Assembly (NCBI GenBank): GCA_022969815.1
Contig: GCA_022969815.1_4535.1
From: Escherichia coli
GTDB taxonomy: Bacteria; Pseudomonadota; Gammaproteobacteria; Enterobacterales; Enterobacteriaceae
Direction: 5' to 3' (one strand)
DNA length: 64,000 bases
Shown here: positions 1 to 64,000 of the stretch, one piece after another
Layout of the letters: each line of letters opens with the position of its first letter
How positions within the stretch are numbered: the first letter of the stretch is position 1
The notes under the pieces: model-generated
Seen by the model: only the letters and a program-made list of their open reading frames with translations
Database searches by the model: none
What the model was told of the DNA's origin: nothing
Made by a program: the position numbers and the translations under genes

Positions 1-297
1 TTGGTCACGATCGTAATAAGATTTGTAAGAATTGATTGTGTCTATATAAATGTTCTTGGCAATCTCTGCCAGGAAGATTCGGTCCACAATATCTTTCTTT
101 CGTGCTACACCGATAATCTCTTGCAGGTAAGGAACACCGAACGAGGTGTTAAGGAACCATTCTCCACGATATGTTTTGAGGGTGATCCCTAATGTCTGCG
201 CTGCAATCTCGGTACGAGTGGTTGTCAAAACAAGATCCCCATCATCCATGATGAGGTCGTTGTCTGATCCCAATTTTAAATCATATGGGATACCCAT
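1..297 (-). CDS. baseplate wedge protein, gpW/gp25-like (partial; C-terminus lies beyond window start)
   Basis: ATG at 297 preceded by AGGAG RBS; translation MGIPYDLKLGSDNDLIMDDGDLVLTTTRTEIAAQTLGITLKTYRGEW fits the gpW/gp25 family pattern; lies in a baseplate gene block. Confidence 0.45.
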   Translation of the reverse strand, partial: MGIPYDLKLGSDNDLIMDDGDLVLTTTRTEIAAQTLGITLKTYRGEWFLNTSFGVPYLQEIIGVARKKDIVDRIFLAEIAKNIYIDTINSYKSYYDRDQ

Positions 298-299
298 TA

Positions 300-1034
300 T
301 TATGCTCCTGAAGGTTTCAAGGATTCCGCACTTGAGCTTCCGCTCTGAATGTTGCGAACCGTATGGGTGTGGGTATGGAAGCCAATACCATTACCGTCTG
401 TCATCAATCCATTCTGATCAATCTGTAGTCCGTTAATGTTTGCAGACGTGCCTTTGAAAGTCATGACACCACCTGTCAAATCCAGGGTGCCGGAACCGTC
501 TGTCATTGTTATTCCAGAAGGAGTAATATCAATCTTCATTCCTTGGCTATTCCATATAGATATAGTGCCAGAAGGATCGAAAGATGCATACGTGTTTTTG
601 TTATTTGAAATAACTACCTTCTCGGAATCTACTGCTTCTGTTGAATCGGTGCCTGTGGAAATCTTAGGAATAAAGCAAATCGGATATAAACCGCAAGGCT
701 GCATCAATGTAGTCGTTGTGGCTGCTTCTCCAGAAGTTTGCATTGCATTCGAAGGATCTCGTTCAGAGAAAATAACAACACCAATATCACCGGATTTAAT
801 AGGGAAGGAGATACGCCCTGTACCTCCTCCGTTAACCATAAAAGGAACATCGTGGAAGGTTGGATAGTCGATAGAATCTTCTTCTGATCGCGTATTCTTC
901 ACAATGGATTCCAATGTCAGTGTTTTTGCACCGTAGTTAACACCTGTAACTCGCACTGGTAATGAGGTATGCACCTCTGCCAGTTGTTCTGTCATCATGC
1001 CACGCATTGCTGTGACAAAGTTCAAAGCATCCAT
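300..1034 (-). CDS. baseplate central spike protein (gpV-like), putative
   Basis: 244-aa ORF, AGGAAGG RBS, start overlaps stop of upstream gene; Gly/Thr/Ser-rich C-terminal half typical of spike proteins; position directly upstream of gp25-like gene. Confidence 0.35.
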   Translation of the reverse strand: MDALNFVTAMRGMMTEQLAEVHTSLPVRVTGVNYGAKTLTLESIVKNTRSEEDSIDYPTFHDVPFMVNGGGTGRISFPIKSGDIGVVIFSERDPSNAMQTSGEAATTTTLMQPCGLYPICFIPKISTGTDSTEAVDSEKVVISNNKNTYASFDPSGTISIWNSQGMKIDITPSGITMTDGSGTLDLTGGVMTFKGTSANINGLQIDQNGLMTDGNGIGFHTHTHTVRNIQSGSSSAESLKPSGA

Positions 1035-2047
1035 TATTTACCTTCCTTCGTCATAATTGCAGATACAGATACACACTCAACTTCTGTCACCCACTCGCTA
1101 CCTTCCTTGTCCCCGTGATGCGATACAGATACCACTTTAAATGGACCATCATAATCGCGGCTCTTGAGCCAAATGGTTTTTTCAGGTAAGATTGCACCAT
1201 TCATCTGGCATTTGAACTTCACACCGTCTGTAGGTTTCTTGGCTTTCTTAGAAGCTTTAGTCACCTTCTTGGCAGGTTTGATATCGTTGTGGAATGGTTC
1301 TGGGCTTCCTATCAACCCTGTTTCAGGACTGATGTAGGCGCTTCTTGCGTTGGACATTTGAGAACGAGGTGTAACATAAACAGACCCATCTTGAATGGAC
1401 ACGTTATGATCAATACTCTTACAAATGTGTTCCAGGTAGTGTGAAGTATTTCCACACATCGCTGTCGCAGAAGAAAGGGTCTGATCATTATCAATATGAA
1501 TGTTACCTTCTGTTGTCCCAAGATCCTTAACAAGATCTGCAACAACACGTTTTACTTTCGTTCCTTTAGGGTAGCTACGACTGGTACGGGCTTCAGAGAT
1601 GTTGATACCCCCGTCCAGACAATGGAGAACAGTTTTACGATCGACGCTATCAAACGTATCACTTACCCACTGAATTGTACCCTTGAAAATCATAACCAAT
1701 TCTTGCCCTTCGTATCCAACTGCTAAAGCTACTGCCAGGTTGTTACGAATGCCTCGGTTGATGTAGTTTACTGTGTCATCCGACAGGTTGTAAATAGTAA
1801 TCTCCGCCTGGTTAGGATCTTTGTTATTATCTTTCTTGATATTGAAAGTAATTTGATGATGTTCAAGTAGATACAAATTAGAAGAAGATTTTGTAGTGCT
1901 TCCCAATTTAGTATCCAAATCTACTGTTGATTTAAAGGATGAGTTGCTTGTCCTTTTCTGCACGGTATTCGTTGCCGTACCAATCAACAGTTTATATGCC
2001 CTGTTCAGATTGGGAACAGGGGCTTTTGTATATTCTCTTTCTGCCAT
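1034..2047 (-). CDS. baseplate hub-like protein (P2 gpD / Mu gp44-like), putative
   Basis: 337-aa ORF in tail/baseplate block between tape measure and spike; assignment by synteny only. Confidence 0.3.
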   Translation of the reverse strand: MAEREYTKAPVPNLNRAYKLLIGTATNTVQKRTSNSSFKSTVDLDTKLGSTTKSSSNLYLLEHHQITFNIKKDNNKDPNQAEITIYNLSDDTVNYINRGIRNNLAVALAVGYEGQELVMIFKGTIQWVSDTFDSVDRKTVLHCLDGGINISEARTSRSYPKGTKVKRVVADLVKDLGTTEGNIHIDNDQTLSSATAMCGNTSHYLEHICKSIDHNVSIQDGSVYVTPRSQMSNARSAYISPETGLIGSPEPFHNDIKPAKKVTKASKKAKKPTDGVKFKCQMNGAILPEKTIWLKSRDYDGPFKVVSVSHHGDKEGSEWVTEVECVSVSAIMTKEGK

Positions 2048-2065
2048 ACAATCTCCCCTTAACTA

Positions 2066-2479
2066 TTAAGCTTGGTTCGATAGATTATCTATGTAAACCA
2101 AAACAAAACGTTTTTCAATTCCTGTTGTTGTGTAACCAGGACGACCATTAATCTTCACCGTGTCAATCATATAAAGCTGTCCGTCTGGAACGCCTTCAAG
2201 ATATTTGTACGGTTTCAACAGATCGAGTCCGTTGGTTATCTTAAACGTTACACTTGGTTCATCTCCTGACAAACCTATAAGACACTGCCAGGCTTCATCA
2301 CGAGTATTCCAGCGTAAACGTATGTCATAATCCACACCATCCAATGTTACGGTGTAGGTTTGGTCTGGATACTCTTCAGTTTTTAAATACCAGGCGAAGT
2401 AATCAGAACGGTCTTCCAAGAAGACAGCCTTGTATCCAGAGTTTGTTGTGCTTCGTGTTGCTTTAGAGTAAGTTGCCAC
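2066..2479 (-). CDS. hypothetical tail-associated protein
   Basis: 137-aa ORF co-oriented and tightly packed in tail gene block. Confidence 0.4.
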   Translation of the reverse strand: MATYSKATRSTTNSGYKAVFLEDRSDYFAWYLKTEEYPDQTYTVTLDGVDYDIRLRWNTRDEAWQCLIGLSGDEPSVTFKITNGLDLLKPYKYLEGVPDGQLYMIDTVKINGRPGYTTTGIEKRFVLVYIDNLSNQA

Positions 2480-2481
2480 GA

Positions 2482-3189
2482 TTAACCTCCGTTATTCGAC
2501 GGTGTGTTGGTATCCCTTGCAGCATCCCTGTTGATCGGGTTGTCAACTTTAGCTCCGCCAGTTGGCGCTTTGCTCTTAACTTCACCACCAGTAGATTTGT
2601 TCGGAGCGGTCTTCACAGCTATCGCGTTAGTTGTTGCAGTGCTCACCAGACGAATCTGTTCCAGTTCCAGATTAAATTGCATAGCAAACTCTGAACGATA
2701 TTCGTAAGTGTAACCTTTCAGGATCACGTTCTCGAAAGTACGGTGTTCTGTCAATAGAACTATCGGTTGACGAGCATCAAAAATCTGATCCAAATACTCA
2801 ATTGCTTGAGAGATACGTGTTCCATTAACACCTGCACTGTAAAGCTGATCACGCATCAAACGTACAGGCGTTTCTGTAATAACACCTGTCAATTTAAAAG
2901 TGTTGTTGTTTATTTTGACGTTATCACTCACTGTACTACCTGATTCAACAGGGAAGCTTGTGATATCGGCTGAACGAGTTACTCCAACTTCCGGTGCGGA
3001 GTCGAAAGTAATCGCCATAAAGTTTTGTATGTATTGATCACTTGAGCTATTGTAAACACTGGCTAAGATACAAAAACCGTTATCACCTTTCACCGTGGAG
3101 GCGGAGTTATTCGTATTTTGTGTTGAGTTCACCTCTTGCTCGGATTTGTAGACGGCTCTTACCGACTGTTGTGGAGTCATTGCTGCCAT
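2482..3189 (-). CDS. hypothetical tail protein (first gene downstream of tape measure)
   Basis: ORF 2482..3216 begins with a TTG; ATG at 3189 (MAAMTPQQ...) preferred as start; synteny. Confidence 0.4.
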   Translation of the reverse strand: MAAMTPQQSVRAVYKSEQEVNSTQNTNNSASTVKGDNGFCILASVYNSSSDQYIQNFMAITFDSAPEVGVTRSADITSFPVESGSTVSDNVKINNNTFKLTGVITETPVRLMRDQLYSAGVNGTRISQAIEYLDQIFDARQPIVLLTEHRTFENVILKGYTYEYRSEFAMQFNLELEQIRLVSTATTNAIAVKTAPNKSTGGEVKSKAPTGGAKVDNPINRDAARDTNTPSNNGG

Positions 3190-3346
3190 GATAACCTCAT
3201 AGTAATGGTAATGCAAAGAGGAAGATGCAAGATCTTCCCATATTGATTATAATACCACAAATGTCGCCGTTATGTCAATGTAAAAATAATCCTTGACTAC
3301 CGTGATCCGCCTTGCTACACTGTATTTATTAACTAAGGAGGAAATT

Positions 3347-4360
3347 ATGGGCGTGATTAAAGGTTGGGACATTCAGAAGAAAGAATGTGAAGAAGTGGCA
3401 AGACCAGGTATTACTGTTCTTGGATTTGTTGAACCGTGGAATGGTGCACATACTAAACTGATGCTGAAATGTGAGAAGCATGGAGAATGGAATACAACCT
3501 CCATCAACAACTTCAAAAAGAATGGTTCTGGTTGTAATGGTTGTCGAGCAGATATATGTGGTGCGAGAGCAGAAGGGAATAGTTTTGCAAGTAAAAATGC
3601 TATCTCAGATGAGCAACACATTAAGGATTTCTTGGCTACCGGATTGTTTGCAGAGGGGACGACTTTCGTAAACACAGGGGTGAAAACAAAAGCTAAGAAC
3701 GATTGTTTCTGGAAAGTAACTTGTCCTGTTTGTGCGGTAGACGAATACTCCAAAGCAGGATTAGGAGATGGATCTTTTGAAGCCAGAACTTCGCATATGA
3801 AACGGGGTCAAATCCCTTGTCGTTGCTCTCCTCGGCATATCTACTCTAAAGATCAGTGGATGTTTAGATTTCAGTTAATGTGTGAAGAAAAAGGTTATAC
3901 TTTTGTCAAGGCCATTTATGAAGGGGAAGCATACTCTCACGGAGATGTTGAATACACCTGTCCAGAACACGGCTCGCAACGCATGACTGTGAAGAACCTC
4001 ATGTCAGGTAAAGGTTGTCCAGAGTGTGCCAATAAAACGCAACAGTTCTGTTATATTAATGAAGTGTACGATGAAGATAATAATCTCTGTGCTCTTAAAT
4101 TTGGAATTGCCAATGATGCTGAACGTAGGATCAAAGGTCAGAATTCGAAGAATGCTTTCATAATGAAACAGAAAGTTGTCTACTTCTTTGATGATATCAA
4201 GTCGTGCCGAGCAGCGGAGAGGGAGTGTTTGAAGCTGTTGGAGTGCGGTGTTGTGAATAAATTTCAGTTGAAGGATGGACACACAGAAACAACACACCTT
4301 TCAAACTACACCAAGATTGTCGATATCTTTGAAGAATTTGGAGGGATGTTACAGAAATGA
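3347..4360 (+). CDS. zinc-ribbon repeat protein with C-terminal T5orf172/GIY-YIG-like segment; possible free-standing homing-endonuclease-like gene
   Basis: AAGGAGG RBS before ATG at 3347; three repeats of C-x-x-H-G...G-x-G-C-x-x-C; C-terminal LCALKFGIANDAERRIKGQ resembles GIY-YIG-like core; only plus-strand gene inside the minus-strand virion module. Confidence 0.4.
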   Translation: MGVIKGWDIQKKECEEVARPGITVLGFVEPWNGAHTKLMLKCEKHGEWNTTSINNFKKNGSGCNGCRADICGARAEGNSFASKNAISDEQHIKDFLATGLFAEGTTFVNTGVKTKAKNDCFWKVTCPVCAVDEYSKAGLGDGSFEARTSHMKRGQIPCRCSPRHIYSKDQWMFRFQLMCEEKGYTFVKAIYEGEAYSHGDVEYTCPEHGSQRMTVKNLMSGKGCPECANKTQQFCYINEVYDEDNNLCALKFGIANDAERRIKGQNSKNAFIMKQKVVYFFDDIKSCRAAERECLKLLECGVVNKFQLKDGHTETTHLSNYTKIVDIFEEFGGMLQK

Positions 4361-4388
4361 AAAAAGGGGCCGAAGCCCCTTTCTTTTA
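4361..4388. terminator. bidirectional rho-independent terminator
   Basis: AGGGGCCGAAGCCCCT hairpin flanked by A-run upstream and T-run downstream, between convergent genes. Confidence 0.6.
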
Positions 4389-5174
4389 GTTGCTGTTTGA
4401 CTGTCCACTTAACGTCTGCAAAGTCAGGCTCTGCATGAACGATTCAGAAGAAGCTTTAGCATTGAAATCAATGTAATCGGAAAGACGAGAAACATCACTT
4501 TGTAATGTCAAGGCAACTTCCGGTGTCAACGTAATGTTGAAGGTCGGGTTTGTCTGGTACTGCATAGCTTTAGATTGGAAATTCTGTGCGTCTTGACGAA
4601 TAGATTCTCCGGTAAACGTATAATTGTTTGCCGCAGATCCTGATCCATCTTTCTCAAAATATCCCACAACCTTATCCCAAATAGAAACACCTTCATCATT
4701 TTTGGAAGTGAGTCCATCTGAAACCGCCGCAAAAGGGTTAAAGGTTCTGTTCGCCATATCCCACACACTGGCATCTTTTCCTGTAGCTGCATAAATGAAA
4801 CCGAAGTTCTCGCGCATGAAGCTATCCAACCCTGTAAAGATGTTCAGGAACATGGTTGCAGTTTTGGCTGTGTTGACAGTTAACTTACCCATCTCTTCAC
4901 CCAAATCTTTCGCTACCTTATCCAACATTTTTACGTTGTCCAACCAGGACTCGTCTTTAGGTATTGCGTTCATAAATCCTTCCAGGAAATAGTTCTGCAT
5001 ACCTTGCCCGACCAAGCCTACCGTGGCAGTCAAGCGTGTGTACTCTTTAGAAGCTTCCATTTGCTCATTGGTCAACGCAGCACCAGTACGTTGAAGCATA
5101 CGGAGGGTTTCTTGGAAGCCTTCTCCGTTCTTGCTAAACATACGTTGGTAATGCATGAGGTCGTCACCAAGGTT
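4386..5174 (-). CDS. tail tape measure protein, exon 2 (3' exon; 5' boundary modelled)
   Basis: Reading frame of ORF 4386..5156 stays open upstream to about 5182; helix-rich sequence continuous in character with exon 1; modelled exon start at 5174 (NLGDDLMHYQ...). Confidence 0.5.
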   Translation of the reverse strand, partial: NLGDDLMHYQRMFSKNGEGFQETLRMLQRTGAALTNEQMEASKEYTRLTATVGLVGQGMQNYFLEGFMNAIPKDESWLDNVKMLDKVAKDLGEEMGKLTVNTAKTATMFLNIFTGLDSFMRENFGFIYAATGKDASVWDMANRTFNPFAAVSDGLTSKNDEGVSIWDKVVGYFEKDGSGSAANNYTFTGESIRQDAQNFQSKAMQYQTNPTFNITLTPEVALTLQSDVSRLSDYIDFNAKASSESFMQSLTLQTLSGQSNSN

Positions 5175-5529
5175 CTCAAGGCTTTGATTTTAAAGGAGTT
5201 TTTGTTAGTAACTCCCCCAGTTCTAACTTCGAACTGCTGCAACTTTCATTGCAGGAAAGACTATATCTTCATCTACGTGAGATGCTTCGCACTTCGCCCC
5301 ACTTGGGGCTACTCTACTCGCTTCCGTATCACTACGTGCTTTCGATAGTCGTTGAACTTTACTCTCGGTGAGAGTCTTAGCTGCTGATTACCCATTGTAC
5401 CATCTTGACAATTTTCAAGCATTCACGCCTGGCGTTGCCGCCTACGTTGTAGCTTGTCAAGCTTTAGGGAGTTCCAGCAATTCACGAAGTTTTCATTACC
5501 TTATCGCTAAGGTACGGCCCCTGTTAAGA
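5175..5529 (-). mobile_element. group I intron (ORF-less, subgroup IA-like) interrupting tape measure gene; boundaries approximate (+/-15 nt)
   Basis: Minus-strand RNA carries the conserved core elements in canonical order: P AAUUGCUGGAA (plus 5472-5482), Q AAUCAGCAGC (5380-5389), R GUUCAACGACUAUCGA (5342-5357), S AAGAUAUAGUCU (5258-5269), then P9-like hairpins; no ORF in the 355 nt. Confidence 0.7.
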
Positions 5530-6690
5530 AAGGCGACCAATCTGTGCCGAGTTCATGCCACGACGCTCACCTTCATTCACAGTTGCCTGTATGAAAGCTA
5601 ATGGATCGTTCTGCATGTGTTTAATTTGTGAAGGGTTCCAACCGAACATGTTCATGATATCGTTGATACCGTTATCACCCCCACGCCATTTTCCTTTTTT
5701 CTCATCCCATTCAGCAGCCATCATCGAGTTACCCAAACGTTCACGAACGTCTTTAAGGTTATCGATTGACTTAATAATGTTTGCCGAGTCAACACCGTTC
5801 TGTTCACCCCAAGCAGTCATTGTCATAATGGCGTTAGCGTTTGCCTGAACGTTCTCTGCACCACGACCTATGAACTTGATACGATCGTTAGCAGTTTGTA
5901 ACGTATTACCTACAACAGAACCACCTGCAAACAGTCCTGCACCAATCATGGATGAAACCATCATGCGAGGATTAAGGCCCAAAGCGCCATCTCTCATTTG
6001 CGAGTATTGACGATCTTTATCTCGGCGTTGCTGTGCCAGTTCACGTTTATGGTTACGCTCAATATCACGTAGCTCTTTATCACGCATACGCTGACGTTGT
6101 TTGGCTTCTGCTTCCAATTCACGACGAACTCGACGACGACCACGTACTTCATCTTCGATATCTTTTACTTTCTCTCGGTGAGATCGACGAAGATTATCAA
6201 GCTGGTGGGCCAGTGTCTGGTTCATACGTTGAAGAGTGATATCTCCACGTTTGTACGATTCTACAGAAGCATCCATGATTTGTTTGGCTTGGCGTTGCGC
6301 ATCTAAGGAAGCTTTGGTATACTGCATACCACGCTTTTCAAAGTTCTCCATACGGAGATTGCCTAAATCATTACGACGAGCCTGTAGCTCGGCAGCGCGT
6401 TCTTCTGGAGTTTTCTTTCCTGGTTTAGCTGGACGACCAGGACCGGAGGTAGTTCCACCACCTTTTGGAGTAGGAGGGGGAGCAGGGCGAGCAGGGAAAG
6501 TCTGCGCTTTACGCATTTCTCTTTCGATCTCTTTCATCTGCTGCCTAAACTTACTCATGTTTAAGGTGGGCTGTATTCTTTCAGCGAACTTTTTAACACT
6601 CTCTACAGAATCTTTGGCTTCTTTGAGACTGTTCTTGTCCACCTTAAATGTGACTACGTTACTGATTTTAGCCGCGTTTATATCTAACAA
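5530..6690 (-). CDS. tail tape measure protein, exon 1 (5' exon; 3' boundary modelled)
   Basis: TTG start at 6690 with GAGGA RBS; charged coiled-coil-like sequence with Pro/Gly-rich linker; unspliced frame hits a stop at 5524-5526 just inside the intron. Confidence 0.5.
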
Positions 6691-6705
6691 AGTATTTTCC
6701 TCATG

Positions 6706-7044
6706 TTAGTGGATCATTTTCTTAAACATGTCTTGCATTTGAGTAGCGTTCTCTTGTTGCTTTCTCTTTATTGAAGTGTCTTTGGTGTACAGAGCTTCAA
6801 TATATTCCTCATAAGTGAGGTACTCGTACATCCCCAATAGATAATCCACCCCGTATTGATCCAGGGTGGAGCGTGTTTCCGAGGTATTCTTCACGACCTT
6901 GCAGAGAATGATCTCATACCACTTCAACGTAAGGGTCTTCTCTGCTGTTTCCATCGCATGACGAATGGCTGGGCTTAGTTCGTTGCCAGATCCTGAACTG
7001 CTTGGAACTGGGTCAACAGTTTTCCGAAACCTCGTTTGAAAAAA
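6706..7044 (-). CDS. tail assembly chaperone, -1 frameshift extension ORF (GT-like product when fused to upstream ORF)
   Basis: Frame of ORF 6706..6954 is the -1 frame of ORF 6975..7457 and stays open back to the slippery heptamer at 7038-7044. Confidence 0.45.
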   Translation of the reverse strand, partial: FFQTRFRKTVDPVPSSSGSGNELSPAIRHAMETAEKTLTLKWYEIILCKVVKNTSETRSTLDQYGVDYLLGMYEYLTYEEYIEALYTKDTSIKRKQQENATQMQDMFKKMIH

Positions 7045-7457
7045 GGGCCGTAGTTCACCTCAAGAACTTTTGCTGTCAAGTCGAGGACAAGTTCTGGGTG
7101 AGCAAAGAAGAGTTCGTCGAAGTTATCAGATACGTTGTGACCTGCTTCGGTATATACTTCATCTAAGATCTTACGGAGGAACACAGTAAGGTTCTTCTCT
7201 TCAAGACCAGAGAACAATTGAATAAGTGCCATTGCAATACGAGATTCCAGATCTTCTTCAGCCGACATAAGGGCAGTATTGTACATGGTCATAGGTACAG
7301 CTAAAACGCTACCGAGTTCTGGGATACGCTCGAAGACCTTTGAAGGACTCCATTTCAGAATACGGAAGGTTACAAAACGGGTTTCATCTAAGTAGATTTT
7401 TACGATTTCTTCTGGACGTGCATATTGTTTGATAGTATCATCTTGTTGTTCGGACAT
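6975..7457 (-). CDS. tail assembly chaperone (G-like), putative
   Basis: 160-aa acidic ORF between tail tube and tape measure genes; contains slippery site near its 3' end. Confidence 0.45.
   Translation of the reverse strand: MSEQQDDTIKQYARPEEIVKIYLDETRFVTFRILKWSPSKVFERIPELGSVLAVPMTMYNTALMSAEEDLESRIAMALIQLFSGLEEKNLTVFLRKILDEVYTEAGHNVSDNFDELFFAHPELVLDLTAKVLEVNYGPFFKRGFGKLLTQFQAVQDLATN
7038..7044 (-). promoter_or_regulatory. -1 programmed ribosomal frameshift slippery heptamer U_UUU_UUC
   Basis: Minus-strand sequence GGC CCU UUU UUC AAA in the 0 frame of the chaperone gene; -1 frame open for about 110 further codons. Confidence 0.45.
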
Positions 7458-7479
7458 AGTTTCCTCTCTTTTTAGTTAA

Positions 7480-7503
7480 ATAAAAAGGGCATTTCTGCCC
7501 TTT
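7480..7503 (-). terminator. rho-independent terminator after tail tube gene
   Basis: GGGCATTTCTGCCC hairpin followed on minus strand by T-run. Confidence 0.5.
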
Positions 7504-7508
7504 CGTTA

Positions 7509-7988
7509 TTATTGAATGGTCAGTGCGGAGATAGAGTTAAGAACACTCATACCTACACCAACTTCATTACGTAACAGGCTTGCATCTTTCAGACCGATAA
7601 CCCATTGGTTCTCTGTAATCATTTCGCCCATAGTGTCTTCAGGTTGAGATTGAATCCAACCAATGGTGCTAATGTAGTAACCACGAGGATCTTCCAGGTA
7701 AACACTGAATGCTACTTGACGAGTAGAATACATTGTTTGAGCATAAGTTGCCAAAACTTCGTTTGCCGGAGATGTACGTTGCAGAGAAATAGTCATGGTG
7801 CCGAGACGGTTGCGGCTAAGAGCCAGAGAAACATCGCCATCAGTACCAGCATATGGGTTAATAATATCGTTGGCTTTTGCAATTACAATTTTAGTGTCGG
7901 TTGCAAAACCCCACGGCTCCCATCCACCCAGGGACAGAACGATTTGGGAAGGATCATAGGCCATTACGCCAGTAAGCATTTTATCCAA
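7509..7988 (-). CDS. tail tube protein, putative
   Basis: 159-aa ORF immediately downstream of sheath-sized gene and followed by terminator; synteny. Confidence 0.45.
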   Translation of the reverse strand: MDKMLTGVMAYDPSQIVLSLGGWEPWGFATDTKIVIAKANDIINPYAGTDGDVSLALSRNRLGTMTISLQRTSPANEVLATYAQTMYSTRQVAFSVYLEDPRGYYISTIGWIQSQPEDTMGEMITENQWVIGLKDASLLRNEVGVGMSVLNSISALTIQ

Positions 7989-8034
7989 TTTGGATCTCCT
8001 TTAGGGATAAGGCGAGGTTGCCCCCGCCAAATTA

Positions 8035-9408
8035 TTAGTTTGCAGTACGGTTGGTCAGGACGTGAACCTGAACCTTAACGTAATGGAAGAATCCTGCGTA
8101 AACGTATTCAATCTTCATGCCGTCAACCAGACGCTGATTAATCTGCGAATCAGTCATGTCAGCACGAGAAGGAAGGTAAACGATAGGCTTCAGGTCAACA
8201 CGCAGTCCAGTTTCTTCTGAAACAACCACTTCGTTAGAAATAGAGCCATTCAGAATACCAACTTGGATCGGGTTAGCCAGAACCGCTTGTTTAATCAGAG
8301 CCAGACCATTGGAAGTAGCACGAACACCACCACCCAACATTGACTGCTGTTTGAACAGAGTGAACAGAGATTCTTCGGTACGAGCTTTGAACCACAGAGC
8401 GTGAACTACGTAGTCAGCAAAGAAACCGTTAACCATCAGACCATCGCGGTAGAACAGAGTTGCGTGTTCTTTACGGTAGATGTTACCATTCTGTTGAACA
8501 ATGTTATTTTCCGCAGTCTGACCGAGTTTCTCGATTTCAACTCCAACCAGAGTTTTACCATGCAGAGTCGTAGTACCAGGCTGTGCAGAGCAGATAGAAC
8601 CAACAACAGCAGCTTCTGGGAATACAGAGTCTGCGTCGCTCATCCACAGAGCAAAACAGGTATTGACATAGCCAAGGTCATTTAAACGCTCAAGAACGTT
8701 GTCTTCGGCTTTAGTAGTGATACCAACGTCTGAACTGGAGAAGAAGTATACTTTGTCATTCTCTTCTACCCAAGCAGCTACGTCAAGAATATCTTCAACA
8801 GCATGGGAGTCAGACAGAACCCAGAACCAGCTACTATCAATATCGTGCAGAGCGGAGATATCTTCGGTAATACCGTTAGCGTAGACGGTTTCTTTAGCGA
8901 AGCCGCTTGCATCCAGAGAAGCGTATTTGCCTACAACTGGAGAAACAGTGATCACAGCGCCATCGTTAGCAACGGTAAACAGACCACCGTAAACTACGTC
9001 TGCATTGATCATTTCTGTCAGACCAACAACGATTTCTTGTGCTGTTGCAGTGTCGTCAGCAATGAATTTGAAATCTTTCTTGTTCTTGCCTTCTTTGATA
9101 GTGATAACATATGTTGCACTATCTTCAACTGCTGGGGTCAGGGTAAAGTTTGTTACTTCACGCTTACCAACAATCACTTGACTTGGTGCGAATAATCCGT
9201 TAAACAGTTTAACTGCCATGATATAGGCTGGATCATTAACACCGTAACCCGCTTCCAGAAGTGCGTCAGAAGAGGTGTAATATTCAATCGCGTTACCAGT
9301 GACAGTCTGACCAGTAAGGATCAGGGGAATGTCAAACTGGGTTTCACGGATTGATGTAGCTCCGTACAGTAAAGTTACGGTTGCTACCTTTTCACGAAAA
9401 GTTGCCAT
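8035..9408 (-). CDS. tail sheath protein, putative
   Basis: 457-aa ORF upstream of tube gene; size and position typical of contractile-tail sheath. Confidence 0.5.
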   Translation of the reverse strand: MATFREKVATVTLLYGATSIRETQFDIPLILTGQTVTGNAIEYYTSSDALLEAGYGVNDPAYIMAVKLFNGLFAPSQVIVGKREVTNFTLTPAVEDSATYVITIKEGKNKKDFKFIADDTATAQEIVVGLTEMINADVVYGGLFTVANDGAVITVSPVVGKYASLDASGFAKETVYANGITEDISALHDIDSSWFWVLSDSHAVEDILDVAAWVEENDKVYFFSSSDVGITTKAEDNVLERLNDLGYVNTCFALWMSDADSVFPEAAVVGSICSAQPGTTTLHGKTLVGVEIEKLGQTAENNIVQQNGNIYRKEHATLFYRDGLMVNGFFADYVVHALWFKARTEESLFTLFKQQSMLGGGVRATSNGLALIKQAVLANPIQVGILNGSISNEVVVSEETGLRVDLKPIVYLPSRADMTDSQINQRLVDGMKIEYVYAGFFHYVKVQVHVLTNRTAN

Positions 9409-9441
9409 TTATGCTCCTGTTAGAAACTTATTCCAATGAAT

Positions 9442-10080
9442 TTATTCGTTGGGGTTGTTAAATAATGATCCATCATCAGTTACTGGTGAGTATTCGCCAT
9501 TAACCTCATGAACTACGTAAATTCTATCCAGAGTTAAATCCAGAGGTGTGGGATCATTGTAGCTATCTCTGAATGATCGAATATGCATGTTGACAGCCTC
9601 TATAGGGGTTGTCATAATATCCTCAATACTCATACGAGTGTTGAAGGTCATAATCATACGCGCTCTAACTTCAGTCTTATCTCCATCCAGAACTGTGTTT
9701 GCCTGTGTGATATTTGTTGCTGACAGGAAACCCATCCCTTTGGAATAGAGATGCTTGTATTTTAATTCCTCTGCACCACGTAGAGCAGCCAGAACATAGC
9801 TCAACAGAGTAGTGGGTCTTCCACGGAAAGCCATGAGTTCAATCTCATAGGTATTGTCCATCTCGTAGGAAAACATATCCTGCTCTATTTTGCCTCGGTA
9901 AGACCACCCGCCAGAATCACTGGAGGTGATAATACGTAGTGCCAGGTATGGATTGGTTGGTTGGACGAACGGTTTGTCCATCACGTAAATTGGCAATCCA
10001 GTTAATTCTTGAAGGAAACTACCTATGTTAAGATAGATAGCATTCTCATACGCTTCGATTTGTTCGTAGATATTAGCCAA
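9442..10080 (-). CDS. hypothetical virion protein (head-tail region)
   Basis: 212-aa ORF in co-directional late block. Confidence 0.45.
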   Translation of the reverse strand: MANIYEQIEAYENAIYLNIGSFLQELTGLPIYVMDKPFVQPTNPYLALRIITSSDSGGWSYRGKIEQDMFSYEMDNTYEIELMAFRGRPTTLLSYVLAALRGAEELKYKHLYSKGMGFLSATNITQANTVLDGDKTEVRARMIMTFNTRMSIEDIMTTPIEAVNMHIRSFRDSYNDPTPLDLTLDRIYVVHEVNGEYSPVTDDGSLFNNPNE

Positions 10081-10522
10081 AGTTTCCTCCCTCTTGATCG
10101 TAATCCCACGTATTGTTTTGATCGTCTAATATGGCGACACAATGATGATGGGTTAGGAAAGTAGTTCGAGTCCAATCTTTAAGGGAGTACACAGAATACC
10201 ACTGACCATCAATCAAGATTTGGTCGGATAGTTGAGAGGTTCCTTGTTGGATGCCTCGCATTTCTGTTTTAGTCCAGAAACTATATTGCGCCTTTGATCT
10301 GTACCCTTCGGGCAGTGCTTTTAGAGTTTTTCCAGAGATTGGTTGCAGACTTGCAGCCGCTATCTCAAACTCTTCATATTCTACGGTACTACCCATATTG
10401 GCGATAACAGAACCTACAGCTTCTTTGTAGACACGTCTACGCCCTTGATATGAGGTAAGATCAAGGAGAGTGAATTGATCAAGTAACACCTGTATCTCCT
10501 TTTTAGTATACATCAAAAACAA
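10073..10522 (-). CDS. hypothetical virion protein
   Basis: 149-aa ORF, overlapping stop/start with neighbour. Confidence 0.45.
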   Translation of the reverse strand: MFLMYTKKEIQVLLDQFTLLDLTSYQGRRRVYKEAVGSVIANMGSTVEYEEFEIAAASLQPISGKTLKALPEGYRSKAQYSFWTKTEMRGIQQGTSQLSDQILIDGQWYSVYSLKDWTRTTFLTHHHCVAILDDQNNTWDYDQEGGNFG

Positions 10523-10534
10523 AATTTATGCAAG

Positions 10535-11023
10535 TTATTTTTTAGACTTGCCTTTTGTGATCTTCGAGTCTATCTCGTTAATCATGTGCCCTGTGTCAAT
10601 CAAAGTATGCGTAGAGTAATTCCCTTTATCACGACGAATCTTAATTGTCACCGGAGAAAGTGCTCTATATCGTTGGGAAGCTATTGCTCTTGCTATTCCT
10701 TCACGAGAAGCTTTCGCTATCGGCTCAAAAACTCCGAGTCCTTTATTTCGCATAAGGTATTGAACAAAAACATTCGGTAATAGCTTGGCTATCTCTTTAC
10801 TGGAAATCACAGCACCGTCAGTCATAAACGGACGGGCTGGAATATTATTTGTTTCGTTACCATATTGCTGGATAGCAGCTATCGCTGGAATAGTGAGATC
10901 TGATTCAGGGTGTCTCTTGTTTTCAAGGAAACCAGCTTCAATTTCCACATTCTCTAATACCATCATCTTTTTAATGATTGTATCCCAGTCTGTGTCTGTA
11001 CCTGGTAAGATCTCACTTTTCAT
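10535..11023 (-). CDS. hypothetical virion morphogenesis protein
   Basis: 162-aa ORF in late block. Confidence 0.45.
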   Translation of the reverse strand: MKSEILPGTDTDWDTIIKKMMVLENVEIEAGFLENKRHPESDLTIPAIAAIQQYGNETNNIPARPFMTDGAVISSKEIAKLLPNVFVQYLMRNKGLGVFEPIAKASREGIARAIASQRYRALSPVTIKIRRDKGNYSTHTLIDTGHMINEIDSKITKGKSKK

Positions 11024-11571
11024 TATTTGTCCCTACGATAATATGATACAGGTCCGTAGTTTCGCAGATAGTTTACGTTACGTGTTTTACGATCTACACT
11101 GGCAACATTACCTAAACCATTCACAGAGTTAGGATCGCTGTTGACACGATCGATTTCACGAGCATCTACACCGCCAATCAGAACACGACTTGTTGCACCA
11201 CGTCCAGCGGTACACCCTGGAATAACCATTAAGCCGTTCAGGTAGTTGTTGTAGATATCTTCCCAAGGAGATTTGTATTCTACTTGACCGTTACTAAATT
11301 TAACTTCTACTTCCACTTCGCCCATCTTTTCACGGCGGGACATTGCACCACCACTTTGACTGTTGTTATTTAAAACATCAGTGTTCCACAGGTATTCAAG
11401 AACAGAAATTAAACTGTTCCATAGAACAGCACACTTATTAGAGTCGGCGTTACCAATAATATCGATCCATGTCTGGATAATCTGAATCAACACTGCGTCT
11501 GGCAAAGTTTCTTGAGACGGATTATAAACAAGGATTCGAACCATTGGTGCCAATTCAGTAGCAATCAGCAT
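11023..11571 (-). CDS. hypothetical virion protein
   Basis: 182-aa ORF in late block. Confidence 0.45.
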   Translation of the reverse strand: MLIATELAPMVRILVYNPSQETLPDAVLIQIIQTWIDIIGNADSNKCAVLWNSLISVLEYLWNTDVLNNNSQSGGAMSRREKMGEVEVEVKFSNGQVEYKSPWEDIYNNYLNGLMVIPGCTAGRGATSRVLIGGVDAREIDRVNSDPNSVNGLGNVASVDRKTRNVNYLRNYGPVSYYRRDK

Positions 11572-11580
11572 AACTTCTCC

Positions 11581-11925
11581 TTACTTTTTACGGAGTGATC
11601 GTTTCTTGGCTGGTGAATCTACTGCTTCAACTTTCAGAACTTCCTGTTCGACTTCGATCTCTTTGTAATCTTCGAAGCTGACAAGGAAATAGCCCATGTG
11701 CTCTTCGCTACTAAACGGATGAACCAACAGACCAGTTTCTTCACGCAGACGTTGTAAGAAATGAATAAAATTACCACCTAAAGCAACACGACCATCTTTC
11801 AGATAGAAAGACATTGGAGGCGCTTGAGTGAGAGTCTTCTCTGCATCCAGATTGCTCACGAGCTTAGAGAAGTCCTGAATCATTTCGTGGTAGCTGAAGT
11901 AACGTTTTAATTGTGGGTTTGACAT
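11581..11925 (-). CDS. hypothetical head-associated protein
   Basis: 114-aa ORF immediately downstream of capsid terminator. Confidence 0.45.
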   Translation of the reverse strand: MSNPQLKRYFSYHEMIQDFSKLVSNLDAEKTLTQAPPMSFYLKDGRVALGGNFIHFLQRLREETGLLVHPFSSEEHMGYFLVSFEDYKEIEVEQEVLKVEAVDSPAKKRSLRKK

Positions 11926-11957
11926 AACAATCTCCTCGGTATATAGTGTTCATATAA

Positions 11958-11990
11958 CAAAAAAGGCTCGCCCATCACGGACGAGCCTCT
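11958..11990 (-). terminator. rho-independent terminator after major capsid gene
   Basis: AGGCTCGCCCATCACGGACGAGCCT hairpin followed on minus strand by TTTTT. Confidence 0.55.
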
Positions 11991-12007
11991 TTTAGAACAG
12001 AGTTCTA

Positions 12008-13006
12008 TTAAGCAGTGGTCAGACGAACAATCAGTTCTGGGCGAACGTTAACTGCCAGAAGAGAGAATTCAGACTGAAGACTTACAGTACGGTGCTCACT
12101 GATCATGAACGTGTACAGTTCACGAGCAACAGTGTTAGCCAGTTCTGGAGTATCCGCAGGAGCGTAGTGCGCCTGGAACATATCCGCGATACCCATAGGC
12201 AGAACATATGCTTCACCAGCAGGGATGTTACCGTGAATATCTTCGATGTAGGTTACGCCGTTCCATTCGAACACCTGAACGTCCATGTTACCGTTCAGAC
12301 GGTCACGCAGGAGGTTAGGAGTGCCCTGGAAGTACTGGTAAGCCTGACGAACGAACGGAGAGTTAACCAGAGAAGCGAAGAACTCACGAGAGCACAGAGC
12401 AACGATACGAGTAGCGGTAGAACCGTCTTGTTTTTCGTCGATGATGTATGCACGAGCTTCTTGCTCAACGGTAGCCGCTGGAGAAACAGTGGTAGAAGCG
12501 AAATCTACAGGAACTGATTTCTGGGTAGCGCCCCACTCGGTGTACCAGTTGTACGCAGAGTTAGCAGCGCCGCCGCCAGTGTATGCACGACCCATTACTG
12601 CTTCAGCAAAGATCTTCTCTTTGGTTTTTGCAGCATCGCGCAGAATCTGCGTCATATAACGGTTAACTACTTCTGCTTCAGTACGCAGAGAGTCGTTGAT
12701 ACCAGCCATAGCGAAGCTACGGAAAGACTGGATATCTTGAGCTTTGATGTTCTTATCCAGTGGGAAGAATGGGATACGGAACACTTTGACTTCTGGAGTA
12801 TCCATAGTCAGGAAGTTACGCTCACCACCACGTTCACGGGCAGGAATCAGACCATCTTGAGTTTTTTGTTTGCCGATTTCAACAACGGTAGTTGCATGGT
12901 ACTGTACATCAAACAGACCCAGGCTGGCAATCAGTGTATCAGGAGTATCCTGAAGTTCGATCATTGGGCTGAAATCAACAACCTGATCTAAAATTACTGC
13001 TGGCAT
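12008..13006 (-). CDS. major capsid protein, putative
   Basis: 332-aa ORF followed by a strong terminator, downstream of portal/scaffold-like genes; Ala/Gly/Thr-rich composition. Confidence 0.55.
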   Translation of the reverse strand: MPAVILDQVVDFSPMIELQDTPDTLIASLGLFDVQYHATTVVEIGKQKTQDGLIPARERGGERNFLTMDTPEVKVFRIPFFPLDKNIKAQDIQSFRSFAMAGINDSLRTEAEVVNRYMTQILRDAAKTKEKIFAEAVMGRAYTGGGAANSAYNWYTEWGATQKSVPVDFASTTVSPAATVEQEARAYIIDEKQDGSTATRIVALCSREFFASLVNSPFVRQAYQYFQGTPNLLRDRLNGNMDVQVFEWNGVTYIEDIHGNIPAGEAYVLPMGIADMFQAHYAPADTPELANTVARELYTFMISEHRTVSLQSEFSLLAVNVRPELIVRLTTA

Positions 13007-13028
13007 TATATTAATCTCCTATCAAAAA

Positions 13029-13421
13029 TTAAGAAGTGAAAACGACTTTTTCAGTCAGTTTCAGATCACGAGTTTCCAGTGCTGCTACGCCAGCGTCGTC
13101 AATCAGATTACCGTTGCTATAGAATACAGCAAAGCGGTTCAGAGTCAGGTCGCGTACACCAACAACGGCGGTGAAAGTGTCACCAACTGCAACATCATCG
13201 ATACCGAACAGAGCATCAGTCCACAGCAGAACTTTAGCAGCATCAGCGGCAGCGGCAGCTTCGGTGTTGTCAGCTTTCAGTACGGAACCAATTTTCATGG
13301 TTGCGGTTTTAACCAGGTTTACTTCGCGTACACAGTGTCCGAGGTCAGAGCTAAAAACTCCACCCAGAACCAGGTGTCCGAATTCCTGGCGAGAGTTAGA
13401 TAAAGTAATTCCTTTAGCCAT
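13029..13421 (-). CDS. hypothetical head protein (decoration or assembly)
   Basis: 130-aa ORF between scaffold-like and capsid genes. Confidence 0.4.
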   Translation of the reverse strand: MAKGITLSNSRQEFGHLVLGGVFSSDLGHCVREVNLVKTATMKIGSVLKADNTEAAAAADAAKVLLWTDALFGIDDVAVGDTFTAVVGVRDLTLNRFAVFYSNGNLIDDAGVAALETRDLKLTEKVVFTS

Positions 13422-13440
13422 TTAATTTAATCTCCTAAGA

Positions 13441-14559
13441 TTATTGTTTCTGGGCTTTTTTGAGTTCGGCAGCTTTCTGACGAATCAGTTCAGATGCAGA
13501 TTTGGCAACAACTTCCACATTGGCAACATCAGCGCCTTGTTCTTTACCAAACTCTTTCTTAACTGCTTCAACTTCTGCACGGGCTTTTTCGAATGCGTTA
13601 ACAACAGTTTCAGCGATCTCTTTATTATCGATCAGGTATTTAACCAGTGCTTCAACTTTTTCTTCTTCTACGAAAGCGTAAGACTTAACAACAGTGGTGT
13701 ACTCTTCTTCGATACGAGCCAGTTCAGCTTTACGAAGTTCTTCTGCTGCGAGTTCTGCTTTAGCGATCTTTTCCTGTGCTGCCAGTTCTGCTTGTTCACG
13801 GGCTTCTGTCGCTGCTTTTTCTACAGCTTCAGCAATCTGTGCTTTCATCAGGTCTTGGAATTCGGCAGATTTCAGGAATTCTTCTTTGTTAATATTTTCC
13901 AAAGGTAATTCTCCTTTATTGATTCCAGTTGTGTTTGCAGATTTGTCACCTGCGGGGTTAGCCTCTGCATCCACAGAGTTCTTATTGGTTTGAGCATTAT
14001 GTGCTTTCACCAGATAATCTTTAACTTGATCGTGTTTCAGAGCACCTTTAATAAGATCGCCAAGAGCATCTTCGATCAGGTCTTCAAAGAAATCGACGGA
14101 AACCATAACGTCACCATCAACAACTTGATAATCGGTAGTACGTACAACAGGTTTAGCAACTTCTTCGAGTTCAACAACTAAACCGTTCAAAGTAAAGTTT
14201 ACGGCAAACATACCGTGATCAGAACAGAAGATTGCAACGTTAGCATCAAAGTCTACATCTGCCAGCCAAACCCAGTCCCAACATGTGGAGAACTTTTCGT
14301 TTACAGCGTTGGCGATGCGGTCCATTACTTGCTGAATGTAACCTTTACGTAATTCAGTAACGTCTTCACCCATTTTAGCCAGAGCTTCGATTTTCTCGAA
14401 GGTCACTTCAGGAGAGCCGTCAGATTTAAAAAGCAGTGGGGTATTGTAACCAGACGCTGCACCACCTTGAAAATCGAAAGTGTATGCGATATGTGCGCCC
14501 AGAGTTTCTTCCGTAGCTTTACCCGAAAAGTCTACGTTAGTAAGATATGTATTTGCCAC
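13441..14559 (-). CDS. scaffolding-like protein, putative
   Basis: 372-aa ORF with long C-terminal Ala/Glu/Lys-rich coiled-coil-like region. Confidence 0.4.
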   Translation of the reverse strand: MANTYLTNVDFSGKATEETLGAHIAYTFDFQGGAASGYNTPLLFKSDGSPEVTFEKIEALAKMGEDVTELRKGYIQQVMDRIANAVNEKFSTCWDWVWLADVDFDANVAIFCSDHGMFAVNFTLNGLVVELEEVAKPVVRTTDYQVVDGDVMVSVDFFEDLIEDALGDLIKGALKHDQVKDYLVKAHNAQTNKNSVDAEANPAGDKSANTTGINKGELPLENINKEEFLKSAEFQDLMKAQIAEAVEKAATEAREQAELAAQEKIAKAELAAEELRKAELARIEEEYTTVVKSYAFVEEEKVEALVKYLIDNKEIAETVVNAFEKARAEVEAVKKEFGKEQGADVANVEVVAKSASELIRQKAAELKKAQKQ

Positions 14560-14561
14560 AA

Positions 14562-15041
14562 TTAGTCCTTCTTGACTTTCACGCCCATCGCACCTATACT
14601 CAAACCTTTAAGAACGCCGTCCTTACGAGCTTGATATAGTTCAGGGTCGTTGAATTGGATTTTAACGAGGGGAGTTCCTTCCACAACGAGTTCGTCACCA
14701 ATGTAACAATCAACTTCGTTCACCCAAGCTTTAACTGGGGCAAATTTGTCTGTGTTCTTCATGTGACCAAGATTACCACTTACGTTAGTAATATTCTCAT
14801 TGAAGTTGTCTACCATCTTCCTGATTTCCATATCAGACATACGCTCACCGTGGAGGTCGTCTTTTTCAGGTGGACAATACAATACCTCAATAACCTGCAT
14901 TTGCTCTTCGTCAAACTTATTATGTTTGATTACTGTTTGAGGTTGTTGAGGGGGTGTAGAATCTTGTTGGGATGGGGTTGATTCTTTCATACCGCTGAAC
15001 GATTTGAAGAGTTCCCAGAGTGTATCTTTATTAAGTTCCAT
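14562..15041 (-). CDS. hypothetical head morphogenesis protein
   Basis: 159-aa ORF between portal and scaffold-like genes. Confidence 0.4.
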   Translation of the reverse strand: MELNKDTLWELFKSFSGMKESTPSQQDSTPPQQPQTVIKHNKFDEEQMQVIEVLYCPPEKDDLHGERMSDMEIRKMVDNFNENITNVSGNLGHMKNTDKFAPVKAWVNEVDCYIGDELVVEGTPLVKIQFNDPELYQARKDGVLKGLSIGAMGVKVKKD

Positions 15042-15132
15042 ATGAACCTCTTAAAAACAAATATCCCATAAATCTTAGTCTACAGGATATTCGTCATTTT
15101 GTCAATACCTAAAATCAAAAAAGTTTAATTTT

Positions 15133-16698
15133 TTAATTCGATAAGTTTGCTGCTGATGGATCAAGAGCCGAAACGCTGGTGGATGTACCTGTACCTGCGG
15201 TCGCCATACCGTCTCCAGAACGTGAAGTTTTATCTGGCATGAATGTCTCCATATATTCTACGAATTTATCCTTGTCAGAAACAATGTCGTCTGGTATACG
15301 ATAATCAAAGCCTAACTTCTCTAAGAACTCATTGATAATTTCCGCTGTAAGTGGAATAGCTCCTGCTGCAACAATCTGTTGGATCGCTTTAGCGTTTACT
15401 TCGATATCAGGATCACCCATTTCACCACTAACAAACTTCGGCATATCTTCATCAGAAAGGAAGATATTGTTTAAGCGAAGTGCTTGTGGAATGAGTTGAG
15501 AGTTAATAGCTTCAACAACAATATCTACATCGCGTTCAATGAAGTGTGAGAGCAGGGTCTGTTTATTATCGGACAATGCAAAACTGCCAGCGTCCCCGTC
15601 ACCCATTATCAATACACCCGCACCAAAACGGTTGTAAATATCCAGTTTACGTTGTTTGATCAGTTCTTGCGTATCAAACTGTTTACCAGCCCCTTCTACG
15701 CCCTGGAACACCAGATCGTACTGACGCATAACAGTTCCTTCATAAACGTCTGAAGGTAATACCATGTATGCTTGTTCACCAGAGTGCAGGTTGGCAATAT
15801 TTGCCTGGAGAACTCGTAAGGACTGTGCTTCATCTCCAGCAGGATCAAGAGATGCGCGGTTAAGAATATCGCTCGGTACTTTCAGAACAGGCATACCGCC
15901 CAAATCTTTAGAAACCCCGATAACTTCGAATTCTTGAATTAAAGATTTTTCACGCCAACTACGATAAACAGCCAACAGAGGTGACACACCCAAAGGATTG
16001 TTTTCTGTGATATTGCTACCCACAAAAATAACCTTGTTCATAGGGATTTGACGTACACCCAGTTGCAACTTACTGTTACCTGGAGCCAACATGGTATTAG
16101 TGATGTTCTGGTTTACCGAAATAACGGTGCGACCATCATCAGAATAGGTGAAAGGGTTTGCCATATCCAAAGTATCTTGCGGTCGGAAAGCAAGTTTAGT
16201 GAGGCGGTAATAGCCATAGTATGGACTCTTCGGATCTTCGTCAAGTTCAAACACCTTTTCAGCAAATGCAAAACCGAACTGTTTGTAAGTAAGAAGAGAT
16301 CTCACATACTGACGTAATGGTGCTTGCATGTTGCGTAACATATATTCAATAAACTTTGCAGCTTTTCTTGACTTGGCAGAGTTTACGTTGTATTTTATTT
16401 TAAAGTCGAAAAATGCTCTGTCTACGAAAATGTATGTTGCGTCAAGAGCGGTAGCAACATCTGGGTCTTCACCCATTTCCTTATAAGTACGGATGTTTTC
16501 AGGAAAGCGTGTTTCATACGGTTGCATGAAGTTAGTGAATGCTTTGATTGAGTTCAACCCAATCGTCCCGATTTCAGGAGAGAGAAGTAAACTCTTTTCT
16601 TTCTCTGCCTGTTTTGACGGAGAGAGAGCAGCTTTGTTCACTGCACTTTGTTTCCAGTAATCCGACTTCTTAGTGTACTGTCTTTTTTCTGTTGACAC
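15133..16698 (-). CDS. portal protein, putative
   Basis: 521-aa ORF immediately downstream of large terminase gene. Confidence 0.5.
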   Translation of the reverse strand: MSTEKRQYTKKSDYWKQSAVNKAALSPSKQAEKEKSLLLSPEIGTIGLNSIKAFTNFMQPYETRFPENIRTYKEMGEDPDVATALDATYIFVDRAFFDFKIKYNVNSAKSRKAAKFIEYMLRNMQAPLRQYVRSLLTYKQFGFAFAEKVFELDEDPKSPYYGYYRLTKLAFRPQDTLDMANPFTYSDDGRTVISVNQNITNTMLAPGNSKLQLGVRQIPMNKVIFVGSNITENNPLGVSPLLAVYRSWREKSLIQEFEVIGVSKDLGGMPVLKVPSDILNRASLDPAGDEAQSLRVLQANIANLHSGEQAYMVLPSDVYEGTVMRQYDLVFQGVEGAGKQFDTQELIKQRKLDIYNRFGAGVLIMGDGDAGSFALSDNKQTLLSHFIERDVDIVVEAINSQLIPQALRLNNIFLSDEDMPKFVSGEMGDPDIEVNAKAIQQIVAAGAIPLTAEIINEFLEKLGFDYRIPDDIVSDKDKFVEYMETFMPDKTSRSGDGMATAGTGTSTSVSALDPSAANLSN

Positions 16699-16801
16699 TT
16701 TCTTCCTCCGGCACTGTGCTTAAAGATCAATAGGGCAAGGGTTAAATAAATTAACCCGCCCATAAAGTCATTGTACACTTTAAAGTAACTTTTGTCAACA
16801 A

Positions 16802-18880
16802 TTATCTTCGACGAGGGGCACTTACCGTAGTGAAATGCCTTGAGTTCATGTTACTGTACCCAGTAGGTGCATTTGTTGTTGCAGGTATCGCTACAGCCTT
16901 GTGTGCCGTCTCTTTCGCCAGAGTGTTGAAGCAAGATGCTGCGGCATCTGGAAGGTCATCTTTAAGCATTGCTGTAGATCGTTCACCGTTAAAAGATTCC
17001 AATTCTTTATAAAAGTGATTCAAAGTTTCAATGTTAGGAAATGAATCTTCCACGATATAAACAAAGCCGTTCTGACAGGCACTACTGAATGGCATGAAAC
17101 GTTGGAGTTTCTTTTTGTTACCTGGCATTGCGTCCGGTTTAACAACGAAGCCTTCAACAATAAGTTTTTTAGCCGATTCCGTGTATTCGATGAGTCCAGC
17201 ACCAGACGGGTCTTTTGGAAGAACGATCTGAACATCTGGTCCATCAATCTTAGCTTGTTGGAGGATCAGGTTATCCCTGTCACCAGGTAAGCGTCGGAAT
17301 CTTCCGAAAACTTTACTCTTCTCGTCTATAGCATCGTAATCATAATCCCCGAAGATATAAATGTTCCCGTTTAGGTCTTTACCCATCTTAACAGATGCCG
17401 TATAGTCGGGATAACGATAACGTTCACTTGGAACGGATACAGCTTTATCCCATGCACGCATATACTTCATGTTGTTAGGAACATCTTTGTATTCTATCTT
17501 GTGAAGCCATTCACGTTGGAAGAATGATTCCTCTTGAATACGGGCAAACCAACAACCGTCCAGAAGCTGTGCTCGCTTGATCGCTGTCTGCGATTTAAGA
17601 GAAGCCAGGTATTTCGGGTTAAGGCGAATCAGTTCAGGGTTATCAAAGATCGTACCACCGATAAACACAAACGTTTGAGGCTCGATCGTAACAACCTCAC
17701 CAGTGTTTGGGTTCTCCATGAAACAGTTTTCAGGATACTTCTCTTTAAGTTCCTCTGCTGTGTCGGCAAATACAGGCTCATCATTTACAATAATGAAGTA
17801 GGTTTGTTTACCACACATATCTTCACGAGGATAACCACCTTCGTCAAGATAAGGTAACACCCAGTTCAGTACCCAGCTATCCGCATCGGGGTTACAGGTA
17901 CAGAGCATGAAAGATGTTTCTGACTCGGAACGCATACGACCGAGAAGATAAAGCATCTCATACTGGGTGAAATGGGTGAGTTCGTCAAAACCAACCATAC
18001 TGTACTGTGTACCCTGATGGTTAGTCTCGGCTGTAACGTTATCATTTTCCAGATGGTCAAACTTCAAAGTACCGCCGTTAGTGGCCTCGAAGATAATGTC
18101 CATCGTACTTTCTTTTACGTGCGGTTGTAAAGGCAGGTACAGACGTTTAGCTTCTGTAAACAAACCACCTGGCTTACGGTGTGCAGTGGTGTTCTTACGG
18201 AATAAGATACCACCGAACAAAGGATCTTTATAGGCAAACTTAAGAGCTTTTAGCAGTAGCAGACGAGACTTGCCGCTATTGCCAGTAACGAAGCAGTGAT
18301 TGCCCCGTCTAAGGACAATATAGCTACTTGGAGTTTCAAAGCAATATTTTTTATCATCGGATGTAATAACCTCGTGTATTTTTAAATAAGTGTTTTGTTT
18401 GCCTGGGATGTTAAACGGAACGCGCTTACCAAAAGGATCTTCAATGTATCCTTTCAGTGGTGCTCCTGCTTGTTGCAGAGCAATAAGATCTCCCACAGCA
18501 ATCTCAAAATGTTTTTTGGATTTCTTTTTCTTGTAAAAGACGAAACGATGTTCCATACTCAATTCTTGGAACACTCCTGCACCGTTAGTGATTCGGTACA
18601 AGTTATCATCTTTCATATCATATTCTACGAAGTAAGGCGTGACCAATTCTAAGCGTTTTCTCTTAGGATTATACTGATAGATATCTTCTCCGCTGTATTG
18701 GCTTATTTGTTTCCAGCCGTCGCGGGTAAGATACTCTGTTTCAGCAGATACACAACCTGCGGCACCACCATAAATCATAACTTCCGGCATTAGATCCATT
18801 GCCAGCGTCTGTTTACCTGGTTGAGCTTTTACTTCGATATCAGCGCCAGCTAAACTGCCAGCCGCTTTTTTCTTAGCCAC
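16802..18880 (-). CDS. terminase large subunit (intein-containing precursor)
   Basis: Walker B-like MVGFDELTHF plus downstream nuclease-like region; Walker A is reconstituted as YGGAAG|SGKS only after removal of residues 43-201. Confidence 0.8.
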   Translation of the reverse strand: MAKKKAAGSLAGADIEVKAQPGKQTLAMDLMPEVMIYGGAAGCVSAETEYLTRDGWKQISQYSGEDIYQYNPKRKRLELVTPYFVEYDMKDDNLYRITNGAGVFQELSMEHRFVFYKKKKSKKHFEIAVGDLIALQQAGAPLKGYIEDPFGKRVPFNIPGKQNTYLKIHEVITSDDKKYCFETPSSYIVLRRGNHCFVTGNSGKSRLLLLKALKFAYKDPLFGGILFRKNTTAHRKPGGLFTEAKRLYLPLQPHVKESTMDIIFEATNGGTLKFDHLENDNVTAETNHQGTQYSMVGFDELTHFTQYEMLYLLGRMRSESETSFMLCTCNPDADSWVLNWVLPYLDEGGYPREDMCGKQTYFIIVNDEPVFADTAEELKEKYPENCFMENPNTGEVVTIEPQTFVFIGGTIFDNPELIRLNPKYLASLKSQTAIKRAQLLDGCWFARIQEESFFQREWLHKIEYKDVPNNMKYMRAWDKAVSVPSERYRYPDYTASVKMGKDLNGNIYIFGDYDYDAIDEKSKVFGRFRRLPGDRDNLILQQAKIDGPDVQIVLPKDPSGAGLIEYTESAKKLIVEGFVVKPDAMPGNKKKLQRFMPFSSACQNGFVYIVEDSFPNIETLNHFYKELESFNGERSTAMLKDDLPDAAASCFNTLAKETAHKAVAIPATTNAPTGYSNMNSRHFTTVSAPRRR
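18278..18754 (-). mobile_element. mini-intein (159 aa, no endonuclease domain) in terminase P-loop
   Basis: Begins CVSAETEYLTRDG (canonical block A), internal SMEH (block B-like), ends ...HCFVTGN followed by Ser +1; excision yields perfect GxxxxGKS P-loop. Confidence 0.7.
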
Positions 18881-18889
18881 TTCTCCTCC

Positions 18890-19231
18890 TTACTTACTGA
18901 TAATCCCTTTCTCTTGCAGAGCCTTAATGTAGTTTTGTAAACCGATCACTTTGTTTCGGTCTTGACTCCAGAGAACATTATTTGTGGTCCCGTTATCAAC
19001 TACTTCAGAACGAGAAACACCTTTAGCAATTTGTTGATCTGTGTACGGTACAGGTTCACTTACACCTTCCATTAAAGAAGAGTCTGGTCCTCTGACTTCC
19101 TGCACTGCTACAGCTTTACATTCGTCAATTAGAATCGGGGAGGCTTTTGTTGAGGATGTGCAACCCGTCATCATTAGGGCCGAAGCAAGACATAGACCCA
19201 GTAGTAGTTTTTGCATAATTTGTTTTCTCAT
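18890..19231 (-). CDS. o-spanin (outer-membrane lipoprotein, Rz1-like), putative
   Basis: Signal peptide ending in lipobox-like ALMMTGC; gene overlaps 3' end of i-spanin gene in another frame. Confidence 0.45.
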   Translation of the reverse strand: MRKQIMQKLLLGLCLASALMMTGCTSSTKASPILIDECKAVAVQEVRGPDSSLMEGVSEPVPYTDQQIAKGVSRSEVVDNGTTNNVLWSQDRNKVIGLQNYIKALQEKGIISK

Positions 19232-19532
19232 CGTTTACCTTCTTCTCCTTGTTTGCTAAATCTTTTTTCAATTTAGCATTCTTTTCGGAGAGGGAAGCTA
19301 TTTGGTTGTTAAGTGCCAGACGTTCATCATCGGCTTTCTTTTGAAGAACATCGAAGTCTTGTTTAGCTTTTGCTTGTTGTTGCTGATAGATAGTTACTTG
19401 ATGTTGTTCTCCTGCTGCGTAACCATTATCATACAGAGCCTTTCCGCCGAAGTACAAACCAGCTAAAAGTGCAACTAACAGAAGAATAACGTAAAACCAC
19501 TTACTCTTCAGAATCATTGTTATCAGTGTCAT
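19125..19532 (-). CDS. i-spanin (Rz-like), putative
   Basis: N-terminal transmembrane helix WFYVILLLVALLAGLYF followed by coiled-coil-like periplasmic domain; overlapped by lipoprotein gene. Confidence 0.5.
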   Translation of the reverse strand: MTLITMILKSKWFYVILLLVALLAGLYFGGKALYDNGYAAGEQHQVTIYQQQQAKAKQDFDVLQKKADDERLALNNQIASLSEKNAKLKKDLANKEKKVNDEKTNYAKTTTGSMSCFGPNDDGLHILNKSLPDSN

Positions 19533-19799
19533 CTTTAAATCTCACTTTAGGTAAGGATGGAGAGTTATTCACTACCTTCTTCACTTCCATCGGTTTGGCT
19601 TCCGCAAGAATCTCTTCCCACGTCTTCTCGATCATCATCTAATTCGTCCTCAAGATCCCATTGACGGGAGTAATCATTTTTCCTGTCACGATGGACAGAA
19701 GCTTTGTTAAAATCATTCTTAACTACAAAGTTGCGCATATTTTATCCTCCTCAATATTGATCTTATCACAAAACATATACACAATGCAAGCCCTAAAAA

Positions 19800-19830
19800 G
19801 AAAAAAGCCCCTAACCTTTCGGAAAGGGGT
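19800..19830 (-). terminator. rho-independent terminator
   Basis: CCCCTAACCTTTCGGAAAGGGG hairpin followed on minus strand by T-run. Confidence 0.4.
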
Positions 19831-19879
19831 TGTTAAAATAACAAGGAGGAGAGGGCAAAGTGCCCCAAGAGAGGAGAGG

Positions 19880-20170
19880 TTAAATTACAATTTTCTTAGG
19901 CTGTTCTTCCACAACGGTAGGAGTTTCTTCCTCCATTGCTTCATAATGTTCTTCCAACCAGTCTTCTACTTGCTCTTTAATGGCTTTCGCTGCTTGGAAT
20001 CGGAGAGGTTTTGCTGCTTCGTTATCATACACAAGTTCAACGATGTATTTCATTGCTGCGAGATAGTTCTCGGCAAACAATTCCTTCACTGTTGCTTGTG
20101 CTGCATCCATAGCATAAATTTGTTGCATTTCTGCTGTAGGTCGTCCACGACCACGTTTGAGTTTAGGCAT
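19880..20170 (-). CDS. hypothetical DNA-binding protein (small terminase subunit candidate)
   Basis: 96-aa ORF with N-terminal KRGRGRP basic motif, upstream of packaging genes; weak assignment. Confidence 0.3.
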   Translation of the reverse strand: MPKLKRGRGRPTAEMQQIYAMDAAQATVKELFAENYLAAMKYIVELVYDNEAAKPLRFQAAKAIKEQVEDWLEEHYEAMEEETPTVVEEQPKKIVI

Positions 20171-20228
20171 ATACAGTCCTCCTACATTTTATCCTATCAT
20201 ATAAAAAGGATGGTGTCAAGGTTTATAA

Positions 20229-21065
20229 TTAAGACAGTACAGAAGTAGGGGCTTCTAACCAAGTAAGGGAGATAACCACCCTGTTTGCATTTCCAGATGT
20301 GTTTATCAGTTCCATCCTAAAAGATCCACCTGCTGGTATTATCCTGTAACCAGAAGATACTGAACTAACTCCTGTTGCCCTGTTGTTCGGATTTGCACCA
20401 GAGGCTGGGATAAATGCAGGTATGAAGTACACAGTACCCACCGTAGGGTTTCCAGTTAAGGATCGAAATTGCGCAGCGGAGTTTGTTCCATATTTTAAGT
20501 TAACGTTCCTGTTAGCGTAAGAAGTACCGACTACACCTCCCGTAGAACCTGTGATAATTTTAGCTTCAAAACCTGTATAGAAAGGAGCAAAACTCCAATC
20601 TATAAAAGCACATTCTTTATCTGTAGGAGCCATAAACTCAAACCACTGTGTCACTCCTGATGGTAAACTAACATCTACCGTAAGTTGAAAAAGTCTACCT
20701 TCTATACTTGCAGCTTCTACTTGTGTCAATGTTTGTGTGAGGACTCTTGGATCTGACAAACCTGCAATTTTACGCATCGCGGCTTTTATATCAGTGTTTT
20801 CTGCCCTACGTATCGAAATCTTACCTGGTGCTGTACCCTCTGCTATTACAGAAGCAACGCCCCAGTTAGGCTGGATGAAAAAATCTTCATTAGGTTGTAA
20901 TAAGATGCAGTTTTTAACTTCAGACAGTGTTTCATTGTTTAAAGCTAAACGTATACCGACAGAGGATACGTTCTCTATGACATGTGCATATTTAGGATCT
21001 ACTTGAACTATGTCGAAAATGTTAGTCCATGCATTCGTCCCTATACCAGGTGCAATTATTTTCAT
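20229..21065 (-). CDS. hypothetical protein
   Basis: ATG at 21065 (MKIIAPGIG...) with GGAGA RBS preferred over upstream start of ORF 20229..21125. Confidence 0.45.
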   Translation of the reverse strand: MKIIAPGIGTNAWTNIFDIVQVDPKYAHVIENVSSVGIRLALNNETLSEVKNCILLQPNEDFFIQPNWGVASVIAEGTAPGKISIRRAENTDIKAAMRKIAGLSDPRVLTQTLTQVEAASIEGRLFQLTVDVSLPSGVTQWFEFMAPTDKECAFIDWSFAPFYTGFEAKIITGSTGGVVGTSYANRNVNLKYGTNSAAQFRSLTGNPTVGTVYFIPAFIPASGANPNNRATGVSSVSSGYRIIPAGGSFRMELINTSGNANRVVISLTWLEAPTSVLS

Positions 21066-21074
21066 TGGTATCTC

Positions 21075-21104
21075 CAAAATAAAAAGCCTCCACGAGGGAG
21101 GCTT
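21075..21104 (-). terminator. rho-independent terminator
   Basis: AGCCTCCACGAGGGAGGCT hairpin followed on minus strand by T-rich run. Confidence 0.45.
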
Positions 21105-21185
21105 GGAATATGTTAGGGCTAACATGTGTCCCTAATGCTATTTTAACATTTTGGTATAAAAATGTCTTTAGGATAATTCTTAGAA

Positions 21186-21455
21186 TTAAGGTCGGTTAAT
21201 TACCTTAACAGTTTGTCCTTTGTCGTTCATCAGATAGGCTGATTCAGTTTTGTGAACAAAGATAACACGTTCACCTGCGATAACAGAGGCTACCACGCCA
21301 TCTGGTCGATCATAACCTTCCCAATGATACTGAATAATTACGTCATCCTCTAAGCAGTAAAAGAATTCTTCTTCATTTACATTGAAAGGGACGGTATTGT
21401 AAATCTTTACTTCATCTTCTTTAGAAAATTTACGGATTGTTTTTAACGTATACAT
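21186..21455 (-). CDS. hypothetical protein
   Basis: ORF 21186..21683 truncated to ATG at 21455 (MYTLKTIRKF...) because its N-terminal part overlaps tRNA genes. Confidence 0.4.
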   Translation of the reverse strand: MYTLKTIRKFSKEDEVKIYNTVPFNVNEEEFFYCLEDDVIIQYHWEGYDRPDGVVASVIAGERVIFVHKTESAYLMNDKGQTVKVINRP

Positions 21456-21568
21456 GATTTGTCCTATTAAGTATTTAGTGTTTAGTGGGTTGTGCGTTTT
21501 AGGAGTCGCACCCCTCCCTCTTAGAAGGAACCAGGCAAGGTCTTCAAAGATACCGCTGGCGCGATATT

Positions 21569-21647
21569 TGGAGGCGGGAATCGGATTCGAACCGATGATC
21601 TCCAGCATATGAAACTGGCGAGGACGACCAAACTCCTCTATCCCGCT
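21569..21647 (-). tRNA. tRNA-Met (anticodon CAU; Ile2 not excluded)
   Basis: T-arm ATCGG-TTCGAAT-CCGAT, anticodon loop UUCAUAU, encoded CCA; folded by eye. Confidence 0.55.
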
Positions 21648-21651
21648 ATTA

Positions 21652-21724
21652 GGTGTCCCGTGCTGGATTCGAACCAGCATCACAATAGTTGTGGATCTCT
21701 TATCCTGTAAGTCTAACGGGAAAC
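21652..21724 (-). tRNA. tRNA-like element, anticodon arm unresolved
   Basis: Canonical T-arm GCTGG-TTCGAAT-CCAGC and acceptor-like 3' end, but no canonical anticodon stem-loop found. Confidence 0.3.
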
Positions 21725-21798
21725 TGGTTGTTTCGACAAGAATCGAACTTGTATCTCACGATTATCAGTCGTGGGTTCTACCATTGAACTACGAAACA
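21725..21798 (-). tRNA. tRNA-Ile (anticodon GAU)
   Basis: Acceptor UGUUUCG/CGAAACA, D-arm GUUC-AAUGGUA-GAAC, anticodon loop CUGAUAA, T-arm, encoded CCA. Confidence 0.6.
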
Positions 21799-21821
21799 TT
21801 TAATTGGTAGGAATTGCAGGA

Positions 21822-22163
21822 TTACCAAGTAACATCATGCCCTGAATGGAAAGCGCAATGACAGTTCTTACAGAGTAAGACGCAATTCTCTATCTCTTTG
21901 TCTATTCTTGCAAGTGACCAGCCACGCATAGATCCGTAGTTCTTATCTTTTATTGCTGGGTCAAGATGGTGAATATCCAAAGATTCTTCATACTGATTAA
22001 ATCCGCAAGCGGCGCACTTACCTCCTAACTTATCACGAGCATATTTTTTCTTATGTTGTCCAAGTTCTGTCGTATACTTATTATGACAGGCTCCACAAAT
22101 AGATTTCTTATGTCCGTAGAATTTCGTAGGATCTTCTTCGCCACAATGACTGCATTTACACAT
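21822..22163 (-). CDS. HNH endonuclease
   Basis: 113 aa; Cys-rich MCKCSHCGEED...CGACHNKY...CKNCHCAFHSGH with zinc-finger/HNH spacing; embedded in tRNA cluster. Confidence 0.55.
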   Translation of the reverse strand: MCKCSHCGEEDPTKFYGHKKSICGACHNKYTTELGQHKKKYARDKLGGKCAACGFNQYEESLDIHHLDPAIKDKNYGSMRGWSLARIDKEIENCVLLCKNCHCAFHSGHDVTW

Positions 22164-22184
22164 ACAAAAAATCTCTTTACAAAT

Positions 22185-22260
22185 TGGTCAGCCTAAGAAG
22201 ACTTGAACTTCTAACCTCACCGCCCCAAACGGCGCACTCTTCCAATTGAGCTATAGGCTG
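22185..22260 (-). tRNA. tRNA-Pro (anticodon UGG)
   Basis: Acceptor CAGCCUA/UAGGCUG, anticodon stem CGCCG/CGGUG with loop UUUGGGG, T-loop UUCAAGU, encoded CCA. Confidence 0.6.
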
Positions 22261-22460
22261 TTAATAAAAAATCTCACGTCTTATACAAGCTAACCTTTTG
22301 CCTGATGCATGAAATTTAAATACATTCTAAAGGTACACCGTAAAAGATTGTCGGGGCGATACTTCAAAAACATACCGATCCGTAGATCGATAATCAGACA
22401 AACTTCGACGGCTCCTCGTTTTTAACTTCACACTTAAGGTAGTGACTCACCTTTGTTATA

Positions 22461-22536
22461 TGGCTGGTCTGTCTGGATTTGAACCAAACCTACGACAGTC
22501 AAAGTGTCGTGTGCTACCGGACTACAATACAAACCA
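22461..22536 (-). tRNA. tRNA-Gln (anticodon UUG)
   Basis: Starts with U1-A72 pair as in bacterial tRNA-Gln; anticodon stem CGACA/UGUCG, loop CUUUGAC; T-loop UUCAAAU; encoded CCA. Confidence 0.6.
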
Positions 22537-22626
22537 TTTAATGAAGGGCAACCAGAAGAGGTGTGAGAGAAGGAGAAAACCATGAGTAAAAGAGAAAGTT
22601 TTCTGGCAACCCTTTATTAAATAATT

Positions 22627-22700
22627 TGGAGCGTTCTACGAGTTTCGAACTCGTGCCGCCGACTTGGAAGGACGGAATGCTACCGCTACACCAAGAACGC
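22627..22700 (-). tRNA. tRNA-Gly (anticodon UCC)
   Basis: Acceptor GCGUUCU/AGAACGC, anticodon loop CUUCCAA, T-arm ACGAG-UUCGAAA-CUCGU, encoded CCA. Confidence 0.55.
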
Positions 22701-22929
22701 CCTACATCTTTACTATACTACATTTTACTATCAGTTGTCAATAGTTTTATTGGGCGGGACAGTGACGAGTATCCCATTGGGTGACTAACCCTACGTTCGG
22801 TTGTGATTAATCTCCTGGGTGTCGCTTGCAACACTGGAAAACTCTCACGTCGATGGGAGAATCCGCTTCTTCTTTACCCCATCCAACCCTACTCCGGTCA
22901 AGTTTCAGGTGACTCTTTTTGTGATCAAC

Positions 22930-23260
22930 ACAATACTAAGAACACTGTCTTTCGAGCAGACCTTGTGCACAGGATACGACGATCAATCACAGTGCTCTTA
23001 ATGTTGTGCCACAATAATAAGAACATTCAAACGATGACCACTTTTAGTGGAGAGATTTACAAAATGCTCTTAATGTTGTGTTGTGAATACTAACCTCGGA
23101 ACTCATTACCGCGCTTTGGCTCGACCTTATTACAGGTTAGTGAATGTCTTTCGTCCGATTACATTCAATAAATTTGCTTTCTTCACAACGATAAGAACAC
23201 TTAACAGAAGATAGGTCTGATTGCCTCGGATGATTTCTCAGTAGCCTAAATGTTCTTACC
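22930..23260. repeat. repeat-containing spacer within tRNA cluster (TAAGAACA motif x4, 15-bp direct repeat x2)
   Basis: TAAGAACA at 22937, 23018, 23192 and inverted at 23251; GCTCTTAATGTTGTG at 22994-23008 and 23066-23080. Confidence 0.45.
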
Positions 23261-23268
23261 TGTTATGT

Positions 23269-23344
23269 TGGTGCTCCAAGTAGGACTCGAACCTACGACC
23301 TCATGCTTACAAGGCAAGTGCTCTACCAACTGAGCTATTGAAGC
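23269..23344 (-). tRNA. tRNA-Thr (anticodon UGU)
   Basis: Acceptor GCUUCAA/UUGGAGC, D-arm AGCUCAGUUGGUAGAGC, anticodon loop CUUGUAA, T-arm GUAGG-UUCGAGU-CCUAC, encoded CCA. Confidence 0.6.
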
Positions 23345-23696
23345 GTATTGCGCCCCTTCAGCCATGCTTGATGTTGACCAGAACACAGTTAAACTGTGGG
23401 AGGAGGAACACCGCAGGGGGCTTCAGTTGGACGACTTACAGGGAGCGACCCTGTTTCTTTTCTGGGACTCGGCAGGATTCGATACCTGCAATTCCAGAAG
23501 CCTCTTGGCAACTGAGGGTTTACCTTAACCCTACAAGTCCATAATTCTTAAATACTTTGGAGCCTTACTGATAAACCGTTAGTTTGTAACATAGCGTATT
23601 TCCATTCTGGGGCACCGCCTGTGAATGTAATTCCAATACAAACTTTCTCAAGATCAAACCAATTATCAAATAACATTACAACCTCCAGTTTGAATT

Positions 23697-23780
23697 TGGT
23701 GTGAGATGATGGATTCGAACCACCGCGCCTTTCAGAAGGGATTTACAGTCCCCCGCAATCGACCACTCTGCCAATCTCAC
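23697..23780 (-). tRNA. tRNA-Tyr (anticodon GUA)
   Basis: Acceptor GUGAGAU/AUCUCAC, anticodon loop CUGUAAA, long variable arm, T-arm GGUGG-UUCGAAU-CCAUC, encoded CCA. Confidence 0.6.
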
Positions 23781-23904
23781 AAAATTGTTTTTAAAGTAGC
23801 CAGTATTCGCGGTACTGACTATGCGGTATCGGAGATGGTGAGAGCCATCTGCCGAAAGTTTACTCTGTTAAAGTAAGAAACAACAAGCTACATTAAAAAC
23901 AACT

Positions 23905-23990
23905 TGGCGGTAGATGTAGGACTCGAACCTACACGCCGTTTCCGACTACAGTTTAGCAAACTGTTGTGGCTACCATTTCACCAATCTACC
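23905..23990 (-). tRNA. tRNA-Ser (anticodon GCU)
   Basis: Acceptor GGUAGAU/AUCUACC, anticodon stem ACAGU/ACUGU with loop UUGCUAA, long variable arm, encoded CCA. Confidence 0.6.
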
Positions 23991-23996
23991 TAAATT

Positions 23997-24086
23997 TGGA
24001 GGAAGGTAATGGAGTCGAACCATCACCGTATCTCTACAATGGGCCAGGGTTCAAATCTGGTTGCGTACCACTACGCCCTACCTTCC
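23997..24086 (-). tRNA. tRNA-Ser (anticodon UGA; long variable arm, Leu not excluded)
   Basis: Acceptor GGAAGGU/ACCUUCC, anticodon loop UUUGAAC with one stem mismatch, long variable arm, T-loop UUCGACU, encoded CCA. Confidence 0.5.
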
Positions 24087-24321
24087 ATACATTTAATCTA
24101 ACATAAAACGATGTTGATTGTCAACACCTTTTAAAACATTTTATTATGAATGGTGACTCCACCAACCCCCGTTCTCCACGAACGGTACTCTTCGAGCAAT
24201 CTACCCTTGCAATCAAACGTTGTACACCGTTAGCTTACTCATGCATATTTGCCTCATTCTCTGCCAACCATGATCAGTGGTAGGGTTCAAATCACTTGAG
24301 CTAATTCATACTAAAATGTTC

Positions 24322-24396
24322 TGGTGTCTTTACAAGGAATCGAACCTTGACTAAGAGTTTAGAAGACTCCTGTGCTATCCATTACACCATAAAGAC
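24322..24396 (-). tRNA. tRNA-Arg (anticodon UCU)
   Basis: Acceptor GUCUUUA/UAAAGAC, anticodon stem GGAGU/ACUCU with loop CUUCUAA, T-loop UUCGAUU, encoded CCA. Confidence 0.6.
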
Positions 24397-24398
24397 GT

Positions 24399-24473
24399 TG
24401 GTGGCCCTGACTGGTTTCGATCCAGTTGCCTATCGGTTATGAGCCGACTGCTCTCCCATTGAGCTACAGGGCC
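24399..24473 (-). tRNA. tRNA-Met (anticodon CAU; elongator or Ile2-type)
   Basis: Acceptor GGCCCUG/CAGGGCC with G1-C72, D-arm AGCUCAAUGGGAGAGC, anticodon loop CUCAUAA, encoded CCA. Confidence 0.6.
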
Positions 24474-24684
24474 GTAAATGTGGTAACAGAGACGTTGAAA
24501 GTAGTAGGAAGTAGCTACCATTCCTCGGACGTAAGCCCAACATTCAGCGTAAATGTTCTTGAGCCGAAGCTTTTCCATATGTTCTTTGGTAGCTAACCTC
24601 CGAACAAGTAGCCTCTAACATCTCCCCGATGCAAATCCGTCTTAACAACAGTCAACGACCCTGTTACCACACTTGATAAAGCGT

Positions 24685-24713
24685 ATCTTAACAAAATAAG
24701 ACACGCTTGTCAA
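24685..24713 (-). promoter_or_regulatory. sigma70-like promoter upstream of tRNA cluster
   Basis: Minus strand TTGACA - 17 nt - TAAGAT, located between upstream minus-strand genes and the first tRNA. Confidence 0.45.
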
Positions 24714-24730
24714 TACTTATTTCAAATATT

Positions 24731-24979
24731 TTAGGCGTAATCTTGAACCTCTTCAGAGTCACGTTTTTCAAGTAGTGCTATAACAAGTGCTTCAGCATTT
24801 TGCCAAGAGTTCTCCAGGTCCATTTGACGCATAAGAGCCAGGAAATCGATAACTTTAACGTCCTCGTTGATGACGATCCTAACACCGTCTTCACTCTCGG
24901 TAACATACTTCTCTGGGTTGAACATGAAGATTGCTCCACCTTCACCGTCAGTCAACACATGTTTTTCTACTAAAGACAT
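24731..24979 (-). CDS. hypothetical protein
   Basis: 82-aa acidic ORF, co-directional with tRNA cluster. Confidence 0.4.
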   Translation of the reverse strand: MSLVEKHVLTDGEGGAIFMFNPEKYVTESEDGVRIVINEDVKVIDFLALMRQMDLENSWQNAEALVIALLEKRDSEEVQDYA

Positions 24980-24990
24980 ATTGATTCCTC

Positions 24991-25251
24991 CTAATCGATT
25001 GTTTGTTCGTCCTCCATTACATTAGAAATGAGAACGTCTGTTATACCTTGATGCTGATAGACCCTTTCGGGGCTGTCGTCAAATGCCAAGCCTGTACATA
25101 TCGAACAGAGATCTGACTCTTGAATAATTCCATTTTTATCACGTCTGGAATGGTTAGTCAAGTGTCTGTTACAAGCCCGACAACGAAAATAAAAATTGTT
25201 TTGCATAAATCCTTCGAACCCCAAAATGGGGAGTAATCGGCATCTCCTCAC
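24991..25251 (-). CDS. hypothetical Cys-rich protein
   Basis: 86-aa ORF with CRACN...CSIC cysteine pairs. Confidence 0.4.
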   Translation of the reverse strand: MRRCRLLPILGFEGFMQNNFYFRCRACNRHLTNHSRRDKNGIIQESDLCSICTGLAFDDSPERVYQHQGITDVLISNVMEDEQTID

Positions 25252-25280
25252 TTTTAGTGTAGCACGAAGGTTATGTTAAG

Positions 25281-25472
25281 TCAACTGGGAATAATCTTAT
25301 CGCGTTTTGTTTCGTAACCTGTCCACTCAAGATCTCCCCAACCCTCATCACCATCCATCAAGTTATCTTCATCATCGTAAGATGAAATGTTGTAAATTGA
25401 CTTCGGATTACAAGACATACAATCTTTGATTGGGATGTGGTGCCACTTGCACGGATTCTCGCTGGTACTCAT
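25281..25472 (-). CDS. hypothetical Cys-rich protein
   Basis: 63-aa ORF with CKWHH...CMSC motif; first gene of minus-strand unit. Confidence 0.4.
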   Translation of the reverse strand: MSTSENPCKWHHIPIKDCMSCNPKSIYNISSYDDEDNLMDGDEGWGDLEWTGYETKRDKIIPS

Positions 25473-25789
25473 GTTAATCTCCTCTGTTATCGTGTTCTTG
25501 GGATGAACTCTAACATATGTAAGATCTAAAAGTCAACTAATTCTTTTAACTACTAACTAATAATAATTATTTTCTTTTTTGTTAGTTAGTTTGTTGATCA
25601 GTATAGAGCAGATCTGTTACTATCTAACTGTCTTTAAGATCTTTAAAACCTAAGTCTTTTAGATCGAGCATATACTTAACCAATAAAAACAAGACCTTAA
25701 CTCGCTGCGCTCGTTAATAGGTTTTTAGGGTATCACATTTCGATAATCAAAGTCAAGACAATTTTCAAATTATTTTCATTGTGCAAAGC

Positions 25790-25817
25790 TTGTGTTCTTT
25801 GGTGTATGTGTTATAGT
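25790..25817 (+). promoter_or_regulatory. sigma70-like early promoter (extended -10)
   Basis: TTGTGT - 16 nt - TG-T-TATAGT about 30 nt upstream of the first plus-strand gene, inside a 375-bp AT-rich divergent region. Confidence 0.4.
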
Positions 25818-25847
25818 GAATAAACTTAAACAAGAGAGGAGATATAA

Positions 25848-26060
25848 ATGAGTATTGCTAAGACAGCCAAACAACGTATGAAAGAAGGTATCAACCTAAC
25901 ACCACGACCTAAGCCTGGAGGTCACTATGTAACACATGCAAAAACTTACTGGGTTGATCAGATAGTCGGTAGTCGTGAAGTGGACAGTCCAAAAGAGTTC
26001 GACCGCCTGTGTTATGGGTACAGCGATATGGAAGACTTCATAGATCGCATTGTGGATTGA
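25848..26060 (+). CDS. hypothetical protein
   Basis: GAGAGGAG RBS; first gene of plus-strand block. Confidence 0.5.
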   Translation: MSIAKTAKQRMKEGINLTPRPKPGGHYVTHAKTYWVDQIVGSREVDSPKEFDRLCYGYSDMEDFIDRIVD

Positions 26061-26132
26061 TTAAGGTGCGAGGTAAGGTGATTTATCATCTTCATTTAAA
26101 TAGTACGTTAGAGACGCATTTAGGAGGGTAGG

Positions 26133-26459
26133 ATGAGGTTTACAAGACAAGAGGTGGTTGTACTGGACGAGGTAATGACAATGATCGTCTTTTACTATGA
26201 AGATATCTTCTGTGCAGCGTATCATTTAAACGACATTCAAATTGAATGGCAGCAGATAGCATTCCTGTTGGACAAGAGTAATCATCTGGATGGATTTGAG
26301 TATTTGGAATGGGATGGTGCAAGACAAATCAAAATTGTTGGATTAAATCATGATCAGCTTGTTGACATTGATTGCAAGCTGTGTCATTATCAGTTCTCAA
26401 ACAAAGTTAAACTCGAAAGACAATTGGAGGTAGTTAAAGATGATAGCACTAATCAGTGA
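26133..26459 (+). CDS. hypothetical protein
   Basis: AGGAGGG RBS 6 nt before ATG. Confidence 0.5.
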   Translation: MRFTRQEVVVLDEVMTMIVFYYEDIFCAAYHLNDIQIEWQQIAFLLDKSNHLDGFEYLEWDGARQIKIVGLNHDQLVDIDCKLCHYQFSNKVKLERQLEVVKDDSTNQ

Positions 26460-26552
26460 TCACCCATACCTGGCAACATTTGTTCTGATTTTTGCCCTTG
26501 CTGTAATTCACGATGTTCTGATAAGTTATTTTGACAACAAAGGAGGTAAGAA

Positions 26553-26747
26553 ATGAAAGATGTTATTCAAATGATTTTCCGTGTCACCCTTGATGATAAT
26601 CATGTTGTTAAAGGCACCCAGAACTACACAGAAGCGAAAGAACATTTCCTGGAATGGATTGAGACGTTGAAGACACAAAACGTGTCCTACAGTCGCGTTA
26701 CGCTCTCTGGCGACCATATGCCGATCATGGAGTATACAAAGAAATGA
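26553..26747 (+). CDS. hypothetical protein
   Basis: AAGGAGGT RBS. Confidence 0.5.
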   Translation: MKDVIQMIFRVTLDDNHVVKGTQNYTEAKEHFLEWIETLKTQNVSYSRVTLSGDHMPIMEYTKK

Positions 26748-26983
26748 GTAAATATCCAATTACAGGTGTGACCTACTCGTGCGTAGGTAAAGGTGGTTTG
26801 TATTCGGTTGTGGAATTTCCAAAACCTGCTGGAGTATCTAAAGTCTTCGATCCAATCGTTATCTATGAAGACTTACGTACTGGACAACACTACTGGCGTT
26901 TCCAGGGTGATTTTTTAGATCGTATGGAGGTAGTTAATGGCGACAACACCGAAGAAGTCATCAAAAACAAAAACCGCTACTAA
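26744..26983 (+). CDS. hypothetical protein
   Basis: ATGA start/stop overlap with upstream gene. Confidence 0.45.
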   Translation: MSKYPITGVTYSCVGKGGLYSVVEFPKPAGVSKVFDPIVIYEDLRTGQHYWRFQGDFLDRMEVVNGDNTEEVIKNKNRY

Positions 26984-27293
26984 GAAACCCAAGAAGAACG
27001 AAGTTCTGAAGGTTGCTAAATCAGTCCCTAAGAAAGATAAATTTGATACGGAGGCATTCGTCTTTGACACAGCTATCGAGAAAATTGAAGAAGCGTTGCA
27101 GCGTCTTGAGGAGCAGGAGGCAGACCCAATGGCTGAACCACTCACCCAAGATCAACTCTACTGGTGGGGAGTATGGACCTTGCAAATGCCAGACGCAAAA
27201 AGACGAGGAATGACTTCAGTTCCTACTTGTGCAAAAGAGGCTGCTGTGTTAGGCTTGTACGAGAAATCCAAGAAAGGGGGTAAAAAGAAATGA
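26937..27293 (+). CDS. hypothetical lysine-rich protein (possible nucleic-acid binding)
   Basis: GGAGG RBS; N-terminus MATTPKKSSKTKTATKKPKKNEV and C-terminal KKGGKKK. Confidence 0.45.
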   Translation: MATTPKKSSKTKTATKKPKKNEVLKVAKSVPKKDKFDTEAFVFDTAIEKIEEALQRLEEQEADPMAEPLTQDQLYWWGVWTLQMPDAKRRGMTSVPTCAKEAAVLGLYEKSKKGGKKK

Positions 27294-27571
27294 CCAAGAC
27301 TTTCCTGAAGTGTGTAAAAGCAAAAGAGAACGAATGGTACTCTGGACTCTTTACTGTAGGCAAGAAGTACGAGATCCTCAACGGGACAGGTAAGAAGTTT
27401 TCTCTTGTTGTAAACGACGAAGGTGCGGAGCAAATGGTATTTGCTGAAAGCTCTGTCTACGGTATCTTTGAAGTAGTGCAAGAAGGTTCTCCATTAGTCC
27501 TGGAGTATCTCGGCACTAATCAACCATACACTGCCCTGGATGTTATCAACAACAAGAAGGATGCAAAATGA
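27290..27571 (+). CDS. hypothetical protein
   Basis: AAGGGGG RBS; overlapping stop/start. Confidence 0.5.
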   Translation: MTKTFLKCVKAKENEWYSGLFTVGKKYEILNGTGKKFSLVVNDEGAEQMVFAESSVYGIFEVVQEGSPLVLEYLGTNQPYTALDVINNKKDAK

Positions 27572-27750
27572 TTCTGCTTTATTCCGGTAAGGCAAAATAC
27601 ATGCAAGGTGTTAAGCGTGTAGAGGTTACTAAGACGGTTACAATTGGAAAGTCTTTCGTGGTATACTGCTTCCTTGTTAACGGAACAGAGTATGCTGTTG
27701 CAAAGACTTTGGTTGATAATGGTAAAACTTGGAAAGTGGAGGCACTATGA
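27568..27750 (+). CDS. hypothetical protein
   Basis: AAGGAT RBS; overlapping stop/start. Confidence 0.45.
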   Translation: MILLYSGKAKYMQGVKRVEVTKTVTIGKSFVVYCFLVNGTEYAVAKTLVDNGKTWKVEAL

Positions 27751-27944
27751 TCAGTGTGGCTGGATGGGTTGTACTGGCAACCCTCAATGGGAATGTCACC
27801 GTGGAGACTAAAACAATCTTCAAAGCACCAGAAGATTGTTATAACTCTCTGGTGGCATGGCCTCGTGATGAGGATGATAAGGCAGAGTATCAGTGTTTTT
27901 ACATTGAAGCTCAACCTGTTGAATTTGAGGTTAAAGTGAAATGA
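27747..27944 (+). CDS. hypothetical protein
   Basis: GGAGG RBS before ATG at 27747, preferred over upstream start of ORF 27729..27944. Confidence 0.45.
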   Translation: MISVAGWVVLATLNGNVTVETKTIFKAPEDCYNSLVAWPRDEDDKAEYQCFYIEAQPVEFEVKVK

Positions 27945-28426
27945 AAATAAAAATTACTAAAGCAGAGGTAGATAATCCACAATTCTTTTCTTTGAATAAA
28001 AGCTACGATATTAAAAACGGAGACGAGTTTGATGTTGTAGATATTGTAACAGAGGCTGATGGTGTAGACATTGGATATATGATTGTTCCGCCTTGTGGTG
28101 GTAGTCCTATTATCGTATTGCGTGACGAAGCTGTAGAGGTATGTTCCGATGAACCTCCATATGACAGCCCATACATGACAGAGTGGGTTGTTGCTGTGGA
28201 TGTTGGAGGTATGGTTTCTGTACTGAAAGCTCCTAATCTCCACCCTGGCTTCACAGAGAACGGTAAGACAGCTTTGGATTACGGGTTGCCGGAAGATGTT
28301 GACAATACACCGCCAGGTATGTATCGTTGGATCTGCTCTTTCCACGAAGAGAAGGATTGGGAATCAGGTCTTGTGGATGATTGGCATTTCGAAGTGGAGA
28401 GTTCCTTTTTAATCATGCCAGCTTAG
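27941..28426 (+). CDS. hypothetical protein
   Basis: GAGGT RBS; 161 aa. Confidence 0.5.
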   Translation: MKIKITKAEVDNPQFFSLNKSYDIKNGDEFDVVDIVTEADGVDIGYMIVPPCGGSPIIVLRDEAVEVCSDEPPYDSPYMTEWVVAVDVGGMVSVLKAPNLHPGFTENGKTALDYGLPEDVDNTPPGMYRWICSFHEEKDWESGLVDDWHFEVESSFLIMPA

Positions 28427-28436
28427 AGGAGGTTAT

Positions 28437-28793
28437 ATGGGTGCTATTATTTGGCTTGACGATTTACGTGATCCGAAAGATTACGGTTGTCCAGATGCAA
28501 TCTGGTTTAAAACATCACAGGAACTTCTTGCCTCTCGTTACATGAATGAGGTGCAGAAGGGTTATCGTTCTGTAGACGAGTGGCATTTTGACAATGATTT
28601 AGGAGAAGACTCTGATCAAGAGGGGTACGATGTTTTCTTGCGCTTGGAAGAACTTCTGTTTTTCGGTAAGCCTTGTTTTGGCAATCCTCTTATTTTTGTA
28701 CATACTTCTAACCCAGCAGCGGCAGAGAAGTTTATGCTTGCAGAGGAATCTATGTTGAGGTATGGTATTGAAATGATTCGTGTGAACTATTAA
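28437..28793 (+). CDS. hypothetical protein
   Basis: GAGGAGG RBS; 118 aa. Confidence 0.5.
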   Translation: MGAIIWLDDLRDPKDYGCPDAIWFKTSQELLASRYMNEVQKGYRSVDEWHFDNDLGEDSDQEGYDVFLRLEELLFFGKPCFGNPLIFVHTSNPAAAEKFMLAEESMLRYGIEMIRVNY

Positions 28794-28802
28794 GGAGGTG
28801 TT

Positions 28803-28937
28803 ATGCTTTATGTTATTTGGGTAGATGAAGGGGATGGGTTTTATGTATACAAACACACTAACCACTGGCCCGATGTAGAAAAAGCACTTGCAACTTTTGA
28901 AGATTGCTTTTACGATATACATACAGACGAAGAGTAA
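28803..28937 (+). CDS. hypothetical small protein (44 aa)
   Basis: AGGAGG RBS 5 nt upstream; fills gap between flanking genes; below the ORF-track size cutoff. Confidence 0.35.
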   Translation: MLYVIWVDEGDGFYVYKHTNHWPDVEKALATFEDCFYDIHTDEE

Positions 28938-28948
28938 GGAGAAACCTA

Positions 28949-29305
28949 ATGAGCAGTCTTGATCATAACATTTGTCACCAACCTCTCACCTGGATTGGTG
29001 AGGGTCATTATGCGCAACGTGTTATCGTCTGTGCTGCGAATAAGTATATTCTGAATAATGGTGAAGAGTTAATTATCCCTTGCGTTCGACATGCAAATCC
29101 TGTACTATATGCACAGTTAAGCGTGTTGAAAGAAGCAGGTGCGATCAGCAAAACTTTGTGCACGCCAGATAATCAAGGCTTTATCGATCAGTATTACAAT
29201 TGGTGGAGTCGTGAGGATGCTTACATCATCGCGGAAAATGCTGACCAGATTGACCATGAGCGTAATGGTCACGACCATGAACTATTTAGCGAGGGATTAT
29301 ACTAA
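28949..29305 (+). CDS. hypothetical protein
   Basis: GGAGAAA RBS before ATG at 28949 (MSSLDHN...). Confidence 0.45.
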   Translation: MSSLDHNICHQPLTWIGEGHYAQRVIVCAANKYILNNGEELIIPCVRHANPVLYAQLSVLKEAGAISKTLCTPDNQGFIDQYYNWWSREDAYIIAENADQIDHERNGHDHELFSEGLY

Positions 29306-29850
29306 TGTTTATTACAAGCGATTTGCATTTTATGCACAAACGTATTCGAGAGTTTGCTCCTGAATATCGTCCGTGGGAAGATATGGACCACATGACAGAA
29401 GCTCTGATTGAAGCATGGAACAAATGTGCTACTACTCCTGGTGTTAAGATGTGGCATTTGGGCGACTTCTGTTTCGGGACTGAAGAAGATACCCGTAAGA
29501 TTGCTTCCCGTCTCCAAGGAGATATCACTTATCTTGTTGGGAACCATGATTACAGCAAGCACCGAGAAGTGCTTGCAGAGTATGGCGAAGTGGTGTATTA
29601 TGACGAAGTGAAATACCAGAAGCTGTTCTTCGTCTTAAGTCATTACCCTATTGCCTCCTGGAACAAACAGGGTCGCGGTAGCATAATGCTCCACGGACAT
29701 TCTCACGGATCTTTCCCTGATGAAGCCTACGGTAAGATGCTTGACGTTGGTTGGGATGCACATGGCAAGATCCTGCACTTTGATGAAGTTATTGAAATGA
29801 TGGAAAAACGAGAAGTCATCACTGTAGACCATCATAAAATTATCCGATAG
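29305..29850 (+). CDS. metallophosphoesterase (calcineurin-like phosphoesterase)
   Basis: Motifs SDLHFMH, GDFCFG, GNHD, HGHSH in canonical order. Confidence 0.75.
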   Translation: MFITSDLHFMHKRIREFAPEYRPWEDMDHMTEALIEAWNKCATTPGVKMWHLGDFCFGTEEDTRKIASRLQGDITYLVGNHDYSKHREVLAEYGEVVYYDEVKYQKLFFVLSHYPIASWNKQGRGSIMLHGHSHGSFPDEAYGKMLDVGWDAHGKILHFDEVIEMMEKREVITVDHHKIIR

Positions 29851-29858
29851 GAGGAACA

Positions 29859-30185
29859 ATGCAAATTTATACAGATGATCGTAAGTACGAAACGATTCTT
29901 GACGAAGATACTGGACGAATCACAATCTTGCGCCACGGGGAAGAGTGGCGAGATGAAACTGGGGATAATTATATCTTATCTCTGATTCATCTTGTTGAAC
30001 AGATGCGTGACGACTACACCGAACTTCATTACGAAAATGAATTGAATAAGGTGAAGTTTGAAAACGAGATTGAAGAGAAAAACTTTGAAATCCTACAGCT
30101 TAAAGAAGAAAATCTTCGTCTTGAAGAAGAGATTGATGCTCTCCAGGAAGAGATTTACGAACTCAACAACGAACTGAATGCTTAA
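29859..30185 (+). CDS. hypothetical coiled-coil protein
   Basis: AGGAGG RBS; C-terminal heptad-like EE/LQ-rich segment. Confidence 0.5.
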   Translation: MQIYTDDRKYETILDEDTGRITILRHGEEWRDETGDNYILSLIHLVEQMRDDYTELHYENELNKVKFENEIEEKNFEILQLKEENLRLEEEIDALQEEIYELNNELNA

Positions 30186-30194
30186 GGAGGAAAA

Positions 30195-30347
30195 ATGGCA
30201 ACAATCTATATTTTGTTTGCTCTTTGGAGTCATGGTAGTAATGATTATACACAAGAATTCGGATCGCAAGGGGCTTGTGAGATGGCTTTAGCAGAAGGCA
30301 TCCGTAAGAATGTATTTGATCGTGGATTCTGCACACCTAAAGGTTAA
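30195..30347 (+). CDS. hypothetical small protein (50 aa)
   Basis: AAGGAGG RBS; below ORF-track cutoff. Confidence 0.35.
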   Translation: MATIYILFALWSHGSNDYTQEFGSQGACEMALAEGIRKNVFDRGFCTPKG

Positions 30348-30356
30348 GGAGAAAAC

Positions 30357-30548
30357 ATGAAGAAAGATATCGTTGTTGTTGGTTGGCTGACTTGCCCTTG
30401 TGGTAGTAATGACATAACTGTAAACACAGAGGGTGATAAAAATTATTTATTCTACGGTGATAAAATCACTTGCAATACCTGTGGACGTGTTGGTATTATA
30501 GAAACCGATGATTGTTGTGCTTTTGAATCTTGGGATGAAGAGGAATGA
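30357..30548 (+). CDS. hypothetical zinc-ribbon protein
   Basis: AAGGAG RBS; CPCG...CNTCG cysteine pairs. Confidence 0.5.
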   Translation: MKKDIVVVGWLTCPCGSNDITVNTEGDKNYLFYGDKITCNTCGRVGIIETDDCCAFESWDEEE

Positions 30549-30772
30549 GTACTGCATTTTATGTACGTAACGAGGATGAAGATTTCCTTGCTTCTTTCGA
30601 CGACGATTGCGATCTTGAAGAAATGTATGAAGACATGTTGGATTATGCCAAAGGTCAACGCTTTACGAGTGTTGATCATATGTTGGCAACTTCAACCATA
30701 ATCTTGGATCAAGATTTAGATGAGATCTGCAATCGATTAAAAATTGCATTATTTACTTGGGACGAAACATAA
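30545..30772 (+). CDS. hypothetical acidic protein
   Basis: overlapping stop/start; GAAGAGGA RBS. Confidence 0.45.
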   Translation: MSTAFYVRNEDEDFLASFDDDCDLEEMYEDMLDYAKGQRFTSVDHMLATSTIILDQDLDEICNRLKIALFTWDET

Positions 30773-30996
30773 TGGCAACAACATTCTATTTTGAAGGTAG
30801 TGAGAAAAAGACTTCCATTACCTTTCAAAGAAACACACCAGCAGAAGATTTCTTATGGATGATAATCGATCATCTGAGAAGCGAAGGTATTCACCATATA
30901 GACGAGTATTTCGCAGAGTCTACAGACTGGCAAAACGTTGTTATGGAAGATGTTATTTTCGAACTACACCATATTATTACGGAGGAAGGAATTTGA
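30772..30996 (+). CDS. hypothetical protein
   Basis: ATG at 30772 (MATTFYFEG...) preferred within ORF 30757..30996. Confidence 0.45.
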   Translation: MATTFYFEGSEKKTSITFQRNTPAEDFLWMIIDHLRSEGIHHIDEYFAESTDWQNVVMEDVIFELHHIITEEGI

Positions 30997-32108
30997 AACA
31001 GACGAATCAAACACTTTACGGTAAAGACTCAAATGGCAAACTGAAGCAATGGACTGTTTTCACAGACGGTGCAACAGTTACTGTAGCTCACGGTAAAGTT
31101 GGTGGAAAGATTACACAAAAATCATACGAAGCGGAAGCTAAAAATACTGGACGTGCAAATGCAACCACTCCAGAAGAACAAGCAGAAGCTGAAGCTTTTG
31201 CCAAGTGGACAAAACAACTGAAAAATGGTTATTATAAAACTATGGAAGAGGCGGAGAACCACGTCCCATCCACACCTATGAAATGCCAGGACTATAAAGA
31301 TTTTGCGCATAAGGTGGTCTTCCCTGGATATGCACAATACAAACTGAATGGCTTACGTTCAATGATCAACATGAAGGGCGAATGTTTGTCTAAAGCTGGA
31401 GAAGTTTACAAACTCCCTCCGCACTGGCAAGGTATTCCAAACTTCATCAGCGAAGTTGTTGGTCATCCTCTGGATGGGGAAGTGTTCGCTGGTCTTGGTG
31501 TTCTTAGTTTGCAACAGATTAATAGTGCATGGAAAAAGCACAATGAGAACACGCCGCTCCTGAACTATTATGTTTATGATGTTCCTGTGGCAGATATGCC
31601 ATTTGAGAAGCGTGTTGAAGTATTGGCGGCTCTTAAGGCTGTAGCTGAAGAGAGTGGTCTGGATGAACTGATCTGTGTAGTACATACAGAGTATATTGAA
31701 AATCAAGAACAGTTGGATGCATTTTATGCTAAAGCTTTGCTTGAAAAAGCTGAAGGTATTGTGTATCGTAATGCTCATGGTGTCTATGAGTTTGATAAAC
31801 GTTCCTATGACGTGATCAAACGAAAACCGCGCCAGACTTTGGAAGTTAAAGTTATTTCTATGCGTTCTGATAAAAATAACGATGGGGTGTTGACAGGTGA
31901 GATGGAGAATGGTAAACTTGTTGAGTTCTTGATGCGAAAAGATGCTCACGAAACTATCAACTACCGTAAAGCAGAAAATGCCGAAACTTTGATTGATCAG
32001 TTTGTTGAGATTGAGTATGAAGAATTTTCTGACGAAGGTATCCCAACTAAACCAGTCGGTGTACGTCTTCGTAAAATGATCCCAGGGACTTGGGAGCCAG
32101 CAGAATAA
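30993..32108 (+). CDS. WGR-domain protein with ligase-like nucleotidyltransferase core (putative ATP-dependent DNA/RNA ligase)
   Basis: TTG start at 30993 with GGAGGAAGG RBS; N-terminal W...HGKVGGK...KNGYY (WGR-like); KLNGLR resembles ligase motif I KxDGxR (D to N); HPLDGEVF resembles motif IV. Confidence 0.45.
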   Translation: MKQTNQTLYGKDSNGKLKQWTVFTDGATVTVAHGKVGGKITQKSYEAEAKNTGRANATTPEEQAEAEAFAKWTKQLKNGYYKTMEEAENHVPSTPMKCQDYKDFAHKVVFPGYAQYKLNGLRSMINMKGECLSKAGEVYKLPPHWQGIPNFISEVVGHPLDGEVFAGLGVLSLQQINSAWKKHNENTPLLNYYVYDVPVADMPFEKRVEVLAALKAVAEESGLDELICVVHTEYIENQEQLDAFYAKALLEKAEGIVYRNAHGVYEFDKRSYDVIKRKPRQTLEVKVISMRSDKNNDGVLTGEMENGKLVEFLMRKDAHETINYRKAENAETLIDQFVEIEYEEFSDEGIPTKPVGVRLRKMIPGTWEPAE

Positions 32109-32118
32109 AGGAGGTTGT

Positions 32119-32307
32119 ATGTTGATTTTAACAGTGTATATCTTGTTGTCAGTATTGGCTGTATGCTGTATGTTTCTTAGCTGTTGCAAAGATAAGACAC
32201 TTTTAGTCTCTGTAGCAAAAACTATAGATGCGATAATGGCGGGTGTTGGGTACGCAGCAGTGATCTACATTTTCTGTTTTTACTTTGTGGCTGAATGGGT
32301 TAATTAA
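32119..32307 (+). CDS. small membrane protein
   Basis: AAGGAGG RBS; two hydrophobic helices. Confidence 0.5.
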   Translation: MLILTVYILLSVLAVCCMFLSCCKDKTLLVSVAKTIDAIMAGVGYAAVIYIFCFYFVAEWVN

Positions 32308-32316
32308 GGGGGATTT

Positions 32317-32505
32317 ATGGGTGTTGAAGTTTTTCTGATTCTTTTGTTGCTTTCTATTGTGGCTTGTGGTATTATTATGGCTTCTACATTCCCATTAAAC
32401 ACTTGGTGGCGAAAATTAAGTCTGATGCTTATATACTGTGCAGCAGGTGCACAAATGGGTTCGGTTGTTGTCTACTTGACTGAACTCGCAAAAAACTATT
32501 TTTAA
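32317..32505 (+). CDS. small membrane protein
   Basis: AGGGGGA RBS; two hydrophobic helices. Confidence 0.5.
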   Translation: MGVEVFLILLLLSIVACGIIMASTFPLNTWWRKLSLMLIYCAAGAQMGSVVVYLTELAKNYF

Positions 32506-32518
32506 TAAGGAGAACAAG

Positions 32519-33247
32519 ATGATCGAGAACTTTTTTAAAGAGATTAAGGTAGATGTGGACTTCTATAAGAAAGCAGCTAAACATGTAATCGATTGGAATG
32601 CAAAAGCGCGTGGCGGAGAACAGCCGGAATTTGACCAGGCAATGTTTGTTTCCCAAATCGGGTTTGTTCGTGAAGAACTGAAAGAGTATGAAGAAGCCGC
32701 TAAAACTAATGATCACGTTGAACTCCTGGATGCAGCCGCCGATGTATTCGTTGTTTCCAGTTACCTGGTGTACATGTTCTTTGGTGAAGAAGCAACTCTG
32801 AAGTTCCTTGAGAATCAGGTTGGTACTGTCTTCACAGAAACAATCTACACCGATTTCGACAACATGGAAGCTACCTTTACTGATCCTGTTCAGATGGCAG
32901 TATTGAGTGCTGGTATTATGAACCTTGCGCGTGATACGCTGGTGCGTTCTGTCTATGCAGACAAAAAGATTATGAAAGAAGTTCTTGACAGTAATGATTC
33001 TAAGTACCCTACTAAGAAGCAACTGCTGGCTGTATGGAATACTTCCGATATTGATCTTGCAATTTCACAAGAATGCGCAGCGATTGAAGAGCGTAATGCC
33101 AATCGTCCTGAAGGTGCTTACACTGGCGTACATGCCACGTACAATGAAAAACAGAAAGTTTATGTGTTCTTTGATGATAAAGGTAAGATCATGAAACCTT
33201 CTACCTTTGTTAAACCTGATATTGCAAAAATCATTGCTAAGAAATAA
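32519..33247 (+). CDS. MazG-like nucleotide pyrophosphohydrolase, putative
   Basis: EELKEYEEAAKTNDHVELLDAAADV fits the E-x-x-E...E-x-x-D metal-binding pattern; weak. Confidence 0.3.
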   Translation: MIENFFKEIKVDVDFYKKAAKHVIDWNAKARGGEQPEFDQAMFVSQIGFVREELKEYEEAAKTNDHVELLDAAADVFVVSSYLVYMFFGEEATLKFLENQVGTVFTETIYTDFDNMEATFTDPVQMAVLSAGIMNLARDTLVRSVYADKKIMKEVLDSNDSKYPTKKQLLAVWNTSDIDLAISQECAAIEERNANRPEGAYTGVHATYNEKQKVYVFFDDKGKIMKPSTFVKPDIAKIIAKK

Positions 33248-33252
33248 TCTGT

Positions 33253-33278
33253 AAGCCGCCCTTCGGGGCGGTTATTGT
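33253..33278 (+). terminator. putative rho-independent terminator
   Basis: GCCGCCCTTCGGGGCGGT hairpin with weak T tract. Confidence 0.35.
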
Positions 33279-33304
33279 GAGAGTTAAATAATAGGAGGAA
33301 ATAT

Positions 33305-34183
33305 ATGTTCGTTAAATCTTTTAAATCTGCACTTCCGATGGTTGCTGGTGATAATGCTTCTGTAGCGTCTCTGAACGAGTTCAACGAATTTCCGATTGAC
33401 TTTGTACCTGCCGAAGGATCTCAAGCCCATACTATTGGTCTGGTTCGTTTTGAAGATGATGGGAAATACGTAAAAGAGTTCTCCGATCTGGAACTCCTCC
33501 AGGTTGGTCAATCTGTTAAGAAAGTTGACAAGAAGAAAGTTAAACGTCTTCTTAATGAACGCTTGGAAGAAATTCGAGTAGATATGGAAAGCCAAGGTCA
33601 AGAATTCTTTGTCGCTAAAGAAGACATGAAAGTCCTGAAAGCTGATATTGAATTTGGTCTGCTCCCAGAAACCGAACCGGAAGATTTCTTCAATTATGTG
33701 GTTCTGGATAAAACAACCAACCTGTTCTATGTGATCAATGGTAGTAAGAAAGTAGCGGAAGCTATTACTTGCTTCTTCCGTAATGTTTTGGGGACTTTCC
33801 CCTCTGTAGGTTTTAGTGTGCACGAAGAAGCAATTGTCAAAGGTTTTGGTACATTGCTGAAAGAACACGAAGCTGATCGCCTTACTCTTGGCAATTACAT
33901 TAAACTGGAAGATAGTGAAGGTGTTGTTGTCTGGACGAAAGAATCTCTTTACGATTCCAAAGCAATCGAACTTAAAGAAGATGGTAAAGATGTTGTCGCT
34001 ATTGGCTTGGAGTACGATGGTGTGCTGGAGTTTGTCGTAGATAAAGAGTTGAAGTTGAGCAAGCTTCGTTTCCCTAAATACTTCAACGATGACGAAGGCT
34101 CTATTGAAGCATCTACTCTACTTTGCTTCAACGAGATTCGTGGTTTGATGGCAGATCTGACGAAAGCAACTATTCTTAAATAA
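33305..34183 (+). CDS. hypothetical protein
   Basis: AGGAGG RBS; 292 aa acidic protein. Confidence 0.5.
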   Translation: MFVKSFKSALPMVAGDNASVASLNEFNEFPIDFVPAEGSQAHTIGLVRFEDDGKYVKEFSDLELLQVGQSVKKVDKKKVKRLLNERLEEIRVDMESQGQEFFVAKEDMKVLKADIEFGLLPETEPEDFFNYVVLDKTTNLFYVINGSKKVAEAITCFFRNVLGTFPSVGFSVHEEAIVKGFGTLLKEHEADRLTLGNYIKLEDSEGVVVWTKESLYDSKAIELKEDGKDVVAIGLEYDGVLEFVVDKELKLSKLRFPKYFNDDEGSIEASTLLCFNEIRGLMADLTKATILK

Positions 34184-34187
34184 GTGC

Positions 34188-34216
34188 TTGACTTGCAGAC
34201 TTCATTGTGATACTAT
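34188..34216 (+). promoter_or_regulatory. sigma70-like promoter
   Basis: TTGACT - 17 nt - TACTAT, followed by a GCCTACC...GGTAGGC hairpin in the leader. Confidence 0.5.
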
Positions 34217-34254
34217 GCCTACCTACTCAACGAGGTAGGCTTTTAGGAGGTGTT

Positions 34255-34464
34255 ATGAAAAAGACAATTGTGGCGTTACTGTTGGCAACAAGTTTCTCGG
34301 CAGCGGCTGGACAAACTACTCTCATTCTTTCGGATGAGGAAGTTAGCGGCAATACTAAATATTGTTTCTATTCCAACTCCATCTACGACAAAGTTATCCA
34401 GATCTCTGCGAGTCGGCAATGTCCTTACACAAAAACATTCAGTACGGATGATGACGATGAATAA
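34255..34464 (+). CDS. small secreted protein with signal peptide
   Basis: AGGAGG RBS; MKKTIVALLLATSFSAAAGQ signal-peptide-like N-terminus; ATG at 34255 preferred within ORF 34207..34464. Confidence 0.5.
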   Translation: MKKTIVALLLATSFSAAAGQTTLILSDEEVSGNTKYCFYSNSIYDKVIQISASRQCPYTKTFSTDDDDE

Positions 34465-34508
34465 TAGGGGGAATTATCAGCGGGTATATTTTAATAAAAC
34501 CAGAAGAT

Positions 34509-35600
34509 TTGCACAAGTATGTTGACCTAAACACTGTTGTGGTTATCGATTATGACCAAGTGGCTTTCCAAGCAGCTTCTGCTGTAGAGAAGCGTCGTAT
34601 CTTGGCTAAACATGCAGCCTCCGGTTCCGAAAAAGAATTTGACAATAAGACAGAGTTTTGGGGTAAGAGTAAAACTGAAATTGGTGGTTGGCTTGGAGCA
34701 TTGAATGCTAAACGAGAAGAGCAGGGTAAACGTCCTTTCACCAAAGAAGAGTTTGAAATTGTCGATGTGCAGTACGTACCAGACACTTTGTCACATGCTT
34801 TTCAAGCAGCTAAAACAAAAGTTCAAGCGATCTTAAAGCATTTAAGTTTAGAAAAATATTGCGGAGTTATCGGTGTAGGGAAAACCTTCCGACATGATTT
34901 TAAGATGCCTACCGAATATAAATCTGAACGATCTGACATTAAGCCTTTACAACTATCCGATACCAAAGACTACTTGGTAGAGCAACACAATGGGGATGTT
35001 GTTACGGTTATCGAAGCCGATGATGAATTAGAGAAGTACGGTTTCCAAGGCTACAAAGATTACAAACGCACAGGAAAATTCTCTTACATCCTGGCGTCAA
35101 TAGATAAAGACAGCCTATCCACTCCAAGCATCCTCTTTAACTTCTACAAAGAAGACGGTGTATTCAAGAATCCAGATATCATCTTGATAGACGAGTCCAT
35201 CGGAGACTTGTGGATTGTTGAAAAGGGCAAGAAAAAAGAGGTGAAGGGTTGGGGATCTTTCTGGTTGGCCTATCAGATGCTGATGGGAGATAAAACGGAT
35301 AGCATCCGTCCTTACCAGGATTTTGGTATTAAGTTTGGAGACGTTTCTTGCTTCAACTTGATATCTGAATGCAAGACCCAAGCTGAACTTTTCCAGAAAG
35401 TGAAAGATACATTTTATACCTGGTTCCCTGAAGGTGTTAAATTTACATCTTGGGATGGGGAAGCAGTAGAATTAACAACCGATCAATGGATCGAGACAAT
35501 ATTCCAACTTGTTTACATGAAGCGTTGGGATAACGATAACACAACTTTTGAGAGTATGCTTCAAGCGTACATTTCACAACAGGAGACAATTAATGAGTAA
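34509..35600 (+). CDS. 5'-3' exonuclease / flap endonuclease (T5 D15-like family)
   Basis: TTG start; motifs VVVIDYDQVAFQA, VIEADDELEKYG, ILASIDKD, GDKTDSIRPYQDFGIKFG match FEN-family blocks. Confidence 0.55.
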   Translation: MHKYVDLNTVVVIDYDQVAFQAASAVEKRRILAKHAASGSEKEFDNKTEFWGKSKTEIGGWLGALNAKREEQGKRPFTKEEFEIVDVQYVPDTLSHAFQAAKTKVQAILKHLSLEKYCGVIGVGKTFRHDFKMPTEYKSERSDIKPLQLSDTKDYLVEQHNGDVVTVIEADDELEKYGFQGYKDYKRTGKFSYILASIDKDSLSTPSILFNFYKEDGVFKNPDIILIDESIGDLWIVEKGKKKEVKGWGSFWLAYQMLMGDKTDSIRPYQDFGIKFGDVSCFNLISECKTQAELFQKVKDTFYTWFPEGVKFTSWDGEAVELTTDQWIETIFQLVYMKRWDNDNTTFESMLQAYISQQETINE

Positions 35601-36558
35601 ATTAACAACAGAGCAGAAAGTAGAAATCATTAGCCTTAAAACACAAGGTCTTTCTTCTCGCCAGATCGCTGCATTAGTTCTCGGTAGCGCGACAAAGAAA
35701 AGTACAGTGAACGATTTCTTGGTTCGTGAAAACTCTGCCAACGCTGGAACTCCTAAAGTTAAACCAGAAGGTCCAGTAGTTAAAATTATTGACGTTGAAA
35801 CAGCGCCAGAAATTGCGTATACTTTCCGTCGATTCAAAGCTTTTATCTCTCCTGATCAGGTGATTCGCCGTGGTTACTTGTTGTCCTACTCTTCCGCAGA
35901 TCTGCGTACTGCTGAAGTTGAAGGTAAGAACTTGGCAAGCTACCCTCTGTTCGATATTGATCACACAGACGATTGGGAACTGTGCCAAGACATTTGGAAG
36001 CTTTTGGATGAAGCTGATATCGTTGTAGCTCACAACGGTGTTAAATTTGACCGTGCTTATATTAACCAGCGTTTCGCATACCACGGAATGGTTCCTCCGT
36101 CGAACTATGTTGTGGTCGATACTCTGAAAGCGGCTAAGAAACAATTCTTCTTACCGTCTAATTCTCTGAAAGAGATGGGTGCTTACTTTGAAACAGAGAG
36201 CGAAAAACTTGATAACGAAGGGTTCCCGTTGTGGAAGGCTTGTTGTGAAGGTGATCGTGATGCGTTTGAACGTATGCAAACTTACAACGATGGTGATGTA
36301 GTTTCTCTGCGAGATCTGTACATTAAGATTCTGGCGTGGATTCCGCAACATCCTAACGTATCTGCTTACTACGAAGATACTAAAGTTCGTTGCTCTCGTT
36401 GTGGCAGTGCACATGTGAATGTACTGGCAGATAAGAAGTACCACACAGCAGTAAGTTCTTTTGATATTATTCGTTGTGAAGATTGTGGTGGACTTTCTCG
36501 TGGACGTGTTAACAGCCGTTCCAAAGATAAGATGAAAAATACCATTGTCGGGATTTAA
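35593..36558 (+). CDS. DnaQ-like 3'-5' exonuclease with N-terminal helix-turn-helix
   Basis: AGGAG RBS; Exo motifs IIDVETAP (I), VAHNGVKFDRAYINQRF (II), YNDGDVVSLRDLY (III); C-terminal CxxC pairs. Confidence 0.5.
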   Translation: MSKLTTEQKVEIISLKTQGLSSRQIAALVLGSATKKSTVNDFLVRENSANAGTPKVKPEGPVVKIIDVETAPEIAYTFRRFKAFISPDQVIRRGYLLSYSSADLRTAEVEGKNLASYPLFDIDHTDDWELCQDIWKLLDEADIVVAHNGVKFDRAYINQRFAYHGMVPPSNYVVVDTLKAAKKQFFLPSNSLKEMGAYFETESEKLDNEGFPLWKACCEGDRDAFERMQTYNDGDVVSLRDLYIKILAWIPQHPNVSAYYEDTKVRCSRCGSAHVNVLADKKYHTAVSSFDIIRCEDCGGLSRGRVNSRSKDKMKNTIVGI

Positions 36559-36562
36559 TAAG

Positions 36563-36585
36563 AAAGGGGCTTCGGCCCCTTTTTT
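36563..36585 (+). terminator. rho-independent terminator
   Basis: AGGGGCTTCGGCCCCT hairpin followed by TTTTTT. Confidence 0.6.
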
Positions 36586-36595
36586 CATTTAAGTG

Positions 36596-36624
36596 TTGAC
36601 ACAGAGAACTAATTGCGATACAAT
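36596..36624 (+). promoter_or_regulatory. sigma70-like promoter
   Basis: TTGACA - 17 nt - TACAAT. Confidence 0.6.
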
Positions 36625-36667
36625 CTTTATCAACAAGGCATACCGCCTTAAACAAGAGGAGACTATC

Positions 36668-37126
36668 ATGAGTAAGAATATTATTGTTTTTCGTAACGCT
36701 GCTGATTTCCGTAATTATGCCGCAGAATCTGGTCGTAACAATGCAGCCCGTGCTTTGTATCGTCAGTTCTTACGTTTAAATAATCTGGACCGTAACGAGC
36801 TAATCCAGGATTCCTCTGGTTTGACAGTAGGGAAAGATAACCGTCAACAGGTACTTATCGGAGGTTGCCTGTACGGTGTGTCTGTGAACGATAAAGGTGA
36901 TTGCCGTCAGTACGACAGTGACTATGTTGGTCTGATTAATATCTCCCCGACTACGGGCAGAGTTCTACTGGCATTCACTAACGATTTGTCTTTACACAAG
37001 AAACCAAACTTGATCCGCACAAAAGGAAACAATGCATCTTATAACGCTGCTCTTAGCGAAGATGCTTCTGTAGAGCTTGAAAACTTTAAAATCTGGGATA
37101 ACACCACTCCAGAACAGAATTACTAA
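36668..37126 (+). CDS. hypothetical protein
   Basis: GAGGAG RBS before ATG at 36668 (MSKNIIVF...). Confidence 0.5.
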   Translation: MSKNIIVFRNAADFRNYAAESGRNNAARALYRQFLRLNNLDRNELIQDSSGLTVGKDNRQQVLIGGCLYGVSVNDKGDCRQYDSDYVGLINISPTTGRVLLAFTNDLSLHKKPNLIRTKGNNASYNAALSEDASVELENFKIWDNTTPEQNY

Positions 37127-37135
37127 GGGGGTTGA

Positions 37136-37363
37136 ATGAGCATTACATTAACGGGTAATGAAATTTTTGAATTATTTGAAATGTTAGGGATGAGTTATTC
37201 TATTGACAAAGACCCTGATCTTCTAAATGTGGAGATCACCGTTTTAGAGAATGGTGAACTTCTTGATGATAACGGTAATGTTATGTACCGTGGTCGCGTT
37301 GCTTATTACACAGACTACCCTGAAGAAGGTGGAGTCGGAATCCAGGAGGAAAATTATGTCTAA
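37136..37363 (+). CDS. hypothetical protein
   Basis: AGGGGG RBS. Confidence 0.5.
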   Translation: MSITLTGNEIFELFEMLGMSYSIDKDPDLLNVEITVLENGELLDDNGNVMYRGRVAYYTDYPEEGGVGIQEENYV

Positions 37364-37754
37364 TGCATTTAATGATCAAGTTGACGGACACCATTACACA
37401 GATATGGTAATGCAACCTATAGAGTTGGCTTATCTTGTAGGTGGCACACCTTGTTTCTGCAAGCTTGCTAAATATTCTACTCGTGTCAAGGGTGATCGCA
37501 TGATCAACTTGGACAAAGCTATTCATTGCATCGCACTGGAAGCTACCATGATGGAGAACCATAGTTTCATGGTACAGGAAAACTACCCAGCAGCCACAAG
37601 TAAGGCCAAAACTGATCAAGCCATGTTGCTGATTGACTTTTTCACAAAAGATCCCTTAATCCGCGAAGCTTTGAAGTGTATGTATTGTTCTTACTACCAA
37701 GATGCAATGATAGCTATCAGAAAACTTAAGGAACAAATTAGTAATGGCGAATAA
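37356..37754 (+). CDS. hypothetical protein (DUF3310-like VDGHHY motif)
   Basis: AGGAGGA RBS; ATG at 37356 overlaps upstream stop. Confidence 0.4.
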   Translation: MSNAFNDQVDGHHYTDMVMQPIELAYLVGGTPCFCKLAKYSTRVKGDRMINLDKAIHCIALEATMMENHSFMVQENYPAATSKAKTDQAMLLIDFFTKDPLIREALKCMYCSYYQDAMIAIRKLKEQISNGE

Positions 37755-37935
37755 CACAAAACAGTACGGAGAAGGTGAGGTTTATAAAATTTATAACCGT
37801 AAAGGGGATAAGCTTTTAGTAACTATCACCATCCCAGAAAATATGTGCAAGGCAGGTTTGGATCGCCTGTTGTTCTTTAAACACAATATTCCACCTGGTG
37901 AATACACAATCAAGAAGGTGCCAATTGTCAAGTAA
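37744..37935 (+). CDS. hypothetical protein
   Basis: 63-aa ORF overlapping neighbours by a few nt. Confidence 0.4.
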   Translation: MANNTKQYGEGEVYKIYNRKGDKLLVTITIPENMCKAGLDRLLFFKHNIPPGEYTIKKVPIVK

Positions 37936-37948
37936 AGAACCTAAAGTA

Positions 37949-38503
37949 ATGTGGGGCGAAGGAACGCCCTGGAAAACCCAATCGGAGTTCTATACATATT
38001 TACGTGGATGTTTACGTCAAGCATGGATGCGACACCCAAACAAAATCAAAGTTCTTCAAGCTAAACGTTACAAAGTTGACCGCCTTGACAAAGACGGAAA
38101 TGTGATGTTAGATAAGAAGACGGGTAAACCAAAACAAGTTTGGAACTGCAAATGTGAACTTTGTGGACATACAGGAGGAATGAAAGACTTCCAGGTTGAC
38201 CACATTCATGCAGCTAAAGCCTTGCAATGTTTTCAGGATATTCCTGACTTTGTTTTGCGTTTGATTTATGTCAAAGAAGAAGATTTGCGTATGGTTTGTA
38301 AGCTTTGCAACTCTATCTTAGCCTATGCAGATAAGCAGGGCATCTCCTTCGAGGCAGCAGCCGTTGAGAAGGAAGCTATTGCGATCTGTCAAGCGAAGAA
38401 AGATAAGAAGTGGTTGGAGTCCAAAGGTGTGACACCTGAATCCACAGCAGCAAAACGACGCAAACAAATAGTCCAAATCTTATTGACCGAAAGAGGTCTT
38501 TGA
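37949..38503 (+). CDS. HNH endonuclease-domain protein, putative
   Basis: CKCELCGHTGGMKDFQVDHIH resembles the HNH core; ATG at 37949 preferred. Confidence 0.45.
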   Translation: MWGEGTPWKTQSEFYTYLRGCLRQAWMRHPNKIKVLQAKRYKVDRLDKDGNVMLDKKTGKPKQVWNCKCELCGHTGGMKDFQVDHIHAAKALQCFQDIPDFVLRLIYVKEEDLRMVCKLCNSILAYADKQGISFEAAAVEKEAIAICQAKKDKKWLESKGVTPESTAAKRRKQIVQILLTERGL

Positions 38504-38534
38504 GGTACTATGAAATAACTGGAGAGGAGGGATT

Positions 38535-39152
38535 ATGAAGATAGTTTGTGATTGGGATCTGGTGGTTGCTCCACTGGATGTTGCTTGGCTGGAATGGTTG
38601 GTTAAAGTTAGCGGAGATTGTGTAGGCTTCTGCGGAGCTGTCAAAAATGTTGACTACGATCTTACTAAATACTTCCCAGGTTTCCGTGAGAAGTTTAACA
38701 TCGATCCTTACGGCTTTCTGGATAATTCCCATCTCTACGATACAATGGGATGTATCAAACCCATGGCTAACTTCTTAGAAGGTGTTGTGAAAGAGGGAGA
38801 TAATGCACTTATTGCAAGTGTGACTAAAGGTGGACACCTTAGCTCAAAACACAAACATGTTTTAAGAACTTTGCCAACCATCGATTTTGGTAAAGGTTCT
38901 GGTAATGGTTTCTTTGCCACAAAAGAAAAATACCTATTGCCTTGTGATATTGCCATAGATGACAGGGCAGAAAACCTGTTGTATTTTCCAGATCATGTTG
39001 TTAAGATTTACTACAATACGATGTATAAAGATTTGTATTTGGAAGAATTAAAAAAGAAACCAAATGTAGTTGTCACAGGTTTGTACAATCAAGCAGAAAC
39101 CTGTTGGCAAGTTTATTCAATGTTAAAAGAACGAGGAGAAATTAATGTCTAA
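38535..39152 (+). CDS. HAD-like 5'-nucleotidase, putative
   Basis: GAGGAGGG RBS; N-terminal IVCDWDLVV fits HAD motif I DxDxV; later DD motif; weak. Confidence 0.3.
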   Translation: MKIVCDWDLVVAPLDVAWLEWLVKVSGDCVGFCGAVKNVDYDLTKYFPGFREKFNIDPYGFLDNSHLYDTMGCIKPMANFLEGVVKEGDNALIASVTKGGHLSSKHKHVLRTLPTIDFGKGSGNGFFATKEKYLLPCDIAIDDRAENLLYFPDHVVKIYYNTMYKDLYLEELKKKPNVVVTGLYNQAETCWQVYSMLKERGEINV

Positions 39153-40140
39153 TATCAGTGCACAAGTCATCGCCCAGTCTATGAACGCAGAAGGGCAAGT
39201 GATTACAACTTTCGAACTGGAATACCCACGTATCATCCATTCTGAGTTGATGACGCACCGCTTATTCTCCCGCAACGCGGCTTCAAGCCGTGCTATTCCG
39301 GTGAAGACCCTGATTGAAATGGTTCGCAAAGAACCTGCTGCACCTGTTCGTTTTGGTCAACACCAACCTGGAATGCAGGATCAAGGCGTAGAATATGATG
39401 CTCTTATTGGGGCAGGTTACTCAGGTCGTGAGTGGTGGAATTTAGCTGCGCTTAGTGCAGCAAACTTTGCAGAACAAATGGCGGAAGCTGGTTACGCGAA
39501 GCAGGTTTGTAATCGCCTTCTTGAACCATTCCAGAGAATGAAGACGGTTCTGACAGCAACCGAGTATGAAAACTTCTGGTGGCTACGTGATGACGCTGAT
39601 GCTGATCCGACTATTGAAGCTTTAGCTAAAGTTATGTTTGAAGCTTATGAAGCCTCTACTCCAGAACTGCTGGCTCCAGGACAATGGCATACGCCTTACG
39701 TAGATCACGTCTACGAGAACATCGGTCTGGAAGGTGATGATGTTTTGGTATTCGCTGGGTATAGCACTACAGATGAAAATGGCAATACTGTCATGCTGTC
39801 GCTGGAAGAAGCACTTGCAATCTCTTCTTCTTGTTGCGCACAAGTGAGCTATCGTCGTCTGAATGCAACTAAAGACAAAGCTTTGGATATCTACGGACGT
39901 TTGCTTACTGGTCGTAAAGTCCACGCTTCTCCGTTTGAACATCAAGCTACACCTATGCAAGCAACCTTTGAACTTCTTGGTGAGAATGCGTCTGAAGATA
40001 TTCTTATTAACGTTCCGTGGTATGCAGCTTCTTGGGAAGTAGGTATTACTCACAGTGATCGTAACGAAAAACTGTGGTCTGGAAATTTCAAAGGATTTAT
40101 CCAGCACCGTCAGCTTTTAAATAATCATACTAAATGGTGA
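39145..40140 (+). CDS. thyX: flavin-dependent thymidylate synthase-like protein (ThyX family)
   Basis: THRLFSRNAASSR matches ThyX signature RHRx7S with first Arg replaced; C-terminal HASPFEHQ; 331 aa, longer than typical ThyX. Confidence 0.55.
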   Translation: MSNISAQVIAQSMNAEGQVITTFELEYPRIIHSELMTHRLFSRNAASSRAIPVKTLIEMVRKEPAAPVRFGQHQPGMQDQGVEYDALIGAGYSGREWWNLAALSAANFAEQMAEAGYAKQVCNRLLEPFQRMKTVLTATEYENFWWLRDDADADPTIEALAKVMFEAYEASTPELLAPGQWHTPYVDHVYENIGLEGDDVLVFAGYSTTDENGNTVMLSLEEALAISSSCCAQVSYRRLNATKDKALDIYGRLLTGRKVHASPFEHQATPMQATFELLGENASEDILINVPWYAASWEVGITHSDRNEKLWSGNFKGFIQHRQLLNNHTKW

Positions 40141-40156
40141 TTCGAGTAAATTCTTA

Positions 40157-40186
40157 TTGACTTTAGTATGAGATTTAGTGTAGTAT
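40157..40186 (+). promoter_or_regulatory. sigma70-like promoter
   Basis: TTGACT - 18 nt - TAGTAT, followed by a GGGGGAGGTGAGATTCCCCC hairpin. Confidence 0.4.
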
Positions 40187-40236
40187 AGCAAAACGTTGGG
40201 GGAGGTGAGATTCCCCCTTTACAAAAGGAGAAAATT

Positions 40237-40647
40237 ATGTCATTAGTAAACACTACCACTTGGGCTACCGTGAGCATGTCTACCGTTAAGTCTACCCCAA
40301 TCTGGAAGCAAGAGTCAGAAAAATACCGTGGTCATATTCCTCACGATCGTCACGCAGATGTACTTCGTGCCGCTCTGGTGTTCCTTGGTATGAACGAAGA
40401 TGGCAACTTCTCTGTTGAGCGTAATGTTAACATTCGTAGTAACAACGACAACAGTCTGGTTTATATCAACACAACTCTTTATACTTTTGCTGTTAAAGAA
40501 AGCTGTCCTTTCAAACATATCTACCAAAAGAATGATATTTTTCATTATGGTGATGAAGAATTTGGCGGTTGGGGTGTGACTCACACAAAAATGGACGATT
40601 TCGGTAATTCCTACGATCCTGCAAGAGCAGAAGACAATTCACTTTAA
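40237..40647 (+). CDS. hypothetical protein
   Basis: AAGGAG RBS. Confidence 0.5.
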   Translation: MSLVNTTTWATVSMSTVKSTPIWKQESEKYRGHIPHDRHADVLRAALVFLGMNEDGNFSVERNVNIRSNNDNSLVYINTTLYTFAVKESCPFKHIYQKNDIFHYGDEEFGGWGVTHTKMDDFGNSYDPARAEDNSL

Positions 40648-40657
40648 GAGAGGGATA

Positions 40658-40903
40658 ATGACCGATAATAAATACGAAGGCTGTGAGATTGAAGTTTACT
40701 TTGATGAGACAGTAGGCTGTAATGTTACAGTGATTTTAGATACTTCCAAACGCTTATCACCAAAACGACAAGAAGCAGATCGCAAAGCTAAAGCGAAAGG
40801 TTTCCACGATATAAATCATTTTGAAGGGTTCCTTTATGCGAACGGACTGTTTAACGAAATGAAATTTGGATACGATGTAGACGTGCTTGGGATTCATAGT
40901 TAA
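40658..40903 (+). CDS. hypothetical protein
   Basis: GAGAGGG RBS. Confidence 0.5.
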   Translation: MTDNKYEGCEIEVYFDETVGCNVTVILDTSKRLSPKRQEADRKAKAKGFHDINHFEGFLYANGLFNEMKFGYDVDVLGIHS

Positions 40904-40917
40904 GATAGGGAGGAGAA

Positions 40918-43164
40918 GTGATTCGATACGTTACTAAATCAAATGGCAAGACAGAAGAGTTTAATCCTGAAAAACTGCGTAAATGGTCTGAATTTGCAGC
41001 AGGGAAACTGAACTGGTCGGAAATTGAATTAGAAGCTGTGAAACGTTGTTACGATGGGGTGTCTACTCGTGATTTACATAAAGCTATGATCGCCGCATGT
41101 ATTGACAAAAAGACCCAAGCGTATAGCGACATGGCAGGTCGATTGCTTCTCGGTATGATTTACAAACAGGCTCACGGGGGATACCACAGTATCCCTTCCC
41201 TGTACACCTTCTACCAGGATATGGTGAAGCGTGGACATTGGGCTAAGATGGATTATACCGAAGAAGAAATCAAAGAGATTGGTAAGATTGTCAAACACAA
41301 CAAGAATCTAACCTACGGTTATTCCGTTCTTCGTCAGATGGCAGATAAATACCTGGTTCGTGATGCTGTGAATGATGTTGTTCATGAGTCACCGCAATTC
41401 CTGTTTATTGGTGTGGCAATGCGTGTTATGGAGATCCAGCCTAAAGATCGTCGTATTGACGATATCAAAAAGCTGTACACATATGTAAGTGATCTTCAGA
41501 TTAACTTACCATCTCCATATCTGACAACGTTACGTACTCCGATCAAGGGTAGCGCGTCTTGTTGTTTATTCCGTGCAGACGATACAGCAGAGTCTTTGGC
41601 TATTGCAAACTATCTGGCACACGAATACACGTTAAATAATGCAGGGATTGGTGTTAACCTCCAGACCCGTGCAACGGGACAGGGTGTTAAGAACAACCGT
41701 ATCATTCATGGTGGTCTTCTCCCTTACCTGAAGTGGATGGAAGATAGTGTAGGAGCTTCTAAACAAGCGAGTCGTGGTGGTAGTGCAACGGTTACGTTCA
41801 CAATCTTGGAGCCAGATTTTGAAGATCTGATTCGACTGAAGAACCCAACCACTCCGATCGATAAGCGTGTTGATAAGCTGGATTATTCTGTTGTTGTAAA
41901 CCGCTCCTTCCTTCGCCGTGCTGCTAAAGGTGAAGAGTGGATGCTTGTGAGTTGTGACGAAGCACCGGAACTTTACGAAGCACTGTACAAAAGTGAAGAA
42001 GAGTTCGATGCTGTCTACGATAAAGTTAGTCGCCGTCGCATCAAAAAGAAAATTGTTAAGGCTCGTGACCTGTTGACTGAAATCATTGTTCAACGTGCAG
42101 AGACTGGACGTATTTATATGTTCTTCGCTGACAACGTAAACAATCACACTCCTTTCCTGGATACCGTGTATCAGTCGAACTTATGTCAGGAGATCTTTTT
42201 ACCTACTAAAGCGTTCCATAAAATGACGGATCTCTTTACTGGTGAAAACACAGAAGATCAAGAATTGGCTTTATGCTTCTTGTCCTCTATCGTTGCTGGG
42301 CGAGTTACGCCGGAGCAATACGAAGATGTTGCGTACTACACTGTATTGACGATTGATAACGTTATTGAGACGATGGAATACCCATTCAAACATAACGAGA
42401 TCACAGCTAAGGCTCGCCGCTCTATTGGCGTAGGTATTACAAACCTTGCACATTATCTGGCAAGCAACTTTGTAACCTATTCTGATCCTTATGCGAAGAA
42501 GCTGATGCATGAATTAGCAGAACGTCATTACTTCTGGTTGGCACAAGCCTCTCTGCGCTTGGCGAAAGAGAAAGGTAATGCCGAGTGGATGGATAAAACT
42601 AAGTGGCCTCAAGGTTGGCTCCCTATTGACACCTACGCTAAAGCAGTAGATACTATTGGGGACTTTGAACTGAAGCTGGATTGGGAAGGCTTACGTGCTG
42701 GTATCATTGAACAAGGCGGTATCCGTAACAGTGTGCTTGCAGCAGTGGCCCCGAACGAATCAAGTAGCTTGGTGAGTAACACTACCAACTCACTCTACCC
42801 TGTACGTGACACGATCATGTACAAACAGAGTCAGAAAGGTAACGTACTGTTTATCGTACCGGATTACGAAAAACTGAAAATGTTCTATCAGTCGGCGTGG
42901 GATACCCCGTCTAAAGATATTGCCGAGATGTACGGACTCTTCACTAAGTTTACGGATCAGGGTATCTCCTGTGATGCTTGGTTGGATTATTCCAAAATGG
43001 AAGGTGGACGTTTATCAGTGAAAGCCGAGATGCAGTTTATCTTGACATTTGCAAAACTTGGTGGTAAATCTCTTTACTACCTGAACAGCCGAACCAAATC
43101 AGCGGAATCTATGGCCCAAGAAGACAACCTGAAAGAGTCTGGATGTGAGGGTTGCAGCATGTGA
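40918..43164 (+). CDS. nrdA: ribonucleoside-diphosphate reductase alpha subunit (class Ia)
   Basis: GTG start with GGGAGGA RBS; ATP-cone-like N-terminus, active-site motif SNLCQEIFLP, C-terminal CEGCSM redox cysteines; 748 aa. Confidence 0.85.
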   Translation: MIRYVTKSNGKTEEFNPEKLRKWSEFAAGKLNWSEIELEAVKRCYDGVSTRDLHKAMIAACIDKKTQAYSDMAGRLLLGMIYKQAHGGYHSIPSLYTFYQDMVKRGHWAKMDYTEEEIKEIGKIVKHNKNLTYGYSVLRQMADKYLVRDAVNDVVHESPQFLFIGVAMRVMEIQPKDRRIDDIKKLYTYVSDLQINLPSPYLTTLRTPIKGSASCCLFRADDTAESLAIANYLAHEYTLNNAGIGVNLQTRATGQGVKNNRIIHGGLLPYLKWMEDSVGASKQASRGGSATVTFTILEPDFEDLIRLKNPTTPIDKRVDKLDYSVVVNRSFLRRAAKGEEWMLVSCDEAPELYEALYKSEEEFDAVYDKVSRRRIKKKIVKARDLLTEIIVQRAETGRIYMFFADNVNNHTPFLDTVYQSNLCQEIFLPTKAFHKMTDLFTGENTEDQELALCFLSSIVAGRVTPEQYEDVAYYTVLTIDNVIETMEYPFKHNEITAKARRSIGVGITNLAHYLASNFVTYSDPYAKKLMHELAERHYFWLAQASLRLAKEKGNAEWMDKTKWPQGWLPIDTYAKAVDTIGDFELKLDWEGLRAGIIEQGGIRNSVLAAVAPNESSSLVSNTTNSLYPVRDTIMYKQSQKGNVLFIVPDYEKLKMFYQSAWDTPSKDIAEMYGLFTKFTDQGISCDAWLDYSKMEGGRLSVKAEMQFILTFAKLGGKSLYYLNSRTKSAESMAQEDNLKESGCEGCSM

Positions 43165-43166
43165 TA

Positions 43167-43190
43167 ACAGGGGCTTCGGCCCCTTTTTAT
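43167..43190 (+). terminator. rho-independent terminator
   Basis: AGGGGCTTCGGCCCCT hairpin followed by TTTTT. Confidence 0.55.
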
Positions 43191-43202
43191 TGAGGAGAGA
43201 TT

Positions 43203-43541
43203 ATGAGCACACTTATAGTTTTACCTGGAGTAACCCCAATCTACCGACCTGGGTTTAAGCCTCTGTTGATTCGCCCTGAAGATTTTACCCCTACTTGGTG
43301 TCACCATTATCTTGGTGGGCTTGAAATAGCTAACATGCAGATTTGGGAATCTTTTTATCCAGAAGCCACGGCTTACGCAATAACAAGGGCAAGAAGTGAA
43401 GAAACAGTGACTGTTATACTTGGTAGAAGCGTATGGGAAGCACTGGAAGCTTTCTACCGGAGCAATGATTTTGAGGAAGAAGATATTTTAAGCTTAAGAG
43501 GTTTTTGTGAAATAGTGGAGGATTTAAATGGCAGCAATTAA
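43203..43541 (+). CDS. hypothetical protein
   Basis: GAGGAGAG RBS. Confidence 0.5.
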   Translation: MSTLIVLPGVTPIYRPGFKPLLIRPEDFTPTWCHHYLGGLEIANMQIWESFYPEATAYAITRARSEETVTVILGRSVWEALEAFYRSNDFEEEDILSLRGFCEIVEDLNGSN

Positions 43542-44613
43542 TTTACATAACGAGACTTACAAAACAGGTAAATATCCAGTTTTCATGGGGGAACAGTTGG
43601 GGATTTTTGATTCTATCAACGTGACTTACCCTGAAATGCACCGTCTGTATAAACTCCAGAAAGCCCAAGATTGGGATGAGAATGAAGTGGATCTTAGTCA
43701 GACCCGTAAAGACTTTGTAGCGTGTTCAAAAAACAACTACGATGTTATGATCAAGAACTTGTCGTTCCAGTGGGAGAATGATTCCCTGGCAAAATCAATC
43801 ATCACTTTGTTCTCTCCGTTTTTGAGCAACAATGAAGCTTGCGCTATGATGATGAAGCAGAGTGAAATGGAAGTGCTTCATGCTCTAACTTACTCGGAGA
43901 TCGTTCGCCAGTGTACTCCAAACCCTGTAGAAGTTATTGATCAGATTATGGAGAACGATAAGATCTTCAACCGTATGGGTATCATTGCAGAGATCATGGG
44001 AGATTTGGAAGAAGCAGGTCACAAATATGCACTTGGTCTGATTGAAGCTGATGATAAACTACGTTTGCTGGTCATGAAAGGTCTGGTAGCCCTGATTGGT
44101 CTGGAAGGTATCCAGTTTATCTCTTCTTTCTCGGCAACGTTCGCCTTGGCAGAACAGCAACTGTTTGTAGGTGCTTGTAAACTGATTCAGAAAATCATGT
44201 TGGATGAAATCCTGCATGTTAAAATGGACTATGCTGTCATTGATGCTCTGATGCAAGATCCTGTGTGGAAAAAGATCTACGAAGATAACATCGAAGAACT
44301 TACGACTATTCTGGATACAGTTATCGCTCAAGAAGAGCAGTGGTGTGATTATCTGTTTAGTGAAGGACGTTTTATCGTTGGACTGAATGCTGAACTATCC
44401 CGTCAATGGGTGTACTTCAATGCGGCTCCAATTTATCGTCGTCTGAAGATGAAGCACAGCTTTAAATCTCCTAAACAGAACCCACTACCTTGGATGGACA
44501 TTTGGTTAAACCCAGATCAGATTCAAGCAGCGGCGCAAGAGATCCAAGTTACAGCTTATAAACTGAACTCGGCTAACAAAGATGTTTCTGATGATATGGA
44601 GTTTGACTTCTAA
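43528..44613 (+). CDS. nrdB: ribonucleoside-diphosphate reductase beta subunit (class Ia)
   Basis: Di-iron ligand helices (EVLHALTYSE), acidic C-terminal tail ending DDMEFDF; 361 aa. Confidence 0.8.
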   Translation: MAAINLHNETYKTGKYPVFMGEQLGIFDSINVTYPEMHRLYKLQKAQDWDENEVDLSQTRKDFVACSKNNYDVMIKNLSFQWENDSLAKSIITLFSPFLSNNEACAMMMKQSEMEVLHALTYSEIVRQCTPNPVEVIDQIMENDKIFNRMGIIAEIMGDLEEAGHKYALGLIEADDKLRLLVMKGLVALIGLEGIQFISSFSATFALAEQQLFVGACKLIQKIMLDEILHVKMDYAVIDALMQDPVWKKIYEDNIEELTTILDTVIAQEEQWCDYLFSEGRFIVGLNAELSRQWVYFNAAPIYRRLKMKHSFKSPKQNPLPWMDIWLNPDQIQAAAQEIQVTAYKLNSANKDVSDDMEFDF

Positions 44614-44831
44614 TGAAACTTAAATGTGTAGGATTGATCGACACATTCAAAGACGTATTTGACAAAGGGGCTTCCTATGAAGCCTCGGAGTTAAAGAACG
44701 GTTTTTGTGATGTGCATGGTAAACGTCTTAAGAAAAACGGAGAACCCTGGCTTGGTGTTATGTCTTGTGGTCATATTGTGGTTAACGGTGTTGCAAAGTT
44801 TGAAATCGTAAAGGAGGAAGATAATGAGTGA
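44613..44831 (+). CDS. hypothetical protein
   Basis: 72-aa ORF overlapping nrdB stop. Confidence 0.4.
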   Translation: MKLKCVGLIDTFKDVFDKGASYEASELKNGFCDVHGKRLKKNGEPWLGVMSCGHIVVNGVAKFEIVKEEDNE

Positions 44832-44967
44832 GTTTCGTTTTTGCCCTATTTGTGGTGGTACAGGTAATGCCTTAATTAGTGCGGAGCAGTACAGCCCGTG
44901 TTGGCATTGTTCTGGTAGTGGTTTGGTAGTTGAAGAAAACAAAGAGGAGGAAAAAGATGGGGATTGA
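44824..44967 (+). CDS. hypothetical zinc-ribbon peptide (47 aa)
   Basis: CPICGG...CWHCSG motif; below ORF-track cutoff. Confidence 0.3.
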   Translation: MSEFRFCPICGGTGNALISAEQYSPCWHCSGSGLVVEENKEEEKDGD

Positions 44968-45283
44968 TATCGAGTGGAAGATGGTGCAAGGCGCACCATA
45001 TAAGAAATGGGAAGAAGTGTTTAAAGGCGATCCGCAGATTGAAGATCAATTCGATGGGGATTTCAACTGGTTTCTTTACGAAGGTATTGGACTGGTAAGC
45101 GTATCCCCGTGGTTTGATGCAGATCCTGAAGATTGTGTTTTTGGTATTGAACTTGCGTCAGGATGCAGCGCACGGGCAATAGACCTCACAAGTTTGGATA
45201 AAAAAGCCAATGAGATCTATTTTGAACTGCTTAATAAGTATAACATTGAAACTGAAACGTTAGTATCACAAAACGTCTGGTAA
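44957..45283 (+). CDS. hypothetical protein
   Basis: GAGGAGGA RBS before ATG at 44957. Confidence 0.45.
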   Translation: MGIDIEWKMVQGAPYKKWEEVFKGDPQIEDQFDGDFNWFLYEGIGLVSVSPWFDADPEDCVFGIELASGCSARAIDLTSLDKKANEIYFELLNKYNIETETLVSQNVW

Positions 45284-45292
45284 GGAGATTAA

Positions 45293-45490
45293 ATGAAAGA
45301 CCAAATGATTAATGGACCTCGTGTAACAGTCAGTCCTAAAACTTTTGCATCTCTTCTGGACGACACTGGTGAGGTTTATACTTACACAAGAGATTCACTG
45401 CCTCTGCCTGAAAGTGCACAGGGTTCACGTTCGCTTTTTTATAAAGGTGTTCTTTTTACGGAAGCAAAAGAAGACAAGGAGACTAAATGA
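45293..45490 (+). CDS. hypothetical protein
   Basis: AAGGAG RBS. Confidence 0.5.
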   Translation: MKDQMINGPRVTVSPKTFASLLDDTGEVYTYTRDSLPLPESAQGSRSLFYKGVLFTEAKEDKETK

Positions 45491-46479
45491 GATACCTGGT
45501 AACAGGTGGTCTTGGTTTCATTGGGAGCGCCGTAGTGCGCTCTCTTTGTCAAGATCCTAATAACGAAGTTTTTGTTATTGATAAAATGGGCTACGCAGCC
45601 GATATTGAAAATGTAGGGGATATCACTCACGCCAAACTAAGTATGACAGATTTGGCAAACGAAGCACAGGTCAAAAGTTTAGTGGTAGAATGCAACCCTG
45701 ATTTCATCATTCATTTAGCGGCAGAGAGTCATGTGGACAACTCTATCAAGAATCCACGAGCTTTCATCGACTCCAATATCATCGGTACATATAATCTGTT
45801 AGAAGCTGCAAGGCTTCTTCCTAAGAACAAGCTGAAGATGTTTGTACACGTCTCTACAGACGAAGTGTACGGTGATATGGAGGACTCTGGTGCTCCATTT
45901 ACCGAAGAGACAGCTTATGCTCCTTCAAGCCCATACAGCGCGTCTAAGGCGGCATCTGATCACCTTGTCAAAGCTTGGCACCGTACTTACGATTTGCCTG
46001 TAGTGATAACCAACTGTTCCAATAACTTTGGGCCTTACCAACACCCTGAAAAATTGATTCCGAAAGTGATCACGAACATCTTGACAAGCAAAGAAATTCC
46101 AGTGTACGGTAAAGGCGATCAAGTAAGAGATTGGCTTTTTGTTGAGGACCATGCGCGAGCTATTCTTCAAGTAGCTTCTGGCGGCGAACCTGGACAAACT
46201 TACAACGTAGGCACACGTAATCCTAAAACCAATATGGAGATCATCTATATGATTTGTGATTACATGGATGCCGTACACCCGCAAAGTGGAACCTACCCGT
46301 CTTCGAGTTTAATAACTTTTGTTGAAGATCGTAAAGGACATGACTTGCATTATGAAATCAACCCTGCTAAGATTGAATCTGAACTGGGTTGGAGTGCAAA
46401 CTCCACATTTGAACAAGACCTTTACTCTACGATAGAGTGGTATTTAAACAACCCTCAATGGTGGAGAGAAAAGATTTAA
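45487..46479 (+). CDS. rmlB: dTDP-glucose 4,6-dehydratase
   Basis: N-terminal [10 protein letters not shown] Rossmann motif, YSASK catalytic motif; 330 aa. Confidence 0.8.
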
Positions 46480-46487
46480 GGAGGGTT

Positions 46488-47366
46488 ATGAAAGGTATTA
46501 TTTTGGCGGGAGGAAGTGGAACCCGCCTACACCCTGTAACACGCAGTGTGAGCAAGCAATTGCTCCCTGTGTATGACAAACCTATGATTTATTATCCTTT
46601 ATCAGTCTTGATGTTGGCAGATATTAAGGATATCTTAATCATCACAACCCCAGGCGATCAGGAAGATTTTGAGTATCTTCTTGGAGATGGATCTATGTTT
46701 GGGATAAAAATCACTTACGCAATGCAGTCTGAACCACGAGGTCTTGCAGATGCTTTCATCATCGGTAAAGATTTTATTGAGGAAGATTCCGTTGCCCTTA
46801 TTTTAGGGGATAACTTGTTCTTCGGACAAAGTTTCGGAAAACTTCTTATCCAAGCCAGCGAAATGGTGGATGTTTGGGGTGGAGCTTGTATCTTCGGGTA
46901 TCTGGTGAAAGATCCTGAACGATTCGGTGTTGTTGAGTTCGGAAGTAATCGCCAAGCTATCTCTATTGAAGAGAAACCGGAACATCCTAAATCAGACTAT
47001 GCCGTCACGGGTTTGTATTTCTATGACAACTCTGTTGTTCAACGTGCATTGGAAGTAACTCCTTCTGATCGTGGAGAACTGGAGATCACAGATATCAATC
47101 GCAGCTACCTCGAAGACAGAAAGTTACAAGTTGAAGTTCTTGGAAGAGGATTCACTTGGCTGGATACAGGGACACACGCCAGTCTAATGGAAGCAGGTCA
47201 ATTCGTGCAGACTATTGAGAACTGCCAAGGATTGAAGATTGCGTGCCTGGAAGAGATTGCTTTCAAAAAAGGGTGGATTTCTTTAGAGACTTTGGTGTAT
47301 CATGGCAACTCATTGAAGAAAACAGAGTACGGGCAATATCTGTTAAAATTAGCGGAGGGTAAATGA
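46488..47366 (+). CDS. rmlA: glucose-1-phosphate thymidylyltransferase
   Basis: N-terminal [16 protein letters not shown] signature; AAGGAGGG RBS before ATG at 46488; 292 aa. Confidence 0.85.
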
Positions 47367-47923
47367 AAATAAAAGAATTAAGTATTCCTGGTCTGGTTGT
47401 CTTTAAACCTCAAGTTTACAAAGATGATCGTGGTTCCTTCACGGAGACGTTTAACGAGAAGATTTACGAAGAGGTTATTGGCAAACAAACGTTTGTTCAG
47501 GATAACCATTCATTCTCTACTTTAGGTGTTCTTCGCGGAATGCACTTTCAAGTAAATAACCCGCAAGGTAAGCTTGTACGTTGCACACGAGGTGAAGTTT
47601 TTGACGTGGCTGTAGATCTTCGTGAAGGTAGTCCAACCTTCGGACAATGGGAAGGTGTGATTCTTAGTGGGTGTAACAATAAACAGTTGTGGATTCCACC
47701 TGGCTTTGCACATGGTTTTGTTGTAACCTCTTATGAAGCCAACTTTGAATACAAGTGCACCAACTACTACGATCCGGCATCTGAACGTAGTTTGTTGTGG
47801 AACGATCCTACTGTGAATATTGATTGGGGTTTTGATATGATTTTCAATGATGAGAATTTTGTACCTATCATTTCGGAAAAGGATGCACAAGCTAAAACAC
47901 TGAAGGAGCTTATGGAATCATGA
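47363..47923 (+). CDS. rmlC: dTDP-4-dehydrorhamnose 3,5-epimerase
   Basis: 186 aa cupin-like with GMHFQ and IPPGFAHGF motifs. Confidence 0.75.
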
Positions 47924-48762
47924 AAACATATTTAGTATTGGGTGGTAATGGTCAATTAGGTCAGGCACTGCGTAAAGTGGTGCCGGAGAATGTGACTTTG
48001 GTGTATCCAGAAAAGCGTGTAGATATCACCAGTTTTGAAGCTGTAAGAAAAGCGATCATGGACACCCCAAATATTAACGGTGTTATCAACTGTGCGGCAT
48101 ACACTGCGGTGGACAAAGCAGAGACAGATGTTGATGCAGCTATGGCTGTAAATTTACACGGGGCAGCTAATATTGCTGCCTTCTGTAAGGCTTGGGATAT
48201 TGACATGGTGCATATTTCTACTGACTATGTGTTCAACAGCGATAAACCGTTGTTCCATCAGGATGAACCCAACCCTATCAATGTTTACGGGTTATCTAAA
48301 AGTTTGGGTGAAGCTGCTGTTCGTGGTATCTACCATAAAGCTTTTATTATCCGCACGGCTTCTGTGTATAGCGAGTTTGGTAACAACTTCCTGAAGACTA
48401 TGGTATCTCGTTACAACGATGGTCAAAGAGACTTCTCGGTAGTTGCAGATCAAACATCTCGACCAACTTATGCCCCAGATTTGGCTAAGATGATTTTCCA
48501 AGTGTTGGAAACAGGATATAACACCCGTACTTTGCATTACGCTGGGAACATCACTGTTTCGTGGCACCAGTTCGCAAAAATGATATTGACACGTATGCCT
48601 GAATCTGTTATTATACACCCGACCTCTGCTGCAACCTATAATTCGGCAGCGATGCGACCAGCAAAGTCTATACTAATTACGTCTGGTTGGAACGAACCTT
48701 CAAGCGTCAGACAAGGTATTGAAGAATCTTTAGCAGTATTACTTAATAAGGAGAGAGCATGA
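47920..48762 (+). CDS. rmlD: dTDP-4-dehydrorhamnose reductase
   Basis: N-terminal LVLGGNGQLGQAL Rossmann motif; 280 aa; last gene of the four-gene rml block. Confidence 0.75.
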   Translation: MKTYLVLGGNGQLGQALRKVVPENVTLVYPEKRVDITSFEAVRKAIMDTPNINGVINCAAYTAVDKAETDVDAAMAVNLHGAANIAAFCKAWDIDMVHISTDYVFNSDKPLFHQDEPNPINVYGLSKSLGEAAVRGIYHKAFIIRTASVYSEFGNNFLKTMVSRYNDGQRDFSVVADQTSRPTYAPDLAKMIFQVLETGYNTRTLHYAGNITVSWHQFAKMILTRMPESVIIHPTSAATYNSAAMRPAKSILITSGWNEPSSVRQGIEESLAVLLNKERA

Positions 48763-49019
48763 ATTTTGTAATTTACGGCAAACCAAATTGCCAGTTCTGT
48801 GAAATGTCCAAACAACTCTTAACTATGCGTGAAAAAGAGTTTGAATATCTGACATTAGATCAGGATTATGATTTTGAAGTGATGACTCAAGCAGTGATCG
48901 CAGCAACAGGAATTGCACCTCGCACCTTCCCGCAGATTTTTGTGGAAGAGCTTGGAGCAGTAACCCACGTAGGCGGTTTTACCGAACTGCGTGATTTCAT
49001 GGCTCAAATTGCGGAGTAA
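48759..49019 (+). CDS. glutaredoxin-like protein (NrdH-like)
   Basis: 86 aa with CQFC redox motif near N-terminus. Confidence 0.65.
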   Translation: MNFVIYGKPNCQFCEMSKQLLTMREKEFEYLTLDQDYDFEVMTQAVIAATGIAPRTFPQIFVEELGAVTHVGGFTELRDFMAQIAE

Positions 49020-49024
49020 TATAA

Positions 49025-49174
49025 ATGAAAAGTAAACAGAAACGTAAGATCTTTTCTCGTGCTTTAGCAAACGAGCTTAAGTCCAACACAAAGAAGACGA
49101 AACCGAAACGTGAGACTTCTCCTGAACATTTACTGTTTGACGAACTGGATCACGGAGTAGAGGACGACGAATAA
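49025..49174 (+). CDS. hypothetical small basic protein (49 aa)
   Basis: Fills gap before lysozyme gene; below ORF-track cutoff. Confidence 0.3.
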   Translation: MKSKQKRKIFSRALANELKSNTKKTKPKRETSPEHLLFDELDHGVEDDE

Positions 49175-49182
49175 AGGAAAAC

Positions 49183-49686
49183 ATGGCTAAAAAAGTAGTA
49201 GATGAGTTTGACATGTTGGCTGTTGATGAAGGACTGAAGCTGACTGTTTACCCAGACACCTTGGGATATTGGACAGTCGGCATTGGACACCTCTTAACTA
49301 AAAAGAAAGATAAGGCGGAAGCTATTCGTATTCTGGATGCTCTTGTTGGTCGCAAGACTAACGGAGTTATCACAGAGAAAGAAGCCCGTGCTATCTTTGC
49401 TGACGATGTTGAAAAGGCGAAAAAACAGATTAAAAACAGTTCCATTCTTGCCCCAATTTATGATAAGGTGAGTGAAACCCGTAAACTGGCAATCATCAAT
49501 ATGGTGTTCCAGTTGGGGTTAACCGGAACGGAAGGCTTTAAAAATAGCTTGACTTTAATCAGTAATTCGTACTATACTCAAGCTGGTAAAAACATGAGAG
49601 CCAGTAAATGGTACTCTCAAACGCCAAACCGTGCAGAACGAGTAATCAAGGTTCTAACATCTGGGACTCTTGATTCTTACAACTAA
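49183..49686 (+). CDS. endolysin, T4 lysozyme family (GH24)
   Basis: DEGLKLTVYPDTLGYWTVGIGHLL and later blocks closely parallel T4 gene e lysozyme along the full 167 aa. Confidence 0.9.
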   Translation: MAKKVVDEFDMLAVDEGLKLTVYPDTLGYWTVGIGHLLTKKKDKAEAIRILDALVGRKTNGVITEKEARAIFADDVEKAKKQIKNSSILAPIYDKVSETRKLAIINMVFQLGLTGTEGFKNSLTLISNSYYTQAGKNMRASKWYSQTPNRAERVIKVLTSGTLDSYN

Positions 49687-49687
49687 C

Positions 49688-49710
49688 AAAGGGGCGCAAG
49701 CCCCTTCTAT
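49688..49710 (+). terminator. putative rho-independent terminator
   Basis: GGGGCGCAAGCCCC hairpin with short T tract. Confidence 0.4.
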
Positions 49711-49723
49711 AAGGAGTGCTACT

Positions 49724-50479
49724 ATGGGAAAAACAGCTACCGCTAAATCACCGCGCCAGAAGTTAGCTTCTAATGCGAAAGTAGAAAGTCGTTATGCTGC
49801 AAAAGCAGTTGGAAATGATGACTATCGTTTAGATGGGTTTTCACCAGAAGGAGATCAGCAACAAATCGTTCAAAGTATGATCTGGAATGATCTTACAGTC
49901 GTAAATGCTCCAGCAGGGACAGGCAAGACTTCCGTGACTTTATGGAAAGCTTTGCAGATGCTTCGAGCAGGAGATTTCCGTAAGCTTCTTTTTATTAAAA
50001 ACCCGACTGAAGTTGGTGATGATCAGATTGGTTTCCTTTCAGGAGATAAAACTGATAAACTGGCGGCGCACTACGAATCAACCAAACGAATCTTCCAGCA
50101 GTTTATGACTGCAAACAAATTAGAGAATGATATTGGTTCCGGTAAGATTGAACTTAATATCCCGAACTACCTACTGGGTGCTACCCTGGACAACACTATC
50201 GTGATCATTGATGAAGCACAGCTTATGTCTCCAGAAACATTAAAACTTCTGGTAGAGCGTGCAGGGATCAACACTCATGTTGTTGTTCTTGGAGATGTTC
50301 GTCAAACCTACGCTATCAAAAAGCGTGCAAACGGTTTGAAAGATCTTCTTGACAAAGTTGCCCCTGAAGGTGAAGATGGTGTTCGTGTCCCTCTGGTAGA
50401 CTTTATCGGTTATGTGCAGTTAACCACAGATGACAACAAACGATCTCGTTTGTCTAAGTTCATCACGGAAATTTATTAA
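49724..50479 (+). CDS. phoH: PhoH-like ATPase
   Basis: Walker A NAPAGTGKT and Walker B-like IVIIDEAQ; AAGGAG RBS before ATG at 49724. Confidence 0.75.
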   Translation: MGKTATAKSPRQKLASNAKVESRYAAKAVGNDDYRLDGFSPEGDQQQIVQSMIWNDLTVVNAPAGTGKTSVTLWKALQMLRAGDFRKLLFIKNPTEVGDDQIGFLSGDKTDKLAAHYESTKRIFQQFMTANKLENDIGSGKIELNIPNYLLGATLDNTIVIIDEAQLMSPETLKLLVERAGINTHVVVLGDVRQTYAIKKRANGLKDLLDKVAPEGEDGVRVPLVDFIGYVQLTTDDNKRSRLSKFITEIY

Positions 50480-50517
50480 TAACAAAAAGCAAGGATGCTT
50501 TATTAAAGGGAGGGTCG

Positions 50518-51015
50518 ATGGTACAGACAATTATAGATCGGACTGGTATTGATGAATGTTACCAAACTGGGCTTGTGAAGCCTAACGAGTTCCGACAGAT
50601 TTGCGTGAATCATATTGAGAAAGAAATTGCACTAACTTTGGAGAACCTTACCCTCCGAGACAAGCTGTCAATGTTTGTGGCTTGGTGTAAAGGTGAAGAT
50701 TGGTTATTGGCCCATTTTCAAGAACTTTCTGATAGTCAAGAAGGCTTATATGAATGTATAATAGGAATAGCTGGCTCCAATCCTGAACTTCTCCATTTGG
50801 AAGAAGAAGAGGCGAAGTTACTGTTCTTAAGCAACATGTTCAATCGTAAAGCATTGCTTGTTCGTGAGTGTAGTGATCTTTTAAATCATCCACTGGCGAT
50901 CACAAACGAAATACTGGTTGACAAAGAGACATTACGTGCGATAGACTATCTGCGCAAGTATGTCAACGGCGGGAAAGCAGTTCTTAAAACATTAACAGAG
51001 GAGGAAGCAGAATGA
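50518..51015 (+). CDS. hypothetical protein
   Basis: GGAGGG RBS. Confidence 0.5.
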   Translation: MVQTIIDRTGIDECYQTGLVKPNEFRQICVNHIEKEIALTLENLTLRDKLSMFVAWCKGEDWLLAHFQELSDSQEGLYECIIGIAGSNPELLHLEEEEAKLLFLSNMFNRKALLVRECSDLLNHPLAITNEILVDKETLRAIDYLRKYVNGGKAVLKTLTEEEAE

Positions 51016-51698
51016 CTACAATTATCGCAACCAAAAACAAGATCCTTAGCGACGGTAAAGTAACTTTCGGTGGTCGTGTAGATTCGACCAATTTCAAGAA
51101 AGTACGTAAAATTGGGGATTATCTCGTAGGTGGTGCAGGGCGTTTAACTTCGGTTTTAGCTTTCTTCCAGTGGTTCGAACAGAACCTGCAATGTGAAGCG
51201 GCGCGTGAGGCAGTGCCTGGATTGATGATCAGTTCTAACCCTGATCGTGAAGATGAAGAGTTTATTGCTCTCGTTGTTCACCCAGACGGACGTATTTTCC
51301 TACATGAAGGTAATGATCCTACCCGTGCATACCCAATCGACGAAGAATATTACGCAGTAGGTAGTGGTTCCGATTTCGCGCTCGCAGCCCTGGACGGCGG
51401 TGCTTCGCCAGAAGCTGCTATGGAAGTTGCCAAGAAGCGTGACGCATACTCTGGTGGCGAAACCTTCGTTGAAGAATTAGACGAGATCATCGAACTGACT
51501 GATGAAGATCTCGAAAACTTCACCAAACAAGAACTGATCAACCTGCTTAAGTTTGGTAATCCTGCTGGTGAAGAAACTCCTCGTGACGTGGCAGGTGACG
51601 AGACGGTAGAAGAAGTTGTAGTAGAAAAAGACTTGACTTCAAAACCGGAAAATATTAATCTCGTAAATGTAGCGGATTTCGAGAATCCCGCTTCTTAA
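51012..51698 (+). CDS. HslV/proteasome beta-like Ntn-hydrolase with acidic C-terminal extension, putative
   Basis: Thr at position 2 (MTTIIATKN...), GGAGR and YYAVGSGSDFALAALDGG blocks parallel HslV; about 60-aa acidic tail. Confidence 0.45.
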   Translation: MTTIIATKNKILSDGKVTFGGRVDSTNFKKVRKIGDYLVGGAGRLTSVLAFFQWFEQNLQCEAAREAVPGLMISSNPDREDEEFIALVVHPDGRIFLHEGNDPTRAYPIDEEYYAVGSGSDFALAALDGGASPEAAMEVAKKRDAYSGGETFVEELDEIIELTDEDLENFTKQELINLLKFGNPAGEETPRDVAGDETVEEVVVEKDLTSKPENINLVNVADFENPAS

Positions 51699-51704
51699 TA
51701 AAAC

Positions 51705-51730
51705 TGCCCCTTCGGGGGCATTTCTTACGC
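51705..51730 (+). terminator. putative rho-independent terminator
   Basis: GCCCCTTCGGGGGC hairpin followed by T-containing tract. Confidence 0.4.
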
Positions 51731-51743
51731 AGAGGAGATTATT

Positions 51744-52181
51744 ATGTTGAACGTTCCTGTTAAATTCGTCGATAGCTGTGTTAATGCTTACCAACAAACT
51801 TGTAAACGTGCCTCAAACTGTTTGCAGTCTTTGATTCAAACGCGGTACGTGATCCAAAAGAAAAGAAAGTGGTTTGGTAAGGATTCTTATAGTGTTAATG
51901 CGTTCGGGGAGTATCAACTCCAGTATGACGATAACATGCAACACATCTTAGAGTTTTTACTGATAAAAGATAAAATCTCCCCTGCGGATTACCAGTTACT
52001 TAAATTCTACGATCAGAGTTTGTCTATTGAGGAAGTTATTCAAGATATCCTTTCTCGTAAGACAGATAAGAACACTGTTGGTATTACAAACTTAGAGATG
52101 CAATTGCTCAATGAGATCTTTTTGTTTGTGGAAGATGAGTCTGTAACTAAGGAGGAGCTTTTAAATGGCTTTAAGCTATGA
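51744..52181 (+). CDS. hypothetical protein
   Basis: AGAGGAG RBS. Confidence 0.5.
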   Translation: MLNVPVKFVDSCVNAYQQTCKRASNCLQSLIQTRYVIQKKRKWFGKDSYSVNAFGEYQLQYDDNMQHILEFLLIKDKISPADYQLLKFYDQSLSIEEVIQDILSRKTDKNTVGITNLEMQLLNEIFLFVEDESVTKEELLNGFKL

Positions 52182-52674
52182 TCGTCCAGAGTCCGATTAC
52201 TATCCGACTCCGCAAAAAGCGATTAACTCGTTATTTAGCATTATTGATTTTAAAAATTTGAAAGAGGAAGGATTTACATTTGCAGAACCGTGTAAAGGAC
52301 AAGCAGCGGCTATTTACCGTCACTTTCCTGAAGGTTCTCAGTATTGTGAGCTTGAAGAAGGTAAAGATTATTTTAGTCACGTATGGGAAAATCGTCCCGA
52401 CATTATAATCACGAACCCTCCATTCAAGCTGGCATTAGAGTTCTTGGAAAAGAGCTTGAAAGAAGCAGACGTGTCAGTCTACCTGCTTCGCCTGGGATTC
52501 CTTGAGTCAAAGAAACGTCGAGCGTTTCATCAAGAAAACCCACCTACGAATTTGATTGTACTCTCCGAACGTCCTTCGTTCGTAGCAGGTGGAACAGATA
52601 AGACAGCGTATGCTTGGTACGTATACGATCCAAAACAAATTTTGGGTCTAACTCAACCATTTTATTTCGTTTAA
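52165..52674 (+). CDS. DNA N6-adenine methyltransferase (small phage Dam-like), putative
   Basis: DYYPTP near N-terminus and catalytic IIITNPPF (NPPF/Y motif IV). Confidence 0.55.
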   Translation: MALSYDRPESDYYPTPQKAINSLFSIIDFKNLKEEGFTFAEPCKGQAAAIYRHFPEGSQYCELEEGKDYFSHVWENRPDIIITNPPFKLALEFLEKSLKEADVSVYLLRLGFLESKKRRAFHQENPPTNLIVLSERPSFVAGGTDKTAYAWYVYDPKQILGLTQPFYFV

Positions 52675-52684
52675 GGAGCACACT

Positions 52685-52921
52685 ATGGCTAAATTTACTA
52701 TGACCGTTTCTATTGATTTTGATGATGAGGACGGAGGCATTAACTTAGGTATTGCTCAGAGCCTGGAAGGTGATTTGAACCCGACACAAGCAGCTATGGC
52801 GGTATTCTTTAAAGATGCCATAACAGTTACAGCAACACATTCTGCAAATCAAACTGTAGATTACGGTAGCATGGTTCAAGCCTTGGTTGATGCTCAAAAC
52901 GGTGAAGATTGGGATGATTAA
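52685..52921 (+). CDS. hypothetical protein
   Basis: AAGGAG RBS. Confidence 0.5.
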   Translation: MAKFTMTVSIDFDDEDGGINLGIAQSLEGDLNPTQAAMAVFFKDAITVTATHSANQTVDYGSMVQALVDAQNGEDWDD

Positions 52922-53124
52922 TGGCTTATAATTATTATTGCGTTTACGCAAATGAAGCAAAGAAAGGCGACACTGGCACTAACGTCTATGCAGAATCAGA
53001 AACACATGCAAAAGAAATTGGTGCGATCCTTCTGTCACGTTGGACAGGTGGTAACTATTCTGCTGTGGATTTGTTCGCAGAAATGGATGATACCATCCAA
53101 GAAGATACTATCACCACAACCTGA
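52921..53124 (+). CDS. hypothetical protein
   Basis: 67-aa ORF with overlapping stop/start. Confidence 0.4.
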   Translation: MAYNYYCVYANEAKKGDTGTNVYAESETHAKEIGAILLSRWTGGNYSAVDLFAEMDDTIQEDTITTT

Positions 53125-53188
53125 TATTGCTTGAAGTAGTTGGTACTCTCCTTGTTTCGGCAAGGAGGGTATTTTTAAGGAGGAAGTT

Positions 53189-53380
53189 ATGCAAGAGAAT
53201 GAAGAGGTAGTTGTTAAAAAGTTCCCGACACGTACACAGGCAGTCAACTTTGCTTCTGATTTGCTTGTAGATGTGGAAGGAGTTCTCATTAGACATGAAG
53301 GGGATTCCTGGAATGTCTCTTATAACGTAAACAGATCAATTATCTATTTAGGAGAAGAGAACTTCTCTCGTATAGATTGA
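53189..53380 (+). CDS. hypothetical protein
   Basis: AAGGAGG RBS. Confidence 0.5.
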   Translation: MQENEEVVVKKFPTRTQAVNFASDLLVDVEGVLIRHEGDSWNVSYNVNRSIIYLGEENFSRID

Positions 53381-53394
53381 TCGAAGGAGTAGTT

Positions 53395-53967
53395 ATGCGT
53401 TCTACTTACACAGGTAAGATTAATTCTGGTATCATTTTAGCAGCAGCAGGAATCATCAGCAAAACTTTCAAAGTGGCAAACCTACCAGAGTGTGTAGATT
53501 TTGACCACGTATTCAATCCGTTAAATCCTTCTCGTTGTGTTGTTCGTAGCAATGTTGAGAATCCAAACGAGAACTTGTTTTATGTAACAGCACCTTCACA
53601 AAGTATTCTGAACCAAGTGGAGGCTAAAATTATTACCGAAGGTAGTTATTTCTCATTACTACCTTGTAAATCGGTGGAGATTGAAGATAGTATCACCTTC
53701 GCAAATAACTTGGTCTTGACCATGTTCATGGTTTCTGATAAAGACTGTGGAGACGATATGGTTTTAGCTGTAAGGAATGTTTACGACACATTGGGTATTG
53801 CTTATAGCTGTAAGTTGTGCGATGATTATAAATCTTGTTCAGACTTTTACATAAATGGTGTTCGGGTATGCCGTGTTGAATCCTACTGGGTGCAAGACAC
53901 ATACGTAACAGTAGCGAACGTGATCAATGAACCTATGTTCAGCCACGCTTTAGCGTTAATCATTTGA
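53395..53967 (+). CDS. hypothetical Cys-rich protein
   Basis: GAAGGAG RBS before ATG at 53395. Confidence 0.45.
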   Translation: MRSTYTGKINSGIILAAAGIISKTFKVANLPECVDFDHVFNPLNPSRCVVRSNVENPNENLFYVTAPSQSILNQVEAKIITEGSYFSLLPCKSVEIEDSITFANNLVLTMFMVSDKDCGDDMVLAVRNVYDTLGIAYSCKLCDDYKSCSDFYINGVRVCRVESYWVQDTYVTVANVINEPMFSHALALII

Positions 53968-53977
53968 GGAGGAAGGA

Positions 53978-54307
53978 ATGGAAATTACTACAGAACAGGC
54001 TCTTATCGACGAAGGGCGTAAAATCTTAGAGAAGCATTTGGGAGATATACATCAAACCCCTGGCTACTTAGGGTGGCGCATGGTTGAAGCTGTAGATTTC
54101 CTTCCTCGTACAAAACAAGACGTTGAAATGCGTTCTCTGTTCTTGCTTGTCAAAGTAGACGGGGATACGCCTTTCAAACTCGCAGCTTCACACATTGAGA
54201 AGGTGGAGGAGAAAGCTTATTCAGAGTTTGCTGAACTCGTATTACAGGAGGATCTCGAAGGGAAGGTAAACATTTTTATTTTTCTGGATTTTGAGGAGGA
54301 GATATGA
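53978..54307 (+). CDS. hypothetical protein
   Basis: GAGGAGG RBS. Confidence 0.5.
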   Translation: MEITTEQALIDEGRKILEKHLGDIHQTPGYLGWRMVEAVDFLPRTKQDVEMRSLFLLVKVDGDTPFKLAASHIEKVEEKAYSEFAELVLQEDLEGKVNIFIFLDFEEEI

Positions 54308-55041
54308 TTTTATATAAAGAGATTACCGTGGAGCAGGATCAAGACCTCTTCATTATCGGGGACTTGCATGGTTGCTACGATCTTTACTTGAAAGGTAAGA
54401 ATTATCTTGGTATCCGAGATACAGATGTGGTTGTGTCTCTCGGAGATTTGACAGATCGTGGTAAACAAAACTTCAAATGTGTTGTGGAATTTACACGCAA
54501 AGAGAATCGTTATGCGCTTTGTGGTAATCACGAAGATATGATGATTAAAGGCTTACTGGAAGGGGATCGTCGTTACTACGAATGTTGGTATCAGAACGGT
54601 GGTCATACGGTATTGGAAGAATGTGATGAAGAAGGATCTACTCTGCTCGCTACGATGGTTGAGGACAACCCTGTGATTTTGGTTGTGAACTATCGAGGTA
54701 TGAAGTTAGGGTTTATTCATGGTGGATATCCTTCCTCTTTTGAATATCTCCCCCTGACAGACATACCACACCTACGTATGAGCAAAGCAAAAGAAGCTAC
54801 TTTCGCTGAAGCTTTGATGTGGGATCGTGATATGGTGGAGTGTGCCAAAGAAGGCATGAAACTTCCGGTTGTTATGGGTGTTGATTATGTGTTTCACGGG
54901 CACTCTTATGTGAAAGAACCTTTGATCAATGCTAATCGTGTTTATATGGACACTGGGTCTGTTTTCAATAACAACTTAACGTTTGCCTATTTTGATGCAG
55001 ACGGTGGACTTCAGTTTTATTCAACTTTACAGGAGGATTAA
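54304..55041 (+). CDS. Ser/Thr protein phosphatase (lambda PPase-like metallophosphatase)
   Basis: GDLHGCYD, GDLTDRG, GNHE motifs in canonical order. Confidence 0.8.
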   Translation: MILYKEITVEQDQDLFIIGDLHGCYDLYLKGKNYLGIRDTDVVVSLGDLTDRGKQNFKCVVEFTRKENRYALCGNHEDMMIKGLLEGDRRYYECWYQNGGHTVLEECDEEGSTLLATMVEDNPVILVVNYRGMKLGFIHGGYPSSFEYLPLTDIPHLRMSKAKEATFAEALMWDRDMVECAKEGMKLPVVMGVDYVFHGHSYVKEPLINANRVYMDTGSVFNNNLTFAYFDADGGLQFYSTLQED

Positions 55042-55334
55042 TGTATAAAATTACAATCGTAGAATCTGTGGGCGAGATTCGTAAAGAAATTATTCTGGAG
55101 ACGGAAGATCTGGAACTGGTACGTGAAATCATAATTGGGAAGGATGTAGATAAGGTTGAGTCGGACGCTCCGAATCTGATGATCGATGATCAATATGCAG
55201 AATTTCGTCGTATTTTTGAGGAGGAAAGGAAGAAGTGGGGCAAAGAACCACACGTTTTTCGTCCTTATAATCCATATCCTTCTGGTGATCCGTGGATCAT
55301 GACTAACAGAAACCCGTTTGAAATAACCTGTTGA
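55041..55334 (+). CDS. hypothetical protein
   Basis: AGGAGG RBS. Confidence 0.5.
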   Translation: MYKITIVESVGEIRKEIILETEDLELVREIIIGKDVDKVESDAPNLMIDDQYAEFRRIFEEERKKWGKEPHVFRPYNPYPSGDPWIMTNRNPFEITC

Positions 55335-55342
55335 GGTGGCCT

Positions 55343-55921
55343 ATGAGCAACCTATTTTACACAGGTGTGGGAAGTCGAGAGATAACCCACGAAGAATGGG
55401 ATTTAATGGTCGCTGTAGCAAAGTGGTTGGCTAACTGTGGTTTTACTTTACGTTCAGGTAATGCAAACGGTAGTGACTCTGCTTTCGAAACTGGTGTAGA
55501 AGAATCTAAAAACAAAACTCTCAAGGAGATTTATATCCCTTGGGAGAAGTTTGAAGGCAATGATATCCCAGGTGAGAAGATAGTGCTTGCTAATCCTGAC
55601 AGTATGAACTATGCTATCAGTCTCCAGTGGATAAAGGAAATCCATCCAGCATTTGATAAACTTAAACAAGGTGCACGTAAATTGCATCAACGCAACGTTC
55701 ATCAGGTGTTGGGACAAGATCTGGAGCATCCCGTGCCTTCCTTATTCTTATTGGCATGTTCCAAAGAGGATAAGAAGGGAGATGTTATGGGCGGAACAAG
55801 GACGGCGTGGCTCATCGCTAAAGCTAATAACGTTCCATGTTTTAACTTACGTGGTAAAACAAAGGAAGAACTTTATGCTTTTCTTAAACCGTTGGTCAAG
55901 GGGGCAATCAGTGGCAATTAA
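55343..55921 (+). CDS. DprA/SLOG-family Rossmann-fold protein, putative
   Basis: YTGVGSRE and LRSGNANGSDSAFETG resemble DprA/Smf blocks; ATG at 55343. Confidence 0.35.
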   Translation: MSNLFYTGVGSREITHEEWDLMVAVAKWLANCGFTLRSGNANGSDSAFETGVEESKNKTLKEIYIPWEKFEGNDIPGEKIVLANPDSMNYAISLQWIKEIHPAFDKLKQGARKLHQRNVHQVLGQDLEHPVPSLFLLACSKEDKKGDVMGGTRTAWLIAKANNVPCFNLRGKTKEELYAFLKPLVKGAISGN

Positions 55922-56435
55922 GTTAAATCGTGCAAACGTAGGTAATCGTTTTAACCTTAGCCGTATAAACGAGGATACAGATGTTACAGCAGATATTGAA
56001 AAAATCATGCAGGGTATTGTCCATCACGGTTTGCGTTTTGCCAGGGATTTGGTAATCTTCCGTTATGACGGAGAAGATGATCGTTCAAAGAATGATGGGA
56101 TTATCTTCGTAGATAAAGATTTAACCCAAGCAGATATTGAACAGATCAACCGTTATTTTATTGGTGTAGGGGATCTTCAAGACACGCAGCTTGCACGTAT
56201 GGCAGAAATTCTGGCGAATAAATTGTTGCAAGATATCGGAAAAGTTCTTGACAAAAATCCAAAACATGTTATAGTGACTATCCACAAAATGAGTTTTATT
56301 AAGTATCTTAACAAACCTGGTAAACTGGGTTATGGATGGATACGCACAAGTGGACCACAAACCACTCTCGAAACCGAGATGTGCTATACAATTGAAGAAG
56401 TAAAACGTGAGGAGGAAGAAAATGGCGGAATTTAA
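55911..56435 (+). CDS. hypothetical protein
   Basis: GTG start at 55911 with AAGGGGG RBS; upstream part of ORF 55653..56435 lies inside the preceding gene. Confidence 0.35.
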   Translation: MAIKLNRANVGNRFNLSRINEDTDVTADIEKIMQGIVHHGLRFARDLVIFRYDGEDDRSKNDGIIFVDKDLTQADIEQINRYFIGVGDLQDTQLARMAEILANKLLQDIGKVLDKNPKHVIVTIHKMSFIKYLNKPGKLGYGWIRTSGPQTTLETEMCYTIEEVKREEEENGGI

Positions 56436-56712
56436 TGAAGTGAAAAGTTACGAAAGCAACTTCGTAAGCAATTGGGAAGCATGGGATGAGATGGGTGTTG
56501 GTGAACTCTATTTCTACAATGTAACCCTTCGTCCAGAATATCAACATCTCATTCCAGAAGGCACTGTGCAGATCGGTATGTTCATGTCTTCTCAAGACGG
56601 TGTTGTGCAGTTTGAGTTTTACTCTGACACAGAACTGAACGAATTCACTTATCGTGCATTCAATATCGTATTAGCTTTAGGAGAGGAGAAATTTTATGAC
56701 GACGAAGTATAA
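56422..56712 (+). CDS. hypothetical protein
   Basis: GAGGAGGAAG RBS before ATG at 56422. Confidence 0.45.
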   Translation: MAEFNEVKSYESNFVSNWEAWDEMGVGELYFYNVTLRPEYQHLIPEGTVQIGMFMSSQDGVVQFEFYSDTELNEFTYRAFNIVLALGEEKFYDDEV

Positions 56713-56893
56713 AACAGTAGCAGAAGCACTGAAAGCAGCACACGAAGCCATTGCAGAAGCTGAACAATTGGCTGATGAAACTGGCACAAGTTTTCACTTC
56801 TCAGTTGAATATGGGATGGGTGGTACTTATGACCCAGAAGATGAGAACGAATACACTGGGACCAACTGGCACCCATCTTCCCTCGGTTGTTAA
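56696..56893 (+). CDS. small protein, paralog family member 1 (C-terminal W-x-SS-x-C)
   Basis: GGAGAGGAG RBS; C-terminus GTNWHPSSLGC. Confidence 0.5.
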   Translation: MTTKYKTVAEALKAAHEAIAEAEQLADETGTSFHFSVEYGMGGTYDPEDENEYTGTNWHPSSLGC

Positions 56894-56907
56894 TAAGGAG
56901 AAATAAA

Positions 56908-57126
56908 ATGAGTGATCGTAATGCACAAGCATTAGCAGACAAAGCAAAAGAAATCATGAAGCTTGTGGATGCACTGGCAGCAGAAGCTGAACAGTTTGGT
57001 TTCGGAGTAAGCTTAGAAAATGATGCAATTTCTTTTGAAGATTGGCAGTCTTCCGCTTGCTATGGCGAAGGTGATGATGGTTTCACCGTGGATTCGGATG
57101 GTGTTTGGTACAGCAGTAATTGTTAA
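56908..57126 (+). CDS. small protein, paralog family member 2
   Basis: AAGGAG RBS; C-terminus DGVWYSSNC. Confidence 0.5.
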   Translation: MSDRNAQALADKAKEIMKLVDALAAEAEQFGFGVSLENDAISFEDWQSSACYGEGDDGFTVDSDGVWYSSNC

Positions 57127-57135
57127 GGAGGGATC

Positions 57136-57405
57136 ATGTCAGAAGGTATCGCCTTAATCAAGGCAAAAGTTAAAGAGATGGAAGCATCACAACAGAAGTT
57201 CCGCAACGAGATTGAAGAACTTTGTGAGCAGTTCCAAGAACAAGCGTGGATCGGTGATTACGGGAATGGGGAAACTTATTACCCAACAGGAACAAACGCA
57301 GAAGAACATTACCTCACCTATATCTGCGGAGACTATGATGTTGAGATTGACGAAAACGGTCTGATGACCCAAGGTCTTTGGGTGTCTTCCTCGGAAATGT
57401 GCTAA
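57136..57405 (+). CDS. small protein, paralog family member 3
   Basis: AAGGAGGG RBS; C-terminus QGLWVSSSEMC. Confidence 0.5.
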   Translation: MSEGIALIKAKVKEMEASQQKFRNEIEELCEQFQEQAWIGDYGNGETYYPTGTNAEEHYLTYICGDYDVEIDENGLMTQGLWVSSSEMC

Positions 57406-57413
57406 TAAATAAT

Positions 57414-57436
57414 AACCCGCTTCGGCGGGTTTTTTA
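57414..57436 (+). terminator. rho-independent terminator
   Basis: CCCGCTTCGGCGGG hairpin followed by TTTTTT. Confidence 0.55.
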
Positions 57437-57447
57437 TTGTGTGAGTG

Positions 57448-57476
57448 TTGACAAGACACGAAGAACCTGGTAGACT
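57448..57476 (+). promoter_or_regulatory. sigma70-like promoter
   Basis: TTGACA - 17 nt - TAGACT. Confidence 0.5.
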
Positions 57477-57504
57477 TGTCTCATCAACTAAGAGAGGAGG
57501 ATAT

Positions 57505-58449
57505 ATGAAAGTATTAATCGGTAGTCGTGCGTTGGAAATGATTTGTCGTTCTCGTGGTGTAGAACTGTATCGTGCTTGCGTAGATCTGGATTACCTCTGC
57601 ACTGAAGAAGAGTGGCAAGCAGAAGCCCAGAAATTCTCGAAAGATCGTTTCGTGGAAATTGTTGAACGTAAAGGTAACAAAGGGCATATCAAAATGATCG
57701 CGGGTGCTCATCTGGAATACGATATTGCTCAACCAGGGGATTCTACAGAAGCATTGATCGAATACATTAAAGAGAATGCAGATCATCTGCCACATATTGG
57801 TTACGATGTGGTTGCACCTTTGGATGTTTTGTATCTCCTGAAAATGAGTCACCGTTTTAAGAAGGACAGTCCTCACTTCCTGAAAACAATGAAGGATATC
57901 CACTTCATGCGTAACCTTGGAGCGAAGATCCCTGAAGAGTTGGAAGATACATACAAACTGCGTCAGAAGGAGTCCTATAATTACGGGCACCCTAATCTGA
58001 ACGTGAAAAGTAAAGATTTCTTCAAGGGTGATGAAGTGCCTTATGTGTATGATCACGATACCATCCATGAAGCTGTTGCCGTGTTGGGTGATCCCGCTTA
58101 TAAATCATACATGAAAGACGATAGCGAAGTGATGACCAGTAAAGAGAAGTTCTTTGCACAACCTAAACATATCCGTTTGCTGGGTGTTTACGAAGAAGCT
58201 TGTGTCCTGGCATTAGAGCGTTCACAGATCCCGTTTGGGGAAGATGTAGATGGTCCAACTCCTAAACAAAGTTTTATGATGGCTTTATCCAAAGTTTGTA
58301 CCTCGATCACCAGTGGATGGTTTCGTGAATATGCCTGGGAAAACTTCCAAGTTGTGGTAAAACTGTATGAGCAAATGGGCCAAGATGATTACGTGGCACG
58401 TTTTAAAGCAAATCTTCACATGGTGAAACCTTACGAAGGAGGTTATTGA
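57505..58449 (+). CDS. hypothetical protein
   Basis: GAGAGGAGG RBS before ATG at 57505; 314 aa. Confidence 0.5.
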   Translation: MKVLIGSRALEMICRSRGVELYRACVDLDYLCTEEEWQAEAQKFSKDRFVEIVERKGNKGHIKMIAGAHLEYDIAQPGDSTEALIEYIKENADHLPHIGYDVVAPLDVLYLLKMSHRFKKDSPHFLKTMKDIHFMRNLGAKIPEELEDTYKLRQKESYNYGHPNLNVKSKDFFKGDEVPYVYDHDTIHEAVAVLGDPAYKSYMKDDSEVMTSKEKFFAQPKHIRLLGVYEEACVLALERSQIPFGEDVDGPTPKQSFMMALSKVCTSITSGWFREYAWENFQVVVKLYEQMGQDDYVARFKANLHMVKPYEGGY

Positions 58450-58450
58450 T

Positions 58451-58849
58451 ATGGGTTGGTGTGATCAGTCACAAAGTTACTTCAAAGTAACACATGTGGA
58501 TCTCAATAAAGCAAGAGTGAAGTTGTTGAGTATTGAAAAAGAAACAGCAGCTATTGACAAACGCCTCCGAGAGAGTAAAGTGGTAATCACTTCTTGGTTC
58601 GGACTGAAACGTAAAATCCTTACGCAGCGAGAGCATGTAATTAAAAATATGCATGGTTGGGCTTGGTTCCACGACATGGCAAAACACTTGGGGTACATTT
58701 CTACTGAAGAACACGACCTCTTGGAGCTACGTTATCGCCTTCCAGATGTAGAAGATTTAGACTTGTGGATCAGTTCCGAACAAATCTTCTTAACCGAGAG
58801 CGATTGGAAGAAAGTCAATATTTGTCTTAAATGGAGGGAGAATGAGTAA
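58451..58849 (+). CDS. hypothetical protein
   Basis: GAAGGAGG RBS. Confidence 0.5.
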   Translation: MGWCDQSQSYFKVTHVDLNKARVKLLSIEKETAAIDKRLRESKVVITSWFGLKRKILTQREHVIKNMHGWAWFHDMAKHLGYISTEEHDLLELRYRLPDVEDLDLWISSEQIFLTESDWKKVNICLKWRENE

Positions 58850-59525
58850 AGTAGTTTTATCAACATTTGATGGATCTGGAATCATGGTACTTCGTTACGC
58901 AGAAGCAGGGCATAAATGCTACTGTGTAAATGCTGACGAAGGTGATCACGGGGCTTATGAAGTTCGCATGGAACATCCTAACATCACTTACGTGAACGCA
59001 TGGATTGATTCCAACTTCAACCCTGAAGATTACGGTATTCCTAAGCCAGATATTATCTTTGGCTTCCCTCCGTGTACCATGCTTGCTGGTTGCGGTAGTA
59101 AGCACGAACGTAGCGCAGAAGAATTGGAAGAAGCTTTGGCTAACATTCGTATCGTGGAAGCTTTAGGAAATAAATACAACGTTCCGTGGATGATTGAGAA
59201 TCCAGTGGGTAAACTGTCAACATTGTGGCGTAAACCGGATTTCTATTTCGATCCTTACGAATATGGCGGATATCTGTTTGATGAAGAAGGCAGCTTCCAC
59301 CCTAAAATGCCTACCCGCGACGGTTACACAAAGAAAACCTGTATTTGGCATGGCAATGGTTTTGTTAAGCCTGTGAAGAAGCCTGTGGAACATATTGGTT
59401 GCTTCTGGGGCTGGAAAAGTTTAGGCGGAGCAAGTGCGAAAACAAAACAACTCCGATCGTTAACTGCTCGCGGTTTTGCTCGTGCTGTGTTTTTATCTAA
59501 CAACCTTTTAGATAAGGAGGAATGA
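58842..59525 (+). CDS. DNA cytosine-5 methyltransferase-like protein (minimal), putative
   Basis: LSTFDGSG (motif I-like FxGxG), GFPPCTML (motif IV PC), ENPVG (motif VI ENV-like); only 227 aa. Confidence 0.4.
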   Translation: MSKVVLSTFDGSGIMVLRYAEAGHKCYCVNADEGDHGAYEVRMEHPNITYVNAWIDSNFNPEDYGIPKPDIIFGFPPCTMLAGCGSKHERSAEELEEALANIRIVEALGNKYNVPWMIENPVGKLSTLWRKPDFYFDPYEYGGYLFDEEGSFHPKMPTRDGYTKKTCIWHGNGFVKPVKKPVEHIGCFWGWKSLGGASAKTKQLRSLTARGFARAVFLSNNLLDKEE

Positions 59526-60190
59526 TGACCCATTTAAAACCTTTTGGTGGAAAACCTATTGTGGCGTATCAAGTAGATCGTGATGATTGGGAAGGCAGTG
59601 TAGTTGTCTTTGGTAATCATTTCTTTGCTGTGCGTCGTAAAGGCGCAAGTATGTTGGATTGTGAGGAGGAGTATTGTCATGTCTCCCGCGCCAAAGAATT
59701 CGACCAGTATGCAGAAAAAGGTTTTGTGCCTGTCAAAGCTTTACTGGAGGCAGGATGGTGGATACACTCTGCTCATGATGGTGTTAGACTTGACGAGTCT
59801 GTAGATAATCTTGAGGCAGATTTTGACGAATGGGAAGATGGCATGTATGTTGAGGAGGATCTTGTATTTTCCCTTGACGAGAAAAGTGTGTGGAAGAACT
59901 GGGAAGAAATGGAACGTCACGCGCATTTTATCAACAACGCTTTGATTCGTAAAGCCTGGTTCACGGAGGCGGTGAAGATAGCGTATCCGCAATTCACCTT
60001 TACAGAGGTTTGGGGCGGTCCCCACCACATCACCCATACAGCATTTTTCGACTTCCCTGGTTCACGTTACAAAGGTAATGTAATGTGGGACTGGGATGAG
60101 AATGAAGTACCATCTGTTCAAGACTTTCGTTGTTATGTTTGCCAAGGCGATCAAGAAGCCCTTGACAAATACCTGCAAAGTCTGGTATAG
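59522..60190 (+). CDS. hypothetical protein
   Basis: AAGGAGGA RBS. Confidence 0.5.
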   Translation: MMTHLKPFGGKPIVAYQVDRDDWEGSVVVFGNHFFAVRRKGASMLDCEEEYCHVSRAKEFDQYAEKGFVPVKALLEAGWWIHSAHDGVRLDESVDNLEADFDEWEDGMYVEEDLVFSLDEKSVWKNWEEMERHAHFINNALIRKAWFTEAVKIAYPQFTFTEVWGGPHHITHTAFFDFPGSRYKGNVMWDWDENEVPSVQDFRCYVCQGDQEALDKYLQSLV

Positions 60191-60204
60191 TGCAAGCAAC
60201 TGAA

Positions 60205-60236
60205 CAAAGCCTCCTTTTCAGGGGGCTTTTCTTTTA
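60205..60236 (+). terminator. rho-independent terminator
   Basis: AGCCTCC...GGGGGCT hairpin followed by TTTTCTTTT. Confidence 0.45.
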
Positions 60237-60247
60237 TGGGAGGAAAT

Positions 60248-60742
60248 ATGTTTCAAGTAGAAATTCATGTGCACGACAGTTGTTCAAATTGCGAAACTTG
60301 TGGTTACAATAGTTCAACCATGATCACTATTAGCGGAGACTTAGGACATGCTAAGTTTGGCGAAGTCGCAAGCTGCTTCGGCGGAGAGGATGCAGATTGG
60401 CATGATATTGCTTTGTGGCTATGCGGAAGACTGAATGTAAATTGTAAAGACTTCCCTGAACTGTTGAGCCGAAATCTTGTCGATAGTCGGGAACAAGCCT
60501 ACAATATTTATGCCGCTTCTGTTTATGTTGATCATAAATGGGTAGAAGATGAAGAAGCTGAACGTTTGCTACGCCTCTACTATGAAGCAGAGGAAGCTTA
60601 TGATAACTATTACAGCATGTCCAACATCCTGCGTTTGTTTGCAGAGTTTGATATTTACTTTGAAGTGAGTTATTCTGAAGATGAAGTGTATGATTTTGAT
60701 GACGATGATTACGAGGAGGATGAAGAATGCCAAGACGATTAA
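60248..60742 (+). CDS. hypothetical acidic protein
   Basis: GGGAGGA RBS before ATG at 60248; very acidic C-terminus. Confidence 0.45.
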   Translation: MFQVEIHVHDSCSNCETCGYNSSTMITISGDLGHAKFGEVASCFGGEDADWHDIALWLCGRLNVNCKDFPELLSRNLVDSREQAYNIYAASVYVDHKWVEDEEAERLLRLYYEAEEAYDNYYSMSNILRLFAEFDIYFEVSYSEDEVYDFDDDDYEEDEECQDD

Positions 60743-61530
60743 TAGTGATCAGCGGCGCTGGTCTAAGCGCCGATAGCGGTGTACAAACATTCCGTACAGA
60801 AACAGAGAGTGGAAAAGCCTTATGGGACGAGTACGATTTAGAGGAGGTTTGTAATATTGGGGCATTCCAGGCAGGTTATCGTAGACGTACATGTCCCGAT
60901 TTACCTGTTATCGGAGGTGAGGATGAGGAAGGATACAACCTCTACAACAAGACCCATGATTTCTATAACAAGCGTCGTATAGAGTTGGATAATATAGATC
61001 CAAACGCTGCACATCGTCTGATTGCTCGTTTATACTCAGAGTATGGCGCTGATCGTATTTTAAACATCACCACTAACGTGGACGATCTTTTGGAACGTGC
61101 TGGTGTTGTTCACGAAGATGTTCTGCATGTGCATGGCTACCTACCAGAAATTGTAGTGGATCGGAAGTTTATTAAAGAAATCGGTTATGCAAGTGTGGAT
61201 GTGGATAAGTACGATTACGTGAAACCTAACGTTGTCTTCTTCGGGGAATCTGCTCCGCTGTACACAGAGATGTACCATATGCTCGATAATCTCACATCTC
61301 AGGATATGGTGATTGTTGTAGGTTGCTCTAATCAAGTGATCAACTTCAACTGGGAGTTGTTCCCAGCCCTCAATACAGGAACAAAGATGGTCGTAGTTAA
61401 TCCTGGGGTTAATTACGAAGAAACACTTCTCTATGAAGATCGTGGAGTTTTTGTTTACCGAGAAAAAGCTGCAACAGCCTTCAGTAATGAAGGTTTCATT
61501 AAAATGATCGAAGACCACTTAAACAAATAA
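60727..61530 (+). CDS. Sir2-family (sirtuin-like) NAD-binding protein lacking the zinc ribbon
   Basis: VISGAGLSADSGVQTFR, ITTNVDDLLERAG, HVHG, KPNVVFFGES, VVGCS parallel sirtuin catalytic blocks; no CxxC...CxxC Zn module. Confidence 0.55.
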   Translation: MPRRLIVISGAGLSADSGVQTFRTETESGKALWDEYDLEEVCNIGAFQAGYRRRTCPDLPVIGGEDEEGYNLYNKTHDFYNKRRIELDNIDPNAAHRLIARLYSEYGADRILNITTNVDDLLERAGVVHEDVLHVHGYLPEIVVDRKFIKEIGYASVDVDKYDYVKPNVVFFGESAPLYTEMYHMLDNLTSQDMVIVVGCSNQVINFNWELFPALNTGTKMVVVNPGVNYEETLLYEDRGVFVYREKAATAFSNEGFIKMIEDHLNK

Positions 61531-61536
61531 ACCAAC

Positions 61537-61562
61537 CAAGGGGCTACGGCCCCTTTCTTATT
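61537..61562 (+). terminator. rho-independent terminator
   Basis: AGGGGCTACGGCCCCT hairpin followed by TTCTTATT. Confidence 0.5.
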
Positions 61563-61573
61563 AGGAGATTACT

Positions 61574-61846
61574 ATGCAACAAGAAACTTTCGATTTTTAT
61601 CTCGCCAATTATGTCTACTACTTCTCTAATGGTACACAGAAAGGGGAAGGCAACCTTTATCTGGCTACCAACACTGGAGCAGGTGTTCGTAAAGCCAATA
61701 TTGATTTAGCAAGAGAAACAGTTCGTTCTGGACTGGAAGAGACGCTTGAAACTCCGGTTGTTGTGGTTATACAAACTATCAGTTACCTTGCAACCTGTAC
61801 TAAAGAGGATTTTGAGGCTCCTCAAACACAATCTAACGAAGCATAA
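61574..61846 (+). CDS. hypothetical protein
   Basis: AGGAG RBS; last plus-strand gene before convergent terminator. Confidence 0.5.
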   Translation: MQQETFDFYLANYVYYFSNGTQKGEGNLYLATNTGAGVRKANIDLARETVRSGLEETLETPVVVVIQTISYLATCTKEDFEAPQTQSNEA

Positions 61847-61882
61847 AAGAAAGGCACCCAAGTGGGTGCCTTTTCTATTTTA
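61845..61882. terminator. bidirectional rho-independent terminator
   Basis: AGGCACCCAAGTGGGTGCCT hairpin flanked by A-rich and T-rich runs between convergent genes. Confidence 0.55.
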
Positions 61883-61915
61883 GAGCGTCTCTGTGTGATT
61901 TAAGGGGGTTCTCGG

Positions 61916-62146
61916 CTATTTGTGAAGTGCTCTCTCGTACAACTCAATAATCAACTCGTCTTCGGCAGTAATACGGGCCATTTGATCTGTCTTCAGGATT
62001 GCTGGTTGGTAATGATGCATTTCACTGCTCAAGATACACTCCCACTCATCTTCCCCTACTCTCTCACCTACGTGAATCTTCACAGGATACCAGAAAGGAT
62101 TGTCCACCAGGAATGCCATACAACCTTCTTCGATTTTGCTCAACAT
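61916..62146 (-). CDS. hypothetical protein
   Basis: AAGGAG RBS upstream of ATG at 62146. Confidence 0.45.
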   Translation of the reverse strand: MLSKIEEGCMAFLVDNPFWYPVKIHVGERVGEDEWECILSSEMHHYQPAILKTDQMARITAEDELIIELYERALHK

Positions 62147-62169
62147 AGTAATCTCCTTTGTTCAGATAT

Positions 62170-62192
62170 GAAAAAACCCGCCGAAGCGGGTT
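62170..62192 (-). terminator. rho-independent terminator or attenuator
   Basis: ACCCGCTTCGGCGGGT hairpin followed on minus strand by TTTTTT. Confidence 0.45.
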
Positions 62193-62236
62193 CATGTGCT
62201 GCGGTAGGATCAGTATCCTACAACAAGAATTGTTTG

Positions 62237-62521
62237 TCAACGTTTAGAGTAGAAAAACTCCTCGTATTCTGATCGTGTGACTATTGCTGGGCGACCTTTA
62301 GTGCCGAAGAAGTTTGCGCTTGGGCCTTGTGCCATACCTTTATTGAACAAGCAGTAATCCCCACGCATATAAATCCCAGAGAATGTTTCAACAACATCGT
62401 ATTTGCCAACGCTGGAGAACTTAATTTCTCCATCTGCATCTCGAACTGCGATCACAGCTTGTTCAGGCCATTCTTCGTTGAGAGCTTTAAGACCGTTGTA
62501 AACTTCTTGTACGAGTTCCAT
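62237..62521 (-). CDS. hypothetical protein
   Basis: AAGGAGG RBS upstream of ATG at 62521. Confidence 0.5.
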   Translation of the reverse strand: MELVQEVYNGLKALNEEWPEQAVIAVRDADGEIKFSSVGKYDVVETFSGIYMRGDYCLFNKGMAQGPSANFFGTKGRPAIVTRSEYEEFFYSKR

Positions 62522-62530
62522 ATTACCTCC

Positions 62531-62704
62531 TTAAAGTACGATTTTTTCTTCGTCTGGTTTGTCATAATTTGGAGAGTAGACATGTGAAGGGTTGAAACCC
62601 TTGAAGCTACCACGTCCTTTACGAGGACAGTTGAAAGTACGAGCCTGATGATCACCGAAAGACTTACCACAATGCACACATTTGAAGTTGGTAACTTTAT
62701 TCAT
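62531..62704 (-). CDS. hypothetical zinc-finger protein
   Basis: AAAGGAGAAG RBS before ATG at 62704 (MNKVTNFKCVHCGK...); CxxC...C motif. Confidence 0.45.
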   Translation of the reverse strand: MNKVTNFKCVHCGKSFGDHQARTFNCPRKGRGSFKGFNPSHVYSPNYDKPDEEKIVL

Positions 62705-62759
62705 GTTCTTCTCCTTTAGGTTAATAGGCTGCACCTATTAAGATGCAGCTTTTGATAGA

Positions 62760-62861
62760 TTATTTAGATGAGTCCAGAATATCTTTTACTTTGGCGATGA
62801 TAACATCTTGATACTTATGGATGTGATATCCTACTACTAAACCTACGATAAATGCAATCAT
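62760..62861 (-). CDS. hypothetical small membrane peptide (33 aa)
   Basis: GGAGAAAATA RBS; hydrophobic MIAFIVGLVVGY; below ORF-track cutoff. Confidence 0.25.
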   Translation of the reverse strand: MIAFIVGLVVGYHIHKYQDVIIAKVKDILDSSK

Positions 62862-62877
62862 TATTTTCTCCTATTAT

Positions 62878-63459
62878 TTAAAATGAAGCTTGCACTGGCA
62901 TATCGAACCAGTAGAAAGATTGCGCCTGTTGCGGCGTAACTTTGCTATTGGTTGCTACAGCCAACACTCCAACATTGATACCTATCTGATCGTCGTCGAT
63001 CTTATAATCTGAAGACCAGAGCTTAAGAGTCAACGGTGTTTTTCCAACGAGAAGATCAAGTCCTGCGTTTCCCCAGAGATTCACTTCAATCGCCTCGTCT
63101 TGAGATACATCTTGCTCTACTTCCTGTAGTTTGTCAAACACTTTCTGCACATCTTTTGGGTTAAGACGGATACTGTGCAGATAGTCAAACATGTTCACAA
63201 AATCTTGTGCTCGTTTTGTGTTTTTAGATACAGGATGAAGACAGTGTGGCACTAACGGCGACACACGAATATACCCGCCCTCATCATACCAACGCACAAT
63301 AAACACGTCTCGACTTGGCTGACGGTCTTTCGCTAAGATCGTAACTTCTTGACCCTCTTCAATGGATGGGTAGTCTGGATCATACGCTGATGCACCATAG
63401 ACCAAAGCTATGTGTCCAACATCCAAAGGTGTTTTTCCGTCCCAATAAGTTGTTTCCAT
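62878..63459 (-). CDS. hypothetical protein
   Basis: AGGAGGG RBS upstream of ATG at 63459. Confidence 0.5.
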   Translation of the reverse strand: METTYWDGKTPLDVGHIALVYGASAYDPDYPSIEEGQEVTILAKDRQPSRDVFIVRWYDEGGYIRVSPLVPHCLHPVSKNTKRAQDFVNMFDYLHSIRLNPKDVQKVFDKLQEVEQDVSQDEAIEVNLWGNAGLDLLVGKTPLTLKLWSSDYKIDDDQIGINVGVLAVATNSKVTPQQAQSFYWFDMPVQASF

Positions 63460-63467
63460 TTTCCCTC

Positions 63468-63731
63468 CTAAATAAGATCTGTGAAGTAGTGAATAACTTC
63501 AATATTATGGAAAAGCGTTTTACGCTCTTTTGTGTATTCTGTTGTCGTGACAGTCACCTTAGCCACCCCAAAATCTTTCATAGGGAACGTGGGTGCCTCT
63601 TTCAGAATATTCTGTACTGTTTGAATGGCTTCAAATTCTGTCTCCCAATAACTGAAGTAACCTTCGTCGTCCGTGACGAGATTCCTGCCTTCCAAGTTCA
63701 CGAAACAATAAAACTCTCGCGGTGTTGTCAT
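63468..63731 (-). CDS. hypothetical protein
   Basis: 87-aa ORF with start overlapping upstream stop. Confidence 0.45.
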   Translation of the reverse strand: MTTPREFYCFVNLEGRNLVTDDEGYFSYWETEFEAIQTVQNILKEAPTFPMKDFGVAKVTVTTTEYTKERKTLFHNIEVIHYFTDLI

Positions 63732-63886
63732 TCCACCTTCTCCAGAGCTTTCTTGAAGAATGTGGCATGTAATAGATGACCCTCTGCATCAAACCATGTC
63801 ACTTTACAGGAGTCCCCGTAGTCCTCTGTGACGGTCATGATAACGGCTTCCCCACGTAAGGTTACAACATCACCTACTGTAATCAT
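63728..63886 (-). CDS. hypothetical small protein (52 aa)
   Basis: GGAGGA RBS; ATGA overlap with upstream gene. Confidence 0.35.
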   Translation of the reverse strand: MITVGDVVTLRGEAVIMTVTEDYGDSCKVTWFDAEGHLLHATFFKKALEKVE

Positions 63887-64000
63887 AAATCCTCCGGTGT
63901 GCCAGCACGTAAAGCAGCTAAAGGTTCAGCCACAGCTTCCAGGGCAGCTTCAATCTGATCTTCAATCACATCACGAACCATTGCAATACGCTCATCGATA
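63883..64000 (-). CDS. hypothetical protein (partial, N-terminus beyond window end)
   Basis: Open minus-strand frame running off the window end, terminating at TGA overlapping the next ATG. Confidence 0.35.
   Translation of the reverse strand, partial: IDERIAMVRDVIEDQIEAALEAVAEPLAALRAGTPEDL

What the first reader, a model, noticed from the sequence alone, without database searches (positions are those of the whole stretch)
45487..48762. Complete dTDP-L-rhamnose pathway (rmlB-rmlA-rmlC-rmlD) inside the phage nucleotide-metabolism module
Four consecutive, translationally coupled genes carry the hallmark motifs of all four enzymes that convert glucose-1-phosphate plus dTTP to dTDP-L-rhamnose. 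They sit between nrdA/nrdB and a glutaredoxin-like gene. No glycosyltransferase is recognisable in the window, so the acceptor is unknown. Candidate roles: glycosylation of phage DNA or a virion protein, modification of host surface polysaccharide to block superinfection, or diversion of dTTP/sugar-nucleotide pools. The unassigned ORFs just upstream (44613..45490) and several downstream hypotheticals are candidate partner enzymes. This looks like the best candidate for an uncharacterised functional system in the window.
Basis: partly seen in the sequence, partly recalled or inferred. Interest (0 to 1): 0.8.

Follow-up and report, generated by a model that had tools for sequence, protein, structure and literature searches.

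The report
Phage dTDP-rhamnose synthesis gene block
Four adjacent genes in this E. coli phage do encode the full pathway for the activated sugar dTDP-L-rhamnose, but the block is already annotated and discussed in close relatives, its likely partners are glycosyltransferase genes elsewhere in the phage genome, and what gets rhamnosylated is still unknown.

Summary
Window 45487-48762 (+) holds rmlB, rmlA, rmlC and rmlD. All four score above NCBIfam equivalog cut-offs, keep their catalytic motifs, and are under strong purifying selection.

The window is a Phapecoctavirus-like myovirus (Stephanstirmvirinae). The same block is annotated in about 130 relatives. Published work already calls it 'peculiar' (Olsen 2020; BASEL 2021), so the presence is not new and only the role is open.

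New points from this work:
- Complete genomes of relatives carry three or four glycosyltransferase genes about 75 kb away. Their distribution among phages matches that of rmlC.
- Two lineages (ESCO37, Klebsiella phi1_175008) lack rmlB and rmlA but keep rmlC and rmlD. This points to dTDP-L-rhamnose as the selected product, not dTTP consumption.
- The same glycosyltransferase cassette recurs in unrelated temperate phages just upstream of terminase, once with an RmlB-like dehydratase inside it.
- DNA glycosylation is unlikely. phi92-like relatives that carry both gene sets are restriction-sensitive, and I found no enzyme that makes a hydroxylated base.

My best guess is that the phage supplies rhamnose to its own glycosyltransferases during lytic growth, with a phage protein as acceptor. 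The acceptor is inferred, not shown.

The parts
45487..46479 (+). rmlB, dTDP-glucose 4,6-dehydratase (330 aa)
   Evidence: TIGR01181 scores 431.6 bits against a cut-off of 365.1. PDB 1g1a matches at E 6e-111, with GGxGFIGS, TDE and YxxxK conserved. 94% aa identity to phage ukendt, dN/dS 0.036.
46488..47366 (+). rmlA, glucose-1-phosphate thymidylyltransferase (292 aa; start corrected to ATG 46488)
   Evidence: TIGR01207 scores 454.9 bits against 360.65. PDB 4ho0 matches at E 9e-119, with GGSGTRL present. AAGGAGG lies 4 nt upstream of the ATG. dN/dS is 0.033.
47363..47923 (+). rmlC, dTDP-4-dehydrorhamnose 3,5-epimerase (186 aa)
   Evidence: TIGR01221 scores 243.6 bits against 155.75. PDB 2ixi matches at E 6e-61, with the catalytic His, Lys, Tyr and Asp positions conserved. 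Only 64% aa identity to ukendt, which marks a divergent allele.
47920..48762 (+). rmlD, dTDP-4-dehydrorhamnose reductase (280 aa)
   Evidence: TIGR01214 scores 244.6 bits against 224.05. PDB 3sc6 matches at E 1e-49, with STDYVF and YxxxK present. 66% aa identity to ukendt, dN/dS 0.09.
44957..45283 (+). 108-aa ORF of unknown function, always directly or nearly directly upstream of the rml genes in relatives
   Evidence: It matches phrog_15453, unknown function. It has about the same distribution as the rml genes, 133 phage records. It is kept next to rmlC in the phages that have only rmlC and rmlD. No function is assigned, so its membership of the system is uncertain.
45293..45490 (+). 65-aa ORF whose stop overlaps the rmlB start (ATGA)
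   Evidence: It matches phrog_27883, unknown function. A 65-aa ORF sits in the same position in phi92, but none is present in phiWec179 or ukendt, so it is probably not part of the pathway.
48759..49019 (+). Glutaredoxin (86 aa), overlapping the rmlD stop. It belongs to the nrd module, not to the sugar pathway.
   Evidence: PF00462 matches at E 1e-10, and TIGR02181 scores below its cut-off. It is conserved downstream of rmlD in ukendt, phi92, ESCO37 and phi1_175008.
43528..44613 (+). nrdB, the upstream boundary of the insertion site of the rml block
   Evidence: Translation and annotation in relatives.
43169..43184 (+). Terminator-like hairpin after nrdA. With the G+C-rich inverted repeat at 49688-49707, which the scan reported on the minus strand, it may bracket a transcription unit containing nrdB, the rml genes, grx and the lysozyme-like gene.
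   Evidence: Consensus scan only. The number of sites found does not exceed the number found in shuffled sequence, so this is weak evidence.

Best explanation
The block is a working phage copy of the bacterial RmlA, RmlB, RmlC, RmlD route. Glucose-1-phosphate plus dTTP gives dTDP-glucose, then dTDP-4-keto-6-deoxy-glucose, then dTDP-4-keto-rhamnose, then dTDP-L-rhamnose. Assignment to the four families is shown here. Enzyme activity is inferred from those assignments.

I propose that it guarantees a supply of dTDP-L-rhamnose during lytic growth in any E. coli host. RmlC and RmlD are the essential additions. All Enterobacterales already make dTDP-4-keto-6-deoxy-glucose through RffH and RffG for enterobacterial common antigen. 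Only strains with rhamnose-containing O-antigens have RmlC and RmlD. RmlA and RmlB then serve to increase flux.

The sugar is most likely used by the phage's own glycosyltransferase cassette. That cassette has one or two GT4-like GT-B enzymes plus two small GT-A-like enzymes with DxD motifs. It lies outside the window, next to the endolysin and primase genes in complete genomes of relatives. I think it builds a rhamnose-containing glycan on a phage-made acceptor. The link between the rml genes and the cassette is inferred from co-occurrence and from one case of physical linkage.

I think the most probable acceptor is a phage protein, probably a virion protein. This step is inferred and is the weakest.
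For: Family assignment and constraint:
- All four genes score above their equivalog cut-offs and keep their catalytic motifs.
- dN/dS is 0.03-0.16 wherever dS is not saturated.
- Base composition matches the neighbouring genes.
- DNA identity to E. coli rfb genes is only 63-66%, over less than half of the block. This is an old resident of the phage, not a recent capture from the host.

The product matters, not dTTP consumption:
- ESCO37 has a clean deletion of rmlB and rmlA but keeps rmlC, rmlD and the glycosyltransferase cluster.
- The divergent Klebsiella phage phi1_175008 also has only rmlC and rmlD.
- In the window, rmlC and rmlD are replaced by alleles only 64-66% identical to those of ukendt, while rmlB and rmlA are 94-97% identical. 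The full set was still retained.

Partner glycosyltransferases:
- Phage ukendt has four consecutive glycosyltransferase genes, assigned to glycosyltransferase PHROGs.
- AlphaFold models are confident, with pLDDT 93.7 and 83.9.
- Megablast with each block finds 71 phage records with the same organism breakdown.
- tblastn finds RmlC at 60% identity or more in 132 records and the GT-B in 131. The sampled rows listed no rV5-like phages.
- The window's closest relatives, the phiWec phages, have both gene sets.

Link to 6-deoxyhexose chemistry and to late functions:
- Homologues of gp216, gp217 and gp218 form a cassette in unrelated temperate phages. It always lies between the lysis or late-regulator genes and terminase (blastp).
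- In the Enterobacter huaxiensis prophage, an RmlB-like NDP-hexose 4,6-dehydratase sits inside the cassette.

Hint at a protein acceptor:
- In Burkholderia dolosa and Trinickia symbiotica, a GT-B homologue (42-45% identical) lies in a non-phage operon directly after an invasin/intimin-type adhesin.

Precedents:
- Mycobacteriophage glycosyltransferases modify capsid and tail-tube proteins (citing Freeman 2023).
- Chloroviruses and Mimivirus encode L-rhamnose pathways for capsid or fibril glycans.
Against: - No glycan, glycoprotein or enzyme activity has been measured for any of these phages in the papers I could search.
- The co-occurrence of rml genes and glycosyltransferases is largely explained by shared ancestry within one subfamily. 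It counts as roughly one evolutionary event, not many.
- The sugar specificity of the glycosyltransferases is unknown. Most GT4 enzymes use UDP-, GDP- or ADP-D-sugars.
- The temperate-phage cassettes mostly lack any rml gene.
- The glycosyltransferase cluster lies in an early or middle-looking module next to primase and DNA polymerase, not among structural genes.
- Capsid, sheath and tube proteins in the window show no Ser/Thr-rich tails.
- The window itself does not contain the glycosyltransferases, so their presence in this exact phage is inferred from relatives.
- RmlD passes its cut-off by only 20 bits. A C4 reductase of opposite stereochemistry, which would make dTDP-6-deoxy-L-talose, cannot be excluded from sequence.
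Confidence: 0.4

Rival explanations
1. Remodelling of the host envelope. dTDP-L-rhamnose and the phage glycosyltransferases would build or alter a lipid-linked glycan, such as an Und-PP-linked unit, the LPS core or O-unit, or ECA. Host flippases and ligases would then export it. The result would change the infected cell's surface, blocking superinfection or stopping progeny from sticking to debris.
For: - Rhamnose is a typical surface-glycan sugar in Enterobacterales.
- These phages recognise surface glycans and LPS core, so changing them could matter.
- The cassette lies next to lysis genes in every context I examined.
Against: - No phage flippase, polymerase, initiating transferase or membrane-spanning glycosyltransferase was seen in the window or in the ukendt regions I read.
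- In temperate phages the cassette sits in the late operon before terminase, not beside int/att where lysogenic-conversion glycosyltransferases usually lie. The statement about int/att is my own knowledge of gtrABC-type loci.
- A surface change has little time to take effect within one lytic cycle.
Confidence: 0.25
2. DNA glycosylation. Rhamnose would be transferred to a modified base in phage DNA to evade nucleases, as glucose is on T4 hydroxymethylcytosine or arabinose on RB69 5-hydroxycytosine.
For: - Both gene sets lie in DNA-metabolism or replication modules.
- Olsen 2020 proposed this role.
- There is a precedent for a phage sugar-nucleotide pathway combined with several DNA glycosyltransferases.
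- gp217 gives short, weak matches to TAGT and to the beta-glucosyl-HMC alpha-glucosyltransferase PHROG.
- In temperate phages the cassette sits just before terminase, a position where DNA-modification genes are common.
Against: - phi92-like BASEL phages, which carry both the rml genes and the glycosyltransferases, are described as 'exceptionally susceptible' to restriction-modification systems.
- No ThyA-family hydroxymethylase or hydroxylase and no TET/JBP enzyme was found in the window or annotated in the ukendt regions I read.
- The only thymidylate-synthase-like gene is a ThyX-like protein shared with more than 1000 phages, including rV5-like, ICP1 and N4-like phages that lack the rml genes and the cassette.
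- The matches to DNA glycosylation families cover only about 40 residues of the general GT-A nucleotide-binding region.
Confidence: 0.12
3. A purely metabolic role with no link to the phage glycosyltransferases. The block would top up or divert host pools, for example by acting as a dTTP sink or buffer, draining the ECA precursor dTDP-4-keto-6-deoxy-glucose, or sustaining host rhamnose-containing glycans after host shut-off.
For: - The block is embedded between nrdB and grx, together with ThyX, a 5'-nucleotidase-like gene and a MazG-like gene.
- No glycosyltransferase is adjacent.
- rmlA and rmlB can be lost.
Against: - The variants that lack rmlA, which is the dTTP-consuming step, still keep rmlC and rmlD under conservation. 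This argues against a dTTP-sink role.
- Having RmlA and RmlB raises the 4-keto intermediate rather than draining it.
- The position between nrdB and grx looks like an insertion site, because these two genes appear to lie close together in PVP-SE1.
- The phyletic match with the glycosyltransferase cluster and the dehydratase inside a related cassette favour a donor-acceptor relationship.
Confidence: 0.1

Closest known systems
The rml block of published Stephanstirmvirinae phages (phAPEC8, phi92, phiWec179, ukendt, BASEL Bas60-62)
   Same: Same genes, same order and same neighbours: nrdB, small ORFs, rmlB-A-C-D, grx, lysozyme, PhoH, HslV. phiWec179 is 97.4% identical at the DNA level over the block. 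The block is already annotated as the dTDP-rhamnose pathway and has been called 'peculiar' in print.
   Different: The window and the phiWec phages carry divergent rmlC, rmlD and grx alleles, 64, 66 and 76% aa identity to ukendt. Their rmlB and rmlA are 94-97% identical to ukendt, so there is a recombination breakpoint at the rmlA|rmlC junction. An extra 65-aa ORF precedes rmlB, as in phi92.
Bacterial RmlABCD / RfbBDAC pathway (E. coli, Salmonella, P. aeruginosa)
   Same: The same four enzyme families with intact active sites, and matches to solved structures at E 1e-49 to 1e-119.
   Different: The genes are phage-borne. The order is B-A-C-D rather than the enterobacterial B-D-A-C (my own knowledge). 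DNA identity to E. coli rfb is only 63-66%. There are no adjacent O-antigen glycosyltransferase, wzx or wzy genes. The best structural relatives come from different phyla for different genes: Salmonella for RmlB, Aneurinibacillus for RmlA, Pseudomonas for RmlC and Bacillus for RmlD.
Autonomous glycosylation in giant viruses (chlorovirus Vp54 glycans, Mimivirus fibrils)
   Different: They use the UDP-based two-enzyme route rather than the dTDP four-enzyme route, and they are eukaryotic viruses. No virion glycan has been demonstrated for the phages discussed here.
Mycobacteriophage virion glycosylation (Freeman et al. 2023, as cited in PMC11600133)
   Same: Tandem phage glycosyltransferase genes modify capsid and tail-tube proteins. 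Distant tblastn hits of the GT-B (24-26% identity) fall on glycosyltransferases of actinobacteriophages.
   Different: No sugar-nucleotide pathway was reported with those glycosyltransferases in what I read. Sequence similarity is very low. The hosts are Gram-positive-type, and the acceptor for the phages discussed here is untested.
Phage DNA glycosylation systems (T4 glucosyl-hmC; RB69, DLP3 and HY126 arabinosyl-5-hydroxycytosine)
   Same: A phage-encoded sugar-nucleotide supply plus several glycosyltransferases, located in nucleotide-metabolism regions.
   Different: Those systems need a ThyA-family enzyme to make a hydroxylated pyrimidine, and they give broad resistance to restriction. Here I found no such enzyme, and the relatives are restriction-sensitive.

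Membership tests
RmlB, dTDP-glucose 4,6-dehydratase (TIGR01181) | Whole-protein score above the curated equivalog cut-off | tested here: met
   431.6 bits against 365.1.
RmlB, dTDP-glucose 4,6-dehydratase (TIGR01181) | NAD-binding GxxGxxG motif, the Thr-Asp-Glu acid/base residues and the YxxxK motif | tested here: met
   [15 protein letters not shown] and YSASKAA align with Salmonella RmlB 1g1a.
RmlA, glucose-1-phosphate thymidylyltransferase (TIGR01207) | Score above the equivalog cut-off, and the GGxGTRL nucleotide-binding loop | tested here: met
   454.9 bits against 360.65. GGSGTRL aligns with 4ho0.
RmlC, dTDP-4-dehydrorhamnose 3,5-epimerase (TIGR01221) | Score above the equivalog cut-off, and the catalytic His and Tyr with their supporting Lys and Asp | tested here: met
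   243.6 bits against 155.75. RGMHFQ, GKLVR, FEYK and WND align with the P. aeruginosa RmlC structures 2ixi and 1rtv.
RmlD, dTDP-4-dehydrorhamnose reductase (TIGR01214) | Score above the equivalog cut-off, and the SDR Thr/Tyr/Lys triad | tested here: met
   244.6 bits against 224.05, a modest margin. STDYVF and YGLSK align with 3sc6.
RmlD, dTDP-4-dehydrorhamnose reductase (TIGR01214) | The stereochemistry of C4 reduction gives L-rhamnose and not 6-deoxy-L-talose | not testable with these tools
   This needs an enzyme assay with NMR or HPLC identification of the product.
Complete dTDP-L-rhamnose pathway | All four activities are demonstrated, converting glucose-1-phosphate and dTTP to dTDP-L-rhamnose | not testable with these tools
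   The sequence evidence is strong, but I found no biochemical data for any phage copy in the searched papers.
Phage DNA glycosylation system (T4 or RB69 type) | A thymidylate-synthase-superfamily enzyme, or TET/JBP, that makes a hydroxylated or hydroxymethylated pyrimidine | tested here: not met
   None was found in the window by Pfam, and none is annotated in ukendt 1-50 kb or 112-151 kb. The ThyX-like gene is shared with more than 1000 phages of many kinds.
Phage DNA glycosylation system (T4 or RB69 type) | Virion DNA is broadly resistant to restriction enzymes | tested here: not met
   From the literature only. phi92-like phages that carry the rml genes and the glycosyltransferases are 'exceptionally susceptible' to restriction-modification systems. 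This was not tested for this exact phage.
Phage DNA glycosylation system (T4 or RB69 type) | A glycosyltransferase that is specifically related to known DNA glycosyltransferases | tested here: inconclusive
Virus-encoded virion-protein glycosylation (chlorovirus or mycobacteriophage type) | Virus-encoded cytoplasmic glycosyltransferases plus a donor supply | tested here: met
   The glycosyltransferase cluster is present in relatives, with confident GT-B and GT-A folds. The rml block is in the window. The glycosyltransferases themselves are not in the window.
Virus-encoded virion-protein glycosylation (chlorovirus or mycobacteriophage type) | A glycan is demonstrated on a virion protein | not testable with these tools
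   This needs MS or staining of purified virions. The sequence check for Ser/Thr-rich tails was uninformative.
Lysogenic-conversion O-antigen modification (gtrABC type) | A membrane bactoprenol glycosyltransferase and flippase, located next to int/att and expressed in lysogens | tested here: not met
   No such proteins were found in the window or in the relatives' annotation. These are virulent phages, and in temperate phages the related cassette lies in the late operon.

The most novel reading that the evidence does not exclude
The rml genes and the gp216-gp217-gp218 glycosyltransferase cassette together form an uncharacterised phage glycosylation module. The module is widespread: it is found in Stephanstirmvirinae and, as a late-operon cassette just upstream of terminase, in many temperate phages of Proteobacteria. 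It would attach a 6-deoxyhexose (rhamnose) glycan to virion components. That would be the first virion glycosylation system described for phages of Gram-negative bacteria. A less likely variant is sparse or site-specific rhamnosylation of packaged DNA that needs no ThyA-type hydroxylase.
Probability: 0.3. Interest if true: 0.7.

Novelty: already known. Interest (0 to 1): 0.35.

Why it matters
Phapecoctavirus and phi92-like phages are broad-host-range coliphages that are often isolated for therapy. If they coat a virion component or the infected cell with a rhamnose glycan, this could affect antibody recognition, stability, host range and superinfection. It would also extend virus-encoded 'autonomous glycosylation' from giant viruses and mycobacteriophages to phages of enterobacteria.

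The natural variants that have only rmlC and rmlD, and the separate glycosyltransferase cluster, give clean genetic handles for testing this. As a sequence finding, however, the block is ordinary. It consists of canonical enzymes that are already annotated and already noted in the literature.

Tried and rejected
- **Upstream small ORFs as partner enzymes.** ORFs in 44613-45490 gave no Pfam or NCBIfam hit, and those scanned gave only unknown-function PHROGs. They are too small, so I rejected them.
- **A glycosyltransferase hidden in the window.** Pfam or PHROG scans of 50 further ORFs and tblastn with the four ukendt glycosyltransferases found none.
- **Sequence search of the GT-B proteins against PDB.** This gave nothing useful, so I used structure prediction instead.
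- **Recent capture from the host.** Rejected: only 63-66% DNA identity to E. coli rfb, and composition is like the neighbouring genes.
- **The divergent ThyX-like gene as a base-modifying partner.** Rejected as specific evidence, because it occurs in more than 1000 phages of many groups.
- **Ser/Thr-rich glycosylation tails on capsid, sheath or tube proteins.** None were seen.
- **Literature on function.** Searches for any functional study of phage rml genes in this group found only annotation-level remarks.
- **The promoter and terminator scan.** It did not exceed the shuffled background.

Full report
**Observation**

The region 45487-48762 holds four consecutive + strand ORFs. Each scores above the curated NCBIfam equivalog cut-off for one enzyme of the dTDP-L-rhamnose pathway:

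| Gene | Model | Score (bits) | Cut-off (bits) |
|---|---|---|---|
| RmlB | TIGR01181 | 431.6 | 365.1 |
| RmlA | TIGR01207 | 454.9 | 360.65 |
| RmlC | TIGR01221 | 243.6 | 155.75 |
| RmlD | TIGR01214 | 244.6 | 224.05 |

Pfam agrees. Alignments to solved structures show the cofactor-binding and catalytic motifs intact in all four.

rmlA starts at ATG 46488, behind an AAGGAGG site. Four junctions are ATGA overlaps: orf65|rmlB, rmlA|rmlC, rmlC|rmlD and rmlD|grx. rmlB and rmlA are 8 nt apart.

Upstream lie nrdA, a 112-aa ORF, nrdB and four small ORFs. Downstream lie a glutaredoxin, a small ORF, a lysozyme-like gene, PhoH and an HslV-like gene.

**What the window is, and whether this is new**

The block is 97.4% identical to Escherichia phage phiWec179 and about 83% identical to phAPEC8-type phages (Stephanstirmvirinae, Phapecoctavirus). 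The four genes are already annotated there as the rhamnose pathway.

The order nrdB, small ORFs, rmlB-A-C-D, grx, lysozyme, PhoH, HslV is conserved in ukendt and in phi92.

- Olsen et al. [quoted passage not shown] They called its place in the DNA-metabolism region 'peculiar' and suggested glycosylation of hydroxymethylated nucleotides.
- The BASEL paper mentions a 'putative dTDP glycosylation machinery' in phi92-like phages.

So the presence of the pathway is known. I found no functional study.

**The genes are maintained by selection and are old residents**

- dN/dS is 0.03-0.16 wherever synonymous divergence is not saturated.
- GC and GC3 match the neighbouring genes.
- DNA identity to E. 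coli rfb genes is only 63-66%, over less than half of the block.
- The block is mosaic. The window's RmlB and RmlA are 94% and 97% identical to ukendt. RmlC, RmlD and Grx are only 64%, 66% and 76% identical. The breakpoint is at the rmlA|rmlC junction.
- In phi92's annotation, nrdB and grx are compared with PVP-SE1 gp139 and gp141, whose gene numbers suggest they lie close together. The block therefore looks like an insertion into the nrdAB-grx module. This weakens the argument that its position implies a role in nucleotide metabolism.

**Which part is essential**

ESCO37 is reported to lack rmlA and rmlB. Its record shows a clean loss of both genes. rmlC, rmlD and grx follow directly after the conserved 108-aa ORF, and ESCO37 keeps the glycosyltransferase cluster.

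A divergent Klebsiella phage of the same subfamily, phi1_175008, has the same layout with only rmlC and rmlD.

All Enterobacterales make dTDP-4-keto-6-deoxy-glucose through RffH and RffG for enterobacterial common antigen (established knowledge). Consistent with this, all 5426 E. coli genomes matched the block, with a median of one place per genome.

So RmlC and RmlD are enough to make dTDP-L-rhamnose in any host, and RmlA and RmlB add flux. This points to the end product as the selected output. It argues against a role as a dTTP sink.

**Partner enzymes**

No glycosyltransferase is in the window. Complete genomes of relatives do have them.

- Phage ukendt has four consecutive genes annotated as glycosyltransferases (gp216-219, at record positions 145545-148689). 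They lie between an endolysin with some small ORFs on one side and primase/helicase, a Dam-like methyltransferase and DNA polymerase on the other.
- They belong to glycosyltransferase PHROGs. Their Pfam matches are only marginal.
- gp218 and gp219 are paralogues, 41% identical.
- A model of a gp217 homologue (P0123, 81% identical; pLDDT 83.9) is a GT-A with a DDD motif. It matches GlfT2, ppGalNAc-T1, TarP, Listeria RmlT and PBCV-1 A64R, among others.

The distribution of these genes matches that of the rml genes.

- Megablast with each block finds 71 records with the same organism breakdown.
- By tblastn, RmlC at 60% identity or more occurs in 132 records and the GT-B in 131. The groups are the same: Phapecoctavirus, the phiWec phages, Justusliebigvirus, Citrobacter Tr1 and Klebsiella relatives. 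The sampled rows listed no rV5-like phages.

This co-occurrence is mostly shared ancestry, so it is supportive but weak.

**Independent contexts of the cassette**

The GT-B family has 209 detectable homologues. Many lie in prophages or temperate-phage contigs of Pseudomonas, Enterobacter, Serratia and metagenomes.

In these, a homologue of gp217 (37-43% identical), and often one of gp216 (41-43%), accompanies the GT-B (43-46%). The cassette always lies between the lysis or late-regulator genes and the terminase genes (blastp).

In the Enterobacter huaxiensis prophage, a 340-aa RmlB-like NDP-hexose 4,6-dehydratase lies inside the cassette. It scores 179.6 bits on TIGR01181, below the cut-off, and is 30% identical to the window's RmlB. 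This is a second, physical link between this cassette and 6-deoxyhexose chemistry.

In Burkholderia dolosa and Trinickia symbiotica, the GT-B alone (42-45% identical) follows an invasin/intimin-type inverse autotransporter and beta-rich proteins in a non-phage operon. By analogy with glycosyltransferases that modify autotransporter adhesins (my own knowledge), this hints at a protein acceptor.

**DNA glycosylation is unlikely**

- phi92-like BASEL phages carry both gene sets: JohannJBalmer and PaulScherrer for rmlC. The group is described as 'exceptionally susceptible' to restriction-modification systems.
- Known phage DNA glycosylation starts from a hydroxylated pyrimidine made by a ThyA-family enzyme. 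I found none here.
- The only candidate is a ThyX-like protein. It occurs in more than 1000 phages of many groups, including ones that lack the rml genes and the cassette.
- gp217's matches to DNA glycosylation families span only about 40 residues.

Sparse or site-specific modification is not excluded.

**Verdict on mechanism**

- Shown: four intact, conserved Rml-family genes, and bona fide glycosyltransferase folds encoded by the relatives.
- Inferred with moderate support: the phage makes dTDP-L-rhamnose for its own glycosyltransferases during lytic growth.
- Inferred with weak support: the acceptor is a phage (virion) protein. This rests on the late-operon position of the cassette in temperate phages, the association with an adhesin in Burkholderiaceae, the restriction sensitivity, and the precedents in mycobacteriophages and giant viruses.

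Host-envelope remodelling is a serious rival, because many of the GT-B's best structural matches act on lipid-linked acceptors.

Two caveats apply. The glycosyltransferase cluster is not in the window, so its presence in this exact phage is inferred from relatives 96-97% identical to the window. RmlD clears its cut-off by only about 20 bits, so a product epimeric at C4 (6-deoxy-L-talose) cannot be ruled out.

**Novelty and score**

The feature is real but already known at the level of annotation and published comment, and its enzymes are canonical. Its remaining interest is the unanswered acceptor question, which the variants with only rmlC and rmlD and the separate glycosyltransferase cluster make easy to test experimentally.

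Noticed in passing
window 5237-5540 (-), with 4386-5156 (-), 5524-6690 (-) and 3293-4360 (+): A group I intron (Rfam RF00028, 84.6 bits against a gathering score of 50) interrupts the tape-measure gene. The gene's two halves match phrog_16051 positions 1-398 and 407-658. An HNH or homing-endonuclease-like ORF (phrog_681 and phrog_559) lies just beside them on the opposite strand.
   Followed up: partly
window 21569-24473 (-): A cluster of 11 tRNA genes: Met x2, Ile, Pro, Gln, Gly, Thr, Tyr, Ser x2 and Arg. It lies between the structural arm and the early region.
   Followed up: no
window 47363 (rmlA|rmlC junction): A recombination breakpoint. Compared with phage ukendt, rmlB and rmlA are 94-97% identical at the aa level, but rmlC, rmlD and grx are only 64-76% identical. 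The rmlB-rmlA deletion in ESCO37 ends at the same junction.
   Followed up: yes
L003 33546-36690 (phage ukendt, record 145545-148689); not in the window: Four consecutive glycosyltransferase genes lie next to the endolysin, primase/helicase, a Dam-like methyltransferase and DNA polymerase. Two are GT4-like GT-B paralogues and two are small GT-A-like proteins with DxD motifs. Among phages they have the same distribution as the rml genes.
   Followed up: yes
L007 9357-10960; L008 7797-10921; L010 5589-7670; L014 6358-7960; L015 7001-8598: Homologues of gp216, gp217 and gp218 form a conserved cassette in unrelated temperate phages and prophages, always just upstream of terminase. In the Enterobacter huaxiensis prophage (L008 8354-9376), an RmlB-like 4,6-dehydratase sits inside it.
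   Followed up: partly
L011 3025-8440; L012 2742-9026: In Burkholderia dolosa and Trinickia symbiotica, a homologue of the phage GT-B (42-45% identical) lies in a chromosomal operon after an invasin/intimin-type inverse autotransporter and beta-rich proteins of unknown function. This may be an adhesin glycosylation system.
   Followed up: no
window 39145-40140 (+): A long (331 aa), divergent ThyX-like protein. Pfam Thy1 matches only at E 3e-9, and the first Arg of the RHR motif is replaced by Thr. Homologues occur in more than 1000 phages, including rV5-like, ICP1 and N4-like (gp30-like) phages.
   Followed up: partly
window 52165-52674 (+) and 58842-59525 (+): Two small putative DNA methyltransferases. 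The first has an NPPF motif, and its phi92 and phi1_175008 homologues are annotated as DNA methyltransferase. The second matches phrog_757. Relatives carry an additional Dam-like methyltransferase next to the polymerase.
   Followed up: no
window 51012-51698, 55331-55921, 57445-58449 and 60727-61530 (+): Other unusual accessory genes in the early region: an HslV/proteasome-like peptidase, a DprA/SLOG-like protein (weak PF02481 match), a DUF7277-DUF7275 protein and a SIR2/CobB-like deacylase.
   Followed up: no
window 44957-45283 (+): A 108-aa ORF of unknown function (phrog_15453) always lies directly or nearly directly upstream of the rml genes. It is kept in the variants that have only rmlC and rmlD. 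It matches 133 phage records, almost all in this subfamily, plus weak hits in a Salmonella phage.
   Followed up: partly

Follow-up and report, generated by a model that had tools for sequence, protein, structure and literature searches.

As a rule, peptidases of the proteasome type depend on a ring-shaped unfoldase. According to Fuchs et al. (2021), who catalogued the phage proteasome homologues (PPH/RPC), the absence of helix H2 is a hallmark of these proteins; PPH comprises about 140 residues, and RPC, which carries a C-terminal extension, has been reported only from proteobacterial genomes (PMC8665760). BPH, a descendant of HslV, has no unfoldase, and its pore loop is acidic (PMC5777263).

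The stretch of DNA analysed in this study (the window, 64,000 nucleotides) represents a Stephanstirmvirinae-like E. coli myovirus that matches phiWec188/190 at 99%, and it contains a gene for an HslV/proteasome-beta-like (PPH-like) threonine peptidase. The peptidase gene is not a discovery, as its orthologue in phAPEC8, phi92 and other close relatives is already annotated as an HslV-family peptidase and the family was published in 2021 (PMC8665760). In targeted full-text literature searches, phage HslV/PPH proteins were mentioned only at the level of annotation, and no experimental work on them was found. As far as we have found, the features that have not been described before are the acidic pore segment, the lack of HslU in the window and in phAPEC8, the helix motif at residues 163-181 that precedes the acidic tail, the linkage of the long forms to PhoH, and the loss of the gene in phage VEcB.

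Judged by the published descriptions, rather than by the sequences of the representatives WP_042125023.1 (PPH) and WP_140207863 (RPC), the protein resembles PPH/RPC in being phage-encoded, in its compact HslV-derived core, in its Thr1/Asp17/Lys33 triad, in the lack of a propeptide, and in the absence of H2 from its AF2 model. As in RPC, a C-terminal extension without a known fold is present. However, a core of 156 residues and a tail of 72 residues distinguish the protein from PPH, and its location in a phage genome distinguishes it from RPC, which has been reported from proteobacterial chromosomes.

Affiliation, fold and active site

The peptidase gene occupies positions 51012-51698 of the plus strand as an ATG-initiated ORF of 228 codons, which encodes a protein of 228 aa, and a Shine-Dalgarno sequence, GAGGAGG, is located at 50998-51004, 7 nt upstream of the start. 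The first-pass annotation had assigned this ORF to the HslV/proteasome families from its N-terminus, MTTIIATKN, and from two blocks that parallel HslV. All of these elements are present in the translation, with GGAGR at residues 40-44 and YYAVGSGSDFALAALDGG at residues 112-129, and profile searches lead to the same assignment. The match to PHROG 1040, "peptidase HslV family", has an E-value of 1.3e-58 and places residues 1-210 on profile positions 14-224 of 277, and Pfam PF00227 (Proteasome) is matched with 25.5 bits against a gathering score of 22.4 (E=1.2e-5), the match being limited to residues 11-63. By sequence, the best PDB match is HslV, with an E-value of 1e-8 for T. maritima HslV in phmmer; a profile of the family matches the solved HslV structures with an E-value of 1.2e-15 and, more weakly, BPH (5ovu) with an E-value of 4.2e-6. 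The HMMER program phmmer also links the peptidase to many phage proteins of 134-160 aa (E 1e-10 to 1e-13). The similarity to HslV and the proteasome is far beyond chance.

HslV (ClpQ), the best match in both sequence and fold, shares with the phage protein the Met-Thr-Thr N-terminus, Asp17, Lys33, the Gly-Ser-Gly element and the endpoint of the core (...VEEL in one and ...IEEL in the other). However, the phage peptidase is shorter by 3 residues in the first hairpin and by 9 residues after the GSG helix, it carries an additional tail of 72 residues, and it falls below the cut-offs of the NCBIfam HslV equivalogs TIGR03692 (30.9 bits vs 157.75) and PRK05456 (32.3 bits vs 137).

The AF2 monomer model has an overall mean pLDDT of 82, with most of the core above 90; up to residue 160, the means of 10-residue blocks are all at least 87, except for a value of 75 at residues 71-80. 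In Foldseek, the probability of the match to HslV is 1.00, and the target-normalised TM to HslV, BPH and beta subunits is 0.56-0.69. The top PDB fold matches are HslV of S. aureus, B. anthracis, B. subtilis and T. maritima, followed by BPH, which is ranked 4th to 8th, and by archaeal and eukaryotic beta subunits. The proteasome/HslV fold on which the earlier assignment depended is predicted with high confidence as an alpha-beta-beta-alpha sandwich, with helices at residues 45-67, 120-128 and 133-143 in addition to those of the tail. The 20S beta subunits (PF00227) share this fold and the catalytic mechanism, whereas the phage peptidase has neither a propeptide nor an alpha-ring partner, and its core is smaller.

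Conservation of the active site was assessed among 226 collected relatives, with 141 long-form homologues and with minimal forms of 134-160 aa. The predicted N-terminal nucleophile after removal of Met1 is Thr2 (codon at 51015-51017, plus strand). As the earlier assignment required, a threonine directly after Met is conserved, being found in 136/136 of the long-form homologues with a residue aligned at this column; moreover, Thr2 is invariant in alignments A1 and A2, and about 200 of the 226 relatives start with MT[TVI]. The stretch from Asp14 (51051-51053) to Lys30 (51099-51101), at 51051-51101 on the plus strand, holds the equivalents of HslV/proteasome Asp17 and Lys33; the two residues align with D17 and K33 of E. 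coli HslV and are retained in 138/141 and 139/141 long-form homologues, respectively. The active-site loop Gly117-Ser118-Gly119 (51360-51368, plus strand) aligns with G123-S124-G125 of HslV, and GSG is present in 134 of the 141 homologues.

In the mechanism that we propose, cleavage of Met1 by the host methionine aminopeptidase would free Thr2 to act as the nucleophile, as in E. coli HslV and with no propeptide, and Asp14, Lys30 and Gly117-Ser118-Gly119 would complete the active site. As far as its sequence and predicted fold go, the protein is catalytically competent. On the basis of homology, it probably assembles into a homo-oligomeric ring that encloses the active sites. With moderate confidence, we regard the gene product as a catalytically competent Ntn peptidase of the proteasome-beta/HslV superfamily, belonging to the phage-specific PHROG 1040 / PPH/RPC-like branch and acting without HslU.

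The HslU-facing surface

Residues 68-84 of the phage peptidase, VPGLMISSNPDREDEEF (51213-51263, plus strand), align with AVELAKDWRTDRMLRKL of E. coli HslV. In the AF2 model, these residues form a coil of 17 residues that follows helix 45-67, contains Pro/Gly and takes the place of helix H2, a loss that is read from a predicted structure with a pLDDT of only 75-87 in the loop. The coil also includes the equivalent of the pore motif, which is REDEEF where E. coli HslV has RMLRKL, and its acidic residues are D78, E80, D81, E82 and E83. The net charge of the pore segment is -4 in the phage peptidase and on average -4.4 in the 141 homologues, compared with +2 in E. coli HslV, and the columns of R86, R89 and K90 of E. 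coli HslV are occupied by R79, E82 and E83. In addition, Lys28 of E. coli HslV, which may contact the C-terminal carboxylate of HslU, is replaced by Ser in the phage peptidase; the column is Ser/Gln in the phage family and contains Lys in only 4 of the 141 homologues. This column is only a minor argument. In HslV, R86, R89 and K90 line the pore and are needed for activity (PMC5777263), and H2 supplies A79/K80 to the pocket that receives the HslU tail (PMC6429459). Some residues described for this pocket are partly kept in the phage peptidase: the F57 column of E. coli HslV corresponds to F52, the F54 column to Leu, and F51 and W54 of the phage protein are nearly invariant.

The phage peptidase, unlike HslV, has no cognate HslU. 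The first-pass annotation had noted that no HslU-like ATPase is adjacent, and a tblastn search with E. coli HslU extends this observation, with no match at E<10 either in the window or in the complete genome of phAPEC8. A phage-encoded HslU was rejected as the partner on these grounds. Among the matches listed, HslU-like genes of phages belong mainly to Erwinia/Salmonella jumbo phages and to bacterial contaminant records. Because the HslU-facing parts of HslV are remodelled and no phage HslU was found, we consider it most likely that the peptidase would work without HslU, like BPH and PPH, and an accessory peptidase independent of HslU is the most likely predicted function. BPH (PDB 5ovs/5ovt/5ovu) is similar in that it descends from HslV, has an acidic pore loop and lacks a partner unfoldase. 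However, it is a chromosomal bacterial protein that is encoded in stress operons and forms heptameric rings, and the phage peptidase is closer in sequence to HslV than to BPH. The acidic loop common to the two seems to be a convergent feature, which may reflect a likeness in working and not membership.

The possibility that a dodecamer of the phage protein docks onto E. coli HslU hexamers, which would produce a hybrid ATP-dependent protease with an altered pore, specificity or regulation, appears rather unlikely to us. HslV is the closest solved family in sequence and fold, no unfoldase gene of the phage's own is located near the peptidase, and aromatic residues equivalent to those of the pocket (F52 and the nearly invariant F51/W54) have been kept. 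Moreover, to our knowledge, all known hosts of the long-form phages (Escherichia, Klebsiella, Vibrio, Aeromonas and Shewanella) possess HslU. However, the helix that is the source of A79/K80 in the HslU-tail pocket is predicted to be absent (PMC6429459), the basic pore residues have become acidic in the R89/K90 columns and remain basic only in the R86 column (R79), the K28 column is not conserved, and the HslV equivalog scores (32 vs 137 and 31 vs 158) are far below the cut-offs. Furthermore, BPH provides a precedent of an acidic pore, and it did not pull down HslU (PMC5777263). The changes in the aligned sequence and in the modelled HslU-facing parts argue weakly against the use of host HslU.

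The tail helix and the PhoH cassette

The region beyond the HslV-equivalent C-terminus, residues 157-228 (72 aa), contains 20 Asp/Glu and 5 Lys/Arg; therefore, the acidic extension of about 60 residues that had been noticed at first reading is correct. Within this region, residues 163-181 (TDEDLENFTKQELINLLKF; 51498-51554, plus strand) form a conserved helical motif after the core. The AF2 model places helices at 164-169 and 172-181, with block-mean pLDDT values of 82 (161-170) and 87 (171-180), and the conserved columns are T/S163, E165, L167, S/T171, K/R172, E173, L175, L/I176 and L/I179, with conservation that spans Escherichia, Aeromonas, Vibrio and metagenomic homologues. The remaining residues, 182-228 (51555-51695, plus strand), constitute a variable acidic tail that is predicted to be disordered, with a pLDDT below 50 at residues 190-219 and with 12 D/E vs 3 K/R in residues 185-228. 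The tails of the long-form homologues mostly have a net charge of -5 to -31 and are not alignable. Known domains in these tails were rejected, as a Pfam search of ten long-tailed homologues gave no significant match there. We infer that the amphipathic helix 163-181 and the disordered acidic tail are probably an interaction or gating element.

The neighbours of the peptidase gene are PhoH and a protein of 165 aa, as had been proposed from the sequence. The gene for a PhoH-like P-loop NTPase (49724-50479, plus strand; PF02562, E=2e-36; phrog_170), with its start placed according to the 756-nt annotation in PsgM04F, is the first of a conserved cassette. The 165-aa gene follows at 50518-51015 of the plus strand, and its stop codon overlaps the start of the peptidase gene (ATGA, 51012-51015), an arrangement that suggests translational coupling. 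The 165-aa gene co-occurs with the peptidase down to a peptidase identity of 47-49% (loci L008-L026). Its product has no match in Pfam or NCBIfam and belongs to phrog_14834, a PHROG of unknown function; the AF2 model (pLDDT 91) is mostly helical, matches only phage orphans in BFVD and has no significant fold match in the PDB (best E=0.1, TM<0.3). No relationship to the 165-aa protein was detected for a 147-aa protein whose gene precedes the Aeromonas homologue (hhalign probability 0.6%).

A scan for terminator-like sites found a GC-rich hairpin with an 8-bp stem just upstream of PhoH (49688-49707, no strand assigned) and a second GC-rich hairpin, TGCCCC-TTCG-GGGGCA followed by a T-rich run, at 51705-51720 of the plus strand, 7 nt past the peptidase stop codon. 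Sites of this kind are no more numerous than expected from shuffled sequences, and the upstream hairpin is therefore only suggestive. The downstream hairpin suggests a putative 3′ end of a PhoH/165-aa/peptidase transcription unit. The surrounding gene cluster contains RNR, thymidylate synthase, glutaredoxin, lysozyme and PhoH. The peptidase gene forms a co-directional cassette with PhoH and the orphan 165-aa protein, inside the nucleotide-metabolism block of the genome.

Among the long-form loci with enough flanking sequence, 28/29 have PhoH no more than about 3 kb away from the peptidase (the linked loci being L002, L003, L008-L026, L028, L089/L090, L091 and L094). It is directly adjacent to the peptidase in L089/L090 and L091; in L028, it lies downstream at a distance of two short ORFs, and the wider genome context is also different. 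In L027 (36% identity), PhoH is absent from 10 kb upstream and 4 kb downstream. PhoH is also absent from the examined flanks of all 59 minimal-form loci, and the minimal forms lack the helix motif as well. Neighbour clustering for the minimal (PPH-like) forms, which covered 61 loci, retrieved only heterogeneous phage genes (terminase-like, HNH, metallophosphatase and primase), and a recurrent partner beside the minimal forms was rejected.

These observations raise the question of whether the PhoH-like NTPase is the nucleotide-dependent partner of the peptidase, with the 165-aa protein as a possible adaptor and helix 163-181 as the docking element. We consider this coupling improbable. The linkage in the long forms, the joint absence of PhoH and the helix motif from the minimal forms, the hairpins on both sides of the cassette, and a single deletion in VEcB that inactivates PhoH, the 165-aa gene and the peptidase are all in its favour. 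However, the wider order of RNR, glutaredoxin, lysozyme, PhoH and peptidase is conserved too, and the adjacency of PhoH may therefore be mere inherited synteny; in addition, L027 has no PhoH nearby. PhoH is present in very many phages that have no such peptidase, and we know of no PhoH-like protein that acts as a protein unfoldase. Still slightly less probable is a fully phage-specific nucleotide-dependent protease composed of PhoH and the PPH-like peptidase, optionally with an adaptor, in which PhoH, and not an AAA+ unfoldase, would dock on the peptidase ring via helix 163-181. In a variant of this idea, the segment TDEDLENF (163-170), with its similarity to the C-terminus of HslU (...DEDLSRFIL), would act in cis as a built-in activator and render the peptidase constitutively active without HslU. 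If true, PhoH docking would be the first defined function for the enigmatic and very widespread phage PhoH.

Other roles, distribution and significance

Two further candidates were rejected. The HslV-like peptidase is not the head-maturation protease, because a canonical prohead protease gene of phAPEC8, Peptidase_S78_2 (XkdF-like), adjoins the portal gene; the HslV-like gene is encoded on the opposite strand, within the nucleotide-metabolism block. The phAPEC8 protein gp014, a classical AAA ATPase (PF00004) that is encoded outside the window and has Rix7 and AFG2 as its nearest PDB matches, was rejected as a partner because it shows no specific link to the peptidase: members of its family are present in 395 phage records, among them Enterococcus, Bacillus, Staphylococcus, Lactococcus and crAss-like phages, none of which are among the HslV-like hits.

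A non-degradative Ntn enzyme, such as a site-specific processing protease, a connectase-like transpeptidase/ligase or a small-molecule amidohydrolase, is a doubtful alternative. The proteasome-like superfamily includes the ligase connectase (PMC8665760), BPH is inactive on standard protease substrates (PMC5777263), and the genomic neighbourhood is metabolic and not proteostatic; however, active site and fold correspond to HslV and beta subunits and not to connectase, which has neither H1 nor H2 (PMC8665760), and nothing specific indicates another substrate. Least probable in our view is a passive decoy or inhibitor that would sequester host HslU or, by means of the acidic tail, another host factor, with catalysis irrelevant: the negative charge of the disordered tail is conserved in most long forms, as in some phage mimic proteins, and a partner gene is not evident, but a purely passive role is disfavoured because the catalytic Thr, Asp, Lys and GSG, dispensable in a decoy, are strictly conserved across sequences only 30-40% identical, and the minimal forms have an active site and no tail.

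Homologues of the peptidase were found in 194 phage records and at 98 confirmed loci in IMG/VR, and 185,579 species genomes yielded only 10 loci, which are weak or fragmentary; members of the clade are essentially confined to phages. In VEcB, the gene has been lost and a PhoH-N::peptidase-C fusion without Thr1 remains. The peptidase is probably an accessory function, and VEcB, in which it is lost, is a viable phage.

Our analysis adds a set of testable features to this family, namely an acidic pore, the lack of H2, a conserved helix in the tail, the PhoH linkage and the natural loss in VEcB. A lytic phage that carries the peptidase alone raises the questions of what feeds the peptidase and what it targets during infection; host regulators and defence proteins are possible targets, and peptide recycling is another possibility. 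Because Stephanstirmvirinae phages such as phi92 and phAPEC8 grow on ordinary E. coli, these questions can be directly addressed by experiment.

Reading frame, fold and active site

The HslV-like peptidase gene occupies positions 51012-51698 on the plus strand, and its frame and translation agree with the first-pass annotation, including the quoted start MTTIIATKN. A strong Shine-Dalgarno sequence (GAGGAGG, 50998-51004) lies 7 nt 5′ of the start, and the ATG overlaps the stop codon of the preceding 165-aa ORF (ATGA, 51012-51015). The two blocks that had been likened to HslV were recovered at residues 40-44 (GGAGR) and 112-129 (YYAVGSGSDFALAALDGG). The last residues of the core, ...TFVEEL156, line up with the end of E. 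coli HslV (...TIEEL), and the acidic extension described previously comprises the 72 residues beyond this point, with 20 Asp/Glu versus 5 Lys/Arg.

The protein matches the PHROG 1040 'peptidase HslV family' with E=1.3e-58 and scores 25.5 bits against Pfam Proteasome (gathering score 22.4); against the NCBIfam HslV equivalogs it reaches only 31-32 bits, the cut-offs being 137 and 158. In a PDB sequence search the best matches were all HslV (T. maritima, E=1e-8), and a profile of 56 family members matched HslV (1e-15 to 1e-10), beta5 (~3e-8) and the Betaproteobacteria proteasome homologue, BPH (4e-6). An AlphaFold2 model built on the 56-member family alignment has a mean pLDDT of 82, and all of the 10-residue block means through residue 160 are at least 87 except for a value of 75 at residues 71-80. 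Foldseek searches with this model returned HslV (S. aureus, B. anthracis, B. subtilis), then BPH, and then archaeal and eukaryotic beta subunits, all with a probability of 1.00.

According to the alignment with E. coli HslV, Thr2, Asp14, Lys30 and Gly117-Ser118-Gly119 correspond to Thr1, Asp17, Lys33 and Gly123-Ser124-Gly125. Approximately 200 of the 226 relatives gathered from two large protein libraries start with MT[TVI]; most of the remainder look truncated or mis-started, and a few start with MS. Conservation was counted over 141 long forms (homologues of at least 176 aa, which carry the C-terminal extension). Thr2 is present in all 136 long forms with an aligned residue, Asp14 in 138/141, Lys30 in 139/141, Gly-Ser-Gly in 134/141 and Asp144 in 136/141. 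Because the Thr directly follows Met, removal of Met1 by methionine aminopeptidase should bare the Thr2 nucleophile with no propeptide processing. The nucleophile of E. coli HslV is bared in the same manner. We consider the original observation confirmed and, because the fold is predicted and the N-terminal Thr is conserved, its interpretation as an HslV/proteasome-like protein supported.

The pore segment, HslU and the C-terminal region

The model contains one long predicted helix (residues 45-67) followed by a predicted 17-residue coil (residues 68-84, VPGLMISSNPDREDEEF); in HslV, the place of this coil is taken by helix H2 and a short pore loop. The proteasome homologues PPH (phage proteasome homologue) and RPC are without H2 (Fuchs et al., 2021, PMC8665760). 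In the alignment, R79-E-D-E-E-F84 of the peptidase stands opposite the HslV pore motif R86-M-L-R-K-L91, and the mean net charge of the pore segment is -4.4 across the 141 long forms versus +2 in E. coli HslV; conservation is strong at D81, E82 and E/D83, and F84 occurs in 131/141. In HslV, R86, R89 and K90 stick out where the pore opens, and activity falls severely when point mutations are made there (PMC5777263). BPH descends from HslV, has an elongated acidic pore loop and lacks a partner unfoldase, and HslU was not recovered in a BPH pull-down (PMC5777263). Furthermore, the column of E. coli HslV Lys28 holds Ser, Gln, Asp or Asn in the long forms and Lys in only 4/141, and the HslV pocket residues F54 and F57 align with Leu and Phe, respectively.

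As the first-pass annotation had stated, no HslU-like ATPase adjoins the gene, and none was found in the window or anywhere in the related phage phAPEC8; among the matches listed, phage HslU-like genes occur mainly in Erwinia and Salmonella jumbo phages. Taken together, the missing H2, the acidic pore, the Lys28 and pocket changes and the lack of a phage HslU favour, although they do not prove, an HslU-independent enzyme, and it is unlikely that the peptidase uses the HslU of its host.

Outside the window, phAPEC8 (NC_020079.1, 139005-140144; locus L007, 39005-40144) encodes a 379-aa classical AAA-clade ATPase (PF00004) that is followed by an 'endonuclease' gene and has Rix7 and AFG2 as its nearest PDB entries. 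This ATPase is probably not the partner of the peptidase because its family, found in 395 records, is widespread in unrelated phages.

Beyond the core, the homologues share a motif at residues 163-179, [ST]-x-[ED]-x-[LA]-x-x-[FML]-[ST]-[KR]-E-[QE]-L-[LI]-x-[LMI]-[LI], and AlphaFold2 places helices at 164-169 and 172-181 (block-mean pLDDT of 82 at 161-170 and of 87 at 171-180). At only 31-36% identity, the motif can still be made out in Escherichia, Aeromonas, Vibrio and metagenomic relatives, and the minimal forms (134-160 aa, PPH-like) have neither motif nor tail. Therefore, the acidic tail is conserved as a property within one clade, and part of it is a structured element that is also conserved. 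The region after the helix motif is non-alignable, predicted to be disordered, net acidic and 15 to 218 residues long; most long-form tails have a net charge of -5 to -31, and a Pfam search of ten long-tailed proteins found no domains there. The peptidase sequence TDEDLENF resembles the HslU C-terminus (DEDLSRFIL), and because these residues are only partly conserved, we consider the likeness a speculative lead.

Four metagenomic long forms of 280-379 aa (P0061, P0062, P0064 and P0066) have an added C-terminal region of 100-200 residues with no Pfam match, which is possibly an additional substrate- or partner-binding domain. All four have a Trp-rich end, and one or more CxxC pairs occur in the added region of P0061, P0062 and P0064.

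The gene cassette and its linkage to PhoH

The peptidase belongs to a co-directional block that encodes, in order, ribonucleotide reductase (RNR), thymidylate synthase, dTDP-rhamnose enzymes, glutaredoxin, T4-type lysozyme, PhoH, the 165-aa protein and the peptidase, with methyltransferases and a metallophosphatase on the 3′ side. The neighbours named in the first-pass annotation were verified as a PhoH-like NTPase (PF02562, E=2e-36) and, beside it, the 165-aa protein of unassigned function (50518-51015, plus strand, phrog_14834). GC-rich hairpins at 49688-49707 and 51705-51720 bracket these three genes and suggest a discrete three-gene transcription unit, although hairpins in the region are no more numerous than the shuffled expectation. 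The rhamnose genes (46437-48762, plus strand) encode an RmlA-like nucleotidyltransferase, an RmlC epimerase and an RmlD reductase, and are followed by the glutaredoxin (48759-49019) and lysozyme (49183-49686) genes. In the annotation of relatives, the plus-strand ORFs 53377-53967 and 55331-55921 are named 'histidyl tRNA synthetase' and 'DprA-like'; these names look weak because a Pfam search at E<=0.001 gave no match for either ORF.

We surveyed PhoH linkage in 80 IMG/VR loci, annotated phage records and metagenomic contigs. PhoH lies within approximately 3 kb of the peptidase in every long-form locus with sufficient flank except L027; no PhoH was found in the available flanks of any of the 59 minimal-form loci. 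PhoH directly adjoins the peptidase in loci L089/L090 and L091, and it lies downstream in L028, with two short ORFs between. However, the wider order of RNR, glutaredoxin, lysozyme, PhoH and peptidase is likewise conserved, so inherited synteny suffices to explain the linkage. Functional coupling of the peptidase to PhoH may exist, but we consider it improbable; a phage protease that depends on PhoH, or else a peptidase that carries its own activator, is slightly less probable.

The 165-aa gene accompanies the peptidase only down to ~47-49% peptidase identity. Its product has a confident, mostly helical AlphaFold2 model (pLDDT 91) with no significant match among solved structures and with only phage orphans as BFVD matches; on this model, it appears to be an orphan fold limited to this phage group.

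The cassette also seems to draw selfish elements. The PhoH of the metagenomic locus L091 (4084-5946, 620 aa) carries an intein (Hom_end_hint/LAGLIDADG), as does the RNR large subunit of another relative (L094, 1-2278), and in Vibrio phage 501E54-1 (L003, 4080-4727) an AP2-type homing-endonuclease gene separates PhoH from the peptidase.

Source phage, distribution and role

The window shares 99% identity with Escherichia phages phiWec188 and phiWec190, 97% with a record named 'Pseudomonas phage PsgM04F' and ~77% with phAPEC8 and other Phapecoctavirus genomes; phAPEC8 is collinear with it, in reverse orientation, from ~80 kb down to 22.8 kb. These matches identify the window as a Stephanstirmvirinae-type E. 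coli myovirus. A tRNA gene cluster with 11 members (21569-24473, minus strand; Met x2, Ile, Pro, Gln, Gly, Thr, Tyr, Ser x2, Arg) is the counterpart of the phAPEC8 tRNA block. Four records labelled as phages of Pseudomonas, Campylobacter or Acinetobacter (OR584014.1, MG065650.1, MG065689.1 and OP562383.1) are collinear in this region with the Stephanstirmvirinae E. coli phages or have proteins identical to theirs (e.g., 99.7% identity between the AAA proteins of ABPW7 and phAPEC8, and 97% between PsgM04F and the window), and their host labels look doubtful.

The orthologue is annotated in many related records (e.g., phAPEC8 gp175 and phi92 gene 058) as 'peptidase HslV family', 'HslV family peptidase', 'ATP-dependent protease subunit' or 'putative 20S proteasome', and homologues occur in 194 phage records with Escherichia, Klebsiella, Vibrio, Aeromonas, Shewanella, Rhizobium, Caulobacter and other hosts. 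Fuchs, Alva & Lupas catalogued new proteasome homologues, all described by bioinformatics alone; they termed the phage homologue 'the first true viral member', and AAH likewise occurs in phages (Bioinformatics 2021, PMC8665760). Orphan HslV genes receive passing mention in phage genome papers, and our literature search found no experimental work on any phage HslV/PPH-type member. Because the family is already annotated and published, the novelty of the gene is low.

Bacterial chromosomes carry practically no members of the long-form clade; a search of 185,579 species genomes yielded only 10 weak or fragmentary loci. In Escherichia phage VEcB (NC_052663.1, ~21585-21962), one ORF (P0069) encodes the N-terminal half of PhoH fused to peptidase residues 63 onward, with the junction at a shared Ala-Ala (between ...KLAA and QETIPGL). 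This natural in-frame deletion has removed the C-terminal half of PhoH, the entire 165-aa gene and the Thr1/Asp/Lys region of the peptidase; therefore, the cassette is not essential for phage propagation.

A role as the head-maturation protease is rejected because it falls to a different gene, of the S78 type, alongside the portal gene. Non-degradative chemistry at the active site is quite improbable, and there is slightly less chance that the protein is a passive decoy. We consider it somewhat probable that the protein acts as a self-contained Ntn peptidase without need of HslU, combines an acidic pore with a conserved C-terminal helix and a disordered acidic tail, and belongs to an accessory cassette with PhoH.

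What the first reader, a model, noticed from the sequence alone, without database searches (positions are those of the whole stretch)
52165..59525. Two DNA methyltransferase-like genes of different classes in the early region
ORF 52165..52674 has the DYYPTP and NPPF signature of small phage N6-adenine methyltransferases. ORF 58842..59525 has FDGSG, PC and ENV-like blocks in the order of C5-cytosine methyltransferases but is only 227 aa, so it could be a truncated or divergent enzyme. Together with ThyX and the rml block, this suggests the phage DNA may be modified in more than one way.
Basis: partly seen in the sequence, partly recalled or inferred. Interest (0 to 1): 0.45.

Follow-up and report, generated by a model that had tools for sequence, protein, structure and literature searches.

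The report
Two compact phage DNA methyltransferases
Both genes are real, full-length, unusually small phage DNA methyltransferases, one adenine (Dam-like) and one cytosine (Dcm-like), from widespread families whose close relatives have already been shown to methylate DNA, so the finding is correct but ordinary.

Summary
The window is a Phapecoctavirus-type E. coli myovirus, 98.8% identical to phiWec190. Both ORFs and all quoted motifs are present at the stated coordinates.

ORF-A (52165-52674, 169 aa):
- It is 45% identical to the Bas51 (WalterGehring) N6-adenine methyltransferase. Nanopore sequencing of wild-type and T83P mutant Bas51 showed that enzyme puts 6mA on GATC in phage DNA.
- The three loss-of-function positions from that study (D69, D79, T83) are conserved in ORF-A.

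ORF-B (58842-59525, 227 aa):
- It is not truncated. All 808 relatives found are about 215-245 aa.
- It is 50% identical to the Bas06/K42 "Dcm", for which LC-MS showed 5mC formation. The residues matching C82, E128 and K175/K176 are conserved.

Both characterised relatives are known retron triggers. GATC and CCWGG are not depleted in the window, although many other palindromes are.

ThyX and a full rmlBACD block exist, but nothing links them to DNA modification, and related phages are highly restriction-sensitive. Identical proteins are already annotated as DNA methyltransferases. Sequence specificity for these two proteins is inferred, not shown.

The parts
52165..52674 (+). ORF-A: 169-aa compact gamma-type N6-adenine DNA methyltransferase (Dam-like, orphan, no separate target-recognition domain)
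52195..52212 (+). ORF-A motif X-like DYYPTP (aa 11-16), placed before motif I as in gamma-class enzymes
   Evidence: T15 invariant; D11, Y13 and P16 at least 90% conserved in alignment A2
52285..52299 (+). ORF-A motif I EPCKG (aa 41-45), predicted AdoMet-binding loop
   Evidence: E41, P42 and C43 invariant; G45 at least 90% conserved
52366..52371 (+). ORF-A D68-Y69 (motif III-like); D68 corresponds to Bas51 D69, where D69G abolishes function
   Evidence: Invariant in A2; residue mapping; mutant data
52411..52425 (+). ORF-A catalytic motif IV TNPPF (aa 83-87); T83 corresponds to Bas51 T83, where T83P removes GATC 6mA
   Evidence: T83, N84, P85 and P86 invariant; mapping; nanopore data
58842..59525 (+). 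ORF-B: 227-aa compact Dcm-like C5-cytosine DNA methyltransferase with a vestigial target-recognition region
58866..58880 (+). ORF-B motif I FDGSG (aa 9-13), AdoMet binding
   Evidence: D10, G11, S12 and G13 invariant; F9 at least 90% conserved in A1; aligns to FSGAG of M.HaeIII
59064..59078 (+). ORF-B motif IV FPPCT (aa 75-79) with the catalytic cysteine C78, equivalent to K42 Dcm C82
   Evidence: F75, P76, C78 and T79 invariant; mapping; C82 is part of the inactive quadruple mutant
59196..59210 (+). ORF-B motif VI ENPVG (aa 119-123); E119 is equivalent to K42 Dcm E128
   Evidence: All five residues invariant; mapping
59325..59339 (+). ORF-B YTKKT (aa 162-166), replacing canonical motif VIII QxRxR; K164/K165 are equivalent to K42 Dcm K175/K176
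   Evidence: Y162, K164 and T166 invariant; mapping; residues mutated in the dead enzyme
59442..59489 (+). ORF-B motif IX-like TKQLRSLTARGFARAV (aa 201-216) close to the C-terminus
   Evidence: T201, K202, L204, R205, S206, L207, T208, G211 and A215 invariant
57414..57476 (+). Terminator-like hairpin (57414-57431) followed by a sigma70-like promoter (57448-57476), upstream of the four-gene unit that contains ORF-B
   Evidence: Pattern scan; terminator-like sites are enriched (23 against 13.3 +/- 3.8) but promoter-like sites are not, so the promoter is only a candidate
60206..60229 (+). Terminator-like hairpin closing the ORF-B unit (genes 57505-60190)
51705..51720 (.). Bidirectional terminator-like hairpin upstream of the unit containing the 145-aa gene and ORF-A

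Best explanation
The phage encodes two stand-alone (orphan) AdoMet-dependent DNA methyltransferases that modify its own replicating DNA. ORF-A is a minimal gamma-type N6-adenine enzyme consisting of a Rossmann core only. It uses the TNPPF motif to methylate adenine and most likely targets GATC, as its Vequintavirus orthologue does. ORF-B is a minimal C5-cytosine enzyme. It uses C78 (FPPCT) as the nucleophile and E119 (ENPVG) to activate the flipped cytosine, and most likely acts at or near Dcm-type CCWGG sites. Together they would reproduce the host's Dam and Dcm marks on phage DNA faster than the host enzymes can. That should protect against methylation-sensitive restriction at those sites. 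It also exposes the phage to retrons that sense such methylation. Shown here: the genes, motifs, folds and homology. Shown elsewhere for homologues: 6mA at GATC, 5mC formation and retron triggering. Inferred: activity, specificity and biological role of these two particular proteins.
Against: There is no direct data for this phage. Identity to the characterised enzymes is only 45-50%, and specificity can change at that distance. The short region between motifs VIII and IX differs between ORF-B and the Bas06 protein. CCWGG specificity of the K42 enzyme was assumed from host Dcm and supported only by msDNA site mutants in a dcm+ host, where msDNA 5mC was low without the phage enzyme; a different site or cytosine is therefore possible. 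Neither protein passes any Pfam or NCBIfam threshold. ORF-B has Asn where motif II normally has Glu, and lacks canonical motif VIII. ORF-A's fold matches rRNA m6A enzymes (METTL5, Erm, KsgA) about as well as it matches DNA enzymes. Related phages are highly sensitive to the RM systems tested, so any protection is narrow. Non-depletion of GATC and CCWGG would also be expected from host Dam/Dcm protection alone.
Confidence: 0.8

Rival explanations
1. Both are active DNA methyltransferases, but at least one has a different sequence specificity from its characterised relative. For example, ORF-B with its very short recognition region might methylate a shorter or degenerate motif, or the outer cytosine of CCWGG. 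ORF-A might target a site other than GATC.
For: Identity is only 45-50%. The segment between motifs VIII and IX, where C5 enzymes read sequence, is about 30 aa and diverges from the Bas06 protein. K42 specificity was assumed rather than mapped, and host Dcm in MG1655 did not give high msDNA 5mC. The closest solved fold is DNMT3B, which reads only CpG.
Against: The ORF-B family is unusually conserved, with at least 59% identity among the 35 aligned relatives and many invariant residues in the putative recognition segment. The ORF-A core and the loop residues around RPSF/TD are conserved with Bas51. GATC and CCWGG are not avoided in the window.
Confidence: 0.3
2. ORF-A is not a DNA enzyme. Instead it methylates RNA (for example rRNA or tRNA adenine), a protein glutamine or another amino group, as other small NPPF/NPPY enzymes do.
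Against: The 45%-identical Bas51 orthologue demonstrably controls 6mA at GATC in phage DNA. Most sub-threshold Pfam hits are to DNA N6-adenine families: EcoRI_methylase in 28 of 39 members, plus N6_Mtase, Dam and Eco57I. The YxTP motif placed before motif I is the gamma DNA-MTase arrangement.
Confidence: 0.06
3. ORF-B is a truncated or inactivated remnant of a larger C5-cytosine methyltransferase.
For: It is about 100 aa shorter than classical bacterial C5 enzymes. There is no PF00145 hit. Motif II has Asn instead of Glu, and motif VIII is non-canonical.
Against: All 808 homologues are 215-245 aa and 1,453 phage records carry near-full-length copies. There is strong purifying selection, with 45 invariant columns. 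The model is a complete, confident catalytic-domain fold. A 236-aa orthologue is catalytically active in vivo.
Confidence: 0.03
4. The two methyltransferases form part of a larger hypermodification pathway with ThyX and the rml genes, for example sugar-decorated or otherwise non-canonical bases.
For: ThyX and a complete rmlBACD block lie 4-13 kb upstream on the same strand. Olsen et al. speculated that rhamnose might glycosylate hydroxymethylated bases in such phages.
Against: No hydroxymethylase or DNA glycosyltransferase was seen next to either gene. The methyltransferase families occur in more than 1,400 and more than 500 phage records, most of which lack rml genes, such as Drexlerviridae. 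phi92-like phages that carry the putative dTDP-sugar machinery are highly RM-sensitive. ThyX alone makes ordinary dTMP.
Confidence: 0.04

Closest known systems
Bas51 (Escherichia phage WalterGehring, Vequintavirus) N6-adenine methyltransferase, bas51_0176 (PLoS Biol 2025, PMC12548924)
   Same: Same family and architecture as ORF-A: 177 aa against 169 aa, 45% identity, E=2e-42. The DxYxTP, EPC, DY and TNPP(F/Y) motifs are shared, as is the position downstream of PhoH and a ClpP/HslV-like protease. The D69, D79 and T83 positions are conserved.
   Different: It comes from a different phage subfamily. It has NPPY where ORF-A has NPPF. GATC specificity, retron Asa1/Squ1 triggering and toxicity have been shown only for Bas51, not for ORF-A.
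Phage K42 / KarlJaspers (Bas06, Drexlerviridae) Dcm-like C5-cytosine methyltransferase (bioRxiv 10.1101/2023.08.16.553469; Wang et al. 2024, Cell Rep 43:114857)
   Same: Same family as ORF-B: 236 aa against 227 aa, 50% identity, E=3e-70, and the same motifs. The residues equivalent to C82, E128, K175 and K176 are conserved.
   Different: It comes from a siphovirus rather than a large myovirus. The roughly 30-aa segment between motifs VIII and IX differs. 5mC formation and retron Ec86 triggering have been shown only for the K42 enzyme.
E. coli Dam and phage T4 Dam (alpha-class GATC N6-adenine methyltransferases)
   Same: Probably the same product as ORF-A, 6mA at GATC, made by an orphan enzyme.
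   Different: A different class. Dam enzymes are about 260-280 aa, carry a DPPY motif and a dedicated DNA-binding domain, and have a different motif order (from general knowledge). ORF-A gives no significant hit to them, and the Pfam Dam (PF05869) hits are sub-threshold in 6 of 39 members.
M.TaqI / MmeI / HsdM-type gamma-class N6-adenine DNA methyltransferases
   Different: Those enzymes carry large target-recognition domains or subunits, whereas ORF-A is the catalytic core alone. Sequence identity is only 15-18%.
Canonical C5-cytosine methyltransferases (Pfam PF00145: M.HhaI, M.HaeIII, E. coli Dcm/M.EcoRII) and DNMT3A/B
   Different: ORF-B has no PF00145 hit. It has Asn in place of the motif II Glu, FPxCT in place of GxPCQ, ENPVG in place of ENV, and YTKKT in place of QxRxR. 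Its recognition region is about 30 aa, compared with 80 or more. It is about 100-250 aa shorter.

Membership tests
Compact phage Dam-like N6-adenine DNA methyltransferases (PHROG 799; prototype Bas51 bas51_0176) | Full-length homology to the characterised prototype | tested here: met
   45% identity, E=2e-42, covering aa 11-169; phrog_799 E=3e-54
Compact phage Dam-like N6-adenine DNA methyltransferases (PHROG 799; prototype Bas51 bas51_0176) | Conservation of the residues whose mutation abolishes function (Bas51 D69, D79, T83) | tested here: met
   ORF-A has D68, D79 and T83. D68 and T83 are invariant and D79 is at least 90% conserved in A2.
Compact phage Dam-like N6-adenine DNA methyltransferases (PHROG 799; prototype Bas51 bas51_0176) | 6mA deposited at GATC on phage DNA | not testable with these tools
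   Shown only for Bas51 by nanopore sequencing. GATC is not depleted in the window (O/E 0.95), which is consistent but not diagnostic.
Gamma-class N6-adenine (amino) DNA methyltransferases | Class I AdoMet-MTase fold with the (D/N)PP(Y/F) motif IV | tested here: met
Gamma-class N6-adenine (amino) DNA methyltransferases | Motif order X (YxTP), then I, then IV | tested here: met
   DYYPTP at aa 11-16, EPCKG at aa 41-45, TNPPF at aa 83-87
Gamma-class N6-adenine (amino) DNA methyltransferases | A separate target-recognition domain | tested here: not met
   The 169-aa protein is the Rossmann core only. The family norm is 160-220 aa. Some members carry only a four-Cys insertion.
Gamma-class N6-adenine (amino) DNA methyltransferases | Passing a curated Pfam/NCBIfam model (N6_Mtase, Eco57I, EcoRI_methylase, Dam) | tested here: not met
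   Only sub-threshold hits limited to the motif IV region
Compact phage Dcm-like C5-cytosine DNA methyltransferases (PHROG 757; prototype K42/Bas06 Dcm) | Full-length homology to the characterised prototype | tested here: met
   50% identity, E=3e-70, 227 aa against 236 aa; phrog_757 E=1.1e-82
Compact phage Dcm-like C5-cytosine DNA methyltransferases (PHROG 757; prototype K42/Bas06 Dcm) | Catalytic and substrate-binding residues C82, E128, K175 and K176 | tested here: met
   C78, E119, K164 and K165 are present in ORF-B. C78, E119 and K164 are invariant and K165 is at least 90% conserved.
Compact phage Dcm-like C5-cytosine DNA methyltransferases (PHROG 757; prototype K42/Bas06 Dcm) | 5mC formation in DNA; CCWGG specificity | not testable with these tools
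   5mC was shown by LC-MS for K42 Dcm. CCWGG was assumed and only indirectly supported. CCWGG is not depleted in the window.
Canonical C5-cytosine DNA methyltransferases (Pfam PF00145) | C5-MTase catalytic-domain fold | tested here: met
Canonical C5-cytosine DNA methyltransferases (Pfam PF00145) | Motifs I (FxGxG), IV (PC) and VI (ENV) in order | tested here: met
   FDGSG, FPPCT and ENPVG are present in that order. Two deviations: the Pro immediately before the Cys varies across the family, and a Pro is inserted within ENV.
Canonical C5-cytosine DNA methyltransferases (Pfam PF00145) | Motif II Glu, motif VIII QxRxR and a target-recognition domain of at least about 80 aa | tested here: not met
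   There is an invariant N30 at the motif II position, YTKKT at the motif VIII position, and only about 30 aa between motifs VIII and IX.
Canonical C5-cytosine DNA methyltransferases (Pfam PF00145) | Score above the PF00145 gathering threshold | tested here: not met
   No Pfam hit for ORF-B. Only 1 of the 120 listed homologues carries a precomputed PF00145 hit. The PDB profile search gives M.HaeIII at E=0.78.

The most novel reading that the evidence does not exclude
The near-absence of a recognition domain may mean these enzymes do not simply copy host Dam/Dcm specificity. ORF-B in particular may methylate a shorter or different cytosine context than the inner C of CCWGG; this would explain why host Dcm did not pre-methylate the retron msDNA in the K42 study. 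If so, the pair would give this myovirus broader methylation than assumed. It would also make the phage a predicted target of methylation-sensing retrons (Eco1/Ec86, Asa1, Squ1).
Probability: 0.2. Interest if true: 0.4.

Novelty: already known. Interest (0 to 1): 0.12.

Why it matters
The practical value is annotation. In the nearest relatives (phiWec188/190) both genes are labelled 'hypothetical protein'. They can now be named with experimental support from orthologues: a Dam-like 6mA enzyme and a Dcm-like 5mC enzyme. This predicts that virion DNA carries 6mA and 5mC, which affects nanopore base-calling, restriction mapping and cloning. It also predicts sensitivity to retrons that sense these methyltransferases. 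The result shows that general libraries (Pfam, NCBIfam) miss two very abundant phage methyltransferase families: about 13,400 50%-identity clusters for ORF-A's family, and at least 1,490 phage genomes for ORF-B's. It adds no new biology beyond the published work on Bas51 and K42.

Tried and rejected
- Pfam and NCBIfam scans of both proteins gave nothing above threshold. Per-member Pfam scans of the ORF-A family gave only sub-threshold hits around motif IV.
- Sequence and profile searches of PDB were uninformative (E of 0.01 or worse). Only fold comparison worked.
- I looked for informative domain fusions among distant ORF-A relatives. The only long protein (P0340, 560 aa) is a tandem duplication of the same module, and the C-terminal extensions of the others have no Pfam match.
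- I tested whether the 145-aa gene that overlaps ORF-A's start is an obligate partner. It is absent from Vequintavirus and Certrevirus loci, where the protease gene directly precedes the methyltransferase, so I rejected this.
- I tested whether the Bas51 'glycosidase' co-trigger has a counterpart at window 55331-55921. It does not (E=0.98). Other window ORFs were not compared.
- Promoter scanning to test 'early region': sigma70-like sites are not above shuffled expectation, so expression timing is left open.
- The afdb50 fold library was unavailable. The BFVD search only returned other unannotated or putative phage methyltransferases.
- The peer-reviewed retron Ec86 paper (Cell Rep 2024) is not held, so I used the preprint together with later papers that cite it.
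- The Proxi-RIMS-seq2 paper gave no specificity data for this family.
- I considered comparing site avoidance between Certreviruses with and without the cytosine methylase. I did not run it, because phages of one genus are too similar for the comparison to be informative.


Full report
**What the window is.**
The 8.2-kb stretch around the finding is 98.8% identical to Escherichia phages phiWec190 and phiWec188, and 97% identical to phiWec179/181/186 and to a record named Pseudomonas phage PsgM04F. It is about 75% identical to classical Phapecoctavirus genomes such as nepoznato and anhysbys. phiWec190 is classified as Stephanstirmvirinae; Phapecoctavirus, has a 150.7-kb genome and came from sewage. 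Both genes lie in a long plus-strand block running from about 26 kb to 62 kb, judged from GC skew. The block contains small genes and nucleotide-metabolism genes.

**Checking the observation.**
- Both ORFs are present at the coordinates given.
- ORF-A (52165-52674, 169 aa) contains DYYPTP (aa 11-16) and NPPF (aa 84-87).
- ORF-B (58842-59525, 227 aa) contains FDGSG (aa 9-13), PC within FPPCT (aa 75-79) and ENPVG (aa 119-123), in that order.
- The matches are not chance. ORF-A matches phrog_799 at E=3e-54 and ORF-B matches phrog_757 at E=1.1e-82, both labelled "DNA methyltransferase".
- In alignments of 39 and 35 diverse homologues, the quoted motifs fall on invariant or nearly invariant columns.
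- Neither protein reaches the threshold of any Pfam or NCBIfam model. Sequence searches of PDB are also uninformative. A standard HMM search would therefore have wrongly appeared to refute the finding.

**ORF-A: anatomy.**
- A database search found 210 homologues, nearly all 160-200 aa.
- An exhaustive profile search of 1.84 billion cluster representatives found 13,414 at E≤0.001. Almost all of the best 150 listed are stand-alone proteins of about 160-260 aa. The small size is therefore the family norm.
- The conserved elements, in order, are D-x-Y-P-T-P, E-P-C-x-G, D-Y, T-N-P-P-F, R-P-x-F and T-D. This is the gamma-class order, with motif X before motif I before motif IV.
- Some members carry a four-cysteine insertion between RPSF and TD.
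- The AlphaFold model is confident (pLDDT 90.5).
- Fold alone does not separate DNA from RNA adenine methylation. However, more residues align with the DNA enzymes (up to 159 of 169 for MmeI).
- Per-member Pfam scans give only sub-threshold hits, mostly to DNA N6-adenine families: EcoRI_methylase in 28 of 39 members, plus N6_Mtase, Dam and Eco57I.

**ORF-A: experimental anchor.**
- The homologue in the BASEL Vequintavirus WalterGehring (Bas51) is gene bas51_0176, annotated "putative N6 adenine methyltransferase". It sits in the same place, downstream of PhoH and a ClpP-like protease. The arrangement is similar in Certrevirus phiTE.
- A 2025 PLoS Biology paper (PMC12548924) studied the Bas51 N6 adenine methyltransferase, with these results:
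  - All retron Asa1 and Squ1 escape phages carried mutations in the gene.
  - Engineered D69G, D79G and T83P phages escaped both retrons.
  - Native nanopore sequencing of Bas51 DNA gave a GATC logo for 6mA.
  - The enzyme was toxic when expressed alone.
- ORF-A is 45% identical to bas51_0176 over aa 11-169 (E=2e-42).
- The three loss-of-function positions map to ORF-A D68, D79 and T83, all conserved. T83 is the threonine of TNPPF.
- ORF-A therefore belongs to an experimentally validated family of compact Dam-like DNA adenine methyltransferases.
- If the phage stocks were grown on a dam+ host, as I assume (the passages read do not state the propagation strain's genotype), the T83P result implies host Dam alone leaves phage DNA largely unmethylated. 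That would give a rationale for the phage to carry its own enzyme. This is my inference.

**ORF-B: anatomy.**
- 808 homologues were found. All those listed are 210-267 aa and at least 60% identical.
- tblastn finds the family in 1,490 phage records: Drexlerviridae, Dhillonvirus, Vequintavirus, T4-like phages and others. 1,453 of these cover at least 80% of the query.
- ORF-B is therefore not truncated.
- Invariant residues define:
  - motif I (D10 G11 S12 G13);
  - an Asn (N30) where canonical enzymes have the motif II Glu;
  - F75-P76-x-C78-T79 (motif IV);
  - E119-N120-P121-V122-G123 (motif VI with an inserted Pro);
  - Y162-x-K164-x-T166 in place of QxRxR;
  - a motif IX-like T-K-x-L-R-S-L-T-x-x-G near the C-terminus.
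- Only about 30 residues separate motifs VIII and IX, so the usual target-recognition domain is vestigial.
- The model is confident (pLDDT 87.2).

**ORF-B: experimental anchor.**
- The retron Ec86 study is available as a preprint (bioRxiv 10.1101/2023.08.16.553469). It was published as Wang et al. 2024, Cell Rep 43:114857, according to the reference lists seen.
- All escape mutants of phage K42 disrupted a 711-bp dcm gene. K42 shares 95.4% genome identity with KarlJaspers (Bas06).
- Expression of this Dcm raised 5mC in msDNA, measured by LC-MS. A C82A/E128A/K175A/K176A mutant did not.
- Bas06 carries a 711-bp "Dcm-like C5 cytosine methyltransferase" gene.
- ORF-B is 50% identical to it over its full length (E=3e-70). 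C78, E119, K164 and K165 align with C82, E128, K175 and K176.
- ORF-B is therefore a member of a characterised family of compact 5mC DNA methyltransferases.
- One caveat is that the CCWGG specificity was taken from host Dcm. It was supported only by mutating the CCTGG site of the msDNA, in a dcm+ host in which msDNA 5mC was low without the phage enzyme. The exact motif, and which cytosine is methylated, are not rigorously established.

**Indirect evidence from the window itself.**

| Site | Observed | Expected (Markov) | O/E |
|---|---|---|---|
| GGCC | 29 | 83.1 | 0.35 |
| CCGG | 34 | 79.4 | 0.43 |
| GTAC | 181 | 263.6 | 0.69 |
| GGWCC | 19 | 41.0 | 0.46 |
| CTGCAG | 0 | 15.8 | 0 |
| CAGCTG | 0 | 10.8 | 0 |
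| GGTACC | 0 | 7.0 | 0 |
| CCSGG | 0 | 10.1 | 0 |
| GATC | 339 | 356.9 | 0.95 |
| CCWGG | 106 | 113.3 | 0.94 |

- Short palindromes are strongly avoided, but GATC and CCWGG are not.
- Against a base-composition expectation, GATC and CCWGG are even enriched, at 1.43 and 1.48 times.
- This fits protection of those two sites by methylation. It cannot distinguish host enzymes from phage enzymes.

**Context and the rest of the interpretation.**
- A ThyX-type thymidylate synthase (Pfam Thy1) lies at 39145-40140.
- A complete rmlB, rmlA, rmlC, rmlD block lies at 45487-48762. The PsgM04F annotation agrees.
- Nothing links these genes to the methyltransferases. Both methyltransferase families are abundant in phages that lack rml genes.
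- The BASEL study reports that Vequintavirinae and their relatives are "exceptionally susceptible" to RM systems, despite a putative dTDP-sugar machinery in the phi92-like phages.
- That sensitivity to the tested RM systems, which included EcoRI and EcoRV, also argues that the ORF-A family is not a non-specific adenine methylase.
- Terminator-like hairpins are enriched (23 against 13.3 ± 3.8 in shuffles). They bracket two units, 51720-57414 containing ORF-A and 57431-60229 containing ORF-B.
- A good sigma70-like site lies at 57448-57476. Promoter-like sites are not enriched overall, so "early" expression remains untested.

**What is already known.**
- Proteins identical to both ORFs are annotated "DNA methyltransferase" in PsgM04F.
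- In nepoznato the orthologues are annotated "putative DNA methyltransferase" and "Dcm".
- The paper on Certrevirus CB7 already described the same pair: an N6-adenine methylase plus a small cytosine methylase. It also reported a ClaI digest consistent with Dam-type methylation.
- In phiWec188 and phiWec190, however, both genes are still labelled hypothetical.

**Verdict.**
- The main interpretation, two DNA methyltransferases of different classes, is supported by fold and by homology to characterised enzymes.
- The "truncated" alternative is refuted.
- The link to ThyX and the rml genes is unsupported.
- The remaining uncertainty is the exact sequence specificity of these two proteins and their biological benefit.
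- This is an ordinary, already-described feature of this phage group, so I score interest low.

Noticed in passing
window 45487-48762 (+): A complete dTDP-L-rhamnose pathway sits in a lytic phage: rmlB 45487-46479, rmlA 46437-47366, rmlC 47363-47923, rmlD 47920-48762, all with strong Pfam hits. I saw no adjacent glycosyltransferase. Its target (DNA, virion or host surface) is unknown. The literature notes it for phi92-like phages, with no RM protection.
   Followed up: partly
whole window: Many short palindromes are strongly avoided: GGCC O/E 0.35, CCGG 0.43, GGWCC 0.46, GTAC 0.69, and zero copies of CTGCAG, CAGCTG, GGTACC, GAGCTC and CCSGG in 64 kb. GATC, CCWGG, GCGC, AGCT and TGCA are not avoided. 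This looks like classical restriction-site avoidance.
   Followed up: partly
window 57505-58449 (+): The first gene of the ORF-B unit encodes a DUF7277 + DUF7275 protein (Pfam E=2e-9 and 2e-76; phrog_2141) of unknown function. It is followed by a 132-aa gene (58451-58849) and, after ORF-B, a 222-aa gene (59522-60190). All have overlapping stop and start codons. These neighbours are not found next to the Drexlerviridae Dcm.
   Followed up: no
window 60727-61530 (+): A phage-encoded Sir2-family protein (Pfam SIR2 E=7e-21; phrog_2162) lies just downstream of the ORF-B unit. Sir2 domains are usually discussed as bacterial defence effectors, so its role in a phage is unclear.
   Followed up: no
window 53377-53967 (+): Relatives annotated by pharokka call this gene 'histidyl tRNA synthetase' (phrog_4806), but the 196-aa protein has no Pfam support for that. 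The label is probably a mis-transfer.
   Followed up: no
window 55331-55921 and 51012-51698 (+): There is a DprA-like protein (phrog_768 E=8e-63; only a weak, below-cut-off Pfam DNA_processg_A hit) and an HslV/proteasome-like peptidase, plus PhoH at 49670-50479. The order PhoH, protease, methyltransferase is conserved as far as Vequintavirus and Certrevirus.
   Followed up: partly
Public records OR584014.1, MG065656.1, MG065688.1: 'Pseudomonas phage PsgM04F' is 97-100% identical to E. coli Phapecoctavirus-type phages. Several 'Campylobacter phage' records carry coliphage-like copies of these genes. The host attributions look doubtful, possibly from contaminating coliphages.
   Followed up: no
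Paper 10.1101/2023.08.16.553469: In dcm+ E. coli MG1655, retron Ec86 msDNA had low 5mC unless the phage Dcm was expressed. This is odd if the phage enzyme merely copies host Dcm (the inner C of CCWGG). The specificity or substrate access of the phage enzyme may differ from host Dcm.
   Followed up: partly
Protein P0340: A 560-aa metagenomic protein contains two tandem copies of the ORF-A-type methyltransferase module, behind a hydrophobic, signal-like N-terminus and a low-complexity linker.
   Followed up: no
window 51705-51720, 57414-57431, 61538-61555, 61849-61874: Perfect GC-rich hairpins score as terminators on both strands. They sit in intergenic gaps and appear to partition the long plus-strand gene block into units.
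   Followed up: partly
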